Virus record (IMG/VR): IMGVR_UViG_3300008267_000477
Location: 1-53,029 of that record
DNA from: a virus
Lineage: Duplodnaviria; Caudoviricetes
Length of the DNA: 53,029 nt
Strand: one strand, 5' to 3'
The notes under the pieces are model-generated. The model was not told the origin of the DNA. It did not search any database and saw only the letters and a program-made list of their open reading frames with translations. Position numbers and translations under genes: made by a program. Of the stretch, positions 1-53,029 are shown piece by piece. Each line of letters starts with the position of its first letter. The first letter of the stretch is position 1.

Positions 1-30
1 ACCTTTAGGTATAAAAGATTGAGAGATATG
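1..30 (+). promoter_or_regulatory. Early-type promoter/leader repeat, partial copy
   Basis: ACCTTTAGGTATAAAAGATTGAGAGATATG matches the 3' half of seven full copies downstream. Confidence 0.75.
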
Positions 31-252
31 AGTAATCAAAACAACAAAGCAGCAGAGATCGTCAAGGGAATGATCGTGAAGTATGAAGGTGGCAACTACC
101 GTGTGTCATGTGTCAAGGGAGGGAAAGTCAACCTCAAGTCAGTATTCGGTAAGACAATCTATCACAAAGGGATTCCCGTTGAGTTGGTAGTAGAGGACGG
201 AAAGGCTTGGTACGAGAGATGGTCCCAGTCTGAAACTTATATGTGTATGTAA
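28..252 (+). CDS. Hypothetical phage protein (small, SH3/KOW-like beta protein possible)
   Basis: ORF track 19..252; start moved to the ATG of the GAGAGATATG leader. Confidence 0.75.
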   Translation: MSNQNNKAAEIVKGMIVKYEGGNYRVSCVKGGKVNLKSVFGKTIYHKGIPVELVVEDGKAWYERWSQSETYMCM

Positions 253-267
253 AAAAGTTTTGCACAG

Positions 268-327
268 CTGTTGCAAACTCGAAAAATAGTAATGACCTTT
301 AAGTATAAATTTAAAAAGAGAGATATG
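268..327 (+). promoter_or_regulatory. Early-type promoter/leader repeat
   Basis: CTGTTGCA; TTG at 271-273, 20-nt spacer, GACCTTTA at 294-301, AGTATAA, AAGAGAGATATG. Confidence 0.8.
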
Positions 328-1512
328 AAAACTATGAATTATCCAATGATTGCCCAAGTAAAGATGGCCCCTGGCAAGGCTGGTAAGATGGTCGTTAAGG
401 CCTTCGATTCGACTTCCGGAGAGGAAGTGAAAGGTATTGTGTATGTAACCCTTCAAGGTGCCTTCAAGGCCGGAATGAATCTAGCCAAGGCTAGTGAGGA
501 TTCCTCTTGGATGCGTGTCGGTCAAGAGGTTACAGTTGAGACATTAGAGTCTATAATGAAAGGTGCTGAGCCTGCAAATGCTGCGGTCTCTGAAGCTCCT
601 AACGAGGTGATGGCCTTCCTTTCCACTTGTGTGGAGAAACGTCCTTCTACCTTGTATATTGAGGACCTTAACTGGAAGTTCATGTGTCGTACTGCGATGC
701 GTGGAGGTAACATGCTAATGACCGGACCTACCGGGTGTGGTAAGTCACAGACAGCCATTGCGGTTGCTAAGGCCCTAGGTCGTGAGTTGTTCTATGTGAA
801 CTTAGGAGCCACACAGGATCCACGAGGTACACTGATCGGTAACACTCACTTCTCCAAAGAGGTTGGTACTTTCTTTAACGAGTCTGCTTTCGTGAAAGCC
901 ATTCAGACACCTAACACAGTGATTCTCTTAGATGAGATATCGAGAGCACACCCTGAAGCTTGGAACATCTTGATGACGGTACTTGACCCAGGTCAGAGAT
1001 ACTTGAGACTAGATGAGGCCGTAGGTGCTCCAACAGTGCATGTAGCGGAGGGTGTAGCGTTCATTGCTACTGCGAACATCGGTAGTGAATATACCGCCAC
1101 TCGTGTGATGGACCGAGCAATGCTTGACCGATTCACGATCGCAGAGATACCTTACTTGACTGTGGCTCAGGAGTCTAAGTTGCTCACTCAGTTATACCCA
1201 GCCATGCCTAAGAAGACTTGTCAGAACATCGCAGAGATTGCGGGTCAGACAAGAGCAGAGGTACTGACAGATTCACCTAGGATCTCCACTGCGATCTCTA
1301 CACGATCAGTGATCGAGATGGCCGGGTTAATGTCTGACGGGTTTGCGATCGAAGAGACAGCCCAAGTGAGTATCTACCCACTGTACTCTAACGACGGAGG
1401 GATGCAGTCAGAAAGGACTTATGTGAAGCAGTTAGTACAGAAGTACATCAACGATGGAACATCTGACAACTTAGTAGGAGAAGAGGAGACTAGTTCAGCA
1501 ATACCATTTTAA
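325..1512 (+). CDS. MoxR/CbbQ/CobS-like AAA+ ATPase (AAA_5)
   Basis: Walker A GPTGCGKS, Walker B LLDEISR, sensor ATAN, arginine-finger region DRAMLDRF; start reassigned from 271 to the leader ATG. Confidence 0.92.
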   Translation: MKTMNYPMIAQVKMAPGKAGKMVVKAFDSTSGEEVKGIVYVTLQGAFKAGMNLAKASEDSSWMRVGQEVTVETLESIMKGAEPANAAVSEAPNEVMAFLSTCVEKRPSTLYIEDLNWKFMCRTAMRGGNMLMTGPTGCGKSQTAIAVAKALGRELFYVNLGATQDPRGTLIGNTHFSKEVGTFFNESAFVKAIQTPNTVILLDEISRAHPEAWNILMTVLDPGQRYLRLDEAVGAPTVHVAEGVAFIATANIGSEYTATRVMDRAMLDRFTIAEIPYLTVAQESKLLTQLYPAMPKKTCQNIAEIAGQTRAEVLTDSPRISTAISTRSVIEMAGLMSDGFAIEETAQVSIYPLYSNDGGMQSERTYVKQLVQKYINDGTSDNLVGEEETSSAIPF

Positions 1513-1522
1513 TCTGCTGAGT

Positions 1523-1828
1523 ATGAAGAAGTTCCAAACACAAGCACAGAAGGAGTTCCAAAAGATGAAGCGGTTTGTAGACAAGCGCTTCCCTGGAGCA
1601 CACACAATAGCAAAGCAAGTAGGTAGCAGGAAGCACTACATAGTACTAGACGGAAAGGGTTATGCCATAGTAGATCCGGAGCTCATGCTGCCACCTGCAC
1701 TATCAGTACGCAAGGCGTGGGAGCAGGCAAAGTATGCTGCATGGTTTACTAACATGATCCGTAAGAGCAACAATGCATTCTCAGACGAGAAAATGCTGAA
1801 GAAGATGGCAAGAGAATCTGCAGATTAG
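1523..1828 (+). CDS. Hypothetical basic protein
   Basis: 101-aa ORF tightly packed between the ATPase and vWA genes. Confidence 0.75.
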   Translation: MKKFQTQAQKEFQKMKRFVDKRFPGAHTIAKQVGSRKHYIVLDGKGYAIVDPELMLPPALSVRKAWEQAKYAAWFTNMIRKSNNAFSDEKMLKKMARESAD

Positions 1829-1849
1829 TGGAAAATTTTTCCCAGCAAA

Positions 1850-1904
1850 CTGTTGCACTATAGGAAAATAAGGAGGACCTTTAGGTATAAGATTAAGAGA
1901 TATG
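1850..1904 (+). promoter_or_regulatory. Early-type promoter/leader repeat
   Basis: TTG at 1853-1855, 20-nt spacer, GACCTTTAGGTATAA, GATTAAGAGATATG. Confidence 0.8.
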
Positions 1905-4097
1905 AATACAACGACAAAAATGAGTTATGATGAGTTGCTGAGAAAAGCGCTCAACAAGGGCAAGTCTACTAAGAAAGACAAGTTCGACAAGAAGAAAAAC
2001 TATGCTAGCTTCTGGATGGATGATCTAGGGCGTGGTGGTGATCGCTTCGGTATCAGTAGTGACTTCTCCGGTAAGTCTAGTGACTTGGTTAAATCAATCA
2101 AGTTGAACTCGTATCGTAGAGCTGTTGCGAACTTCGTTAAGATCCTGACTAACAAGGAGATACCGGTTCGCTTCCAGGGTACTGACTCTTATACGGATGG
2201 TAAGAGTGTTACTATCAGTACTGACATCAAAGATGATAACTTCGACGTTACAGTTGGATTAGCTTTGCACGAAGCCTCTCACATCTTGTTGACAGACTTC
2301 GCTATCTTGCCTATCCTTAACAGCGGTAACCACACTGAGGTAGAAAAGATCGTAAGTAAGTTTCCTGCTGAGGCTCACGGGATTATCCGAATGATGATCA
2401 AAGACTTACTTAACTGGGTTGAGGACAGAAGGATTGATAACTTCGTGTTCAGTACCTCTCCTGGTTACAAAGCTTACTACCACAAGTTGTACGACCACTA
2501 CTTCAACAACGATAAGATTGTTGCTAAGGGATTGAAAGCTAAGAAGTACCGAAACCCTAAGACTATTGATAGTTGGATGATGCACATCATCAACATGACC
2601 AACTCCAACTTCAACCCTACAGCAATGCCGGGCTTGCAAGAAGTAACTAACATAGTTGACATTAACAAGATCAGTCGATTGAAGTCCACGAATGATGCAC
2701 TAGAAGTGGTGTTGATGATGATGGAAGTGATCGCTGAGCACCTCGAGTTCAAGACTAAGGAACAAGAGGAAGAAGAGCAAGAAGGTCAACAACCGATGCC
2801 AGGTGAAGGTGGTGAGGAAGGTGAGAAACAGAAGAGCCAAGGTTCTGCTGGTGGATCAGGTGAAGGTAATGAAGAGGAGGGTGAGGAGTCTGAGTCAGAA
2901 GAATCTGAGGAAGATGAGACAGAAGATGAAGGTGAGGAGTTAGATGGTTCAGAAGAAGCTGCTATCGAGAGTCACATGGAGAAGCAAAAGAAGTTCGGTG
3001 ACGGAAAGACAATGAAGAAGTCTGCTGGTAGAAACCTTGCTAGAAAGCTTGACAAGGCTGAGAAGGAAGGTGTGACAATCGAACAAGTAGCTGGTAAGTA
3101 CACTTGTCTTAACTACGACATCACCGGTAAGGAGTTCGTAGCCTCAACTACTGCTTCAGAACAGATCAACCAGTTACAGAGTGAGAGATCGAGACTTCCT
3201 TACGGAGACAAGAAACGTGATGAGCTTGGCAAGCAGATCGATGCTCTAAGAGAGCAACGAGAAATGCTTGACAGCAACTACTTCGGTAGTAGCTCTGCGA
3301 GATATACAAAAGCAATCGAGGAAGGCTTACTAATGGGACAGTTGCTAGGAAGAAAGCTTCAGACCCGTAATGAGTCAAGAGATCGAATCGACAACAGACT
3401 TAGAAGCGGTAAGATAGACAACAGACGACTAGCTGCTGCAGGGTACGGAATCGAAAGTATCTTCCACCAGGTAACAGTAGATAAGTACAAGAAAGCAAAC
3501 ATCCACTTATCGCTAGACGGATCAGGAAGTATGGGAGGAACGAACTGGGCCAACACAGCCAAGCTCGCTGCAGCGATAGCCAAAGCAATCACATACACAC
3601 AGAACGTAAGTATGCAGATCTCGATAAGAGTAACTACTAACGACGGTGGAACCCTTCCAGTTAACTACTTCATCTACGACTCACGTAAGAACACAATCAG
3701 GGAATTGCAACTGATACTAGGAAGCTTCTCTCCTAACGGGATGACACCAGAGGGACTTTGCTTCGAGAGTATGTTGAAGAAAGGACAACTAGTGAAGAGT
3801 GACTCAGACATGGACAGCTACTTCGTAAACCTCTCCGACGGAGGACCTGGAGGAGTTGGTAACTACCAAGGAGAGACAGCAATGAGACACACAAGAGACC
3901 AGATCACTAAGATGCGTAACGAGCTAGGGATGAACATCTTAAGCTACTTTATGACAGAGTATAAGAGTGATGACTTCGGTAGCACTAGCTCAGGTAGAAT
4001 GTTCCAGGGGATGTACGGAAAGGCAGCTACACAAGTTCAACCAGACAACGCACTACAGATAGCTAAGACATTAAACAATATGTTCATGGGTAAGTAA
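1902..4097 (+). CDS. CobT-like vWA-domain protein with N-terminal HExxH peptidase-like domain and acidic linker
   Basis: HEASH and NWVEDRRID in the N-domain, E/G-rich linker, MIDAS DGSGS...T...LSDG; typical MoxR partner. Confidence 0.88.
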   Translation: MNTTTKMSYDELLRKALNKGKSTKKDKFDKKKNYASFWMDDLGRGGDRFGISSDFSGKSSDLVKSIKLNSYRRAVANFVKILTNKEIPVRFQGTDSYTDGKSVTISTDIKDDNFDVTVGLALHEASHILLTDFAILPILNSGNHTEVEKIVSKFPAEAHGIIRMMIKDLLNWVEDRRIDNFVFSTSPGYKAYYHKLYDHYFNNDKIVAKGLKAKKYRNPKTIDSWMMHIINMTNSNFNPTAMPGLQEVTNIVDINKISRLKSTNDALEVVLMMMEVIAEHLEFKTKEQEEEEQEGQQPMPGEGGEEGEKQKSQGSAGGSGEGNEEEGEESESEESEEDETEDEGEELDGSEEAAIESHMEKQKKFGDGKTMKKSAGRNLARKLDKAEKEGVTIEQVAGKYTCLNYDITGKEFVASTTASEQINQLQSERSRLPYGDKKRDELGKQIDALREQREMLDSNYFGSSSARYTKAIEEGLLMGQLLGRKLQTRNESRDRIDNRLRSGKIDNRRLAAAGYGIESIFHQVTVDKYKKANIHLSLDGSGSMGGTNWANTAKLAAAIAKAITYTQNVSMQISIRVTTNDGGTLPVNYFIYDSRKNTIRELQLILGSFSPNGMTPEGLCFESMLKKGQLVKSDSDMDSYFVNLSDGGPGGVGNYQGETAMRHTRDQITKMRNELGMNILSYFMTEYKSDDFGSTSSGRMFQGMYGKAATQVQPDNALQIAKTLNNMFMGK

Positions 4098-4116
4098 TCA
4101 TATCTCTCTCTTAATC
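4098..4116 (+). promoter_or_regulatory. Anti-leader element (reverse complement of the early start motif)
   Basis: TCATATCTCTCTCTTAATC is the reverse complement of GATTAAGAGAGAGATATGA. Confidence 0.45.
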
Positions 4117-4127
4117 AAACACTTACC

Positions 4128-4425
4128 CAGGGGGACCTCCAGCAAAGATATAGCATGGGGGTCCCCCCTATATAAGCCGGTGTATATCGAGGGGATCCCC
4201 CTGTGCAAAACCGGTGCATAACGAGGGGGATATCCCCCGAAAAACGGTGCAAAAAGCGTGCAAAACACCCCCTATAATTACGTGAAAACCGGGTGGGTAT
4301 CGCCCTATTTTTCGGAAACTATATGCGTACACATTGCGATGGTGATTTTTTTTCCTATAGGACATTGACACTCGAGTTACACTGCGTGTAATGTCTATAT
4401 TTAACCTCCCATCCCCGATGGGAGC
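4128..4425. repeat. GC-rich cluster of palindromes and short direct repeats (non-coding)
   Basis: GGGGACCTCC..GGGGGTCCCC, GGGGATCCCC (4191-4200), GGGGGATATCCCCC (4225-4238), three GTGCAAAA copies, GACATT-GACAC..GTGT-AATGTC, CTCCCATC..GATGGGAG. Confidence 0.8.
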
Positions 4426-4477
4426 CACATAGTACAAAGTGGCACCCCATTAACAAAAGGGAATCCAAAACCGAGCA

Positions 4478-4528
4478 TATTTATACCAAATAACCGCTGG
4501 TTAAAAATAAAAAATTTAGTATATTTAT
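4478..4528 (+). promoter_or_regulatory. Two late-type TATTTAT promoter motifs
   Basis: TATTTATA at 4478-4485 and TATTTAT at 4522-4528, ahead of ATG 4532. Confidence 0.6.
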
Positions 4529-4531
4529 CCC

Positions 4532-4768
4532 ATGAAAATCGACAAAAAAAAGCTAATGGAACTAGCCAATATCAAGGCTAAAAAGCGCAGCCTAAGAGAG
4601 GCAAAATCCAACATTAAAACTACGTGGAGAAACGTGCAAGACCTGGAAGCAGACTTGCAGGATTGGATGACTACATTAGACGCTCAACAAGTGCAGGACG
4701 TGCTAGATACGTTGCAGAACTTCGTGGATAACTACGAGGGTGAAATGGACATGGATGACGACTTTTAA
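4532..4768 (+). CDS. Small tagged protein (KKLMELANI tag), acidic C-terminus
   Basis: ORF track; N-terminus shared with neighbouring genes. Confidence 0.8.
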   Translation: MKIDKKKLMELANIKAKKRSLREAKSNIKTTWRNVQDLEADLQDWMTTLDAQQVQDVLDTLQNFVDNYEGEMDMDDDF

Positions 4769-4785
4769 CTCAGTAAAACACACCA

Positions 4786-5031
4786 ATGAAAATCACTAGA
4801 AAACAACTCATTGAGAACGCTGGAATCTTCAGAGAAGGTACTTCAGATCGCGACGCAATCGCACACTACGTGTGGGGTAGAGATGAGCTTATGGATAAGT
4901 CAGAGGACGAGATAGAACGCGTTATTGATGAGATGGAAAAAGAGTGGATGGCATCCAAAGGCAACTACCCAAGTGTCGACGAGTACATCGAGGAATTTGA
5001 TGAAAACGGCGGTATAGAAATGTTCCTATAA
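4786..5031 (+). CDS. Small tagged protein (MKITRKQLIENAGIFRE), acidic
   Basis: ORF track; shared N-terminal motif. Confidence 0.8.
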   Translation: MKITRKQLIENAGIFREGTSDRDAIAHYVWGRDELMDKSEDEIERVIDEMEKEWMASKGNYPSVDEYIEEFDENGGIEMFL

Positions 5032-5054
5032 CACAGTAAAACACACAAACAACT

Positions 5055-5417
5055 ATGATAGCGTTTTTTGCACCATTCATCATAAGTCGACAAAAATCAG
5101 CTCCACTCTTAGGTAGCAAACCGGAGTTTCAATTGGGTATTGATCAAATCAAAGTCGGCGATTGGATCGGATATTACAACACCGATAAAAACCGCTGTCG
5201 CGGTGGAGGGCAGGTAATTGAGATCCGTCCTAAATCGGTTATTTTGGATCAGGTTAGAGGGTTTAAAATTGGTAGTATGAAAACCAAAGGATCACCGGTT
5301 GGAGATGGTAAAATGGAGTTAAAAATTGGTGGTGTAAGAAGTGGCAAGTTTAATGGCTGGAAAATCATAACTCCGGATAAAATTGCTCACGTTAAAAGTA
5401 AAGGAGCACGACAATGA
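5055..5417 (+). CDS. Hypothetical protein
   Basis: 120-aa ORF with A-rich leader; ATGA overlap with the next gene. Confidence 0.7.
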   Translation: MIAFFAPFIISRQKSAPLLGSKPEFQLGIDQIKVGDWIGYYNTDKNRCRGGGQVIEIRPKSVILDQVRGFKIGSMKTKGSPVGDGKMELKIGGVRSGKFNGWKIITPDKIAHVKSKGARQ

Positions 5418-5758
5418 AACTAACCAAGAAACGCCTAATGGAAAACGCGGGCCTGCTGCAAGAAAAAGCACCAAGCCAATACGCTATCATGGTAGGATCT
5501 CACGCTGCTAGATTAGTGGGTTTTGAGGTTTCTATATCTAGCGGTAAAGCGATGGACGGCGGTACTGTTAGTGGCGATTTTCTAGTGGTTGGATACGGTA
5601 GTATAGTGCAAAATACTACTGGGGATTTTACCTATGACACTCGTCCATCTAACGGCATAATCTTCGTACAACAAGCATGGACCGGCGGTAGTGGAAAAGT
5701 GCAAGGAGTGTTGTATCATCCGAGTATGGACGGTAATTCTATTAAAGTAAAACAGTAA
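5414..5758 (+). CDS. Small tagged protein (MKLTKKRLMENAGLLQE)
   Basis: ORF track; shared N-terminal motif. Confidence 0.8.
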   Translation: MKLTKKRLMENAGLLQEKAPSQYAIMVGSHAARLVGFEVSISSGKAMDGGTVSGDFLVVGYGSIVQNTTGDFTYDTRPSNGIIFVQQAWTGGSGKVQGVLYHPSMDGNSIKVKQ

Positions 5759-6153
5759 TGAAATTAAGAGAACTCAAAGCCATTATCAAAGAGGAAGTAC
5801 GTAGTGTACTAAAAGAAAACGCGGCGGTAGACTACGATAAATTGGTGGATCTTATCATGGGAGCTGACAATGACAGACAGCTTGCAATATCGTACGATTC
5901 GTACCACGGTGGCATTAAAATCGGTGGAGTCACTTACTCTAAGGGAGACCTAGTAAGAGTGTTTAAACAGCCGGTTGGATCGTCGGGAGACATTAAGGCT
6001 TTGTTCTACTACGCACAACAAGATCCCGCTAAAACAAAGGCGGAAGTTGAGCGTATTGCTAAACAAAAATTCGGGCCACATAGCTTGTTTGTTTCTACGG
6101 AAAAAGGGTTCGAGAATGAGATCATTGTCAAGTATTCACCACGCATTAGATAA
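5758..6153 (+). CDS. Tagged protein (MKLRELKAIIKEEV..LKE)
   Basis: ORF track; TAATG coupling. Confidence 0.8.
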   Translation: MKLRELKAIIKEEVRSVLKENAAVDYDKLVDLIMGADNDRQLAISYDSYHGGIKIGGVTYSKGDLVRVFKQPVGSSGDIKALFYYAQQDPAKTKAEVERIAKQKFGPHSLFVSTEKGFENEIIVKYSPRIR

Positions 6154-6159
6154 TATAAA

Positions 6160-6909
6160 ATGAAACTGAGAGAATTAAAGAAAATCGTTAAAGAAGAAAC
6201 CTCTAAGGTTGTTAATGAAAAGCTGAATTTCGTACTAGGACCAACCATTCATGGTGATCCTAATAAGCCTATGAAGGACGACTTCAAGATCGCTTTTACA
6301 AACCCAAAAAAGGCGATAATGACTATCATGCAAGTCAATCAAGATCTCAAGTCTCGAGGACTTGAACCCGTTAAGTATGATAACGTAGGAGTCGTGTTTA
6401 ACAAGCCAAGCAACCAACAAATGCAATTCATCTTAAACGCGTTTAACAACGAAGATGTTATGAGCGTTGGACGTGTGTTAAAAGAAGGTACACTTAACGA
6501 AGCATCGGGATGGCCAATCGGTCATTTTGAAGTAATAAACACGTTTAAAATCACACCGGGTGGTGGCTGGCAAGTGTCGTTTAATAAGGGTGATATTCTA
6601 CGAGTTGAAGATGCTTCAAAAATGGGATATCCCGGCGTTCAAAAGATCGTAAAATGGGATGCGTTAAAGAATGATTGGGTGACTAAACGTCCGCCAATTA
6701 GCGGCATGGAAGTGTTCCCAATTGACAAGTTTGCCGGCTCATATAACTGGGTTAGTACATTCACTCAAAACACAAAAGCACTTTCAAAAGGCGCGGCGGA
6801 ATCCAAGGCAAAATCTATGGCAAAAGAGACTGTACTTAGTGCACGTGATGCCATTAAAATGCTTCAAGGATTGTCACAAAATCAACAAGTAAAAATCACG
6901 ATAATCTAA
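6160..6909 (+). CDS. Tagged protein (MKLRELKKIVKEE), two modules separated by LKEGTLNE
   Basis: ORF track; N-terminus paralogous to the 5758 gene. Confidence 0.8.
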   Translation: MKLRELKKIVKEETSKVVNEKLNFVLGPTIHGDPNKPMKDDFKIAFTNPKKAIMTIMQVNQDLKSRGLEPVKYDNVGVVFNKPSNQQMQFILNAFNNEDVMSVGRVLKEGTLNEASGWPIGHFEVINTFKITPGGGWQVSFNKGDILRVEDASKMGYPGVQKIVKWDALKNDWVTKRPPISGMEVFPIDKFAGSYNWVSTFTQNTKALSKGAAESKAKSMAKETVLSARDAIKMLQGLSQNQQVKITII

Positions 6910-7193
6910 TGCCTAACACAGTGAACACAAACAAACGAAGACTACAAGAATTAGCGGGTCTTAGACTTAATGAAGGCGCGTATAGTCCACAACAAGTGGC
7001 GGCTACAAAAGCCATGATTGCTAAGGCTCAAAAGGCGAAAAGTGACATGGAATTAGTGCTTAAAGATCTCCAAAAAATGGCGGGTGAAGATCGTCGATTT
7101 GAAGGAGATGTTACGTATCTTGAACAAGTGGTCAATGCTTTACATGCGTACATTATGGACGCTGATAAGTTTGTAATACAAGGCAAAGTTTAA
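6909..7193 (+). CDS. Small tagged protein (KRRLQELAGLRLNE)
   Basis: ORF track; TAATG coupling. Confidence 0.8.
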   Translation: MPNTVNTNKRRLQELAGLRLNEGAYSPQQVAATKAMIAKAQKAKSDMELVLKDLQKMAGEDRRFEGDVTYLEQVVNALHAYIMDADKFVIQGKV

Positions 7194-7199
7194 GTAAAA

Positions 7200-7316
7200 A
7201 TGGCCAAAGCTAGAAAGGAAGGAAAGCCCAAAAGGAACCGAGTTAACTTGGCTAAAAGGGCCAAAATAATCGCGCGGAATCAAGCGCTTTTGAAACAATA
7301 TGAAAATGAAAAATAA
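7200..7316 (+). CDS. Very basic 38-aa protein (MAKARKEGKPKRNRVNLAKRAK...)
   Basis: Translated by hand; A-rich leader; fills the gap between two genes; below the ORF-track cutoff. Confidence 0.6.
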   Translation: MAKARKEGKPKRNRVNLAKRAKIIARNQALLKQYENEK

Positions 7317-7629
7317 CACGACAAAACGGAGGTTAATGGAGTTGGCTGCTATCAATGAAGCGCCTCTTGATTTCAAGTATAGTCCTGAAGTTAAACAAGC
7401 AAAAGAGCAGGTAATGAACGCTGTTAAAGACTTGCCTTACAACTTCAAAGATGACGATGATATGACGTTGGCTGGTATGTTTGATAACCTACTTGCTGAG
7501 GCTCTTTTTGGAGGTGATTACGATACGTTTGAAGAGAATGATGGCTATGGTTTACGTGATAAAATAATCGGTAATATCACTCAAGCAATGAAGGTTGCTG
7601 TTGAGAAGGAACTTAAAATGATAGGGTAA
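7300..7629 (+). CDS. Small tagged protein (KRRLMELAAINE)
   Basis: ORF track; shared motif. Confidence 0.8.
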   Translation: MKMKNNTTKRRLMELAAINEAPLDFKYSPEVKQAKEQVMNAVKDLPYNFKDDDDMTLAGMFDNLLAEALFGGDYDTFEENDGYGLRDKIIGNITQAMKVAVEKELKMIG

Positions 7630-7865
7630 TGAAACACGAAACTACAAAGAAACGACTAATGGAATTAGCGGCAATTAATAACCCGTTCAAGAACGAAGCG
7701 TTAATGGCTGCCCCAGCTGCTGCTTCTGAGGTGTTATCAATGCTTGCTCATCCCGACTTGAAAAAGAGTATGGAAATGCTTGCTGACATGCTAGACGACG
7801 CTGAGTATATGGCTATCAAGAAGCTGTATGATGGCTTGTATAACGAGGTGAAAAAGTACGAATAA
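7629..7865 (+). CDS. Small tagged protein (KKRLMELAAIN)
   Basis: ORF track; TAATG coupling. Confidence 0.8.
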   Translation: MKHETTKKRLMELAAINNPFKNEALMAAPAAASEVLSMLAHPDLKKSMEMLADMLDDAEYMAIKKLYDGLYNEVKKYE

Positions 7866-8716
7866 TGATGAAAAATACAAAGATAGAAGCGATCATTCGC
7901 GAAGAGGTTAGTGCACTTTTTAACGAAGCTGCCAACCCGGAATTAGACAGAACAGTTGATAAATTCGTTAAGGGTTTAGCAACAAAATATGGATACAAAA
8001 GCTCGGATGCTGTCATGGCTATCTTCGAAGCTTTGAAGCGTTTGAACTTAATTCACAAGGATGCAAACTACAAAGCGCCTTCTGGGTTTGAAGTTGCTGA
8101 GTCAGCTTATGCCATGTTGGGTGGCGAACATCCTATGCAAGATGCTGAGATGAGAAAGAAGGTAGTTGAGCCTAATCTAGGACCTAACTACGAAGCAGTA
8201 ATCATGTTTAAGGACTCTGCGTACAAGCAAGTAGCTGCTAAATACCCATATGCAGTGACTGAGAAGTGGAAGAATTTGTATCGCTCTTCTAACTACCAGG
8301 GATATGCACAAATCTCTCCTGATGGTAAGGTGATTAAGGCTGCGATTTTAGATCAAGGTGGAATTGTAGGAGCTTACTATATTAAGTCTGGAGCTTCGGT
8401 GTCTGAGTCATTTAAAAAATCGCACTTGAAGGGGTTGATTCGTGAGGCAGTTAATGCTAAGTTGAGAAACGAAGGAGCAATGTCTGAGTTAGATATCTTA
8501 ATGGATGAATCACGCAACTTTGCAGACTTCTTAAACAAAGTCAAATCCGATCCTAAGTTTAAAGGTGTTGATGTGAACTCTCCGGAAGTAAAGGACTTTT
8601 TACAGACTATGTGGGACGATACAATGGATAAAGGTAGTACAATGGGAATGGCAGCAGAAGGACTTATCCGACGCCTTGTAAGAGAGGAGTTAAAGCAACT
8701 AAAAAAGAGCAAATAA
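7865..8716 (+). CDS. Multi-module protein with three IREE-type motifs
   Basis: IEAIIREEV, LKGLIREAV and LIRRLVREEL. Confidence 0.8.
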   Translation: MMKNTKIEAIIREEVSALFNEAANPELDRTVDKFVKGLATKYGYKSSDAVMAIFEALKRLNLIHKDANYKAPSGFEVAESAYAMLGGEHPMQDAEMRKKVVEPNLGPNYEAVIMFKDSAYKQVAAKYPYAVTEKWKNLYRSSNYQGYAQISPDGKVIKAAILDQGGIVGAYYIKSGASVSESFKKSHLKGLIREAVNAKLRNEGAMSELDILMDESRNFADFLNKVKSDPKFKGVDVNSPEVKDFLQTMWDDTMDKGSTMGMAAEGLIRRLVREELKQLKKSK

Positions 8717-8734
8717 CATTGCGAAAATAAATAC

Positions 8735-8765
8735 AAAAGCCACTCCAAAAGAGTGGTTTTTTTTT
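8735..8765 (+). terminator. Rho-independent terminator
   Basis: GCCACTC-CAAAA-GAGTGGT stem-loop followed by a long T run. Confidence 0.85.
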
Positions 8766-8772
8766 GTCCAAA

Positions 8773-8829
8773 CTGTTGTAAAATCGGATTTATGTAGGGA
8801 TCTTTAGGTATAAAATTAAGAGAGATATG
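8773..8829 (+). promoter_or_regulatory. Early-type promoter/leader repeat
   Basis: TTG at 8776-8778, 20-nt spacer, GATCTTTAGGTATAA, AAGAGAGATATG. Confidence 0.8.
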
Positions 8830-9066
8830 AGAGTAAAATTCACAAACACATTATTTCGCGAAGTGATATTCGGAACCATTATTGAGATGGCTACTCCGGA
8901 GCTATTCGTTATTCAAGCTGACAAAGGTGGCCGTTACATAGTCAATCCTAACTCAGATTACAATTTCGGGTTTATCTGGAATGAGGAAGCGGAACGTAAG
9001 TATGCTGAGAAATTAAATGCTGTAGCTAAGGAGCTTGAAAGATTAGACAAAGTAATTACTAAATAA
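8827..9066 (+). CDS. Hypothetical protein
   Basis: ORF track; starts at the leader ATG. Confidence 0.8.
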   Translation: MRVKFTNTLFREVIFGTIIEMATPELFVIQADKGGRYIVNPNSDYNFGFIWNEEAERKYAEKLNAVAKELERLDKVITK

Positions 9067-9071
9067 GAGAT

Positions 9072-9224
9072 ATGAAAAATTCTAGAAAAACAATTGATAA
9101 AAATGATAAATTTGAGCAATGGTACAAAGACTATTTAAAAAACCCTGAAATAGAAAAATTGCCATTTTATGAAAAAACAAGGCTGAAATTAGCTCCGATA
9201 TATTTTATGTACCATTATAGATAA
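9072..9224 (+). CDS. Hypothetical 50-aa protein
   Basis: Translated by hand (MKNSRKTIDK...); AAGAGATATG leader. Confidence 0.6.
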   Translation: MKNSRKTIDKNDKFEQWYKDYLKNPEIEKLPFYEKTRLKLAPIYFMYHYR

Positions 9225-9236
9225 AAATTAAGAGAT

Positions 9237-9386
9237 ATGAAAAAGGTTTACATAGTTGCTGAAATGTTAGATTACGGGTTGTATGATATGGCCAATGCAC
9301 GTGCATTTGAGTTAGAATCTGACGCCGTATTTGCAGCTGAAGAAAAGGGTTTTGAAATAATAGTATTGGACGTAGTTCCAGTTTAA
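9237..9386 (+). CDS. Hypothetical 49-aa protein
   Basis: Translated by hand (MKKVYIVAEM...); AAGAGATATG leader. Confidence 0.65.
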   Translation: MKKVYIVAEMLDYGLYDMANARAFELESDAVFAAEEKGFEIIVLDVVPV

Positions 9387-9397
9387 TTTAAGAAGAA

Positions 9398-9919
9398 ATG
9401 AGCGTAGTAAGATTCATTGCTGACCTACATTTAGGTCACGAAAATATGGCTAAGAAACGAGGGTTTTCTAGTGTAGAAGAGCATGATGAGCATGTCATAA
9501 AAATGTGGAATAGTGTCGTGCATAAACGTGATATGACTTACATTTTAGGAGACGTTACAATGGAGTCTTCCAAACCATATCCACTGTTAGATCGACTCAA
9601 TGGTCGTAAGAAAGTTGTGCTCGGAAACCACGATATGCCCAAGCATATTCCCGAGCTTCTAAAATACGTTGACCAGGTCGGAGCTCTTATGAGATATAAG
9701 GGTGTTTGGATGTCTCATTGCCCTGTCCACCCTATGGAATTAGAGCACAGAGTTGGTCGAATCATCCACGGTCATATTCACGAAAAGTTCGTGGAAAAGT
9801 GGTTTACTTTTTTAGGGTTTAACTTGTTCAAACGCATTGATCGTCGATACTATTGCGTGTCGTGTGAGCATGTTGACTACACTCCAAAAACCCTTGCTGA
9901 ATTAGGAATAATAAGATAA
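9398..9919 (+). CDS. Calcineurin-like metallophosphoesterase
   Basis: DLHLGH, LGD, GNHD, SH and HGHIH motifs. Confidence 0.92.
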   Translation: MSVVRFIADLHLGHENMAKKRGFSSVEEHDEHVIKMWNSVVHKRDMTYILGDVTMESSKPYPLLDRLNGRKKVVLGNHDMPKHIPELLKYVDQVGALMRYKGVWMSHCPVHPMELEHRVGRIIHGHIHEKFVEKWFTFLGFNLFKRIDRRYYCVSCEHVDYTPKTLAELGIIR

Positions 9920-10051
9920 CAATATGGATAGAGAAAAATTTGCTTCAATCGTATGCCAATCTGTATTGGCAGTTAGTGCCCTAGTATATGCTCAGACGTA
10001 TAGCTAGCGGTTCATAACTCGGTTCATAACTTACAAAAATAAAACGCGGTT

Positions 10052-10110
10052 TTGTTGCATTTGTAAGATATTGTTCCGACCTTTAGGTATAACAAAAAAA
10101 GAGAGATATG
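10052..10110 (+). promoter_or_regulatory. Early-type promoter/leader repeat
   Basis: TTG at 10055-10057, 20-nt spacer, GACCTTTAGGTATAA, AAGAGAGATATG. Confidence 0.8.
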
Positions 10111-10917
10111 AAAACAATTGAATTAACCCCCGCTGAATTGGAGATGATCCAATTAAAACGTGAACAAGAAGAGTTAGCTGCACAAGAAAAAGCTGCTCTC
10201 AGACAAATTGCAATCGAGAAAGAGATTGCTCGAGCTACCTTATATGTTAAGAACTATATGGATAGAAGTGCTCAACAAGTGAAAGCTGCTGAGGAGTTTG
10301 CTAAGTTAATCCCAACTGCTACTTATCATGTTGATAAGACTGAACGTACCGTTAATGCTTGCTACGATAGAGAGGTTGTTGAAACCCTCAAGTACACAGA
10401 GAGTAATGCTTACCTGATGTTAAAAGGATATAAGATCTCAGTGACCGAACATATAGTGTACAATAAGTGGAACTACCGAGGATCTAGTAGAGGATATAAG
10501 ATGTATGTCTCAGGTCCTGGTATCGACTACAAGACTTCAAATCGTGGTTACAAAAACGGTAAGAAAGTTGTTGAGTTAATTGAAGATACAATCGAAGCAA
10601 GAAAAGCTCAGGAGTTGTATAAGAACAAACAACGAAATGCTGTTGAGACTGCTGTTGCTAATTTAACTGAACAATTCCCTAACGCTAGGATCAACTCCGG
10701 ACGTGGTTGTAAGATTAATCCTTACGGTTCTGCTTCTAATCGATACACCGAGTATGATGAGATTGTTGTTGTGCTTGAAAACGGAATCGAAGTAAAGTAC
10801 CGAGTTTATGAGAATGGTGAGCTATCTAGAATGGATCTTAGGTTTCCAAACGCCAATGCGACACAGTTGCTCTCTCAGTTAAATGAAATGAATTTTTCTA
10901 CCGAAACTGTTGCTTAA
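10108..10917 (+). CDS. Hypothetical protein with N-terminal coiled coil
   Basis: 269-aa ORF starting at the leader ATG. Confidence 0.8.
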   Translation: MKTIELTPAELEMIQLKREQEELAAQEKAALRQIAIEKEIARATLYVKNYMDRSAQQVKAAEEFAKLIPTATYHVDKTERTVNACYDREVVETLKYTESNAYLMLKGYKISVTEHIVYNKWNYRGSSRGYKMYVSGPGIDYKTSNRGYKNGKKVVELIEDTIEARKAQELYKNKQRNAVETAVANLTEQFPNARINSGRGCKINPYGSASNRYTEYDEIVVVLENGIEVKYRVYENGELSRMDLRFPNANATQLLSQLNEMNFSTETVA

Positions 10918-10963
10918 TCAAAAACAAGTCCTGACCTTTAGATATAAACAAAAGAGAGATATG
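10907..10963 (+). promoter_or_regulatory. Early-type promoter/leader repeat
   Basis: TTG at 10910-10912, 20-nt spacer, GACCTTTAGATATAA, AAGAGAGATATG. Confidence 0.8.
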
Positions 10964-12058
10964 AAGTTACAAACACTATTTAAGCGAGCTACCAACGGAA
11001 AGGTTTTGGAGCACACAATCGAAGTTGAAAACAACGGTTACCGAACAATATCAGGTTATGTTGATGGAGTCAAAACTACAACAGAATGGACCTTTTGTCT
11101 TGGAAAAAACATCGGTAGAAGTAATGAAACTACACCGGAAGGTCAAGCGCTAGCTGAGGCTAATGCGGAGTGGAAGAAACGTACAGAACGTAACTACTTT
11201 GCTAATGTTGCCGACATTGATAACGGTACAATGTTCAAACCCATGCTAGCTAATAAGTGGGAAGACTACGCTGACAAGATTCAATATCCTATCTACTCTC
11301 AACCTAAGTTGGATGGTATTAGATGTATCGTACGTAACGATGGAATGTGGACTAGAACCGGGAAGCCAATCATCTCAGCTCCACACATCTTCGAAGCACT
11401 CAAGCCACTATTTGAACAAGACCAGGATCTTATATTTGACGGGGAATTGTATGCTGACAAGTATGCTAATGACTTCAACGCTATCGTATCGCTGGTGAAG
11501 AAATCCAAGCCAACAGCTAAGGACCTAGAAGATAGTGCTAAAGTGATTGAGTATCATATATACGACCTACCAAGTCACGATGATGTCTTTTTTGAACGAT
11601 ACAAGGAATTGTGTAAAATGGAACTCTACACCAAGACCTTATGCTGTATGACAGTTGAAACAAACTTAGTAGAAGAGCTTAGTGATGTTGAAATGTTGTA
11701 TGGAAACTATGTTAATGCTGGTTATGAAGGTCAAATGATTAGATTGAATGAGAAGTATGAAAACAAACGCTCTAAGTCATTACTCAAGCATAAGTCATTC
11801 ATTGATGAGGAGTACACAATCGTAGGGTATGAAGAAGGGAATGGTAATCTAGCTGGAATGATCGGAGCATTAGTATTCCAAACAGCACAAGGAGATAAGT
11901 TCACAGCGTCAGTGAATGGTGGATGGGATCATCTCAAAGAGCTATGGAGTGAAAGAGATACTCTAATCGGTCAGGAAGCTACTATCAAGTACTTCAACAT
12001 CACACCGGATGGTAAGCCTCGCTTTCCAAAAGTAACAGCTATTCGAAATTACGAATAA
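10961..12058 (+). CDS. ATP-dependent DNA ligase
   Basis: Motif I QPKLDGIR, FDGELY, YEGQMIR, LLKHK and C-terminal PRFP; start reassigned from 10910. Confidence 0.93.
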   Translation: MKLQTLFKRATNGKVLEHTIEVENNGYRTISGYVDGVKTTTEWTFCLGKNIGRSNETTPEGQALAEANAEWKKRTERNYFANVADIDNGTMFKPMLANKWEDYADKIQYPIYSQPKLDGIRCIVRNDGMWTRTGKPIISAPHIFEALKPLFEQDQDLIFDGELYADKYANDFNAIVSLVKKSKPTAKDLEDSAKVIEYHIYDLPSHDDVFFERYKELCKMELYTKTLCCMTVETNLVEELSDVEMLYGNYVNAGYEGQMIRLNEKYENKRSKSLLKHKSFIDEEYTIVGYEEGNGNLAGMIGALVFQTAQGDKFTASVNGGWDHLKELWSERDTLIGQEATIKYFNITPDGKPRFPKVTAIRNYE

Positions 12059-12070
12059 AGTTTTATCTAA

Positions 12071-12125
12071 CTGTTGCCTAATTGAAATATAGTTCTGACC
12101 TTTAGGTATAAAAGAAAGAGATATG
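12071..12125 (+). promoter_or_regulatory. Early-type promoter/leader repeat
   Basis: TTG at 12074-12076, 20-nt spacer, GACCTTTAGGTATAA, AAGAGATATG. Confidence 0.8.
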
Positions 12126-12194
12126 AAAACAATAGAAAAAAAAGTTCAAAAATTGTATGAAGCTGCAGTGAGAATGTTAATGGTTAATGATTGA
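12123..12194 (+). pseudogene. 23-codon ORF behind a full promoter/leader (gene remnant or micropeptide)
   Basis: MKTIEKKVQKLYEAAVRMLMVND then TGA. Confidence 0.4.
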
Positions 12195-12236
12195 CCTCGC
12201 TGCTACATTAGAATTAACATTTTTAAAATAAGAGAT

Positions 12237-12461
12237 ATGACACAAGAATTTAGCTCAAGAGGAGACATTATCCTAGCCCTAGTTAAGGAGTTTGGTGAGA
12301 ATCCAAACTCGTTTAGTTACAACAAAACTGCTACAAAGTTTTGGACGTGGAACCGTTTGTATCACCATTATTGGGATATTAAGATGGGTCGCAAGTGGCA
12401 GTATGCGACTAAAAAAAACAAAGAAACAGGTTATTACGAATTAAAAACTAACACACCATGA
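12237..12461 (+). CDS. Hypothetical protein
   Basis: ORF track; AAGAGATATG leader. Confidence 0.75.
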   Translation: MTQEFSSRGDIILALVKEFGENPNSFSYNKTATKFWTWNRLYHHYWDIKMGRKWQYATKKNKETGYYELKTNTP

Positions 12462-12682
12462 TAAAGAGTTTAAATGAGATGCCACGTGCATCTAAGATCG
12501 AAATTGATTTAACGGGTCCGGAAGGAAACGCCTTCTACCTATTAGCACTAGCACAGAAACTTAGTAATGAATTTGACTTAGATTACGAAATCATAAAGAA
12601 AGAAATGATAGCAAGTGATTACGAAAACTTACTCCAAGTATTTGACAAGTATTTTGGTGGAATAGTTAATTTATTTCGCTAA
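12458..12682 (+). CDS. Conserved phage hypothetical protein
   Basis: IDLTGPEGNAFYLL motif recalled from large phages; ATGA overlap. Confidence 0.8.
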   Translation: MIKSLNEMPRASKIEIDLTGPEGNAFYLLALAQKLSNEFDLDYEIIKKEMIASDYENLLQVFDKYFGGIVNLFR

Positions 12683-12683
12683 A

Positions 12684-12736
12684 CTGTTGCATAAACAAAA
12701 ATTAGTTACGACCTTTAGGTATAAATGAGAGATATG
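12684..12736 (+). promoter_or_regulatory. Early-type promoter/leader repeat
   Basis: TTG at 12687-12689, 20-nt spacer, GACCTTTAGGTATAA, GAGAGATATG. Confidence 0.8.
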
Positions 12737-13030
12737 AAAAAACAAGAGTATTTTAAATTGATCAGAAAGATCAACAAGGCGCTTAGAGCGCAAGGTGTTA
12801 ATTGGTTTCAGACCTATTCAGAACCACGTAAGAAGACTAGTTATCGAACTAAGTTGTATTACATTAATTACAATCCTTCCGGTAAGGTGTTTGACAGTCT
12901 TGCTGCTGCTGAGTTAGTGAGTGAACAATCAAACGGATTGCTTGAAGCTAGAAAGTTTCTCGGGAAGAATTACTATGGACATTTAGTGTCAAACTTAGTC
13001 ATTAGACCTGTTAATTTGTTAAACCAATAA
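12734..13030 (+). CDS. Hypothetical protein
   Basis: ORF track 12725..13030; start moved to the leader ATG. Confidence 0.75.
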   Translation: MKKQEYFKLIRKINKALRAQGVNWFQTYSEPRKKTSYRTKLYYINYNPSGKVFDSLAAAELVSEQSNGLLEARKFLGKNYYGHLVSNLVIRPVNLLNQ

Positions 13031-13040
13031 TACGAGAGAT

Positions 13041-13157
13041 ATGTCACAAGAAATGATCGGAAATTTTGTCTATTTGTATTTTATGATTAGTACAATAGCG
13101 TTGATGAGATGGGGATTTGAGATCCTTGATAAGTTTTCTAAAAATAAAAACAAATAA
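13041..13157 (+). CDS. 38-aa single-TM protein
   Basis: Translated by hand (MSQEMIGNFVYLYFMISTIALMRWGF...); GAGAGATATG leader. Confidence 0.55.
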   Translation: MSQEMIGNFVYLYFMISTIALMRWGFEILDKFSKNKNK

Positions 13158-13158
13158 C

Positions 13159-13365
13159 ATGGCTGAGAATAAAAACACTAGTAACGGATTAGGATTAGGA
13201 ACTATATTGTTCTTGATATTTTTAACACTTAAACTTGCTGAGATCGGTCCGGTGCAATACTGGTCATGGTGGTGGGTTACTGCTCCACTTTGGATTCCTT
13301 TAAGTATTGTGTTGGTTATATTTGCAGTAATTGGAGTTGTAATGCTTATAGCTTCCAAACGGTAA
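13159..13365 (+). CDS. Small two-TM phage membrane protein
   Basis: GLGTILFLIFLTLKL...WSWWWVTAPLW; start moved from 13117 to ATG 13159. Confidence 0.8.
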   Translation: MAENKNTSNGLGLGTILFLIFLTLKLAEIGPVQYWSWWWVTAPLWIPLSIVLVIFAVIGVVMLIASKR

Positions 13366-13379
13366 CCTCAACTAAGTAC

Positions 13380-13387
13380 TATTTATA
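13380..13387 (+). promoter_or_regulatory. Late-type TATTTATA motif
   Basis: Intergenic, upstream of the second tagged-gene array. Confidence 0.55.
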
Positions 13388-13388
13388 T

Positions 13389-13420
13389 GAAAGGTTCTTG
13401 TAACGAGAGCCTTTCTTTCT
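13389..13420 (+). terminator. Probable terminator hairpin
   Basis: AAAGGTTCTT-GTAAC-GAGAGCCTTT followed by CTTTCT. Confidence 0.55.
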
Positions 13421-13426
13421 ATTCCT

Positions 13427-14107
13427 ATGATAAAGTTAAAACAGCTTATAGAAATGGTGACTGGCGAAGAGCAGTCTCGAGAGGAGTATGTGCTTAAACT
13501 ATCTCGTGAAATTGTCACAGCGTTTAAAAGTGGAACTGCTAGATATAAAACTACCTTTGACTACGTACGAGGTGATGAGTCTGTCGATTTGCTTGTTGAT
13601 ATTAAGTTTATTAAGCGACCTAACCAAGAGCATGCCTTTTCCATTGCTGCAGGATATGGACCTAGAACTTTTGTTAAAAAAGACGAAGATGCACTAGAGC
13701 TTTTAATTGAATACAATCCTAGCGCCTTTCCTAAAGCAATGAATGCGTTTGTGTCTGAGATAAAGGAAACTGTAGAGCATGAGTTTGAGCATGTTGGTCA
13801 ACAAAACTTCGAAGGACTTTATATCATATCCAATCGCTACAACGAGCCGTTGGCTTATCCTGAAGAGGCACCACAAGCACACAGTCACTTTCACTATCTC
13901 ACTAGTAACGTAGAAGTGCCTGCTTATGTTAAAGGATTGCTTAAGCGTGCTAAAGTTAATAAAATAACCTTCGAACAAGCCTTAGAAGATTACTATAGTG
14001 ACTACAAAGATACCTTTGTTTTGTATAACACAAGCTGGCCTACAGTGAAAAAGATTTGGAAGGATTGGGCAATAGCGAATCGAGATAGGCTTAGAAAGTT
14101 CACATGA
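13427..14107 (+). CDS. Tagged zincin-like metallopeptidase
   Basis: MIKLKQLIE tag; HEFEH plus downstream EVPAY. Confidence 0.7.
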   Translation: MIKLKQLIEMVTGEEQSREEYVLKLSREIVTAFKSGTARYKTTFDYVRGDESVDLLVDIKFIKRPNQEHAFSIAAGYGPRTFVKKDEDALELLIEYNPSAFPKAMNAFVSEIKETVEHEFEHVGQQNFEGLYIISNRYNEPLAYPEEAPQAHSHFHYLTSNVEVPAYVKGLLKRAKVNKITFEQALEDYYSDYKDTFVLYNTSWPTVKKIWKDWAIANRDRLRKFT

Positions 14108-14493
14108 TTAAACTCAAAGACATATTATTTGAAAGCATAACTCAAGCGCAACTAAAGTCGCTTGAACAATACGCTGACAAGTTATTTGCAGTTGTAGGAA
14201 TAGATGTAGAGTTCTCGAAACACTTCTTTGATCGAGTAAACGATCCCCGCAACTCTAAACCTATTTCAGACGCTGAGCTGACTGATATGTTTCAGAAAAC
14301 ATACGAGAAGTATGGTAAAAAGATATCACAACTTGGCCCTGAAGCAGAAGCTGTGATTGTTGATATGCAAAAGGATATTAACATTCCGTTTGTGTTACAT
14401 TACAATACTCAACACCAGCAACTGGAACTTGTCTCTAAAACAATAATGCGAAAGAAGAACTTTCAAACCACTAACCAAAAGCTAACCGTATAA
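14104..14493 (+). CDS. Tagged conserved phage protein (possible RelE/BrnT-like fold)
   Basis: MIKLKDILFE tag; FSKHFFDRVNDPRN and KTIMRKK motifs; fold assignment is inference. Confidence 0.65.
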   Translation: MIKLKDILFESITQAQLKSLEQYADKLFAVVGIDVEFSKHFFDRVNDPRNSKPISDAELTDMFQKTYEKYGKKISQLGPEAEAVIVDMQKDINIPFVLHYNTQHQQLELVSKTIMRKKNFQTTNQKLTV

Positions 14494-14504
14494 TTAATTA
14501 GTAC

Positions 14505-14511
14505 TATTTAT
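14505..14511 (+). promoter_or_regulatory. Late-type TATTTAT motif
   Basis: 4 nt upstream of ATG 14516. Confidence 0.55.
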
Positions 14512-14515
14512 TAAC

Positions 14516-15268
14516 ATGATAAAGCTAAGAAACCTCCTAACCGAAATCTCACAAGAGGATGCCAATATAGCAAACCTCGCTGCACTAGGTGCTGAGACTG
14601 TAGAAGACATCTCTTTTAAGTTTAAAAGCCAAAAAGCTGCGACACCTAAAGGGGTATTAATTCACGACATAATTACTATCGAAGCGTTTAATTTACCTGA
14701 CAAAGAAAACATACAATTTCAGAGGTATCATCTAATTTTTGGTGAAAGTAGTATGGCAATCTTTGATGCGTTTGGTGTTAATGAGACTGCAGGTCTTACT
14801 AGAAAAGATTGCCAAGCTCACTTGGATAAGTTAGCAGCTGAAGGGAAAACTGAAACGTGGGATGGTGCTTATATTGCTGGATTAACTAACTGGTCTGGTG
14901 CTGAATACTACTGCTTCTACAACGTAGGTAGATTGTTGTGGCCCGGCTACGCTAATCGAGTATTGCCTCACGAATCTCTTCACTTGGCACGTGGTTTAAT
15001 TACAATCGAAGCTAACGAATATATTAGAACCAATCAAGGTAAGGATAAGTGGTGGGAAGACGAAAGAGCTACTTTTACACAACTAAGTGACGATAATGAG
15101 GAGTACTTTGCTGAGACTCTTGAGCGCTGTAACGCTATTGCTTACAGTAGGTGGGATAAGGCTAAGTCCATGATGAAAGTTCCACCAAAGACTGGAACAC
15201 CAGTATCTCCTTCCGTAGGTAAGACGTCTGGTATCGATATCACTCAAACTCCAAAACAGCAAAAGTGA
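14516..15268 (+). CDS. Tagged zincin-like protein
   Basis: MIKLRNLLTE tag; HESLH plus downstream EEYFAE. Confidence 0.65.
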   Translation: MIKLRNLLTEISQEDANIANLAALGAETVEDISFKFKSQKAATPKGVLIHDIITIEAFNLPDKENIQFQRYHLIFGESSMAIFDAFGVNETAGLTRKDCQAHLDKLAAEGKTETWDGAYIAGLTNWSGAEYYCFYNVGRLLWPGYANRVLPHESLHLARGLITIEANEYIRTNQGKDKWWEDERATFTQLSDDNEEYFAETLERCNAIAYSRWDKAKSMMKVPPKTGTPVSPSVGKTSGIDITQTPKQQK

Positions 15269-16287
15269 TAAAAATTAAAAGCCTACTTCGCGAGGTTCGT
15301 TCCGATAAAATCGAACAGCAAATTGGTGATTACTTGAAGAAGTATCAAGCCAGCTCCTGCGCAGCTTATGTGTATAAGGATGGTAAGCCTTTGTTCGAGT
15401 ATTACAAAAATGCTGACAAAAGTAGTGTGTTTGGAATTGGATCAGTAAGTAAGGGTATAGATAAGATAGCCATAATGAAGTTAGTTCAAGATGGCAAGAT
15501 GAAGCTTTCCGATCCACTTTTTAAGTTTGGCTTTGATGTTCCGAAGGATGGTATTAACCTGGTTAATTACTACAATTGGGATTACTGGGAATCCGTGACT
15601 ATTGATCATTTAATGCATCACAAGTCTGGTATTCCAGATCTTATTAATGACATTCCAGAGTTTAACTTTCACTATGGTGAACATGGAAAGGACGAAGATC
15701 CAGACGAGCTCACAATACTTCGTGCACTAGCTAAGTACCCCTTTTACTTTAAGCCTGGTGAGCAGGAAAACTACAGTAACTCTAATTTTTGGTTTATTGG
15801 AAAGGTGATCGAGAAAGTTACCGGTAAGTCTTATGGCGATGCTATTAAGGAGCTTGTATTTGATCCGCTAGAGATGAAGAATACCTATTGGGCTTACAAA
15901 AGCACTAATCCTCCAGGATTGGTGAAAGGTAATGTCCTTGATGCTACTACAAACAAGCTGCTTCCCGCTTTTGAAATCAAACCGTTTGATGCGTGGGCAA
16001 TTTTCTACAGTACTCCAGATGATATGCTTAAATTGGGGGATGCTTTCATTAACGACAAACTGCTATCTGCAAAGACACGAAAGATGTTCTTTTCACCAGA
16101 ACCAGAAAACTCTCCAGGTCAGTTGGGTGCAATCCATGACGGATATACTTGTAGATGGGATGCATACGCTTCTAAGGGAGTTGTGATTTTGTTTGTTGTC
16201 AATGTGTTTGGGCAGACAGTAGTAGAACCAACTATGGTGATTGGAAAACAAATGCGAGACTCTTTTGTAACCGGATTATCCCAATGA
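15265..16287 (+). CDS. Tagged beta-lactamase-family (class C/PBP-like) serine hydrolase
   Basis: SxxK (GSVSK), LMHHKSGI, YxN (YSNSN), PLEMKNT, HDG; GTG start with MIKIKSLLRE tag; no signal peptide visible. Confidence 0.88.
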   Translation: MIKIKSLLREVRSDKIEQQIGDYLKKYQASSCAAYVYKDGKPLFEYYKNADKSSVFGIGSVSKGIDKIAIMKLVQDGKMKLSDPLFKFGFDVPKDGINLVNYYNWDYWESVTIDHLMHHKSGIPDLINDIPEFNFHYGEHGKDEDPDELTILRALAKYPFYFKPGEQENYSNSNFWFIGKVIEKVTGKSYGDAIKELVFDPLEMKNTYWAYKSTNPPGLVKGNVLDATTNKLLPAFEIKPFDAWAIFYSTPDDMLKLGDAFINDKLLSAKTRKMFFSPEPENSPGQLGAIHDGYTCRWDAYASKGVVILFVVNVFGQTVVEPTMVIGKQMRDSFVTGLSQ

Positions 16288-16937
16288 TAAAACTCAAACA
16301 CATATTACAAGAAATACAAGAGACATTTGATGATGCCGCATTTCACGGTAATGGTATGACTCCACAAGAGATGCGCACTGGTACTTGTAGTACGACGTGG
16401 CATACTCCGGATCAAGATACTGGATGTCCTAAGTTTGAATTTAGAGGAGGGCGGATATCTGACGAAGTATTGCAGCTAGCTTTACAGTATCTTAATAGCG
16501 AGGATATCAATACACTTATAGCGTTTTCGGCCGGAGGACCGTTGTTGATGGTTGCATTGTCAGCTGGAGCAAAGAGGCCGAAGCAAATTAATTTTGTAGC
16601 ACCGGCTTGGAAGAAGACTTGGGCTAAAGGTCGTACAATCAATCCACAAGATAGTGCTGGTCCTGGCTTCATAGTTCATGGAGTAGATGACATAGCAGTT
16701 CCTATTGCACATTCAGCTGAGCTATCAATCAAGACAGGAATGCCTTTATACATCTTTAAGGATAGACACCATATTACAATACTCAAACACAAACTCTCAC
16801 CTGCGGGTGGATTCCATTTAACTGGTAAAGACTTAACAAGAGCTTTGCAGGAATTACCGGATTGGGGAGTTGATCGTTGGGAGGCTAATCCCGAAGAGCT
16901 TAAGCAACAGCAAGACTGGTTCAAAGCACTCATGTGA
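16284..16937 (+). CDS. Tagged alpha/beta hydrolase
   Basis: Nucleophile elbow AFSAGG, HGVDDIAVP, downstream His; MIKLKHILQE tag. Confidence 0.78.
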   Translation: MIKLKHILQEIQETFDDAAFHGNGMTPQEMRTGTCSTTWHTPDQDTGCPKFEFRGGRISDEVLQLALQYLNSEDINTLIAFSAGGPLLMVALSAGAKRPKQINFVAPAWKKTWAKGRTINPQDSAGPGFIVHGVDDIAVPIAHSAELSIKTGMPLYIFKDRHHITILKHKLSPAGGFHLTGKDLTRALQELPDWGVDRWEANPEELKQQQDWFKALM

Positions 16938-16951
16938 TTTACAAGACAACT

Positions 16952-17494
16952 ATGATAAAACTAAAATCCCTACTACCAGAAGCCTTTGCTGACACTTACG
17001 AAAAGAATAAGTGGATCCAACTACCTAAGGATGTTGTGAAGACTTATGCTGATGAAATGATCGATCTTATTGTTAGCGCCTACACTGCTAAGGGAGGAAA
17101 CTTTGAATTTAAGAACGCTGACGATATAAAAAAATCCGATCTAGATTTCTGGATTGCCAATGATATTGATGCCGATCCTGAGATGGATGCTGTAATTGGC
17201 GGAAAGAGAACTCCAGCCGGTACCAAGATGACTGTTTTTGGTCAAGATGGTAGCAGCGCGGCTAAGCGAGTTGGTATGACTAAAATGACCGACTACATGA
17301 AAGAGCGAGGCTTTTATGCTGAAGTTGATATTGATTTAGCTGCTAAGTTAGGAGTTGATTACATAAAGGATGAGGCTTTGATTCGCAAGGTACTCAACAA
17401 AGATATTAAGATGAATGCCGATGGAAGTTACAATAGAAAACTTACTGATGGTCCAGTAAAGACTAAAGTATTGATTGGTATTCCAAAGGTGTAA
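16952..17494 (+). CDS. Tagged conserved phage protein
   Basis: MIKLKSLLPE start at 16952 (track start 16934); AY..KGG and GQDGS motifs. Confidence 0.75.
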   Translation: MIKLKSLLPEAFADTYEKNKWIQLPKDVVKTYADEMIDLIVSAYTAKGGNFEFKNADDIKKSDLDFWIANDIDADPEMDAVIGGKRTPAGTKMTVFGQDGSSAAKRVGMTKMTDYMKERGFYAEVDIDLAAKLGVDYIKDEALIRKVLNKDIKMNADGSYNRKLTDGPVKTKVLIGIPKV

Positions 17495-17496
17495 GG

Positions 17497-17569
17497 CACG
17501 GCTTAGGACCGTATGGCTATGGCCATTAAACCACTTCAAGTGTCGCTACCTGGAGTGGTTTTCTTTTTT
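17497..17569 (+). terminator. Three-hairpin 3' element ending in a terminator
   Basis: ACGG-CTTAGGA-CCGT, ATGGC-TATG-GCCAT, AAACCACTTCA-loop-TGGAGTGGTTT, then TCTTTTTT. Confidence 0.65.
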
Positions 17570-17578
17570 AAGAACACC

Positions 17579-17586
17579 TATTTATA
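17579..17586 (+). promoter_or_regulatory. Late-type TATTTATA motif
   Basis: 4 nt upstream of ATG 17591. Confidence 0.55.
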
Positions 17587-17590
17587 GGTA

Positions 17591-18382
17591 ATGGAAGTAA
17601 GAGGATATATTCGCCCTGAGTCTTGTTTTGCTACAATATCTCAATGGGAAGACATAGCACGTTTGTTTCTTTTATTGCAAAAGAAAGGTGTTGATACTCG
17701 TAGTGGAATTTTAGATTCTGACCCTAAATTAGCAGCACTTGTGATGCGTTGGTTTGGTCATCAGCTGTTTGTAGAAACTCAGCTATTTGATCAGCTTACT
17801 CAGAAAAATGTACTAGACTTTGTAGAAGATTTTGTTAACCACCGAGTGTGGGGTTTAAGAAGAGAGTTTGGTACTTACTTCTACAAGGATGGTGAAGATG
17901 GTAGCTTTCTGGAAGATGTAAAAATCGCGTACTTTTATTCGAGAGGTGACATAGAGCCTTATGTGTTATTAGACGATGACTTTGTAATGGCTGTGTACGG
18001 TTCAACGACACATAAGGTGCAGACAAAGCACTGGACGACCGAGCAGGGATTGAAAAATCTATCTGACTCGATCGAGAATAATCATACGTTCGCAATAAGC
18101 ACTTTTACTAAACAATGGAAACCATTTTTCAGAAAAGAAAGTAATGTGCTTCTTTTGTTAGAAGGTAATTTGCGAGCTGCGTTTCGAAGTGATGTCAAGT
18201 CTCTAGCAACAGATAGAGGGAATCGAGCTGTAAATATGTATAGACTTGCTTACCCTGAAGGAGGTAGTAATTTGTGTATGAAATTAGACACGCTCGACAT
18301 TGGTGGTGCTACTTCTTTGTGGAATGAGTTTATCATAAAGCCAACTGCGATTCTAAAAGCAAAAACAATACCGAAACACTAA
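17591..18382 (+). CDS. Hypothetical protein
   Basis: 263-aa ORF with its own TATTTATA motif. Confidence 0.8.
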   Translation: MEVRGYIRPESCFATISQWEDIARLFLLLQKKGVDTRSGILDSDPKLAALVMRWFGHQLFVETQLFDQLTQKNVLDFVEDFVNHRVWGLRREFGTYFYKDGEDGSFLEDVKIAYFYSRGDIEPYVLLDDDFVMAVYGSTTHKVQTKHWTTEQGLKNLSDSIENNHTFAISTFTKQWKPFFRKESNVLLLLEGNLRAAFRSDVKSLATDRGNRAVNMYRLAYPEGGSNLCMKLDTLDIGGATSLWNEFIIKPTAILKAKTIPKH

Positions 18383-18391
18383 ACCCTGTCC

Positions 18392-18399
18392 TATTTATA
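18392..18399 (+). promoter_or_regulatory. Late-type TATTTATA motif (lysis cassette)
   Basis: Upstream of ATG 18413. Confidence 0.6.
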
Positions 18400-18412
18400 T
18401 TAAACAAAGGTT

Positions 18413-18622
18413 ATGACATTACCAAAGCCTTTACTAAAAATGAAAAAGAACTACTACAGCCCGACTCCAGCTAAGTGGAGGAAGTTGGGTGATGCCTTAC
18501 TAGGAGTAAGCACTACAATCACCGGTTTCGCTATTTATGAAGAAGCTAAGTGGGTAGCTATTGCAGCTCTATTATCGGGTGTTGTAGGTAAGTTCCTTAC
18601 TAACCTTTTTTCAGAAGATTAA
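18413..18622 (+). CDS. Putative holin (two TM segments)
   Basis: PTPAKWRKLGD plus two hydrophobic segments; adjacent to the amidase. Confidence 0.6.
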   Translation: MTLPKPLLKMKKNYYSPTPAKWRKLGDALLGVSTTITGFAIYEEAKWVAIAALLSGVVGKFLTNLFSED

Positions 18623-18624
18623 TT

Positions 18625-19302
18625 ATGAGCTTAGATCTAACAAAGATTAAACAAGTTCCGTTACGCGAAACTCAGTTTATTAAAGAGGAAACAAAAAAGA
18701 AGCAAGTCGTATTACATCATACTGCAGGTAACTCTTCAGCTCCTGGTACGATTAAGATGTGGGATGCAGATGATCGAGGTCGTATTGCTACCTGCATTGT
18801 TATATCAGGAAAGGGATTGTCTAAGGACACTTTTGATGGTGAAATCTGCCAAGCATTCTCTTCTAAGTTTTGGGGCTATCACTTAGGTATTAAACCAGAC
18901 GTATTCAAGTCGCGAGGTATTGCTTATCAAAGTTTAGATAAGATTTCAATAGGAATTGAAATTTGCAACTGGGGACCTTTAACTAAGAAGGGAGATAAGT
19001 TTTACAACTATGTTGATAGAGAGGTTGCGTTGGATCAAGTTTGCACTCTTGCAACACCATACAAAGGTTACACACACTATCATGCATATACAGATGCTCA
19101 GATCGAATCCGTTAGACAGCTTCTTCTCTACTGGAAGGGTGTTCACGGAATCGACTTAACATACAGAGAACAGGATATGTGGTCAGTTTCGGACCGAGCG
19201 TTGAAAGGTGAGAATGGATTATTTACTCACAACTCTTATCGTAGGGATAAGTCTGACATTTCACCTCAACCGAAGATGATTGCAATGTTAAAAAATCTAT
19301 AA
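18625..19302 (+). CDS. N-acetylmuramoyl-L-alanine amidase (Amidase_2), probable endolysin
   Basis: VLHHTAG, SIGIEICN, YTDAQ, TH...DKSD Zn-amidase pattern. Confidence 0.88.
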   Translation: MSLDLTKIKQVPLRETQFIKEETKKKQVVLHHTAGNSSAPGTIKMWDADDRGRIATCIVISGKGLSKDTFDGEICQAFSSKFWGYHLGIKPDVFKSRGIAYQSLDKISIGIEICNWGPLTKKGDKFYNYVDREVALDQVCTLATPYKGYTHYHAYTDAQIESVRQLLLYWKGVHGIDLTYREQDMWSVSDRALKGENGLFTHNSYRRDKSDISPQPKMIAMLKNL

Positions 19303-19321
19303 ACCATAAAAACAAAAAACC

Positions 19322-19489
19322 ATGAACAAAGAAAAAGTATTAGGTATTGTTCGTCACGTTTTGACTTTTGGAGGTGGTATCTTAATTGCTAAAGGTATTA
19401 TCGACGAGTCGACTGCGAGCGAAATCATTGGTGGAGTTATCACTCTAGTTGGTGCTATCTGGTCAGTCGTTGCTAAAAACAAAGCATGA
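19322..19489 (+). CDS. Putative second holin (55 aa, two TM segments)
   Basis: Translated by hand: MNKEKVLGIVRHVLTFGGGILIAKG...IWSVVAKNKA; ATGA overlap with the next gene. Confidence 0.7.
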   Translation: MNKEKVLGIVRHVLTFGGGILIAKGIIDESTASEIIGGVITLVGAIWSVVAKNKA

Positions 19490-19902
19490 ATCTAAAACAC
19501 CTTTTGATAGAAGTTGAGACAAAATGTCCTGCAGCAACGCAGGACATTAATCTCAATTTAGATAATCGTCAAAAGGCTATCGACAAGTATCACTACGGTC
19601 CTGCCAATCCAGATCATCCAGAAAATTACTGGAAGGATGCTGCTAAAAGGTGGAACGTATCTGAAGCGACTGCTAAAACTATGAAGTGTGCGAACTGCGC
19701 AGCTTTTGATGTTTCAGATAAGATGTGGGCTTGTATGGAAAAAGGTATTCTTGGAAAAGAGAAGAATGTTGATGCAATGGCTACTATAGAAAAAGCCGAC
19801 TTAGGTTATTGTAATTTTTTACACTTTAAATGTGCAGGTTCAAGAAGTTGTGCTGCATGGGTTACTGGTGGATCTATTGATGATAAAGATCGTACGAAAT
19901 AA
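19486..19902 (+). CDS. Cys-rich metal-binding protein with tag (HiPIP-like Cys spacing)
   Basis: MNLKHLLIE; CANCAAF...GYCNFLHFKC..SRSCAAW. Confidence 0.7.
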   Translation: MNLKHLLIEVETKCPAATQDINLNLDNRQKAIDKYHYGPANPDHPENYWKDAAKRWNVSEATAKTMKCANCAAFDVSDKMWACMEKGILGKEKNVDAMATIEKADLGYCNFLHFKCAGSRSCAAWVTGGSIDDKDRTK

Positions 19903-19914
19903 ACATCTCGTACA

Positions 19915-19921
19915 TATTTAT
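19915..19921 (+). promoter_or_regulatory. Late-type TATTTAT motif (tail fibre genes)
   Basis: Upstream of ATG 19936. Confidence 0.6.
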
Positions 19922-19935
19922 TAGAAAAACAATCA

Positions 19936-21756
19936 ATGGCAAAAATTGACAGAACCGGTATAGCATTCGGTCAAGTAATTGAATCGCAACACGTATTGAA
20001 TATCGTTGACGCTCTTGACGGTACAGCTGCAACTGAATTGGTTGTTAGTGGTACTCTTAGTTTGAGTGGTTCTGTTTATCTTAATACGGCTTCTTTAAAC
20101 CAAAGTGCAGTATCAGCTGTACTAACTTTAGATACAGCATCCGGACAAATTAGCTTTACATCTTCTGCTGAGTTTGGTGTTTTAGGCGTTCCGACGGACA
20201 CTAACTATACTGATGGATTTTTTGATACCTTCACATCTACTACAAAAATATCAGATGCAATTGATGAAATTAGCGAAGCATTCTTAGATTTAGCACCACC
20301 CAAAGCTCCAGTATTAACTAACTCAGTACTGACTAGAACTAACCCAGCAATCTTTTCTGGAAGATTAGCAGGTGGATTAAACTCTGCAGACTGGTATGTT
20401 GGAACAAGTGCGTACAGTACAATCACAACTTTAACAGATTTAACAAACGCAACTCTTACTTCCATTGGGTTTAGAGCTGGAAAGAATTCTAACATAACCG
20501 CAAGTTTAGAAGGTGGCGTGACTGCTAGTAGGTCAATAGGATCTAGTGCTTATTCCATTATTGGAGTTCGAGATCTAGCTAGTGGTAATGGTACAGTTGG
20601 AGCCCTTACATTAGCTAATGTTAGCAAATACAACACATTCTGGGCGCAGGTTACTGCTTCTATTAATGCAGTACTCACGGCAACTGGATCTACCAGATAT
20701 ACGGTAGCGGCCGATAATGGTGCTGGGACGAGTAATGCATTTCAGTTGTTTTACGTAGGTGCAGATCCTTCTACAGACTTTCCAAATCAAACAGTAACAA
20801 CTCCTACTTCTCAGACTAGTTCGGTATCGTTAAAGTATTTGAGTGGAATACCGTACATTAATACTGCTACCTTTGCAATTGCATTTACCGGTAGTAATCT
20901 ATTCAACCCGGTATACAATACTGATCAAATATCCTTTTCATCTACTTATTTTTCAACTCTCAATACTGGAAGTAATTCTCCCCAGTCTAGCGATACATTG
21001 AGGTTAGATGTAACAAGGACGCTACTGGCAAATCAATCTTCTGGAATAACTAATCCAGACGCTCTTATTACTGCGACCAAACCTGGAAAGACAAACGCAA
21101 CAAGCACATTCACGCTAGCGACTCGTAGAGTTAATTCGTGGGGTACAGTTGATACGCAAGGCAACTCTCAAATCGCATTTTTCCTAGACGAAGACTACAG
21201 AATGTCCGACTTGCAGGACTCAAGTTTGACTTGGTTAGAGTCTAGCGCTCTAACTAATGGTAATCTTCAAGTAATGAATGGTAGGTTGATTGTTGGAGAG
21301 TATGGAGACTATCCTGCACTAACACAAGGTGGATCTGCTGGCGGATATGCAAACTATTTCAGAAGATCTGACCCTGCTTCAGATAACCGTCAGAATGGAT
21401 CCATAACACTTACTCGAGTTGCAAACGCCTTTGGTGCTTCAAGTCCAATAGCTGCATGGGGTAGTGGTGCTGGAGAACTTGAAATGGCTTTAGTATTGTC
21501 GAGTGATATTACGGGTCCAAGTTCAGCCAATGCTATCTACGATTTAGGTAGAGCTGTTGGTAGCGACTCTGGAGCTATTAAGGGTATTAGAAACACAATA
21601 ACAACAAACAACACTACAACTTACGCTGTAACTTGGGCACTACCTTCTGGTATTACTACTGGATTAGCTGCTTCAACTCATGTTGTATTGTGGGTTAGGT
21701 ATAACAACTGTGAGTCTGCCGACTACTTAACACAAATTAGCTTAATTTATTCATAA
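19936..21756 (+). CDS. Virion structural protein (tail/fibre associated)
   Basis: 606 aa, S/T/G/A-rich beta-type composition; next to the fibre gene. Confidence 0.65.
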   Translation: MAKIDRTGIAFGQVIESQHVLNIVDALDGTAATELVVSGTLSLSGSVYLNTASLNQSAVSAVLTLDTASGQISFTSSAEFGVLGVPTDTNYTDGFFDTFTSTTKISDAIDEISEAFLDLAPPKAPVLTNSVLTRTNPAIFSGRLAGGLNSADWYVGTSAYSTITTLTDLTNATLTSIGFRAGKNSNITASLEGGVTASRSIGSSAYSIIGVRDLASGNGTVGALTLANVSKYNTFWAQVTASINAVLTATGSTRYTVAADNGAGTSNAFQLFYVGADPSTDFPNQTVTTPTSQTSSVSLKYLSGIPYINTATFAIAFTGSNLFNPVYNTDQISFSSTYFSTLNTGSNSPQSSDTLRLDVTRTLLANQSSGITNPDALITATKPGKTNATSTFTLATRRVNSWGTVDTQGNSQIAFFLDEDYRMSDLQDSSLTWLESSALTNGNLQVMNGRLIVGEYGDYPALTQGGSAGGYANYFRRSDPASDNRQNGSITLTRVANAFGASSPIAAWGSGAGELEMALVLSSDITGPSSANAIYDLGRAVGSDSGAIKGIRNTITTNNTTTYAVTWALPSGITTGLAASTHVVLWVRYNNCESADYLTQISLIYS

Positions 21757-21765
21757 AACTAAATC

Positions 21766-24700
21766 ATGGCAATAAACAAGACAGACCTATCGTATAAGAA
21801 ACTTATTAACAAAGAGTTTACCGAAGATAGTCGTGAATTTTTTCAAGAGTCGACAGTTTCTACTTTTGATATAAACTCCCAAGAGGTTTATACTAGCATT
21901 ATCACATCTAATACTGCTAGCATGGTTACAGATGGAATAGCTAAGCAATTCACTCAGTTTATACTTACGCCCGATCCTACCTACCCAACAAACGCTTGGT
22001 ATTTTATTTCTGGTTCAGGATTTACACCGGGGGTTGGTACGTATGTAGGGAATACGGATAAGATTCAAAGAAATTTTATCAGCGATAAGTATGGTGCAAA
22101 TTACGAGATAAGATTATTTGATAATGCTGGTTCTCAGATATTCAAGACAGATGCTATTAACTGGTATTTCGATTACAAAACTGGAATACTTCACGTAGCC
22201 GATCCGGGTGCCTACTCGACGCCATACAAAGTATCCGTACTGCAGTATAGTGGTGTTAACCTTAGTGGATCTTTGGCATCTATAAGTTCTTCGATTGGAA
22301 TCTTGACAGGGTCATTAACAGCTTTATCTTCTTCTGTATCCTCAGGAGCTGGTAGTAAGTGGACTGGTAGTAATCCAATATCGAGGCAGAGTGACGTAGT
22401 GATTACTGGATCTCTCACTATCACCAATGATTTGACTGTTATAGGTTCAGCATCAATCACCTTTATTTCACAGTCAACACTTAATATAGGTACAAACATA
22501 GTAAATGTAAGTACATTCTCTCCGTCTGTAAGATTTGGCGGTCTAACAGTCGCTGACTCTGGATCATCACCTGCGACTTCTGGATCATTCTTATATGATT
22601 CTCAGCAAGATGAGTTTATATTTGTACATAAAGGTGCTTCGGCAACAGTAACCTCTTCTGTGTTTTTGTTAGGTCCTGAGACGTATAACAGTGTTGGTAG
22701 TGAAACTTATTTGACTCAAAATCGTATTCCAAAAGGAGTTGGTAATGAACATCTGAATGACAGTAGTATTTCAGATAACGGAAGTGTTGTATCCATTAAC
22801 AGTAGTACTGAGGTTACAGGTTCATTAAATGTTACTCAAGGAGTAACTGGTTCGTTGTTTGGAACTTCTTCGTGGGCAGTATCTGCTTCTCGAGCTGTTA
22901 CTGCAGCTAGTGCTGTGTCGGCATCATTCGCACCTAACTTTAGCAATACCAATCTAACCTTTTCGGGTAATCGGAATCACAACACGAACAAATTCAATGT
23001 TGAAATTAAAACATCTGCAACTGGATTTGATCAGTTTGATGGATACTTCGTCTTGCAGCCTAGTAGCTCTAGGTATGGCGTAAACAACGCTGGTTATATT
23101 CAGTTTGTAGGAATTACTCCTGGATCTCCTTATATGCAACTTGGCACCTCATTTGCCGCTGTTTTGTTTGATCAAAATGATAATTTGAATTTTCCTATAA
23201 CTCCAAACACTGGGTCAATTAAAATTCAAACCGGAAGGGTAAAAATAACAGGATCACTCAATGTTAGTAATGGAATTACTGGTTCATTATTTGGAACAGC
23301 TTCTCACGTCAACCTAGCAGCAGGTCCGTCCATTACGATAAACAAAGTTGGTAATACTTTTGAAATAAGTGGATCATCAACAGCCGTTGCTGCTGGTGCT
23401 GATAAGCAAATACAATTTAATAGCGCTAGCGCTTTTGCTGGTACAGCTTCTTTTGTGTTTAATTATCAATCTCAAAGTTTACAGGTAGGATTTAATAACG
23501 TGGCTTCTGGAGTCTATTCAACAGTAATAGCAGGAGGTAATAGTCGGGCAAAGGGACCAGGTGATCTTGCTCATGGTACTGGAGTTGTAGCTTGGAGTGA
23601 TAGAGATAATCCAGGCAATGAGGAAGGAGCTCATGCTCAAGGTGGTTTCACACTAGCTGTAGGTAATTATGCTCACGCAGAAGGTTGGTATACTACCGCT
23701 TCGTTTCAATCAGCTCACTCAGAAGGAGAGCAAACCCTTGCTGGTGGTCAGGGATCTCATGCTGAGGGTAATACTACAACTGCTTTGGGTGATTATTCTC
23801 ACACCGAAGGACTTCTAACCAGAACAGATGTTGGAACTAGTGCATGTCACGCTGAAGGTTATCTTAGTACAGCTTCCGCAGACTACTCTCATGCTGAGGG
23901 CGGATATTCACTTGGAGTTCAATCTTTTAAAGGAGGTCACACTACTGCAGCAGGTTCTCACGCCGAAGGCTTAGTAACTCAGACTGCTGGTTTGGGATCT
24001 CATGCTGAAGGAGAAAACACTTTAGCATCAGCCCGAGCATCTCACGCGGAAGGTTATTTTACTACTGCTTCTAGCGGTGGTACCCATGCTCATGTTGAAG
24101 GAAATAATACAATTGCAATCTCACCATACCAGCACGTGCAAGGTACCTTTAATATAGGAATATCTGGAAGCGGTGCATTTATTCACGGAAATGGTACTTC
24201 TACTGCAGCTAGACGGAATCTAATATATGCCTCCGGCTCTCAGATGCAAGTCACAGGTTCGTTAGTCATATCGGGATCTATTACTGGTTCAGCTAGAGTG
24301 ATTAACAATCTTACCGCGTCATATGCAATGACGGCATCATACTACGCTGGAACTGTTCAAGATTTTGGATCAGAACCAATCTCAGTAGTAGCTGCTACGA
24401 CAGTTGGACTTTCTGCAGTATATAGTAACGGCTCATCGGGTATTGGTGCTTCATTATCTGGTTCATCAAACGGCCTTTTGCCTACTATCGATGGTATAAC
24501 ACTTACTACTGCAGACAATGTCTTAATAAAAGATCAAACACCTGCATTGCAGAATGGGGTATACGATGTTGTGAGTGTTGGTTCGGGGGCGACTCGTTGG
24601 ATATTATCAAGATCACTAGCTGCTAATGAGACAGCAGAGTTTGATCCTCAAATTGTCATACCTGCTCAAGGAACTACTCAAGCTGGTTTAATTTATGCAC

Positions 24701-25452
24701 AAACGACAGATAATCCAACCATCGGAACTAGTCAAATAGTTTATACTCCAACAACAACAAACCAGAACGTAACTCAAGTAACAACTGGAACTCAAGCACT
24801 TTACCAAATTCCATGGTGGACTGGTACTACAAGACAATTGTCAAGAGGAGTTTCTAATTTAACTTTTGATAGTGCTAATAACGCATTTAGGTTGTCTGGA
24901 AGTTTGTTAGTTTCTGGTAGTACTGCACAGAATGCAACACTAAGAGCTGGAACTGTATCGCTTTTAGGGAATGTAGCTTTGTCTGGTAGTACTCACACTA
25001 TTACTGGTGCTACTACTGTTAACGGAGCTACAACAATGTTTGCATCAGCTTCTACCGTCACTATTTCGGGTAGCACTGTTGTGGTACAAAGAGAGCGTAT
25101 AAGAAACACAACACTCACAACTACAAACGCTACTCGTACAGATGCACTAACCTTCATTATGGCTCCAGATGATTGTAGTACGTTTGAGATCTATGTAACT
25201 GCAAATAGCGGTTCTAGCACTGATCATACCGCTCTAGGTGGTAGGTTGTTTGCAGTTGCAAAATACAATTTATCTGCTGCAGCTCCCTCAATAATGGGTG
25301 TAGAGTCAAGCAGCTACGATGATGGTTTCTGGCTTGGTCTTCCACCAAAGTTCGGATTCCGCGCAATAAACCTCTCCACAAACGTAGCTTTCTGGGTATC
25401 TGGATCAGCTAACGAAACTATAAGCTGGAATGTGGTATCTAAATGGGTGTAG
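21766..25452 (+). CDS. Tail fibre protein with YadA-head-like repeats
   Basis: 1228 aa; repeated ITGSL/VTGSL, SHAEG repeats, VLIKDQT..QNGVY fibre motif. Confidence 0.8.
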   Translation: MAINKTDLSYKKLINKEFTEDSREFFQESTVSTFDINSQEVYTSIITSNTASMVTDGIAKQFTQFILTPDPTYPTNAWYFISGSGFTPGVGTYVGNTDKIQRNFISDKYGANYEIRLFDNAGSQIFKTDAINWYFDYKTGILHVADPGAYSTPYKVSVLQYSGVNLSGSLASISSSIGILTGSLTALSSSVSSGAGSKWTGSNPISRQSDVVITGSLTITNDLTVIGSASITFISQSTLNIGTNIVNVSTFSPSVRFGGLTVADSGSSPATSGSFLYDSQQDEFIFVHKGASATVTSSVFLLGPETYNSVGSETYLTQNRIPKGVGNEHLNDSSISDNGSVVSINSSTEVTGSLNVTQGVTGSLFGTSSWAVSASRAVTAASAVSASFAPNFSNTNLTFSGNRNHNTNKFNVEIKTSATGFDQFDGYFVLQPSSSRYGVNNAGYIQFVGITPGSPYMQLGTSFAAVLFDQNDNLNFPITPNTGSIKIQTGRVKITGSLNVSNGITGSLFGTASHVNLAAGPSITINKVGNTFEISGSSTAVAAGADKQIQFNSASAFAGTASFVFNYQSQSLQVGFNNVASGVYSTVIAGGNSRAKGPGDLAHGTGVVAWSDRDNPGNEEGAHAQGGFTLAVGNYAHAEGWYTTASFQSAHSEGEQTLAGGQGSHAEGNTTTALGDYSHTEGLLTRTDVGTSACHAEGYLSTASADYSHAEGGYSLGVQSFKGGHTTAAGSHAEGLVTQTAGLGSHAEGENTLASARASHAEGYFTTASSGGTHAHVEGNNTIAISPYQHVQGTFNIGISGSGAFIHGNGTSTAARRNLIYASGSQMQVTGSLVISGSITGSARVINNLTASYAMTASYYAGTVQDFGSEPISVVAATTVGLSAVYSNGSSGIGASLSGSSNGLLPTIDGITLTTADNVLIKDQTPALQNGVYDVVSVGSGATRWILSRSLAANETAEFDPQIVIPAQGTTQAGLIYAQTTDNPTIGTSQIVYTPTTTNQNVTQVTTGTQALYQIPWWTGTTRQLSRGVSNLTFDSANNAFRLSGSLLVSGSTAQNATLRAGTVSLLGNVALSGSTHTITGATTVNGATTMFASASTVTISGSTVVVQRERIRNTTLTTTNATRTDALTFIMAPDDCSTFEIYVTANSGSSTDHTALGGRLFAVAKYNLSAAAPSIMGVESSSYDDGFWLGLPPKFGFRAINLSTNVAFWVSGSANETISWNVVSKWV
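23569..24195 (+). repeat. Coding tandem repeats (roughly 14-aa (S/A)HAEG units)
   Basis: AHAEG, AHSEG, SHAEG, SHTEG, CHAEG and AHVEG recur in the translation. Confidence 0.85.
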
Positions 25453-25489
25453 TATTTTGTAGTTAGGGTTTTATTTTGTATATTAGGTT

Positions 25490-26014
25490 ATGATTACAAC
25501 AGAAGCACAAGTATTATTCAGTCCGTGGGACATAGAAGAACGCGTTTTAGATATCGCTGAGAATCTTAACTTTATTTACGAAGACAATGCCGATGATGTG
25601 TTGTTTTGTCCAATCCTCCAAGGTGCAGTTCCTTTCTTTGCTGATATTTGCAAAGGAATAACATTTGCCCCAGCTGTAGATTACATTGGTATTTCGTCTT
25701 ACGAAGGACACACTCAAAAGGAGTTTAATGTCTATAAGATGCCGAATGCAAAGTTAGCTGAAGGTAAAATTGTATGGCTCTTTGATGATATCGCTGATAG
25801 TGGAAAGACATTAGAATTTCTAAAAGGAATCTTAATGCAGTATGGAGCAAAGGAAGTACACACATGCACTCTTCTCAAAAAGAAATCCTGCCCTATTGAA
25901 ATTGATTATCATGGTTTTGAAGTAGAGGATGATCAGTGGGTGTGGGGTTATGGAATGGATTTAGATAATTCAGTAGGTCGAACAGAATCAGCCATCTTCA
26001 GTGTTACCAAATAA
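25490..26014 (+). CDS. hpt: Hypoxanthine phosphoribosyltransferase
   Basis: ILQGAVPFFAD, ISSY, PRPP loop LFDDIADSGKTL, LLKK, WVWGYGMD. Confidence 0.9.
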   Translation: MITTEAQVLFSPWDIEERVLDIAENLNFIYEDNADDVLFCPILQGAVPFFADICKGITFAPAVDYIGISSYEGHTQKEFNVYKMPNAKLAEGKIVWLFDDIADSGKTLEFLKGILMQYGAKEVHTCTLLKKKSCPIEIDYHGFEVEDDQWVWGYGMDLDNSVGRTESAIFSVTK

Positions 26015-26354
26015 CAGACGCATGTTAATCTTACTAGGACTTTCCTTATTTGTTGTAGCTCAATCTACGGCATGGTTTCAAGTGAATGGTCAGTTTTTTT
26101 CAGAGTGGTGTAAAACTCACCCTTTCACCATGTCGCTGCTAGGCGTACCTATAGGTCTCGCATTTATGTATGGTACAAATTACCTCTACTTGGGAATGAA
26201 TGGTAAGGTTTGGCCAGCCCGTGTATTAACATTTGCAGTAGGGATAGTTGTCTTTATTGCTTGTACAAATTGGTTTCTTGGTGAAAGTTTAACCTGGAAA
26301 ACAGTTATTAGTTTAGTTCTCACTTTTGTTATTATTTTAATTCAAACACTATGA
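26001..26354 (+). CDS. Four-TM membrane protein (SMR/DMT-like)
   Basis: Four hydrophobic segments and FLGESLTWK; exact start uncertain. Confidence 0.6.
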   Translation: MLPNNRRMLILLGLSLFVVAQSTAWFQVNGQFFSEWCKTHPFTMSLLGVPIGLAFMYGTNYLYLGMNGKVWPARVLTFAVGIVVFIACTNWFLGESLTWKTVISLVLTFVIILIQTL

Positions 26355-26545
26355 CAGTTTCTTTTTACATGGAGATAGACGATCTCTATCAACTCGATTC
26401 TTATTTAGAAAACTACGATGAGGAAGAAGAAAATCCTACCTTGTATTATTCAAATACACCTTCATCACCTACAACACTACTTGTAACGATTGACTTCTAT
26501 CAGTTTAATGAACTTATCGATTTAGAATTACTACAATTATTTTGA
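26351..26545 (+). CDS. Small acidic hypothetical protein
   Basis: ORF track; ATGA overlap. Confidence 0.65.
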   Translation: MTVSFYMEIDDLYQLDSYLENYDEEEENPTLYYSNTPSSPTTLLVTIDFYQFNELIDLELLQLF

Positions 26546-26579
26546 TTTATCCTAAAAAAGGGGTATACTTATCTTATAT

Positions 26580-26977
26580 GGGGTCGACGTTGGATTTGAC
26601 AGATGACCGTAGTTCTTTGAGATGATGCAGGCAGGGTTAGATTGGAAATCCTTAATTACCTATCAAGCGATAAACGCAAACAAATACAACTCTGAGGATA
26701 TGATGAGTATCCCAACTTCAATCACTCGTGTGGCTGAAGAGGCTGAACTGCTATTGGCAGCTTAACCGCTGAGTCGCACTTACTCAGAATAAAAAAATGT
26801 GCACGCTGTGAGCACACCGGCTGGCTCCCTAAATCCGAGTCGGGAACCATTGGTTGTAGGTTGACGATGGAGAAGAACCAACCAACTAGTTGTTAGTTAG
26901 AAAACTAAATAAGCCTGTGAATGAGTCCTTAGTATTAGTCGTTATGGACGAGGGTTCGAACCCCTCCGACTCCACCA
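26580..26977 (+). ncRNA. ssrA: tmRNA
   Basis: 5' GGGGTCG..GGATTTGAC pairs with 3' CGACTCC-A-CCA including the G3-U alanine determinant; T-arm GAGGG-TTCGAAC-CCCTC; internal tag ORF ends LAA-TAA. Confidence 0.95.
26676..26765 (+). other. tmRNA tag reading frame ANKYNSEDMMSIPTSITRVAEEAELLLAA*
   Basis: GCA resume codon after ATAAAC; 29 codons then TAA. Confidence 0.8.
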
Positions 26978-26988
26978 TATCTCTCAAT
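26976..26988 (+). promoter_or_regulatory. Anti-leader element in the tmRNA 3' trailer
   Basis: CATATCTCTCAAT is the exact reverse complement of ATTGAGAGATATG at 18-30. Confidence 0.45.
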
Positions 26989-27012
26989 GCTGCGAAGCAT
27001 ATCTTGTGTGTT

Positions 27013-27043
27013 AAGGAAGGCTGGGAAACCGGCCTTTCCTTTT
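27013..27043 (+). terminator. Rho-independent terminator after ssrA
   Basis: AAGGCTGG-GAAA-CCGGCCTT stem with GAAA tetraloop, then TCCTTTT. Confidence 0.85.
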
Positions 27044-27174
27044 GCTAGTTGCTGAGATATTTATATGAAAGTACATTTTCTTACTGAAAATTATTTTAAA
27101 AAAATATCATCAAACTGTTGACTTTCTGGATTTTTTTCGTGATATTAAAAAAATAAACAATTAAATTTTTATTT

Positions 27175-27471
27175 ATGATTTTTATCAGTATTTTATTTGT
27201 TGTTAGTTTTACTTTAAATGTTATCTTAGCATTGAAATTAAAAAAGAGTAATGCTAATAAAGAAGAGTTAGATGTAAAGCTCAAAGTTGTAACCGACTAC
27301 GCGGATGGTGTTGTCAAGGAAAAACTAGAATCTACTAAGGCTACCCTCGAGGCTATAGCTGAAGTTAAGATTGAAGATTCTATTGAAGTTTCGGCTGAAA
27401 AGGTTGTTGAGATTTCTAAGAAGCCAAGAAAACCAAGACGTAAGAAAAAACCAAATACACCTAAGGATTAA
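27175..27471 (+). CDS. Membrane-anchored protein with basic tail
   Basis: N-terminal TM segment and KKPRKPRRKKK tail. Confidence 0.7.
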   Translation: MIFISILFVVSFTLNVILALKLKKSNANKEELDVKLKVVTDYADGVVKEKLESTKATLEAIAEVKIEDSIEVSAEKVVEISKKPRKPRRKKKPNTPKD

Positions 27472-27890
27472 TGAATTGCTTTAAAAGATTAGTTGATTCT
27501 AACTTTTTAGCAAACGCTAAGAATGAGCTTCTTGCCGCCCAACGAGTACTAAAGGCGGAAGAAGCTCTTCCCTTTGATGCTACGCTAATCTTTAACCGAG
27601 ACGACGCAAAGTATGTTTATGATTGCTATATAGAGGATTACGCACTACTATTTGAAGTTGAGCAATCTGAAGAAGAATTACTTAAAGATGCGATCTACTA
27701 CATTCAAGAAGATCACATATTATTTATTTACAGCAAAACAAAGAAACTTGTTGATGAAGCCATTCTTTACAGCTACAACGTAAATGGCGACATTCCTCTC
27801 TACAGAGGAAGGCATAAAGTTAATAGACAAGTCGTATTTACAGCACTTATAGATGTGCGAATCCCCTTTTCACCCTCATCTCCCAACTAG
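27471..27890 (+). CDS. Hypothetical protein
   Basis: ORF track; TAATG coupling. Confidence 0.7.
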   Translation: MNCFKRLVDSNFLANAKNELLAAQRVLKAEEALPFDATLIFNRDDAKYVYDCYIEDYALLFEVEQSEEELLKDAIYYIQEDHILFIYSKTKKLVDEAILYSYNVNGDIPLYRGRHKVNRQVVFTALIDVRIPFSPSSPN

Positions 27891-27928
27891 GTTGCTTATT
27901 TAATATATTTTGCATATAGTTACTGTAT

Positions 27929-28387
27929 ATGAGTAATAAAGCAAAAACATCACCCGGAAGAAAGTCACAAGAGACTCATTCTATAGAATGTAAGTTTTGT
28001 GGTTTAGAAAAGCAAGCAGCAATAGCTACAACAGCATATACATGCTGGCAGTGTGTTATTGAGCAATACTGGCATCCAGAAGATGCCCCTAAGAAAAAGT
28101 CTGTAGGGTATCCAAAGGGCTGGAGATTTATGAAGGAGTTTGTGCATGAGAACGGTACAGTATACCACAAAGGTGAAGAGCAACCGGACTTGAAAGGAAC
28201 ATTACAGCCAACTCCATTATCGATAAAAGAACCTAAAGCTAAAAAGAGTAAAGTACAGAAAGCACAAGAGAAGCAAGAAGCTTTGGCAAGATACAGTAAA
28301 CTCAAAAAAGATCTAGTTAAGGAAGTGAGAGTTACTTATCGTAAAAAGATAGAGACAGAATTAAAAAAGTTACAGAAATTAATCTAA
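27929..28387 (+). CDS. Zinc-finger-containing conserved phage protein
   Basis: CKFC..CWQC and GYPKGWRFMKEFVHENGTVYHKGEEQP. Confidence 0.75.
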   Translation: MSNKAKTSPGRKSQETHSIECKFCGLEKQAAIATTAYTCWQCVIEQYWHPEDAPKKKSVGYPKGWRFMKEFVHENGTVYHKGEEQPDLKGTLQPTPLSIKEPKAKKSKVQKAQEKQEALARYSKLKKDLVKEVRVTYRKKIETELKKLQKLI

Positions 28388-28388
28388 T

Positions 28389-29192
28389 ATGAATTTAACA
28401 GCAGAACAATTGCAAGAGAACTTTGATAAGTTGATTGGACTTATTGAAGAACACATCTCCAGTCCTAGAAAGGAAAAACTAATCGAGATGTACAAAGATC
28501 ATCAAGAGCGCTTAATGCTTATGCCAGCAAGTGGAAACATCAACTACCACAACTGCTTTCCTGGCGGTTATGTTGATCATGTTAATCGCGTAGTTAATTG
28601 TTCATTAGAACTAGCGCGCGTTTGGACTACTCTAGGTGCTGAGATAGACTTCACATTAGAAGAGCTAGTGTTTGCAGCAATCAATCATGATTTAGGAAAG
28701 ATGGGTACTGAGCAAGCAGAACAATATATTCCAAACCCTTCTGAGTGGCATAGAAAGAATCAAGGAAAGATTTACACTAACAATCCAGCAAACTCATTTA
28801 TGACAGTACCGGATAGAAGTTTAAAGCTTCTAGCTGATAGAGGTATTACTGTAACGGATAATGAGTGGTTTGGAATCAAGTTACACGATGGTATGTATGA
28901 AGAAGCTAATAAAGCTTACTTTGTTAACTTCAATCCAGACAGTGCTTTGAGAACAAATTTACCTTACCTTCTACATCACGCAGATATGCTAGCATCTCGC
29001 ATTGAGAAAGCAAAGTCAGCAGGAACTATTCAAGTAACTCCTAGTCCCACAGCAAAAGTAACAAAGCGTGCTGCGCAGATTCCTGATAGCGCTACAGAAG
29101 CTGAAAAGGAAGACTTGGTTATACTGCGAAAGCTATGTAAGATTTATTTCAGCTATTTACTTTCGATTCAGAAATACTCGCGATCATATTAA
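28389..29192 (+). CDS. HD-domain phosphohydrolase
   Basis: PAS..YHNCFPGGYVDH, HDLGK, LHDG, LHHAD; the C-terminus may be aberrant. Confidence 0.88.
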   Translation: MNLTAEQLQENFDKLIGLIEEHISSPRKEKLIEMYKDHQERLMLMPASGNINYHNCFPGGYVDHVNRVVNCSLELARVWTTLGAEIDFTLEELVFAAINHDLGKMGTEQAEQYIPNPSEWHRKNQGKIYTNNPANSFMTVPDRSLKLLADRGITVTDNEWFGIKLHDGMYEEANKAYFVNFNPDSALRTNLPYLLHHADMLASRIEKAKSAGTIQVTPSPTAKVTKRAAQIPDSATEAEKEDLVILRKLCKIYFSYLLSIQKYSRSY

Positions 29193-29346
29193 GGAAGTTG
29201 ATCGTTTAGGATCATTTCAAGCTGACGATGAGGTAGGTTTTATTTTTAAAGAAATAGATCAATCAGTAGATGATCTATATACATTTATTACACGATATGT
29301 TAACACAGACACCAAAGATGAAAAAGACGAGAAAGCCGAAGACTAA
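29119..29346 (+). pseudogene. C-terminal part of a conserved small phage gene, start apparently lost
   Basis: VDRLGSFQADDEVGFIFKEI motif lies in a frame overlapping the HD gene; no ATG start, only a GTG at 29068 deep inside the HD gene. Confidence 0.5.
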
Positions 29347-30025
29347 GAGAATGTACTTCGGGCCCGAAGTCGACTTAGAGATAATCAAATACAACGAAAC
29401 AAGTGATGAGTTCGAGAGAAGTAGAATCTACCAAAAAGGAATCCAAGCTGCATTTGAAAAGTTAGTTGAGAACATCATACACACTTTCAAATTCTACTAC
29501 ACAGACGATCAAAGTTTACAGCAAGTGCAACATGAAGTTGTCAGCTTCTTAGTAGAGAAGCTTCCTAAGTTTAAGCAGGATAATGGAAAGGCTTTTAGTT
29601 ATTTTAGTATTGTAGCTAAAAACTATTGCATTCTCAAAAACAAAAGTAACTACAAAAAGCTCACTAGCCATGATAGATTAGATTCATCCTCCGACTTAAT
29701 GGATAATGTAGTAGATATGGAGGAGTATGAAAATCAACTAAGCAATTTTGTTTCGAAGTTTGTTGATTACTGGGATGCTAATGTTGAAACTACTTTCCCT
29801 AAAAAAAGCGATCAAAGAATAGCGTATGCAGTTGTCGAGTTATTTCGTAAAAGAGATTCTATTGAACTGTTTAACAAGAAGGCGTTGTATATTTACATCC
29901 GCGAAATGTCAGATGCAAATACTCAGCAGATCACAAAAATGGTTAAGTGTATGAAGGAGAAGTACAAAGTAATGTATAACGATTACCTAACCTTAGGTTA
30001 CATGCCTACTAATAAAGTATATTAA
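29297..30025 (+). CDS. T4 gp55-like late sigma factor
   Basis: YF...IIKYN and EKLPKF...KAFSYFSIVAKN resemble sigma region 2 of gp55; start is 29297 or 29318. Confidence 0.7.
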   Translation: MLTQTPKMKKTRKPKTKRMYFGPEVDLEIIKYNETSDEFERSRIYQKGIQAAFEKLVENIIHTFKFYYTDDQSLQQVQHEVVSFLVEKLPKFKQDNGKAFSYFSIVAKNYCILKNKSNYKKLTSHDRLDSSSDLMDNVVDMEEYENQLSNFVSKFVDYWDANVETTFPKKSDQRIAYAVVELFRKRDSIELFNKKALYIYIREMSDANTQQITKMVKCMKEKYKVMYNDYLTLGYMPTNKVY

Positions 30026-30273
30026 TGTTAATTGTAGTAAACAAAGAAGAGTTACTAGAATTTCTGCAGAAGGATTTAAAAAGTTGGGAATCTATTGGAG
30101 GAGGTCCCAACTTTTCTGCGTTTGAATTTAATCCAAAAAAGATATCACCTCAAGAGTTAGAGGAATTAGGTTACTACGAAAATAGAGATGCATGGGTTGC
30201 AGGAGTTCAAGTAGCTAAATTGCAACAATACATTGATCAAATACAAAACGCAGAGTCTTTGCGTATCTCGTAG
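30025..30273 (+). CDS. Hypothetical protein
   Basis: ORF track; TAATG coupling. Confidence 0.7.
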   Translation: MLIVVNKEELLEFLQKDLKSWESIGGGPNFSAFEFNPKKISPQELEELGYYENRDAWVAGVQVAKLQQYIDQIQNAESLRIS

Positions 30274-30291
30274 CAATTTCTAACTCATCGC

Positions 30292-30298
30292 TATTTAT
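30292..30298 (+). promoter_or_regulatory. Late-type TATTTAT motif (baseplate hub operon)
   Basis: Upstream of ATG 30313. Confidence 0.6.
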
Positions 30299-30312
30299 TA
30301 ACAAAGAGTGTT

Positions 30313-30660
30313 ATGGATAAGGATAGCAAATTATTTGACGATAAGTCTTTTTCAGATCTACTTCGAGATGTGTACACAAACACAAAAAAGAAGGAAAACC
30401 AGATTAATGGTTTGATTGATCAGTTAAAGCCTATGATTAAGAGTATGACTGATGCTTCAGTGATGGTGCCACTTGTTAAGGAGTACCTCGAGGTGTCTGT
30501 AAAGAATGACGATAACTTAGTTCGGTTGACAGCAATTGTACAGAGATTGTTAGTTACAAATTCCAAACCTAATGCAGAGGGTGAGTTAGGATTGACGGAT
30601 GCAGAACGAGCTCAGCTGATGTCAGAAGCTCAAGAAATTTTAGATAAAAGCATCAAGTAA
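30313..30660 (+). CDS. Conserved helical phage protein
   Basis: PLVKEYLEVSVKNDDNLVRL; heads the structural operon. Confidence 0.75.
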   Translation: MDKDSKLFDDKSFSDLLRDVYTNTKKKENQINGLIDQLKPMIKSMTDASVMVPLVKEYLEVSVKNDDNLVRLTAIVQRLLVTNSKPNAEGELGLTDAERAQLMSEAQEILDKSIK

Positions 30661-31661
30661 TGGGGATGTTTGATTTCCATAAAAGTCAATTCACAGGAGG
30701 TCCATCAACACCACCAGGCGGAACAAAGCAGAGAGTGTTTCCTGCAGTCGTAATAGAGGTGTGCTACGATGATAGTTCTAATTTATGGGAAACACCTGCC
30801 GATGTTGGTAAGATAAGATTTAAAGATGTGGGTAATGCATTCTTCTTTACTCCAAAAGCTGAATCGGAATTAGTAACTGTAGCATGGCCTTTGAATAGAG
30901 GTATATCACAGTACCCTGTTCCAGGGGAGCAGGTGTTGATATTTGAAGCTTTTGGTGATATTAAATTACCTAATGTTGGCGCAATGCAAAAGTTGCACTT
31001 CTATGCATCACCAATAAGCGCTACTCACAATCCAACCTACAATCAGCAACCCTTTGTAATGACTAGCACAAAGACGATTGAGAAGGGTACAAAGATTCCA
31101 ATATCTGTTGCAGAAAAGCGTTTCGAAAAACAGCTGCAAGATAAGCAAAAGTTTAGAGAGGGTAGTGATACTAAGATATACAAACAGCTAACACCATACG
31201 AAGGTGACTTTATTGTTCAAGGAAGAAATGGAAACACACTAAGACTGTCCTCTACGGGAAAGACCGCTGAAAAGGATGAGGCACCGTGGAAGAGTTATGG
31301 ACAGACTGGTGATCCAATAACAATTCTCAGAGTTAGCACAGACAATACGACTAACCCCGACGATCAGTATACAAAAGAAGATATTAACAAAGACGCAGGA
31401 TCTATTTATATGTGCTCTTCTCAAAACGTAGAGTTGACATTGCAATGTACTGCTAAGATGAAATCGTGGTTAGCAACTTACGACATTACAGAAGGTGAGA
31501 AATTAGAAAGAGTACCATCGAATAGTAAGCTGTTTGAAAAAGATGAGCGTTACGCTAAGATTGTTGATATGGCAAAACCAATAGCACAAGAGTATACACC
31601 AGCCGGACCTGGTAGCCCGCAAGGAGCTAATCCAGCAACACCTGCAAGTGGTTCTAATTAG
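30660..31661 (+). CDS. Baseplate spike/hub protein, gp5/GpV-like N-terminal part
   Basis: GKIRF..AWPL..PVPGEQVLI OB-fold pattern; EGDFIVQGRNGNTLRL. Confidence 0.6.
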   Translation: MGMFDFHKSQFTGGPSTPPGGTKQRVFPAVVIEVCYDDSSNLWETPADVGKIRFKDVGNAFFFTPKAESELVTVAWPLNRGISQYPVPGEQVLIFEAFGDIKLPNVGAMQKLHFYASPISATHNPTYNQQPFVMTSTKTIEKGTKIPISVAEKRFEKQLQDKQKFREGSDTKIYKQLTPYEGDFIVQGRNGNTLRLSSTGKTAEKDEAPWKSYGQTGDPITILRVSTDNTTNPDDQYTKEDINKDAGSIYMCSSQNVELTLQCTAKMKSWLATYDITEGEKLERVPSNSKLFEKDERYAKIVDMAKPIAQEYTPAGPGSPQGANPATPASGSN

Positions 31662-31681
31662 TAATATAAACAAATAATAAC

Positions 31682-32666
31682 ATGCCAGGATTATCAGCAG
31701 CCGAGAAAGCGTTAGAAGATAAAATCACCGGCTTTTGCTAACCAATGCATTGAGATACGGGAGTTGGTAGATAAGAATTACGAAAAGATTGTTTTAGCTG
31801 CAATTAAGCAAGCAGTAAGTCAATCTGGAGTATCTCCTAGAATTCGCCCAACTACATTGGCTGATTTGTGTGAAAAGTTTTTAATTCCACAAGTTCAGAA
31901 GTTTGAAGGTGGTTGGGGAGATCACCCGAATGATTCCGGTGGTCCTACAATGCGAGGTGTAATTACTATGACGTTTCAGGGTTACTATCGTAGGTTGTTT
32001 ATAGAGTGGCCACGACTAGCTGGGTTGGGAGAAATTGCTACTAAGGCTGAGGCGTTAGCTAAAAACTATCCAGGAATTGTAGCTGGATCGAATAGAGGAG
32101 AGCACGTAAAGGGTGCCTTATATCATTTCAATTCTAGTCACAAAGTTGCATCTATGTTTATCTGGGGAGGTTTATGTGATGCAGGTACTGGATACCCAAT
32201 TGTTGTAATGTCAGCAGATGCGTGGTTAGGTTATATTCAGTTTGAAATGTGCTGGGGAGGTGGTCCAGGTTCTGTGTTTGGATCAGGAAAGGCTCAATTT
32301 GACGTTGTTGCAAAAAGCTCCTTTGGACGAGGTGCAATGGGAGTTAATGGTTGGGCTAAGTGGGTATGCAATACTCTAGATCCAGCAAGAGCACCTGAGT
32401 TTGCTTCAGCATGCTTTGCATCACAAGTAGGATTCTACGATAGAATTAGTCGAGCTGGAAGCAAAAACAACGTGTTCCGAAAAGGATGGTTTAATCGACT
32501 TATCAACTTTCCAACTTCAGATTTAAAGATGGCCATTATCATAAACGAAGTGTTTAATAAAAATGGCAAAAGCTTATTTAAGTTTGATGAAGCAGAAACA
32601 GCCTTTCTACAGCAGAAAGCAAAGATATATGAATCACTAACAATCAATTACCCAACGGGAGGATAA
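31682..32666 (+). CDS. Glycoside hydrolase family 108 lysozyme (apparent +1 frameshift near 31733-31736)
   Basis: FEGGWGDHPNDSGGPTMRGV and C-terminal FRKGWFNRL; main ORF is 31764..32666, and the best ATG at 31682 is one base out of frame. Confidence 0.8.
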
Positions 32667-32667
32667 G

Positions 32668-33633
32668 ATGCCACAGTTATCGTACGCCGAGATATTAGAA
32701 AGAGTCAAGAAGGAAGGTGGCATAGAAGGCGCCCTGAAAGGGACGTCTAGTGGCGGTTCTGGATTTGGTGGCGAAGGAGAGGGTTCAGATTCAGCAGCAG
32801 GAGGTGGTGGATTTAATCCACAAGATCTCGTAGGTAGATCTATTGAAATTGAAGTTAAACAGCTACCCGTCATTGAGTTTCCTATGGAAGATCTCCAGTA
32901 TTCATCTGGAGTAAAAAAAGGAAAAAACAACGACGTAAACTCACTACTAAGTGTAAAGGATGGTAATGGTGGGAAGATTAACGATTTCAAGAAAGGAACT
33001 GGTCAGGTTATCATAAGTAGTAACCGACTCATAATGAATGCATCGAAAGAGCATTTGATGATGTTTGGTAAGGAGGGAGTAGCAGTAGCATCTCCAGGTC
33101 CAGTCAATATGGACTCTGAGACTTCAATAACCTTATTTGGTGAAAAGGGATTGTTCTTGGGAGTACCAAATAAAGGAGAACCAATTAAGGAAGAAATTCC
33201 ACTACCAAAGTCGAAAGGAGATCCAACACCAGACGAACTCTACGAACCGTTAGTGTTGGGTATTAAGTTGGCAAACATATTAGAAGACTTTTTGTTGATT
33301 CTAAAAAACGCAAACATAATTACACCAATTGGACAAGCGTATTTCAGAGAAGACACCCAGTGGGAATTGGCCAGCTTACAAGCACGTATTCCCGAAATGC
33401 TAAGCACCTTTGCGTATATTGATGGAATTAGTCATAGCAAACCGGATCCAGCTCCGGCAGCTCCAGAAAAACTAACACCATACCCAACTAAGTTAGTAGG
33501 TACAATTACAGCAATAGGTGATTCACCAGTGAATAGTAACACATCAACAAACAATCCTGCAACTGGACCTATAACGTCGCCGTTAGCGGAAACACCAGGA
33601 TTCTTTGAAAGTTTAGATTTATTCCCATTCTAA
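32668..33633 (+). CDS. Baseplate spike/hub protein, gp5/GpV-like C-terminal part
   Basis: GQVIISSNRLIMNA short beta-strand repeats and EPLVLG..L motif. Confidence 0.6.
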   Translation: MPQLSYAEILERVKKEGGIEGALKGTSSGGSGFGGEGEGSDSAAGGGGFNPQDLVGRSIEIEVKQLPVIEFPMEDLQYSSGVKKGKNNDVNSLLSVKDGNGGKINDFKKGTGQVIISSNRLIMNASKEHLMMFGKEGVAVASPGPVNMDSETSITLFGEKGLFLGVPNKGEPIKEEIPLPKSKGDPTPDELYEPLVLGIKLANILEDFLLILKNANIITPIGQAYFREDTQWELASLQARIPEMLSTFAYIDGISHSKPDPAPAAPEKLTPYPTKLVGTITAIGDSPVNSNTSTNNPATGPITSPLAETPGFFESLDLFPF

Positions 33634-33637
33634 AGTT

Positions 33638-35419
33638 ATGGCAGATTTAAAAGGAAAGATAGGACAAATACCAACTGGAGCAGTAGTTTTTACGGAAGCG
33701 TATCCGTTGTGGACTAGAATGTTGGAGGATTTAAAAAAAGATAAAGGTCTTGAGTTGAAAGTAGTTCAAGGTTATGTGTCTAAGTTTGAAATAGTAGATC
33801 AACTACGAAAGCTAGCTAAAGACAAAGCACCGCAATCGGATCCAGCACTAGCTTCGTTGTTAGATCCTAAAGCTAAAATTGAAGACATATTAGGTATAAA
33901 ACCTAAAACCTCAGGTTCCGCAGCGACGGGCTCTGCAGCAACTGGCTCAGCAGCAACGGGCTCCGCTGCGACAAGCTCATCGGCAACTGGCGCATCCGGC
34001 TCAGCTACACCAGCCTTTCCGTCGGGTTCTTATGAAAAGTTGGAAAACTACATAAAGACTTTGACAGCAGCAGATTACGAGCCACCACTGAGTGTTAAGC
34101 AAAAAAGCCCAACACAGACCTTTGACGTACCACCCTTCCCAGGAAGCGTAGCTGAGGATCCGAGACGAACTGGAAAAGTGTTTGTAGTGGAAGGGGAGGC
34201 TCTCAAAAATAAAGACTTATTGACTTGGATATACAATAACAGCTTACTTTATGGGTTTCTACCGTACGGTAGTCCTGAGCCAAAAGCGTTTTATTACGTA
34301 GGTAAGGATAAGGTAAAAGAGTTAGTAAAGACAGCAAACGATGTTGGTAAAATAGTATCATCTTTTTTGCAGACAACCTTACCAAAGGACATCATAACTA
34401 TATCAGTAGACAAAGTATTGACCCACAGCTTACTTCCACCAGGAGGTTATGAGTTTGCTGATCCAGGTAACTTAGATGAAATCGTAGGAACAAATAAAGG
34501 AGGTCCTGAGCAAATTACAAATAACGCCAAGAAGCAGATTAAGATGTATTTGGTACCAAATGATGGAACGCAAGCAATCAGAGATGACGCTGCCTTCGCG
34601 TACGCTGCTATGAAGGAAGCTGCAAAGAAGGATGGAGTAAATATCCAACTAGGATCTGGATATCGTCCCGCATTTGGAGAGTTTTCTAAAATCAAAACAA
34701 AATCAGGAAAAGAGTTAAGTGTTACGTCACAATACTCTATAAGAAAGAGTAGAGCACCAGGCAAGGGAGAGGATTATTGGCTCACAGCTCCATCAAATGC
34801 CTACTCCCCACAAGTAGCACCTCCAGGAAAATCCAACCATGGTAATGGTATTGGGCTAGATTTAAACACCGGAGGTTATCCATCATATCCAGGATCACCA
34901 TTTAATCAAGGGGGAAAGATAATGGAGTGGCTAACTAAAAATGCACATCGATTTGGTTTTCTGAGATCTGTATCATCTGAGGCGTGGCACTGGGAATACT
35001 ATCCACCTAATAAACCGTACGGAAGCAAGAGTCCTGTTAGTTCAAAAGATGGACCATATGCAATTGTAGCAAAAGGACATTCTAGCTGGGGACCTTATGG
35101 TAACGTAGATTGGCAGAAGCAAGGTGGCTTTGCGGGATCAGTACAGACTGCATCCGCATCAGCAGGTAATGGGGGAACGTCAGCAACAACTACTCCAACA
35201 ACGGCAACAGAACCAGCTGAAGAGTTAGAATCGGATGGAGCAGTAGATTTATCACAAGCATTTGATGAACAAGGAGCAACGCAAGGAGCACCTCAAACCC
35301 AAACTACGGATCAAACTCAAGCACCAGCAGACGACCAGCCAGTTAACCTATCTCAAGCAGGTTTGTTTGACGCAGGAGAAGAAACAAACACAGAACAAAC
35401 AACACCAGAGAATCCATAA
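33638..35419 (+). CDS. M15B (VanY-like) Zn peptidase, virion-associated peptidoglycan hydrolase
   Basis: SGYR, VAPPGKSNHGNGIGLD, WLTKNAHRFGF, EAWHWEY. Confidence 0.87.
   Translation: MADLKGKIGQIPTGAVVFTEAYPLWTRMLEDLKKDKGLELKVVQGYVSKFEIVDQLRKLAKDKAPQSDPALASLLDPKAKIEDILGIKPKTSGSAATGSAATGSAATGSAATSSSATGASGSATPAFPSGSYEKLENYIKTLTAADYEPPLSVKQKSPTQTFDVPPFPGSVAEDPRRTGKVFVVEGEALKNKDLLTWIYNNSLLYGFLPYGSPEPKAFYYVGKDKVKELVKTANDVGKIVSSFLQTTLPKDIITISVDKVLTHSLLPPGGYEFADPGNLDEIVGTNKGGPEQITNNAKKQIKMYLVPNDGTQAIRDDAAFAYAAMKEAAKKDGVNIQLGSGYRPAFGEFSKIKTKSGKELSVTSQYSIRKSRAPGKGEDYWLTAPSNAYSPQVAPPGKSNHGNGIGLDLNTGGYPSYPGSPFNQGGKIMEWLTKNAHRFGFLRSVSSEAWHWEYYPPNKPYGSKSPVSSKDGPYAIVAKGHSSWGPYGNVDWQKQGGFAGSVQTASASAGNGGTSATTTPTTATEPAEELESDGAVDLSQAFDEQGATQGAPQTQTTDQTQAPADDQPVNLSQAGLFDAGEETNTEQTTPENP
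33914..34009 (+). repeat. Coding GSAAT pentapeptide repeats
   Basis: Four GSAAT units plus degenerate copies, with varied codons. Confidence 0.85.
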
Positions 35420-35422
35420 ACA

Positions 35423-38400
35423 ATGCCTTACGATTTTGAAACAATGTTTGTACAACCCCTACTGGCTGATCTAGATGCCGGGGCAATCAGCGGAGCAGAA
35501 GCTTGGTCGTCGGCCATTGTAAAGTATTATTCTATGACAGTCAAAGCTGGATTACCACAAGGAGTCCCGCCATCACTTCCAGCTCCTGGATTAAACCCAA
35601 CAGCACCACCACCCTATCCAATAAATGTTATTGGGATTTCAAACAATCCTAACGAAAAGGCAATGAAAGAAATCATCAAAGCCTTTTTTCTAGCAAAAGA
35701 AATAGCCAACGATAAGGCAGCAGTTCGTAGCCTTGTGAATACAGTTACTCAGTTAGTTGAGAAAATAAAAGTAAGACGAAAGGAGGCACTGGAATTAATA
35801 GAAAATATCAAAAAGTTAGCACTAGAGGTAAAGAATGTACCACAATACATAAAAGAAGTAATCGATGCAGTAAAAGAAATTGTCGAAGAGGATAAGAATA
35901 AAGTCAAAGCTTTATTTGAGTTAATGGATAACTTCAAAGCGGAGTTGTCAGAGCAGCTTACAGCAGAAGATTTTCAACGAGTGTTTAAAGAGGAGTTAGA
36001 CATACTTAATACGTTAAAAAATTTCAAGATACAGTCGTTTGATGATTTAACATCTATCGTAGGCTTCATAGATGGATTGAGGAGTAAGATAGAGCGATTT
36101 AGCAAGAGTAGAGGTAATGCAGCCGGAGGAACGGCTCGAGGTGTTTTTTTTGAAGCGAAACCGAGAGGTGGTGAGTTTGATATTAAGTTGTACTTGTATT
36201 CACGAATAGGTGAGATTCTCGTGTCTATAGAACAACTTGCAAATATAGTATTAGATCCGCCAAACTTTTTGGCTTACGTAGAAAGGTTAAGAACAAAGTC
36301 TCCAAAGTTTGATAGAGCGTTTTTAGCTGTAAGTAAGCTAGATGCTGTTGAACGCTATGTAAAGCCACAAATACTAAAACTCGAAAAGTTAAAGGATCAA
36401 AAGATAAAAGAAATCAAGGAAAAGGTTCAACCAAAGATTGACGAAGTAAAAAAGAAACTTGAAGAAAAGATACAAGAACTATTAAGTAAGAGGAAAGAGG
36501 GGTTGAAGGATAACCTATACACAAAGACAAAAAAACGTGTAACTGACTTTAAAAAAACCCACGGAGCAAAGATCAAGCGAGTAAAAAATGAAATTAAGTT
36601 GATTGAGAAGGCAATTAAGCAGCTTAACTTAATCGTCGAAAAATCAAAAACACTAAAATCATCTTTAGAAACTGAATTTGAAATAATAAAAAGCGAGTTA
36701 ATACTACTACGCGATAATGCAAAAGAAGGTGTTTACGTTGATAAATTTAAAGACATCCAAGATGATCTAAAAAAGGCATTAGCAAAGTCGACTAAACCAA
36801 ACATCATAAAAGACGCCACAGGTTACAATCCAATACTACCTACAGGAAATAGTCCAAACCCACTTGACAATCCACCACGCTTAACGAGTGTTGAGATAAA
36901 ACAAGAGTATCTGGCACAAGTTGAGAGGAATGTGGGAGGTCCAGGCGACTTGGAGAGAACGAGAGCACTACGGAGAGAGCTTAAGAATGACATAGTAGAG
37001 GAGCCTAACGCTGATCAAGTTTATTTATACATGGAGCAGTTGGGTTTAGGTGACTTTTCGCAAGTAGTACTGAGTGTAATCTCAGAATCAAAAACAAGCT
37101 TAGACACTTTTAAACTCCTATTCGAACGACGTTTAACAAAATACAAGGCATACATAGAGGAGATTGAAACCTTAATCGGCGATATCAAAAAGCTATTTGA
37201 TATTCTTCAAGATATCCGTGAAGGAAAAGGGCCAGCAGGAAAGGCGGCCGATTGGGCAGCAAGGCAAGCTGCATCCTTAAAGAATAGTCAAGTAGGGCAA
37301 AATGTAGGTAGGTGGTTAGAAGGACAGGCAGCTTCTTTGAAAGAGCTTATGATGGACTTGGTAAAAAAAGTAGAACCGCTTATCAATAAAGCACGATCAT
37401 GGATTCAGAAGCAATATAAAAAAGCAAAAAAGTTTATAGAAGAGAAGGTTGCAAAGTTTGAGAAGGAGATAGAGTGGTATCTACTGAAACTTGTTCCACT
37501 TGGTAGCGATAAGAAGGATTTTGAAACAAAGCAAATAGAGATTGAAGCAAGAAAGTTAAAAGTCGATCATTACAAAAAACAAATACAATACTACTCAAAG
37601 CTGAGCCAAGCTATAGGTAAAGCAGCTCGAGGAGGTGTAGCCTTACAAAAAAGCATATTCACCAACAACCAATATAGTTTAGCGGCAAATGAAAGGCATA
37701 TAAAAAACATAACAGACGGTGTATTTGATTACAAAAAGTTAAGAGCAAACAACGATCCCACAATCAGCGCAGCCTTAGATGTAGAGAAGAAGGAGTTTTT
37801 AGCTCAAATGGCAGATCTCACTGTAATAGAGATGACCGTGTATGGTTTAATAGAATTCTTTAAGGTGGTTACAAATGGAAAGGAGTACTTAGAAGATTGG
37901 GATCGACTTGTAGCTAGCATTGAAGATACTACACTAAAACCAGCCTTAGATGCTCTAACTGCTGTTTACAAAAATCCACCAAAAGATCCTCGACAAATAA
38001 TAAACCTCGTAGAAGATACGATGAATACGTCAAACATATTCAACCTCTTCACAAAGACAGCTTTCATAGACGGTTTAGTTGCCTTGGAACAGAAACATCT
38101 AGGAAGAGTGCGAGAGGTATTAAAATCACTAACAGACGCTAGGTTGCAAGAAGCTGTTGAGAACACAGCAAGTGGAAAGATATCATCCAAAAACGTGTTT
38201 TCTTTTTTAGAAGATCTTAGTGATATCCTAAACAACAAAAAGTCGTTTGTAAAGTTTCTTTTAGAAAAACTAGAGTTTTATTTTAATAAACTAGTTCGTT
38301 TCATTAAGAAAGAAGTCGACAAGATTATCACAGACGTTAAGAAGTACATTGCAAAAAAACTCAAAAAAATAAAAGAGGAGTTCGACATTCAGTTAGAAAA

Positions 38401-38692
38401 AATAAAAGAAAAAGCTGTCAATTTAGAAGCACCAGTAATGAGTATTACGTTTGGGCTCGCAGCAAGGATATTCTGGACTGGAGCCACTTGGCCAGGACCA
38501 ACCGGTACTCAACACATCGTATTTAATGTAGGACAATTTGTACCGATGAAAGCTCTAACAAAGGATGGTGCTTCGGGTTTTGTGAAGGAGATGGCTCGTG
38601 GCTTCGAAGCACAGCTAAAAACGCTGCAAGGCTTGGCAACACCACCACCCAACACTGGAATACCACCAATCCCTTTTACGGGGTACAAATAA
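35423..38692 (+). CDS. Large coiled-coil structural protein
   Basis: 1089 aa, K/E-rich helical core between Pro-rich termini; inside the baseplate module. Confidence 0.7.
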   Translation: MPYDFETMFVQPLLADLDAGAISGAEAWSSAIVKYYSMTVKAGLPQGVPPSLPAPGLNPTAPPPYPINVIGISNNPNEKAMKEIIKAFFLAKEIANDKAAVRSLVNTVTQLVEKIKVRRKEALELIENIKKLALEVKNVPQYIKEVIDAVKEIVEEDKNKVKALFELMDNFKAELSEQLTAEDFQRVFKEELDILNTLKNFKIQSFDDLTSIVGFIDGLRSKIERFSKSRGNAAGGTARGVFFEAKPRGGEFDIKLYLYSRIGEILVSIEQLANIVLDPPNFLAYVERLRTKSPKFDRAFLAVSKLDAVERYVKPQILKLEKLKDQKIKEIKEKVQPKIDEVKKKLEEKIQELLSKRKEGLKDNLYTKTKKRVTDFKKTHGAKIKRVKNEIKLIEKAIKQLNLIVEKSKTLKSSLETEFEIIKSELILLRDNAKEGVYVDKFKDIQDDLKKALAKSTKPNIIKDATGYNPILPTGNSPNPLDNPPRLTSVEIKQEYLAQVERNVGGPGDLERTRALRRELKNDIVEEPNADQVYLYMEQLGLGDFSQVVLSVISESKTSLDTFKLLFERRLTKYKAYIEEIETLIGDIKKLFDILQDIREGKGPAGKAADWAARQAASLKNSQVGQNVGRWLEGQAASLKELMMDLVKKVEPLINKARSWIQKQYKKAKKFIEEKVAKFEKEIEWYLLKLVPLGSDKKDFETKQIEIEARKLKVDHYKKQIQYYSKLSQAIGKAARGGVALQKSIFTNNQYSLAANERHIKNITDGVFDYKKLRANNDPTISAALDVEKKEFLAQMADLTVIEMTVYGLIEFFKVVTNGKEYLEDWDRLVASIEDTTLKPALDALTAVYKNPPKDPRQIINLVEDTMNTSNIFNLFTKTAFIDGLVALEQKHLGRVREVLKSLTDARLQEAVENTASGKISSKNVFSFLEDLSDILNNKKSFVKFLLEKLEFYFNKLVRFIKKEVDKIITDVKKYIAKKLKKIKEEFDIQLEKIKEKAVNLEAPVMSITFGLAARIFWTGATWPGPTGTQHIVFNVGQFVPMKALTKDGASGFVKEMARGFEAQLKTLQGLATPPPNTGIPPIPFTGYK

Positions 38693-38703
38693 TTTTCCAC
38701 AAC

Positions 38704-38711
38704 TATTTATA
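38704..38711 (+). promoter_or_regulatory. Late-type TATTTATA motif (wedge operon)
   Basis: Upstream of ATG 38724. Confidence 0.6.
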
Positions 38712-38723
38712 TTAAAACACAAT

Positions 38724-39194
38724 ATGAAAGCATCTGAATTTGTTAATTTAATGCGAAAGGTTATACGTGAAGAAGTGCGAACTATCATCAAGGAGGAGTT
38801 GAAAGAACTCAGAAAACCAATGATTCGAGAGTCAGCAAAAACACAAACACAACCAGCCGCAATACCTCAAGTAAAGCAAAAAACAATAAAGCGATCAATC
38901 CAACAACCCATATTTGAAGGACCGTTGGCAGATTTACTTAACGAAACTTATGAATCTATGTTAACACAACCACACGAAGAGGAGGAATGGCCAGATATTA
39001 ATGGTGGCCAGCCGATGAATAGTCAGCAGTTTGCTGGATACCAAGCAACCGATGCTTCAAATTTGTCATCACTACTAGATGACGAGTCACCACTTCCGGA
39101 TATGGGTGGTGGATATGGTGATCCAACATCGCAGTTCATAAAAGACTACTCTGGAGTAATGAAAGCAGCAGACGCACACCAAGGTAAAATCTAA
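38724..39194 (+). CDS. Conserved protein with KVIREEVR tag-like N-terminus
   Basis: MKASEFVNLMRKVIREEVRTIIKEELKE. Confidence 0.75.
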   Translation: MKASEFVNLMRKVIREEVRTIIKEELKELRKPMIRESAKTQTQPAAIPQVKQKTIKRSIQQPIFEGPLADLLNETYESMLTQPHEEEEWPDINGGQPMNSQQFAGYQATDASNLSSLLDDESPLPDMGGGYGDPTSQFIKDYSGVMKAADAHQGKI

Positions 39195-39616
39195 TGGCAT
39201 ATCAGGTAAAAATACATCCACTTGATTTTGAACCAAACGTTGCTATTGGTGTTGGATTGCCTATGTTTGGAGCTGATAATAGATTCAAACTAAATTACCT
39301 AACTCTAGATCAAGCCGTAGCAAATGCAAAAAACCTGTTACTAACAAACACAGGAGAACGAGTAATGCAGCCACTATTTGGTTGTGACCTTCGCAAAACA
39401 TTATTTGAAAACCTCTCAGAAGAGACTATTGAAGGATTGGAAGAGCGAATAAGAGAGGCATTTGCATATTGGTTACCTTACATATTTATTAATGAATTGA
39501 CTCTTACTCCCGACTACGATTACAACAAGCTAGCAATCAAACTATCAATAAGTTTGGAAGGCAATAAGTTTGATACAAGATCTATCCAGTTGGAAGTGAA
39601 TTTGGAAAGAACCTAA
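39194..39616 (+). CDS. Baseplate wedge subunit gp25/GpW-like
   Basis: NLLLTNTGERVMQPLFGCDL..LFE and WLPYI. Confidence 0.9.
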   Translation: MAYQVKIHPLDFEPNVAIGVGLPMFGADNRFKLNYLTLDQAVANAKNLLLTNTGERVMQPLFGCDLRKTLFENLSEETIEGLEERIREAFAYWLPYIFINELTLTPDYDYNKLAIKLSISLEGNKFDTRSIQLEVNLERT

Positions 39617-39622
39617 AATAAA

Positions 39623-41542
39623 ATGGCTAATATATCGAAAACAACATCGAAAGAGATTAAGTACTTGGGGCGAGATTTTGACTCCCTAAAGAAAGGTCTT
39701 ATTGAGTTTACTAAGGTTTACTATCCAAATACCTACAACGACTTTAACGAAGCCTCACCAGGAATGATGTTTCTTGAGATGGCTGCGTATGTAGGAGATG
39801 TTCTCAATTACTATGTAGATTCTCAATTTAAAGAATCACTACTATTACACGCAACAGAGAAGCGAAACATCATGGCTATCGCAGCTGCAATGGGATACAA
39901 ACCAAAGCTAAAAGTTCCTGCACAAGTCGACTTAGATGTATATCAGCTAATTCCAGCTTCTGGTAGTGGTCCTGACGTAGCTCCAAACCCAGCCTATGCA
40001 TTGCGCATCCCTGCAGGTATGAGAGTCAGAAGTACTACCACTGGAACAAACCCAGATGGAACACCACAGCAGATAGAGTTTTTAGTACAAGAGGATGTTG
40101 ATTTTTCTGTGAATAACATCTACTCACCAACCGAGTATTCCGTCTACACTATTGACAATAATGGAGCTCCTAACTACTTTCTAGCAAAGAAGACTGTGGA
40201 AGCTCTATCAGCGCAACCCAAAACCGCAGCCATAGTAGTAGAGGGTGTTAAGAAGTTTTTCAAGTTTCAAATACAAGATCCAGACTTAATCGCAATCGAA
40301 AGTATTGTAGATGCAGATGGTAATGACTGGTACGAAGTACCTTATTTAGCACAAGATACTTTATTTGAAAAGGTTGAAAACACATCCTTCAATGATCCCG
40401 ATGCTGCAGTTTATAGTGAGGATACGCCTTTCTTACTGAAGTTAAGAAAAACACCACGTCGATATATTACAAGAGTAAATGATAAAGGAATTGAAGTTCA
40501 ATTTGGATCGGGAATAAGTTCATCGCCAGATGAAGAGCTTCTAGCAACACCAGAAAACATTGGCTTAAAGTTGCCAACCGGAAAGGACGACATAGACGCA
40601 TCTATCGACCCACAATCACCTATATTTACTGGCGCTTATGGTATTGCTCCGTCAAATACAACTCTAACAGTAACCTACTTAGTTGGCGGAGGTGTGAAGT
40701 CAAATGTACCTAGTAACACTATAACAGAAATAATTGCAACAAACCTCACCACAGTAGGGTTACCTGAAAGTACAGCAGATCTTAATGCAAATATCATAAA
40801 CTCGATAGCAGTAAACAATCCAACACCTGCAATAGGTGGTCGCGACGAAGAGACGTTTGATGAAGTTAAACAAAACACACTAGCTCAGTTTAATTCGCAA
40901 AACAGAGCTGTAACTAAGGAGGACTATATCATACGAGCTTATTCGATGCCGAACGTATATGGTAGTGTTGCAAAAGTATTCATAACGCCAGATGAGCAGA
41001 ATAATATAGGAACATCGGAAATCAACGATACAGTGTCTAACCCACTTGCACTTAATATGTACATACTAGGGTACAACAACAATAAGCAGTGCACTCTGGT
41101 GAATAGAGCTGTAAAGGAAAACCTAAAAACATACTTATCACAGTATCGTATGCTAACGGATAGTATCAATATCCGTGATGCTTACATAGTAAACATTGGA
41201 GTAGATTTTGATGTTATTCCAATTCCAGGATTTAATTCAAACGAAGTAATACTTAATTGTATTCACTTAATGAAAGATTTCTTTGATGTAGACAAATGGC
41301 AAGTTAATCAACCAATCGTTCTCGGAGATATTTACAATCTACTATTAAGAGCAAAAGGAGTTCAGACGATAACAGCTGTTAGAATTAAAAACTTAAATGA
41401 CGAACTGTTAGGATATAGCGATGTGTTTTATGACATCCCATCTGCTACGAGAAATGGAATAATATACCCAAGTCTTGACCCAGCAATTTTTGAAGTGAAA
41501 TATCCTGACAACGACATTAAAGGACGCATAGCAACATTCTAA
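39623..41542 (+). CDS. Baseplate wedge subunit gp6/J-like
   Basis: RDFDSLK, YNDFNEASPG, AYVGDVLNYY, GGRDEET, QNRAVTKEDY. Confidence 0.9.
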   Translation: MANISKTTSKEIKYLGRDFDSLKKGLIEFTKVYYPNTYNDFNEASPGMMFLEMAAYVGDVLNYYVDSQFKESLLLHATEKRNIMAIAAAMGYKPKLKVPAQVDLDVYQLIPASGSGPDVAPNPAYALRIPAGMRVRSTTTGTNPDGTPQQIEFLVQEDVDFSVNNIYSPTEYSVYTIDNNGAPNYFLAKKTVEALSAQPKTAAIVVEGVKKFFKFQIQDPDLIAIESIVDADGNDWYEVPYLAQDTLFEKVENTSFNDPDAAVYSEDTPFLLKLRKTPRRYITRVNDKGIEVQFGSGISSSPDEELLATPENIGLKLPTGKDDIDASIDPQSPIFTGAYGIAPSNTTLTVTYLVGGGVKSNVPSNTITEIIATNLTTVGLPESTADLNANIINSIAVNNPTPAIGGRDEETFDEVKQNTLAQFNSQNRAVTKEDYIIRAYSMPNVYGSVAKVFITPDEQNNIGTSEINDTVSNPLALNMYILGYNNNKQCTLVNRAVKENLKTYLSQYRMLTDSINIRDAYIVNIGVDFDVIPIPGFNSNEVILNCIHLMKDFFDVDKWQVNQPIVLGDIYNLLLRAKGVQTITAVRIKNLNDELLGYSDVFYDIPSATRNGIIYPSLDPAIFEVKYPDNDIKGRIATF

Positions 41543-41543
41543 T

Positions 41544-42638
41544 ATGATACTACGATTTTATCCCACAAAAGACGCTACGATATATGAGCGTTACCCTCAA
41601 AAGAATACAGGGTTGGATGCTATATTAGATATATCAAAAGTACTAGAAGGATCAACTCCCTACAACTCTAGAGTTTTGGTTGATTTTGATCTAAACGCAA
41701 TCTCCTCTAAACTAGCTGAGTGGGGATTGAACTCACTTCCAAGAAGAAGTACGCTAAAAATGTACGTGAGTGATGAGCAAGAAGTACCATTACAATACAA
41801 CATCGATTGCCATGCCTTAGCTCAGAGCTGGAATATGGGAATTGGACGATACGGAAACATACCAGAAACTACAGAAGGTGTAAGTTGGTATTACAAAAAT
41901 TCACTTACAGACATAACATCTCTATGGCCTACATCTTCTTATGATCCAGATACAACGGGATCTTATCAAACCAATCCTGGAGGAGGTGTGTGGTCAACAC
42001 TAACATCCGCACAGCAGGGCTTTAACTACAAGGTAGGAGATTTGAAACTAGACGTATCACCTATCGTAGATGGTGCACTTCAAGGGGACTTTAGTTTTTA
42101 TGGCTTTTTGCTCAAAAAAGAAAATGCTGCTGAAGCATCTACATCAACCTTTAGAAGTATTAAGTTTTTCAGTAAAGATACGCACACAGTATATGCTCCC
42201 GTTTTAGAGGTAGGAATTGACGACGTACAATACAATACATCATTACCCTCAGTAGATACTGATGAACGATTTGTTATATCTTTCACAAACTTAAAAGAAT
42301 CATACAAAGAGTCTTCAGTAGAAAGGATACGAGTTTCTGCTCATCCGACATATGTTACACCAACATTTGTCACTTCATCAGGACATCTAGATAGGTACGT
42401 CTTACCCGAAGGATCACAATACGCAATATATAGTGCACATACAGATGACGTAATTGTTGACTTCAGTATATTCACTCGGTTGAGTAGTGATGATACTGGA
42501 AATTACTTTACGATGCCGTTTGAGTCATTTCAACCGGAAAGATATTATCGTTTCTTAGTAAGGATACCTAATAGCAATAACATAGGTTACCAAATGTACG
42601 ATAACAATTGGATATTTAAAGTTTCGCGCAATCAATGA
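41544..42638 (+). CDS. Virion structural protein (DNRLRE-like domain)
   Basis: KDATIYE..P..NTGLD, SRVLVDFD and FFSKDT..P.LEV pattern. Confidence 0.65.
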   Translation: MILRFYPTKDATIYERYPQKNTGLDAILDISKVLEGSTPYNSRVLVDFDLNAISSKLAEWGLNSLPRRSTLKMYVSDEQEVPLQYNIDCHALAQSWNMGIGRYGNIPETTEGVSWYYKNSLTDITSLWPTSSYDPDTTGSYQTNPGGGVWSTLTSAQQGFNYKVGDLKLDVSPIVDGALQGDFSFYGFLLKKENAAEASTSTFRSIKFFSKDTHTVYAPVLEVGIDDVQYNTSLPSVDTDERFVISFTNLKESYKESSVERIRVSAHPTYVTPTFVTSSGHLDRYVLPEGSQYAIYSAHTDDVIVDFSIFTRLSSDDTGNYFTMPFESFQPERYYRFLVRIPNSNNIGYQMYDNNWIFKVSRNQ

Positions 42639-45600
42639 GAAGATTAGATGGATCACTAGATGGTAACTTAAATGACAACATTTCTGCTAAAACGTCAGGA
42701 AGCGTTGTGTTTGTGCAAACCAGTAGTATAGATGAAAATCTAACACAATATGACTTACTTCCAGTTGTAGTAAACAAACCACCAATAATAACAATCCCAA
42801 TTTGGGAAGGTTCACGACCTCAAGTAAAATCAGCTAATACAGCTAATGCAACCGGAAACAACCTTTACAGGTTTGAAGATGGCATAGTTAAGGTTTACAT
42901 TGGATCTACTTTTACATTAAATGTAGGAGCAATACAACCTGACACCTACAATGTTGAAAACGGAATACCAACAATTAAAGCTCCAGATCAAGATTTATTT
43001 TATGTATGGCGACAAGACGAAGGTATTATTCGGAGTTACGATACACCATCCTTGCAAAGTAGAATAATAGCGAGTGGTAGTAGTTTGCGATTTGAAAGAA
43101 TCCAACCCGAATCAGCAGGAACATACACATGCGAGATATCTAACGACATAGGATCGGTGCTTTCTGAACCAATCACCATCGAAGTCTACAACCCAGATTT
43201 AGATGCTTATATTTATAGAAATTTGGTACAAAACGGAAGTGCCACTAACAACATTGATAGCTGGACAGCAAACAATGGGGAGTTTGTAAAGCGTGAGTTT
43301 TCGAGACTAAACACGCTAGACTTGAAGAAACCTAACCGGGTGGATTTGTTTGGATACAATATGGATATGATGCATCCAAGACCTTACCAAGTGGAACCTG
43401 GTATTTTAAAAAATATAAACTACGACAGACTCTTTTTTAGCCAAGATAGTCAGAATAGAGGAGGTTACTTTTCTCGAGATGTATATAAGTTTGAAAAAGC
43501 GGGAGGATCTTTTTATGTAAAGGCATATCAAGATATCGATGTTACTGAGATTCAAGATTTTATTAGAGGAAGTATCTACGGTATAGATGGTGTTCGAGCA
43601 GTATTTAGTTGTTACATAGGTAATGCAATACTAAACTGGATACCAACAAAAGAGCTCGTACTTCCGGATTCCAAAACGAATCCTGAGAATTACTTTTTAG
43701 GCGCACCTCGAGTAAGTGTAGAAAACTTTTTAACAGCAGGTCCAGGAAAACCTATGGATGAGTGCTATGTGACTTTGGAGGAGTATGATAACGAAACACG
43801 ACTAGCATCGACAGTACTAAATTCGGATGGATCAAAAACGAGACTACCAAAGTCGGTAATGCTAAAAGATCCGTGGGCAAAGCGAATGCCAGACAAATGG
43901 CAAAAAAAATACTACAATCAAGATATCTACAAGTTGGGTACAAAATCCAAAGGTGATTGGGTGGATGCTGTTTTGTGGGTAGCTGATGAGCTGTATCCAG
44001 ACAAAAACGAAAGACCAACGCACGGCCAGTACATGGAGTTTAATAGAGTTGTATTGGAGCGTCTTAATCCAAAAACAAACAAAATACGAATATCTCTTAA
44101 CTTCTGGACTAATGATTGGAAAATCTTTGAACACCTCGATTACGAGTTAACAAACAGTCCGCGAATCTTTGAGGTAATTGGATGGGAAAAGAACTATAAA
44201 AAGAATACCTTCGATAAGATAGGTGATACTTCTGAGGTGAATTGGATAAGGAGTATCATAGACACTAACTCAAAATACAAAGATAAAACTTATACAGAAC
44301 GATGGGCCTTATGTCCACCCCCACGAGCAGCAGTAACAGGAATTACACTATCACTACTGCCACTGGAGCGTTCTAATATGAAATCAACCGACAGATATAC
44401 TCAATCAGCTCTATCACTAAATAATAAGCCAAAAACCAAAGTACCATCGGCACTAATTTCGACTATGAAATTTGATCCATTTGGATTATTGAAACGACTT
44501 CTTGTAGTTAAGTTTAAAAACTATCAAACACCACTCAAAGTTGTTGATGGGGAACTTGTGACGAATCGTAGGTTAATGTTATCTCTTAGGGATAGAAAGC
44601 TAGACTCAACGGGAACACTTCAGAAGATTGAAAACACTTCAGGATCATTGTTTCCCTTTATTAAGGAAGCACCAGCCTATGCTTACGCTGAAAATTTGCT
44701 AGAGTTTAATACAAGGATGGAAAGCCTTACCGATCAATTCTTGATATACGAAAAAAACATCGATCGTCGTGTGGATATGGAGTTTGGATCAGTGCAGCGA
44801 AAATTTGCTACCGAAAAACTAAAAGATGTAGAACCTATGTTCACAGCTTTAACAAACTTCATTCCAGAAAAGCTAAAAAGAAGAAAAGCGGATTGGAATA
44901 ATATATTTAGATACATTGTATATTACAAAGCAATACCACCTGCAGGTAATTTTACATCAGTAAAAACAAACAGCTACTATCTAAAGGTTGAACCAGGATC
45001 CGACAAGCCAGTATTACTTTACCGTGATGAAGGTTTACCAAAAGGGTCAGGCGAGAATACCTTCGAGGTAAAAAACTTTCAAATTAACCTAGATGGAACT
45101 ATGACCATTGATTTACCAATGGACCTAATAACAGCGCCTGTAAATCAAGGTGGTTTAGGTGTTCCTAAAAAGTCAGTGCATTTTGTAAATTTAGAACCAA
45201 TTGAAGCATTACAGATTGCAAAAAAGCTAAAAAAACAATCAACAGCAGACGCCGTAACTAACGCAATCTTTGAAAAATGGTGGGATACACGACAACCTAA
45301 TACACCAGGATTTGGTAACACAGACTTCAATACGTTTGCTGTTCAGAGTTTGCAGAGTGGAGGTGAAAAAGCTGCAGCCAAGAGGTCCTTTCAAGCTGCG
45401 GTAAAAGAATTTTTTGAGGATAAAAAGACAATAAAAGTTCTTAGTGCGGAATGGGGATTAGTAAAATTACCTATCATAAGTGTGAAAATTGAGCAATCGA
45501 TGCCTGATCCCAATTGGACAGTATCACTGTACGCAGTACGTACTGCACCACAGTTAGGACCTACATTAAATGGATCTCCAGTATTTGGTTTTGGACCAAA

Positions 45601-45718
45601 CGGAGAGCAATATACGGTGACATACGACCTTGTAGAAGATAGCCACATACAAGAATTACTTGAACCTTCACAAAACCAATCACCAGGACAGTCTCTTCTT
45701 AATCTTATTCTCCCATGA
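42635..45718 (+). CDS. Ig-like domain structural protein (paralogue 1)
   Basis: YVWRQD..GTYTCEISN then RNLVQNGSA..W. Confidence 0.75.
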   Translation: MRRLDGSLDGNLNDNISAKTSGSVVFVQTSSIDENLTQYDLLPVVVNKPPIITIPIWEGSRPQVKSANTANATGNNLYRFEDGIVKVYIGSTFTLNVGAIQPDTYNVENGIPTIKAPDQDLFYVWRQDEGIIRSYDTPSLQSRIIASGSSLRFERIQPESAGTYTCEISNDIGSVLSEPITIEVYNPDLDAYIYRNLVQNGSATNNIDSWTANNGEFVKREFSRLNTLDLKKPNRVDLFGYNMDMMHPRPYQVEPGILKNINYDRLFFSQDSQNRGGYFSRDVYKFEKAGGSFYVKAYQDIDVTEIQDFIRGSIYGIDGVRAVFSCYIGNAILNWIPTKELVLPDSKTNPENYFLGAPRVSVENFLTAGPGKPMDECYVTLEEYDNETRLASTVLNSDGSKTRLPKSVMLKDPWAKRMPDKWQKKYYNQDIYKLGTKSKGDWVDAVLWVADELYPDKNERPTHGQYMEFNRVVLERLNPKTNKIRISLNFWTNDWKIFEHLDYELTNSPRIFEVIGWEKNYKKNTFDKIGDTSEVNWIRSIIDTNSKYKDKTYTERWALCPPPRAAVTGITLSLLPLERSNMKSTDRYTQSALSLNNKPKTKVPSALISTMKFDPFGLLKRLLVVKFKNYQTPLKVVDGELVTNRRLMLSLRDRKLDSTGTLQKIENTSGSLFPFIKEAPAYAYAENLLEFNTRMESLTDQFLIYEKNIDRRVDMEFGSVQRKFATEKLKDVEPMFTALTNFIPEKLKRRKADWNNIFRYIVYYKAIPPAGNFTSVKTNSYYLKVEPGSDKPVLLYRDEGLPKGSGENTFEVKNFQINLDGTMTIDLPMDLITAPVNQGGLGVPKKSVHFVNLEPIEALQIAKKLKKQSTADAVTNAIFEKWWDTRQPNTPGFGNTDFNTFAVQSLQSGGEKAAAKRSFQAAVKEFFEDKKTIKVLSAEWGLVKLPIISVKIEQSMPDPNWTVSLYAVRTAPQLGPTLNGSPVFGFGPNGEQYTVTYDLVEDSHIQELLEPSQNQSPGQSLLNLILP

Positions 45719-48579
45719 AAAAGTTAACAACAACACTTACTTCTTATCAACAAGACGTAGCTGTGCGTGTAGGTGATTTTTTCTTAATGCCGGAAGCACC
45801 TTTCCCACCAGCCATAGCATCTGACCTACCAGGAAATGTAACACAAAAAACCTTTATTAAAAGGGTTGTTGATGGTGTTCCCGAGTATGAGGATTTAGTA
45901 ATGCGCAATAGGGTTTACTATATAACAGCAGGCACAGAGCTTGAGATGATAATCGTTGCGCAAGATCCATCACAAATAGACATGGATAGAGTAGGTGATG
46001 ATAGCAATCTAACCTACCAGTGGTACAAAGATGATGCTCCTATGGTGGGAGCAAATGCACTTCTTAATGGAAAGGGATTTAGAGGTCTGAGATTACCAGC
46101 AGCTGAGGTAACAATAGAAGCTTCGGGTGAATATCATTGTGAGATATCAAATGCATACGGAACAACCTCAACAACCTCCGTTGTAATAAGTGTAGTTGAT
46201 CCAAAAAGACACCCGTTAATGTATAAGAATCTACTACAAAACGGATCAGCAAATGGTGGAACGGACGGTTGGATAGCAGAGAATGGAATCATATCTCGAG
46301 CATTTTTGGATGAGATGTTTATCACGTACCACCATGGAAGCTTGCCACCATTCAGCTATTACGACGATGATCTAGAAAAGACAGCTCCAGCAACGATTCC
46401 TCACGACTTTAGATTTAGTCAGACAGGACATTCCGCACTAATGTGGAGTGTAATGAAAACAATACAAAGCAAAAATCCAAACGCATTTAAGCAAGGAGCA
46501 GAGAGCAACATAAACAACATATTACCAGATTGGCAGGCTTGGATGGTAAGAAGCCTTCCACCAAACATCGTAGCAAACGAAGACCTTAGTTTGGGTTCAT
46601 CTGAGAGAGCGGGTTTCTTCCCAGGAATAAGGTGGATGGATTTGTATAACAGAAACAACAATCCATCATTAATTGGGCTGGATGCTGAGTGTTATGATAA
46701 GGCCTTAAATTATTTTACACGAGACAAGATTAAATTTGAAAGAGCAGGAGGTAGAGCTGTAGCATCCTTATCACAGACTGTTAATATAGAAAACGCATCG
46801 GCACTCGTAGACAATACGGTATTAGGAGTTCCACCTATATTTGGTCAATTCTTTTCGTATGTTGGCGCTGGAATCACAGGATATAAGATCAAAGTGGTTA
46901 CGGAGGCTGGTGAAGAGGTATACAATTGGTATGTGTTAGATCCAAGTGATTTTTTCGAAAGACTAAAAAACAACAAAGATAATAGAATTCTTATTCAAGA
47001 AAACTCTACAATCGAAATAATACCACTAGTTGATGATCAAACAACAATAACCTTAACAATGCGAGATGCATCTTTAAATGTGTTATCAGAAGTGAAGTTC
47101 GATGGACCAGACGCAACCGATGTTTTTGCTATAAAAGAAAAATCATACCTACCACTAACATGGTATCCTATCTTTGATATGTTTGTTGCTAACAACAACC
47201 CAATAAAGATATTCGGAAGAACATACTCAACAACCAAAGCATTACAACCGTTAATGTCTCCGAATCCAGCAATTCCAGAAAAAGAGATTGTAGATTACCT
47301 ATTCGAATTAGAGATTAATGACCTATACACAAACCCAGCAAAGAAAATAGGCAATCGTAACAGAAACGATGTAAAGGATGTAATCATCGATTACATGAGT
47401 AAGGTTGCTTTTGCACCTAATAAGCAGTTGAGAGTTAGAACAAGAGAGGATGTAGAGAGATTTATATTAAAGTCACCAAAGAAGAGATGGAATCTTGACG
47501 ACCTGATAACAGATCGTAAAGCTAAGGGTGATTTTTATAGATATGAGTCACCTCGTGGATATCCAAAAGCATCCAAAGAGTATGAAATAGAACGACGAAG
47601 AAGCATATACAAAGGTGTTGCTGACGTCATCATGGCACAAGATCAGGATGCAAACATTACAAAAGGAATCGCAAGTAGAATTAGGGTAAAAATAATAGAA
47701 ACACCAATTTATCAAAAAACTAATCCAAATAACGAGTCGGCACCCATATACGAAAGCGACACTACAAGAATGGACAGAAACGCTGCCTTCTTCCTAAACA
47801 ACTTTCCTTTTAAGGAAGGGGGACGATTTATACCAGAAACAGCAAATGAGTGGGATCCATTTAAGCGAACAGCAATCAACGGTAAGAGAACTTACAAGGC
47901 AATGCAAGAGCTAGGAGCAGCCGCCATGTTCGCTGTGGGAGGTAATTTCCGCATTCCGGAAAAAACAAGATCAGTAGAAATCACTGTAGATTTTACACAC
48001 ACTTCGCCAGTATTTAGGGATGAGCAGCCAGAGATGAAGGGATGGACTAGTGACTTTTTGTATCGAGATGATTTTGGCAACAGAGCAGCAGATAGTAAGA
48101 GATTTGTAGAGTATGGATATCCACGCTGTGGCGTTACAATGATGAAGTTTTTATTACTACCACAAAACGCAGCTCCAGATAACTCCTACACAAGTTATTT
48201 TATACCATCTCAGGGTAACCAAGTTTGGGGATTACAGAAAAAATTAATGTACGATGAGAGTATAACAAATACATCTGAACCGGGAGATTTCCGTTACAAC
48301 TTTGTTATGCCAGAAAATCCAGGCAAGTTTAATCCAGTTGATATTTACGAAGTAGGTAAAGCTTACGAAACATTCGAAAAAGCAAGAGTTCACGAGGATT
48401 CTAAACTCAATCCAGGATGGGACGAGCAAGAATTGCAGCAGTTCCAAGAGGGAGTTATATTACGGGAGGATGCTAGTACGGATCGTATTGAGAATGATAG
48501 CGCATTAGAAAACGAAGAAGGAGGATTATCAGGTTTAGAGCAAGAGATAAACTTAAACATTAACAGACCTAATCCGTAA
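45715..48579 (+). CDS. Ig-like domain structural protein (paralogue 2)
   Basis: LTYQWYKD..GEYHCEISN then KNLLQNGSANGGTDGW. Confidence 0.75.
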   Translation: MKKLTTTLTSYQQDVAVRVGDFFLMPEAPFPPAIASDLPGNVTQKTFIKRVVDGVPEYEDLVMRNRVYYITAGTELEMIIVAQDPSQIDMDRVGDDSNLTYQWYKDDAPMVGANALLNGKGFRGLRLPAAEVTIEASGEYHCEISNAYGTTSTTSVVISVVDPKRHPLMYKNLLQNGSANGGTDGWIAENGIISRAFLDEMFITYHHGSLPPFSYYDDDLEKTAPATIPHDFRFSQTGHSALMWSVMKTIQSKNPNAFKQGAESNINNILPDWQAWMVRSLPPNIVANEDLSLGSSERAGFFPGIRWMDLYNRNNNPSLIGLDAECYDKALNYFTRDKIKFERAGGRAVASLSQTVNIENASALVDNTVLGVPPIFGQFFSYVGAGITGYKIKVVTEAGEEVYNWYVLDPSDFFERLKNNKDNRILIQENSTIEIIPLVDDQTTITLTMRDASLNVLSEVKFDGPDATDVFAIKEKSYLPLTWYPIFDMFVANNNPIKIFGRTYSTTKALQPLMSPNPAIPEKEIVDYLFELEINDLYTNPAKKIGNRNRNDVKDVIIDYMSKVAFAPNKQLRVRTREDVERFILKSPKKRWNLDDLITDRKAKGDFYRYESPRGYPKASKEYEIERRRSIYKGVADVIMAQDQDANITKGIASRIRVKIIETPIYQKTNPNNESAPIYESDTTRMDRNAAFFLNNFPFKEGGRFIPETANEWDPFKRTAINGKRTYKAMQELGAAAMFAVGGNFRIPEKTRSVEITVDFTHTSPVFRDEQPEMKGWTSDFLYRDDFGNRAADSKRFVEYGYPRCGVTMMKFLLLPQNAAPDNSYTSYFIPSQGNQVWGLQKKLMYDESITNTSEPGDFRYNFVMPENPGKFNPVDIYEVGKAYETFEKARVHEDSKLNPGWDEQELQQFQEGVILREDASTDRIENDSALENEEGGLSGLEQEINLNINRPNP

Positions 48580-48595
48580 TAAGTTTACTCTTCCA

Positions 48596-48603
48596 TATTT
48601 ATA
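48596..48603 (+). promoter_or_regulatory. Late-type TATTTATA motif
   Basis: Upstream of GTG 48616. Confidence 0.6.
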
Positions 48604-48615
48604 TTAAAAGACTAA

Positions 48616-51600
48616 GTGGCTAAAAAACCATCAAAACCAATAAGTACAATTAAGTTGGAAGGTAACAAAGGTGAACCTATAAAAGCGGGTGAATCTTTGA
48701 GAGGACCAAAAGGTAGAGTGGAACCACTAGAAAGAGGTTTATTGAATAATCCTACTTTTTATCCAAAACCACCAAAGCCCCAAAATCCACTACCACCAAA
48801 ACCAGTAGAGAGTTCTACTGTGTATCCTTTTGGAATAAAACCAAACAATCTTGTTGCATATCCAAATGATGCTCTAATTTTAGACATCAACAATGCTATT
48901 GGAAACTACCTAGAATCTGACTTTAGAGTTCGCTCATATACAAAGAGTGATTTACAAGTTACAATGGATGTGGAGAGTGATTTAAAGTCATTAGGCTACA
49001 TCTCTGGTAAGTATAACGTACTATACAAGTTTCACAGAAACTACCTAGGATCGGCTGATGCCCATAAGCTGGAGATACAAGAGATAAGTTCTGACGGATT
49101 AGAGATTCGACTTACACCAATAAGGAGCGACCAATACGACAATACAGCTTTTTTTGATTTTTTCGGAACGGGTTTCTGGCAAGTACCAAAATCCCAAACT
49201 TTAACAAACTTATTTCTATTAAAGCAAACTGAGCTAGGAACACAGGCGTATAGAATCTTTGACTACGTTCAAGATAAGTTTACCTTCAATCAGTTTCCTT
49301 TCAGTATAGTTGTAAAATTAGCATCTCCAGTTCCAACAGCTGTTACACTAGGAGACCGAATATGGATAGCGCAACAAGTTAGTGATCCTATAGGAGACTC
49401 AATAACACTAATACCACCTAAACCGGTTAGAAAAGAGACTCGAATTAGCGGTCCAAACTGGGACGTACTAAGTAAGTTACAAACAACAGTAACGACCCCG
49501 TATAAGGATTGGGATGATATTTTATCCAGCAATCGACCAACAACAGAAGGAATAATTAATCAACTACTAAGTAGTTCTTTTGTTGAAGGAATAAAGCTGA
49601 ATGTAGATTACAGAAGTTTTGAAAATCACATAACATTTGGATCGGCAGTTGAGCGACTAGAGAACTTCAAATACAAGATGTCCTTGATTGAGAGCTACGA
49701 CTCTCGCATTGCAGACCTTACTACAAACCTAAACGCATTACCAAGCAGTAGCGTTTCCAGTAGTCAGGCGTTTCAGACAAATGTTATTAACGCAAAGACT
49801 AAAAAGGCAGCACTAATAGGTAGCTTTGATTCTTATGAGAAGTATCTTTACTACCAATCGGCTAGTTATGAGTCAAGCAGCTATGGTGAATTTTATCCGT
49901 CAACTTGGCCAAAACAAAACTCAACAAAACCGTATGTTAACTATTCGGTAACATCTTCTCAGGTTGAGAGTTGGTACGAAGGTATAGCACAGTCAGCGAG
50001 TTTGTTTGATAACAATAACGATAAGGCACTATACAAGCTAATTCCGTCCCACATATTAGAGGATGTATCAAATGACGAGTATGTTCTATTCACACATATG
50101 ATAGGACATTACTTTGATATCCTAACACTTTACATTAAGCAGATAACTTTACCAACAGACAGACAGCAGTCTATCTATGAAGGATTTAGTCGTGATTTAA
50201 TTTTTAATGTAGCTCAGACTTTAGGATTAGACTTTGATAATGGAAACTCCTTGGATGAGTTGTGGGCTTACACCTTAGGAACAGATGCAACTGGATCAGC
50301 ACAATCTCAATGGGATGCAACCAGCGATGACCGAACTAAAGAAATTTGGAAGCGAATAATAAACAATCTACCATTCTTACTTAAAACAAAAGGAACAGAA
50401 AGGAGTATTCGAGCGCTGATCAACTGCTATGGTATTCCTCAAACAATTCTACGAATAAGAGAGTATGGTGGAGCTGAACCTGACTTTGATTCAAAGACAG
50501 ACTTACAGTATGAGCGATTTAATTACGCTCTAAATGTAGGTTACAACGGATTAGACAGTGCATCCTACGCTCTATATGGCTACGGAACATATGGATCAGC
50601 CTCCTATGGTGACGATGATCCGAGTGAATTGATACGAGTTCCATGGACAGCTTTGTCTGAAAATGGGTTGATGCCAATGAGTACGCAGCTGAGGTTTAGA
50701 ATGGCCAAAAACCAAACTAAGGAACAGCGCATCATGGAGGTTCCAGATCAGTGGTTAGTAAAAGCTCACACAAGCGGTAGTGACGAGTACATAGGTTTCT
50801 ACCTCAGTGGTAGTGCTGGATGGGCTACAGCAAGTGTTAGCTCTTCTATCTACGATAACGCGTTCTGGAGTTTAACACTTCTCAGAGAGAATAAAACAGA
50901 CACTAACTCGGATAACCAAACTTATACACTAGTCGCCAAGAGGGTAAACTACGATAAGGTGGTTTACACACACACTGCCAGTTTATTTATTGACGGAAAC
51001 ACGAGTAGCTCATACAACGATTCATATATAACACCGGGGTATCTATGGATTCCAGGCTCTGGATCGTTTACATTTGCCAACTCAGCTTCAATGACTATCT
51101 TAACGGGTAGTGTGCAGGAGTTTAGGTATTGGAGCGAGACATTGCAAGATGCTATATTAGACAATCATGCATTAGCTCCTACAAGCTTCCAAGGAAACAC
51201 AGACGAAGTGATGACTGGTAGTACGTCTAGCTATTATGATCTTGCTTTTAGATTGTGTTTGGGTTCCGATAATAGGCGAATCAATTACGCAGATACTTCT
51301 AGTTTTCCATCACAACATCCAAACCAATTCAACCTCAAGTTTGACGACGGATCGGATAAAAACGCACTCTTTTTAAGATCACTAGCACCAGTATACACAC
51401 CAATAGTTGAGCGTCATTCCCTCGAGTGGCCTGACCTAGGAGGTAACAGAAGTGTAGGTAATAAGATAAGAATAGAGAACACCTTTACAGCTGGAAGCAA
51501 CACTATTGGTGGCAATCGACAGCTTTACAGAGATAATAGTGTGCAAAGGAGTTTGTCAGACAGTCAACCACCAGATAGTCCACGATTGGGGATTTACTTC

Positions 51601-53029
51601 TCACCACAAAATGAAATCAATCAGGATATTGCTGAACACTTCGGTGGAATAAGTATAGATGACTACATTGGAGATCCTAGTCACCTGACATTAGACGAGT
51701 ATCCAGATCTACGAGAGCTAAAATGGGAATGGAGTAGGAAGTTTATTTTTGGACGAAACAACGCTCAAAATTACATTAGGCTTATACGTTATTTTGATTC
51801 GTCGTTATTTCAGATAATAAAGAAGTTTGTACCGTACAGAGCAAATACCCAAGTAGGCTTAGTAATCGAACCAACAATAATTGAAAGAGCAAAAGTAAGA
51901 TCTACAGTACCGACAAAGGAAGAGCTCCAATATGACACAACAATAGATGTAGGACCAGAAGCTATCTGGACACCTGGAGGATTTGTGCAGGATGGTGATG
52001 GTGAACCATTTAGAGATCAGCCATATTGGGCAAATAATGGATACGTTAAGGAGGGTACAATAGGTGGTGATGAGAGTGACTACATAACTCTAAGCGGAGA
52101 GCAGCATAGGGTAGCAGAGTACAACGACGTTATTCATTATCCTACGTACGACTTCCAAGCACCAAGAGAGGGCATAGATGTAACCCCAGACTTTGATGAA
52201 GTGGAGATTGACTTTGTCGTAATAGATGGGACAGAAGTTGAAACTGCACCAACGTTTGATGAGAGTTTTGCCAATCAATTTAACAACTTTGGCGTTGCAA
52301 ACAACCCAAGTACGAGTGGTAGTTTATTTACGTCGCTTGATATGGGTATTTCACAATACGGAAGAGATACTCGTGTTTTAGGATCTCAATACGTGTTTAT
52401 GACTTGGGAGCGATACGGCACTGGATCGAGTGTTTCAGCTCCATACATGATAACATCTAGCAGATATGATTATCACGAAGCCCTTAACCCAACCATCTTA
52501 GACAGTAGATTTAGTGAAGTCTCAAATCAAGGGGGCACTAACTACGACATTGACGTGTATGGTGGTCGAGCATTTACGGGATCGTTAGCATTCACACAAT
52601 CTGTGATACTATCATCATCTTTAGGACTGCAGACTAGTTTGTGGACATCGCAATATGGACTACACATAACCAGCTCCTTCACAGGATCTATAGCATCACC
52701 ATCTACAGCTACCCTTACAGCTTCTCTTAATACAAACTACCAATGGAGAATTGATCCGACTAACGGTTTAAATTTCTATAACTCATCAGGAGTGACTCAA
52801 AACCTTATCATAGGCACAGCTGAAATAGATGCGTTCTTCTTTTCAAGAGACAATCCGTACAGTACGGAGTATCTTTATGAGGTTGACGTCGTTTTACAAG
52901 ATACCGGAGGAACACTTACTAATATCGTAGAGCTTTATTTTGGTGGACTAGACTCTAACATAGTAGAAAGTATCTCAGGAATAACAACAACACCAACAGC
53001 GTATACGTTTATTACTAGAGCTGAAGGTC
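48616..53029 (+). CDS. Large baseplate wedge protein (gp7/GpI-like), 3'-truncated by the window
   Basis: Absent from the ORF track, consistent with no stop before the edge; frame spot-checked by hand: LNVDYRSFENHITFGSAVERLENFKYK and EIWKRIINNLPFLLKTKGTERSIRALINCYGIP. Confidence 0.8.
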   Translation, partial: MAKKPSKPISTIKLEGNKGEPIKAGESLRGPKGRVEPLERGLLNNPTFYPKPPKPQNPLPPKPVESSTVYPFGIKPNNLVAYPNDALILDINNAIGNYLESDFRVRSYTKSDLQVTMDVESDLKSLGYISGKYNVLYKFHRNYLGSADAHKLEIQEISSDGLEIRLTPIRSDQYDNTAFFDFFGTGFWQVPKSQTLTNLFLLKQTELGTQAYRIFDYVQDKFTFNQFPFSIVVKLASPVPTAVTLGDRIWIAQQVSDPIGDSITLIPPKPVRKETRISGPNWDVLSKLQTTVTTPYKDWDDILSSNRPTTEGIINQLLSSSFVEGIKLNVDYRSFENHITFGSAVERLENFKYKMSLIESYDSRIADLTTNLNALPSSSVSSSQAFQTNVINAKTKKAALIGSFDSYEKYLYYQSASYESSSYGEFYPSTWPKQNSTKPYVNYSVTSSQVESWYEGIAQSASLFDNNNDKALYKLIPSHILEDVSNDEYVLFTHMIGHYFDILTLYIKQITLPTDRQQSIYEGFSRDLIFNVAQTLGLDFDNGNSLDELWAYTLGTDATGSAQSQWDATSDDRTKEIWKRIINNLPFLLKTKGTERSIRALINCYGIPQTILRIREYGGAEPDFDSKTDLQYERFNYALNVGYNGLDSASYALYGYGTYGSASYGDDDPSELIRVPWTALSENGLMPMSTQLRFRMAKNQTKEQRIMEVPDQWLVKAHTSGSDEYIGFYLSGSAGWATASVSSSIYDNAFWSLTLLRENKTDTNSDNQTYTLVAKRVNYDKVVYTHTASLFIDGNTSSSYNDSYITPGYLWIPGSGSFTFANSASMTILTGSVQEFRYWSETLQDAILDNHALAPTSFQGNTDEVMTGSTSSYYDLAFRLCLGSDNRRINYADTSSFPSQHPNQFNLKFDDGSDKNALFLRSLAPVYTPIVERHSLEWPDLGGNRSVGNKIRIENTFTAGSNTIGGNRQLYRDNSVQRSLSDSQPPDSPRLGIYFSPQNEINQDIAEHFGGISIDDYIGDPSHLTLDEYPDLRELKWEWSRKFIFGRNNAQNYIRLIRYFDSSLFQIIKKFVPYRANTQVGLVIEPTIIERAKVRSTVPTKEELQYDTTIDVGPEAIWTPGGFVQDGDGEPFRDQPYWANNGYVKEGTIGGDESDYITLSGEQHRVAEYNDVIHYPTYDFQAPREGIDVTPDFDEVEIDFVVIDGTEVETAPTFDESFANQFNNFGVANNPSTSGSLFTSLDMGISQYGRDTRVLGSQYVFMTWERYGTGSSVSAPYMITSSRYDYHEALNPTILDSRFSEVSNQGGTNYDIDVYGGRAFTGSLAFTQSVILSSSLGLQTSLWTSQYGLHITSSFTGSIASPSTATLTASLNTNYQWRIDPTNGLNFYNSSGVTQNLIIGTAEIDAFFFSRDNPYSTEYLYEVDVVLQDTGGTLTNIVELYFGGLDSNIVESISGITTTPTAYTFITRAEG

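Follow-up and report, generated by a model that had tools for sequence, protein, structure and literature searches.

The 3' external transcribed spacer of the Escherichia coli glyW-cysT-leuZ tRNA operon (3'ETS-leuZ) is a regulatory RNA derived from a tRNA trailer, and it sponges other small RNAs. Small RNAs are also cut from the 3' untranslated regions (3' UTRs) of mRNAs near the stop codon, as exemplified by CpxQ. In phages, T4-type genomes carry promoter-early stem-loop (PeSL) cassettes, and PeSL-mediated shuffling is documented in the portion of PMC4122927 drawn on here. The OM43 phage Melnitz has a two-piece tmRNA in which ssrA is followed by a glutamine riboswitch, and the purpose of phage tmRNA genes is still debated (both according to the portion of PMC9004378 drawn on here).

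Here we analyze the whole of an IMG/VR virus record, 53,029 nt long and hereafter the window, with an estimated completeness of 31%, a GC content of 39.6%, and all of its long open reading frames (ORFs) on the + strand. Its tmRNA gene is followed by a trailer whose first bases complement the start regions of a class of early-region genes. As in 3'ETS-leuZ, the spacer stands behind a tRNA-like gene, would be cotranscribed with it and released by 3' maturation, ends at the terminator of the operon, and is proposed to act by base pairing; the targets of 3'ETS-leuZ are small RNAs, whereas here mRNA start regions are the proposed targets and the gene in front is a phage tmRNA. Two further copies of the complement, one at position 4099 of the window and one in a related phage contig (G009), resemble CpxQ-type RNAs in starting 1 nt past a stop codon, in having an unpaired, conserved 5' seed, and in running to a hairpin or terminator; they differ from them in that the window copy ends in a GC-rich hairpin without a T-run. 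As in the PeSL system, terminator/promoter modules are repeated between the early genes, and relatives have different genes at these places: the window has 8 copies of the module, 7 further contigs also contain it, and two of these contigs, G009 and G010, differ in the genes upstream of it. The differences are that another phage group is involved, that the modules here reach into the start-region motif, and that inverted copies are not a described PeSL feature. In Melnitz, as described in the portion of its source drawn on here, an early-type promoter likewise precedes the tmRNA gene, and the transcription unit continues straight into a structured regulatory RNA; that RNA is a metabolite riboswitch behind a two-piece tmRNA, whereas the window combines a one-piece tmRNA with a predicted antisense-type unit.

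RESULTS

The tmRNA gene and its trailer unit

The tmRNA gene, its promoter-like site, and the elements behind it are the following.

26542-26569, + strand: promoter-like site TTGATT, 16 nt, TATACT, found by a consensus scan
26580-26977, + strand: tmRNA gene (ARAGORN; Rfam RF00023, 87.5 bits against a gathering score of 47, E = 1.1e-32)
26976-26988, + strand: 13-mer CATATCTCTCAAT, exact reverse complement of ATTGAGAGATATG at 18-30
26978-26985, + strand: conserved anti-leader box TATCTCTC, complement of GAGAGATA at -7 to +1 of early starts
26987-27000, + strand: hairpin 1, ATGCT-GCGA-AGCAT, from the predicted fold
27001-27014, + strand: linker with invariant CTTGTGTGTTAA (alignment columns), mostly unpaired in predicted folds
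27015-27043, + strand: intrinsic terminator hairpin and T-run (terminator scan, folds), 3' end of the tmRNA/trailer transcript

The RF00023 match spans the full model (1-374), and the tmRNA is of the one-piece type with CCA encoded at 26975-26977; ARAGORN gives its tag peptide as ANKYNSEDMMSIPTSITRVAEEAELLLAA*, of 29 residues. One promoter-like site lies upstream of the gene. A sequence-only reading of the window had pointed out the 13-nt match behind the tmRNA, cautioning that its first two bases belong to the CCA end, and had described an ATGC..GCAT hairpin followed by a terminator. These observations all hold: CATATCTCTCAAT is the exact reverse complement of 18-30, its CA does overlap the CCA end, and both the hairpin and the terminator, with a T-run (27015-27038), are present. 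The 13-mer can be broken down into 2 nt of the CCA end, 8 conserved nt, and 3 nt peculiar to the window phage, the final AAT being GAT in one relative (G007) and GTG in another (L209). Conservation in related phages, which the same reading had named as a check, is found for a unit of 69 to 74 nt in three lineages; only the 8 nt of TATCTCTC are kept from the match, and two tmRNA-bearing relatives (L042 and G006) are without the unit.

The unit is represented by three versions, that of the window, that of G007 and G015 (which are identical over the stretch read), and that of L209; the window and G007 copies are homologous and not independent. In each, an unpaired box is followed by a small hairpin, a linker with invariant CUUGUGUGUUAAGGA, and a terminator. 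The window copy comprises ~69 nt (26978-27046), and mean column identity over the three lineages is 85%, compared to 66 to 84% in flanking aligned stretches. The box TATCTCTC is invariant in all three versions and unpaired in all three minimum-energy folds. Hairpin 1 keeps its position, size, and shape with different sequences (GATGTC-TAACT-GACGTC in G007, GTGTC-GAAA-GGCAC in L209), its stem bases being changed throughout while TATCTCTC stays invariant, and the terminator stem shows compensated changes in both G007 and L209. Fold z-scores of the three versions are -3.4, -4.6, and -5.1; the MAFFT alignment of the three has one sequence out of register. Rfam returned no family at gathering score for 26970-27120, the best score being a terminator-like 19.6 bits against a required 50. 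The tmRNA trailer is not a junk spacer.

As in the 3'ETS type of RNA, the segment 26978-27043 occupies the space from the CCA end to the terminator; this arrangement holds in the window and L209 and not in G007 and G015. Its putative seed UAUCUCUC, invariant and unpaired in 3/3 versions in silico, complements seven leaders over 8 nt (GAGAGATA) and the other five over 7 nt. Predicted seed duplexes range from -7.6 to -14.6 kcal/mol for the 12 motif genes and are weaker than -5 for 41 of 48 other genes, one of which (31764, -9.5) falls inside the range of the motif genes; these energies are not independent evidence, because they follow from the complementarity.

The leader motif of early genes

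A pattern count placed the leader/start motif at the following positions.

22-30, 319-327, 1896-1904, 8821-8829, 9066-9074, 9231-9239, + strand: leader/start motif AGAGATATG
10102-10110, 10955-10963, 12117-12125, 12231-12239, 12728-12736, 13035-13043, + strand: leader/start motif AGAGATATG, continued

Together with two matches on the - strand (4099-4107 and 26976-26984), these 12 copies bring the total in the window to 14. Dinucleotide shuffles predict 0.72 copies on both strands, and 14 was reached in none of 100 shuffles. Every + strand copy terminates in the ATG of a + strand ORF, four of these ORFs being short (23, 38, 49, and 50 aa), and all 12 copies are confined to 22-13043. The 8-nt form GAGAGATA occurs seven times on the + strand and twice on the - strand, compared to 2.35 expected. 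A conserved module, AACTGTTGCA-N-GACCTTTAGGTATAA, stands 2 to 9 nt before 8 of the 12 sense copies; the four copies without it are those at 9066, 9231, 12231, and 13035. Because all 12 are fused to an ATG and four of them have no promoter module, the sense motif is an RNA-level start-region signal rather than part of a promoter. Shine-Dalgarno-like sequence is absent from most other genes of the window. The promoter-leader module forms a ~70-nt repeat found in at least 8 phage contigs.

Where would these leaders begin? A Bacteroidota-type -7 element is described in the portion of PMC6847099 drawn on here. If that element corresponds to GACCTTTA, the leaders would be ~13 to 20 nt long and would include the target; if TATAAA is instead the -10 element, they would measure 0 to 9 nt, with transcription of the 8 promoter-linked genes starting in or just before AGAGAT, and would lack part of the target. 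Sigma-54 recognition of the TTGCA element upstream was also considered and discarded on visual inspection, since the upstream hexamer is not kept.

Complementary boxes after stop codons

The window has a second complement of the leader motif on its sense strand, again followed by a hairpin.

4099-4108, + strand: second anti-leader box CATATCTCTC, 1 nt past the TAA of ORF 1902-4097, unpaired in the predicted fold
4130-4167, + strand: GC-rich hairpin after the second box, from the predicted fold, without a T-run

ORF 1902-4097 is CobT/vWA-like, with weak PHROG hits to CobT-type proteins. Both sense-strand complements of the window open a 3' region, unpaired and ahead of a hairpin. A third site is found in G009, where the box lies 1 nt past the TAA of a 263-aa gene and 8 nt before a terminator hairpin with a T-run and is the sole intergenic sense-strand complement in that contig. 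The G009 gene and ORF 1902-4097 show no similarity by tblastn (nothing below E 0.68), and the two sites have 17 nt in common (AAGTAATCATATCTCTC), the shared sequence GGWAAGTAATCATATCTCTC covering the last codons and the box of two unrelated genes. As candidate 3'-UTR-derived small RNAs the two sites differ, the G009 box leading to a hairpin with a T-run and the box at 4099 to a GC-rich hairpin without one. Over seven independent records (252.6 kb, ~10% intergenic), four of six sense-strand copies of TATCTCTC are intergenic, two of these four being homologous. The sequence examined of G010, G011, and G012 and the examined part of G008 use the leader motif and contain no intergenic anti-leader box.

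Distribution among relatives and exchange of modules

A degenerate pattern of the tmRNA 3' domain matched 94 stretches in viral contigs, one of which (L042) proved close: its tmRNA is 95.2% identical over 398 nt and its flanks are syntenic. Homology ends at 26978 and restarts at 27087, and unrelated AT-rich sequence without the box lies between. In G006, the tmRNA is followed directly by a plain terminator, with no trailer unit. Since L042 and G006 carry a tmRNA without the unit, the unit is dispensable. Contig L209, from a metagenome, is 69 to 86% identical to the window in aligned stretches and has the trailer unit at once behind its tmRNA. CCA is encoded in the window and L042 and not in L209 or G006.

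A family sharing the promoter-leader module (G006 to G013) was assembled from a promoter-core scan and BLAST; G009 and G013 give the same hits at the same positions. Within it, G007 is 66 to 84% identical to the window in BLAST-aligned stretches between 12.6 and 35 kb. According to ARAGORN, neither G007 nor G015 has a tmRNA, and both keep a promoter (TTGATT, 16 nt, TATAGT), 4 bases, TATCTCTC, a small hairpin, CTTGTGTGTTAAGGA, and a terminator. Because these tmRNA-less phages retain promoter, box, hairpin, and terminator, the box is selected independently of tmRNA processing. By reading the sequences, the arrangement TTGAT(T/C)-16-TATAnT was recognized in L042 and L209 as well as in tmRNA-less G007 and G015. 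The tmRNA itself appears as a precise indel between the window (26549-27002) and G007 (L208:1440-1500), 398 nt being absent in G007 and G015. Whatever their function, the distribution shows the tmRNA gene and the trailer unit to be separable modules that have been gained, lost, or replaced at precise boundaries.

The CobS and CobT orthologues of G006 have no leader motif, and the motif is present at 1 of the 20 ORF starts listed in its first 10 kb; both anti-leader copies are missing as well. An exchange of modules is seen between G009 (30084-30200) and G010 (16300-16420; both in oriented coordinates), which have an identical terminator-promoter cassette behind unrelated upstream genes, with homology breaking between the box and the terminator. 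Since G010 shares the cassette of G009 and neither its gene nor its box, the box travels with the gene end and genes are exchanged at the cassettes.

Among isolates, Microcystis phage Mel-JY01 and Flavobacterium phage immuto come closest, with 44 to 50% amino acid identity (baseplate protein and ATPase compared), and neither has a tmRNA or an enriched leader motif. A DNA search of isolated phages with 26300-27400 gave no match. Among viral contigs, exact patterns of the tmRNA end and the tmRNA start gave 0 hits, a 731-aa protein had no confirmed relatives, and the final pattern scan recovered G007 and G015 only; the first metagenome pattern scan gave 0 hits. Distant relatives recognized by a 1,228-aa protein (L009 to L014) have no tmRNA at 6/6 loci according to ARAGORN, and none of the five whole records among them (that of L012 aside) has a tmRNA above the Rfam cutoff.

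DISCUSSION

The reading that we prefer, tentatively and at clearly less than an even chance, is that a 3'-derived small RNA pairs with AGAGAUAUG start regions and lowers the translation or stability of that class. We favor it because the motif is locked to starts and because its complement stands, unpaired, at the front of 3' segments with a hairpin at their far end. The trailer would be transcribed together with the tmRNA from the promoter at 26542-26569 as far as the terminator at 27015-27043, and 3' maturation of the tmRNA would leave an RNA of ~65 to 69 nt with its first 8 bases, UAUCUCUC, unpaired. This end would pair with GAGAGAUA at -7 to +1 of the AGAGAUAUG starts of 12 early-region genes, and the pairing would occlude the start site and so reduce translation or stability of the class, in a genome where most genes have no Shine-Dalgarno sequence. 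The second copy, CAUAUCUCUC in the 3' UTR of ORF 1902-4097, might act in a similar manner. An RNA beginning with the box could arise by two routes, tmRNA maturation or, as in tmRNA-less G007 and G015, direct transcription from the promoter. What the comparison establishes is the sequence itself, how far it is kept among relatives, its predicted folding, and its complementarity to the leaders; release and stability of the RNA, its pairing in vivo, and the direction of its effect are inferred. One point against it is that the tmRNA promoter seems to resemble a host-type promoter, so that production of the RNA might coincide with that of its proposed targets. The sequence-only reading had also offered the RNA as a sponge for a leader-binding factor; the sequence gives no basis for that idea, as the trailer is complementary to the leader rather than identical with it.

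Several findings bear on this small RNA. In its favor are the excess of the motif over shuffled sequence, the conservation of the unit in three lineages, its retention in tmRNA-less G007 and G015, the third box in G009, and the share of TATCTCTC copies that are intergenic; the early-class shutoff that the sequence-only reading proposed is supported in part. Leader motif and anti-leader copies are absent together in G006, a contrast that lends it further support. Counting against it, conservation is limited to 8 nt, and for 5 of the 12 leaders the pairing shrinks to 7 nt; L042, which has the closest tmRNA, and tmRNA-bearing G006 both do without the unit; three versions are too few for statistical covariation; a -10 element at TATAAA would shorten the target; and G010, G011, G012, and the examined part of G008 have the leader motif without an intergenic box. 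A wider form of the proposal, in which a lineage of large, uncultured phages without Shine-Dalgarno sequences would control the AGAGAUAUG class through several 3'-end small RNAs, located behind the tmRNA and in mRNA 3' UTRs and with seeds that are its exact complement, strikes us as unlikely, though not negligible.

Does the unit need to act on other transcripts at all? It might be a 3'-end module for termination, tmRNA 3' processing, or transcript stability, the pyrimidine-rich box being a site for a nuclease or another protein and its complementarity having no function. We give this about one chance in a handful: the unit includes the terminator of the transcription unit, 3/3 boxes lie exactly where a functional RNA or ORF gives way to a 3' hairpin, and invariance alone does not single out the box, because the linker and a 16-nt block past the terminator are equally invariant. 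Yet the box is kept in G007 and G015, where there is no tmRNA to process, and an accidental complement of the genome's most overrepresented 8- to 9-mer would be needed at three separate 3' ends in two phages. Placement with respect to the ATG speaks to the idea that the motif is a double-stranded DNA site for a phage protein, used in either orientation, so that it would be an operator where early genes start and a roadblock where genes end. Both orientations do occur, near promoters and terminators, but sense copies keep zero distance from the ATG even without a promoter; because the motif is ATG-locked while its distance from the promoter ranges between 2 and 9 nt, the pattern suits a signal in RNA or translation and not an operator, and we regard the DNA site as very improbable. 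Pairing in cis is another matter. The box could pair with the leader of its own mRNA (1896-1904 with 4099-4108) or, in read-through, with that of the next gene, so that long transcripts would be silenced and promoter-proximal ones without a box would be translated. The reverse complement of 4098-4115 equals the leader of ORF 1902-4097 (GATTAAGAG..ATATG) plus an AGAG insertion, and in G009 a stretch of 94 nt that includes a terminator and a promoter separates the box from the next AGAGATATG start downstream. This remains a doubtful explanation in view of the tmRNA transcript, which has no such leader, of the genes after both window copies (4532 and 27175), which have no motif, and of the weakness of a 10-nt pairing over 2.2 kb.

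Just as doubtful is the suggestion that the inverted copies are relics or boundaries of PeSL-like recombination between terminator-promoter-leader cassettes and have no RNA function. Much of the comparative evidence agrees with it: the ~70-nt repeat in at least 8 contigs, the common cassette of G009 and G010 with its break between box and terminator, the last codons and box common to two unrelated genes, the position of the box at the right edge of the tmRNA indel, and the shuffling documented for PeSL (PMC4122927, portion drawn on here). A neutral relic should decay, however, and the box is invariant beside a hairpin that has wholly changed; moreover, a forward gene start reading AGAGATATGATTACTT was not found in any sequence examined. 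There is finally chance, the match having been picked from a 53-kb text by a coincidence-seeking reader. Rough arithmetic (N^2/2/4^13) predicts ~20 inverted 13-mers in 53 kb, so a single 13-nt inverted match is unremarkable; ~0.36 - strand copies of the motif are expected, two copies have a P of ~0.05, and relatives do not share the lengthening of the match from 9 to 13 nt. The excess over chance is in the placement: both copies occupy the first bases after a gene or RNA end (~61 ends, 5-nt window, P of ~3e-5 by post hoc arithmetic), G009 shows the same arrangement, and three lineages have kept the box, which leaves coincidence a poor explanation in our estimate, less probable than pairing in cis or recombination.

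If the small RNA proposed here exists, it would be the first regulatory RNA from a tmRNA precursor, as far as a title-level literature search shows; that search, for small RNAs from tmRNA trailers, showed no such RNA among the titles listed. It would also be a phage case of class-wide translational control by 3'-derived antisense RNAs without Shine-Dalgarno pairing, and it would link phage tmRNA genes to a timing function.

Additional features of the window and its relatives

The unpaired linker of the trailer contains UUGUGUGUU (27004-27012), which is complementary to AACACAC. Three of the five + strand AACACAC copies lie within 25 nt upstream of starts (4786, 5055, and 12458; shuffle P of 0.0012, post hoc). 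AACACACAA with 1 mismatch shows no genome-wide enrichment (30 compared to 24.2) and stands out only by its placement before starts. Possibly UUGUGUGUU is another seed, directed at a second class of leaders (AACACAC), and if several 3'-end small RNAs exist, the one linked to the tmRNA may carry it. G006, which has no trailer unit, has many ACACA-type leaders.

Two coding explanations were tried and rejected. An ATG at 26987 opens 22 codons in the window and 3 in G007, which does not suit a trailer-encoded peptide, and the - strand ATGs of an antisense gene open 5 codons at 4107 and ~30 in the tmRNA, with no promoter module upstream.

The tmRNA tags of the window (26676-26765), L042, L209, and G006 are unusually long, at 25 to 29 residues. 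Two types can be told apart, ANKYNSEDMM...LL(L/V)AA and ANVELST.TFED...LAVAA, and none of the four genomes has a disrupted reading frame.

A noncoding stretch of ~430 nt after the CobT-like gene contains dense GC-rich palindromes (4130-4290; GGGGGACC..GGTCCCCC, GGGGATCCCC, and GGGGGATATCCCCC) and has no Rfam match. Similar palindromes occur at the same place in G006 (L188, ~6800-6920). Candidate functions of the stretch are those of an origin, a packaging site, and a protein-binding array.

At its 5' end (1-30), the window starts inside a copy of the promoter-leader module (ACCTTTAGGTATAA...), and the assembly probably broke at this repeat. A full promoter-leader module (12099-12194) stands ahead of a 23-codon ORF (12123-12194), which encodes either a microprotein or a leader peptide before gene 12237, itself provided with AGAGATATG.

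Just past the tmRNA terminator lies the invariant 16-nt block GCTGAGATATTTATAT (27051-27066). GAGATA within it complements 6 nt of the anti-leader box, and it contains a copy of (C)TATTTAT(A/T)T at 27056-27066. The same motif recurs 8 to 15 nt upstream of the structural-region starts 14516, 17591, 18413, 19936, 30313, 38724, and 48616, which suggests a putative late-type promoter. Farther downstream, AAACTGTTGACT, 17 nt, and GATATT (27112-27146) precede gene 27175 and are conserved in the window, L042, L209, and G007; the upstream element AAACTGTTG is common to this site and the early promoter module.
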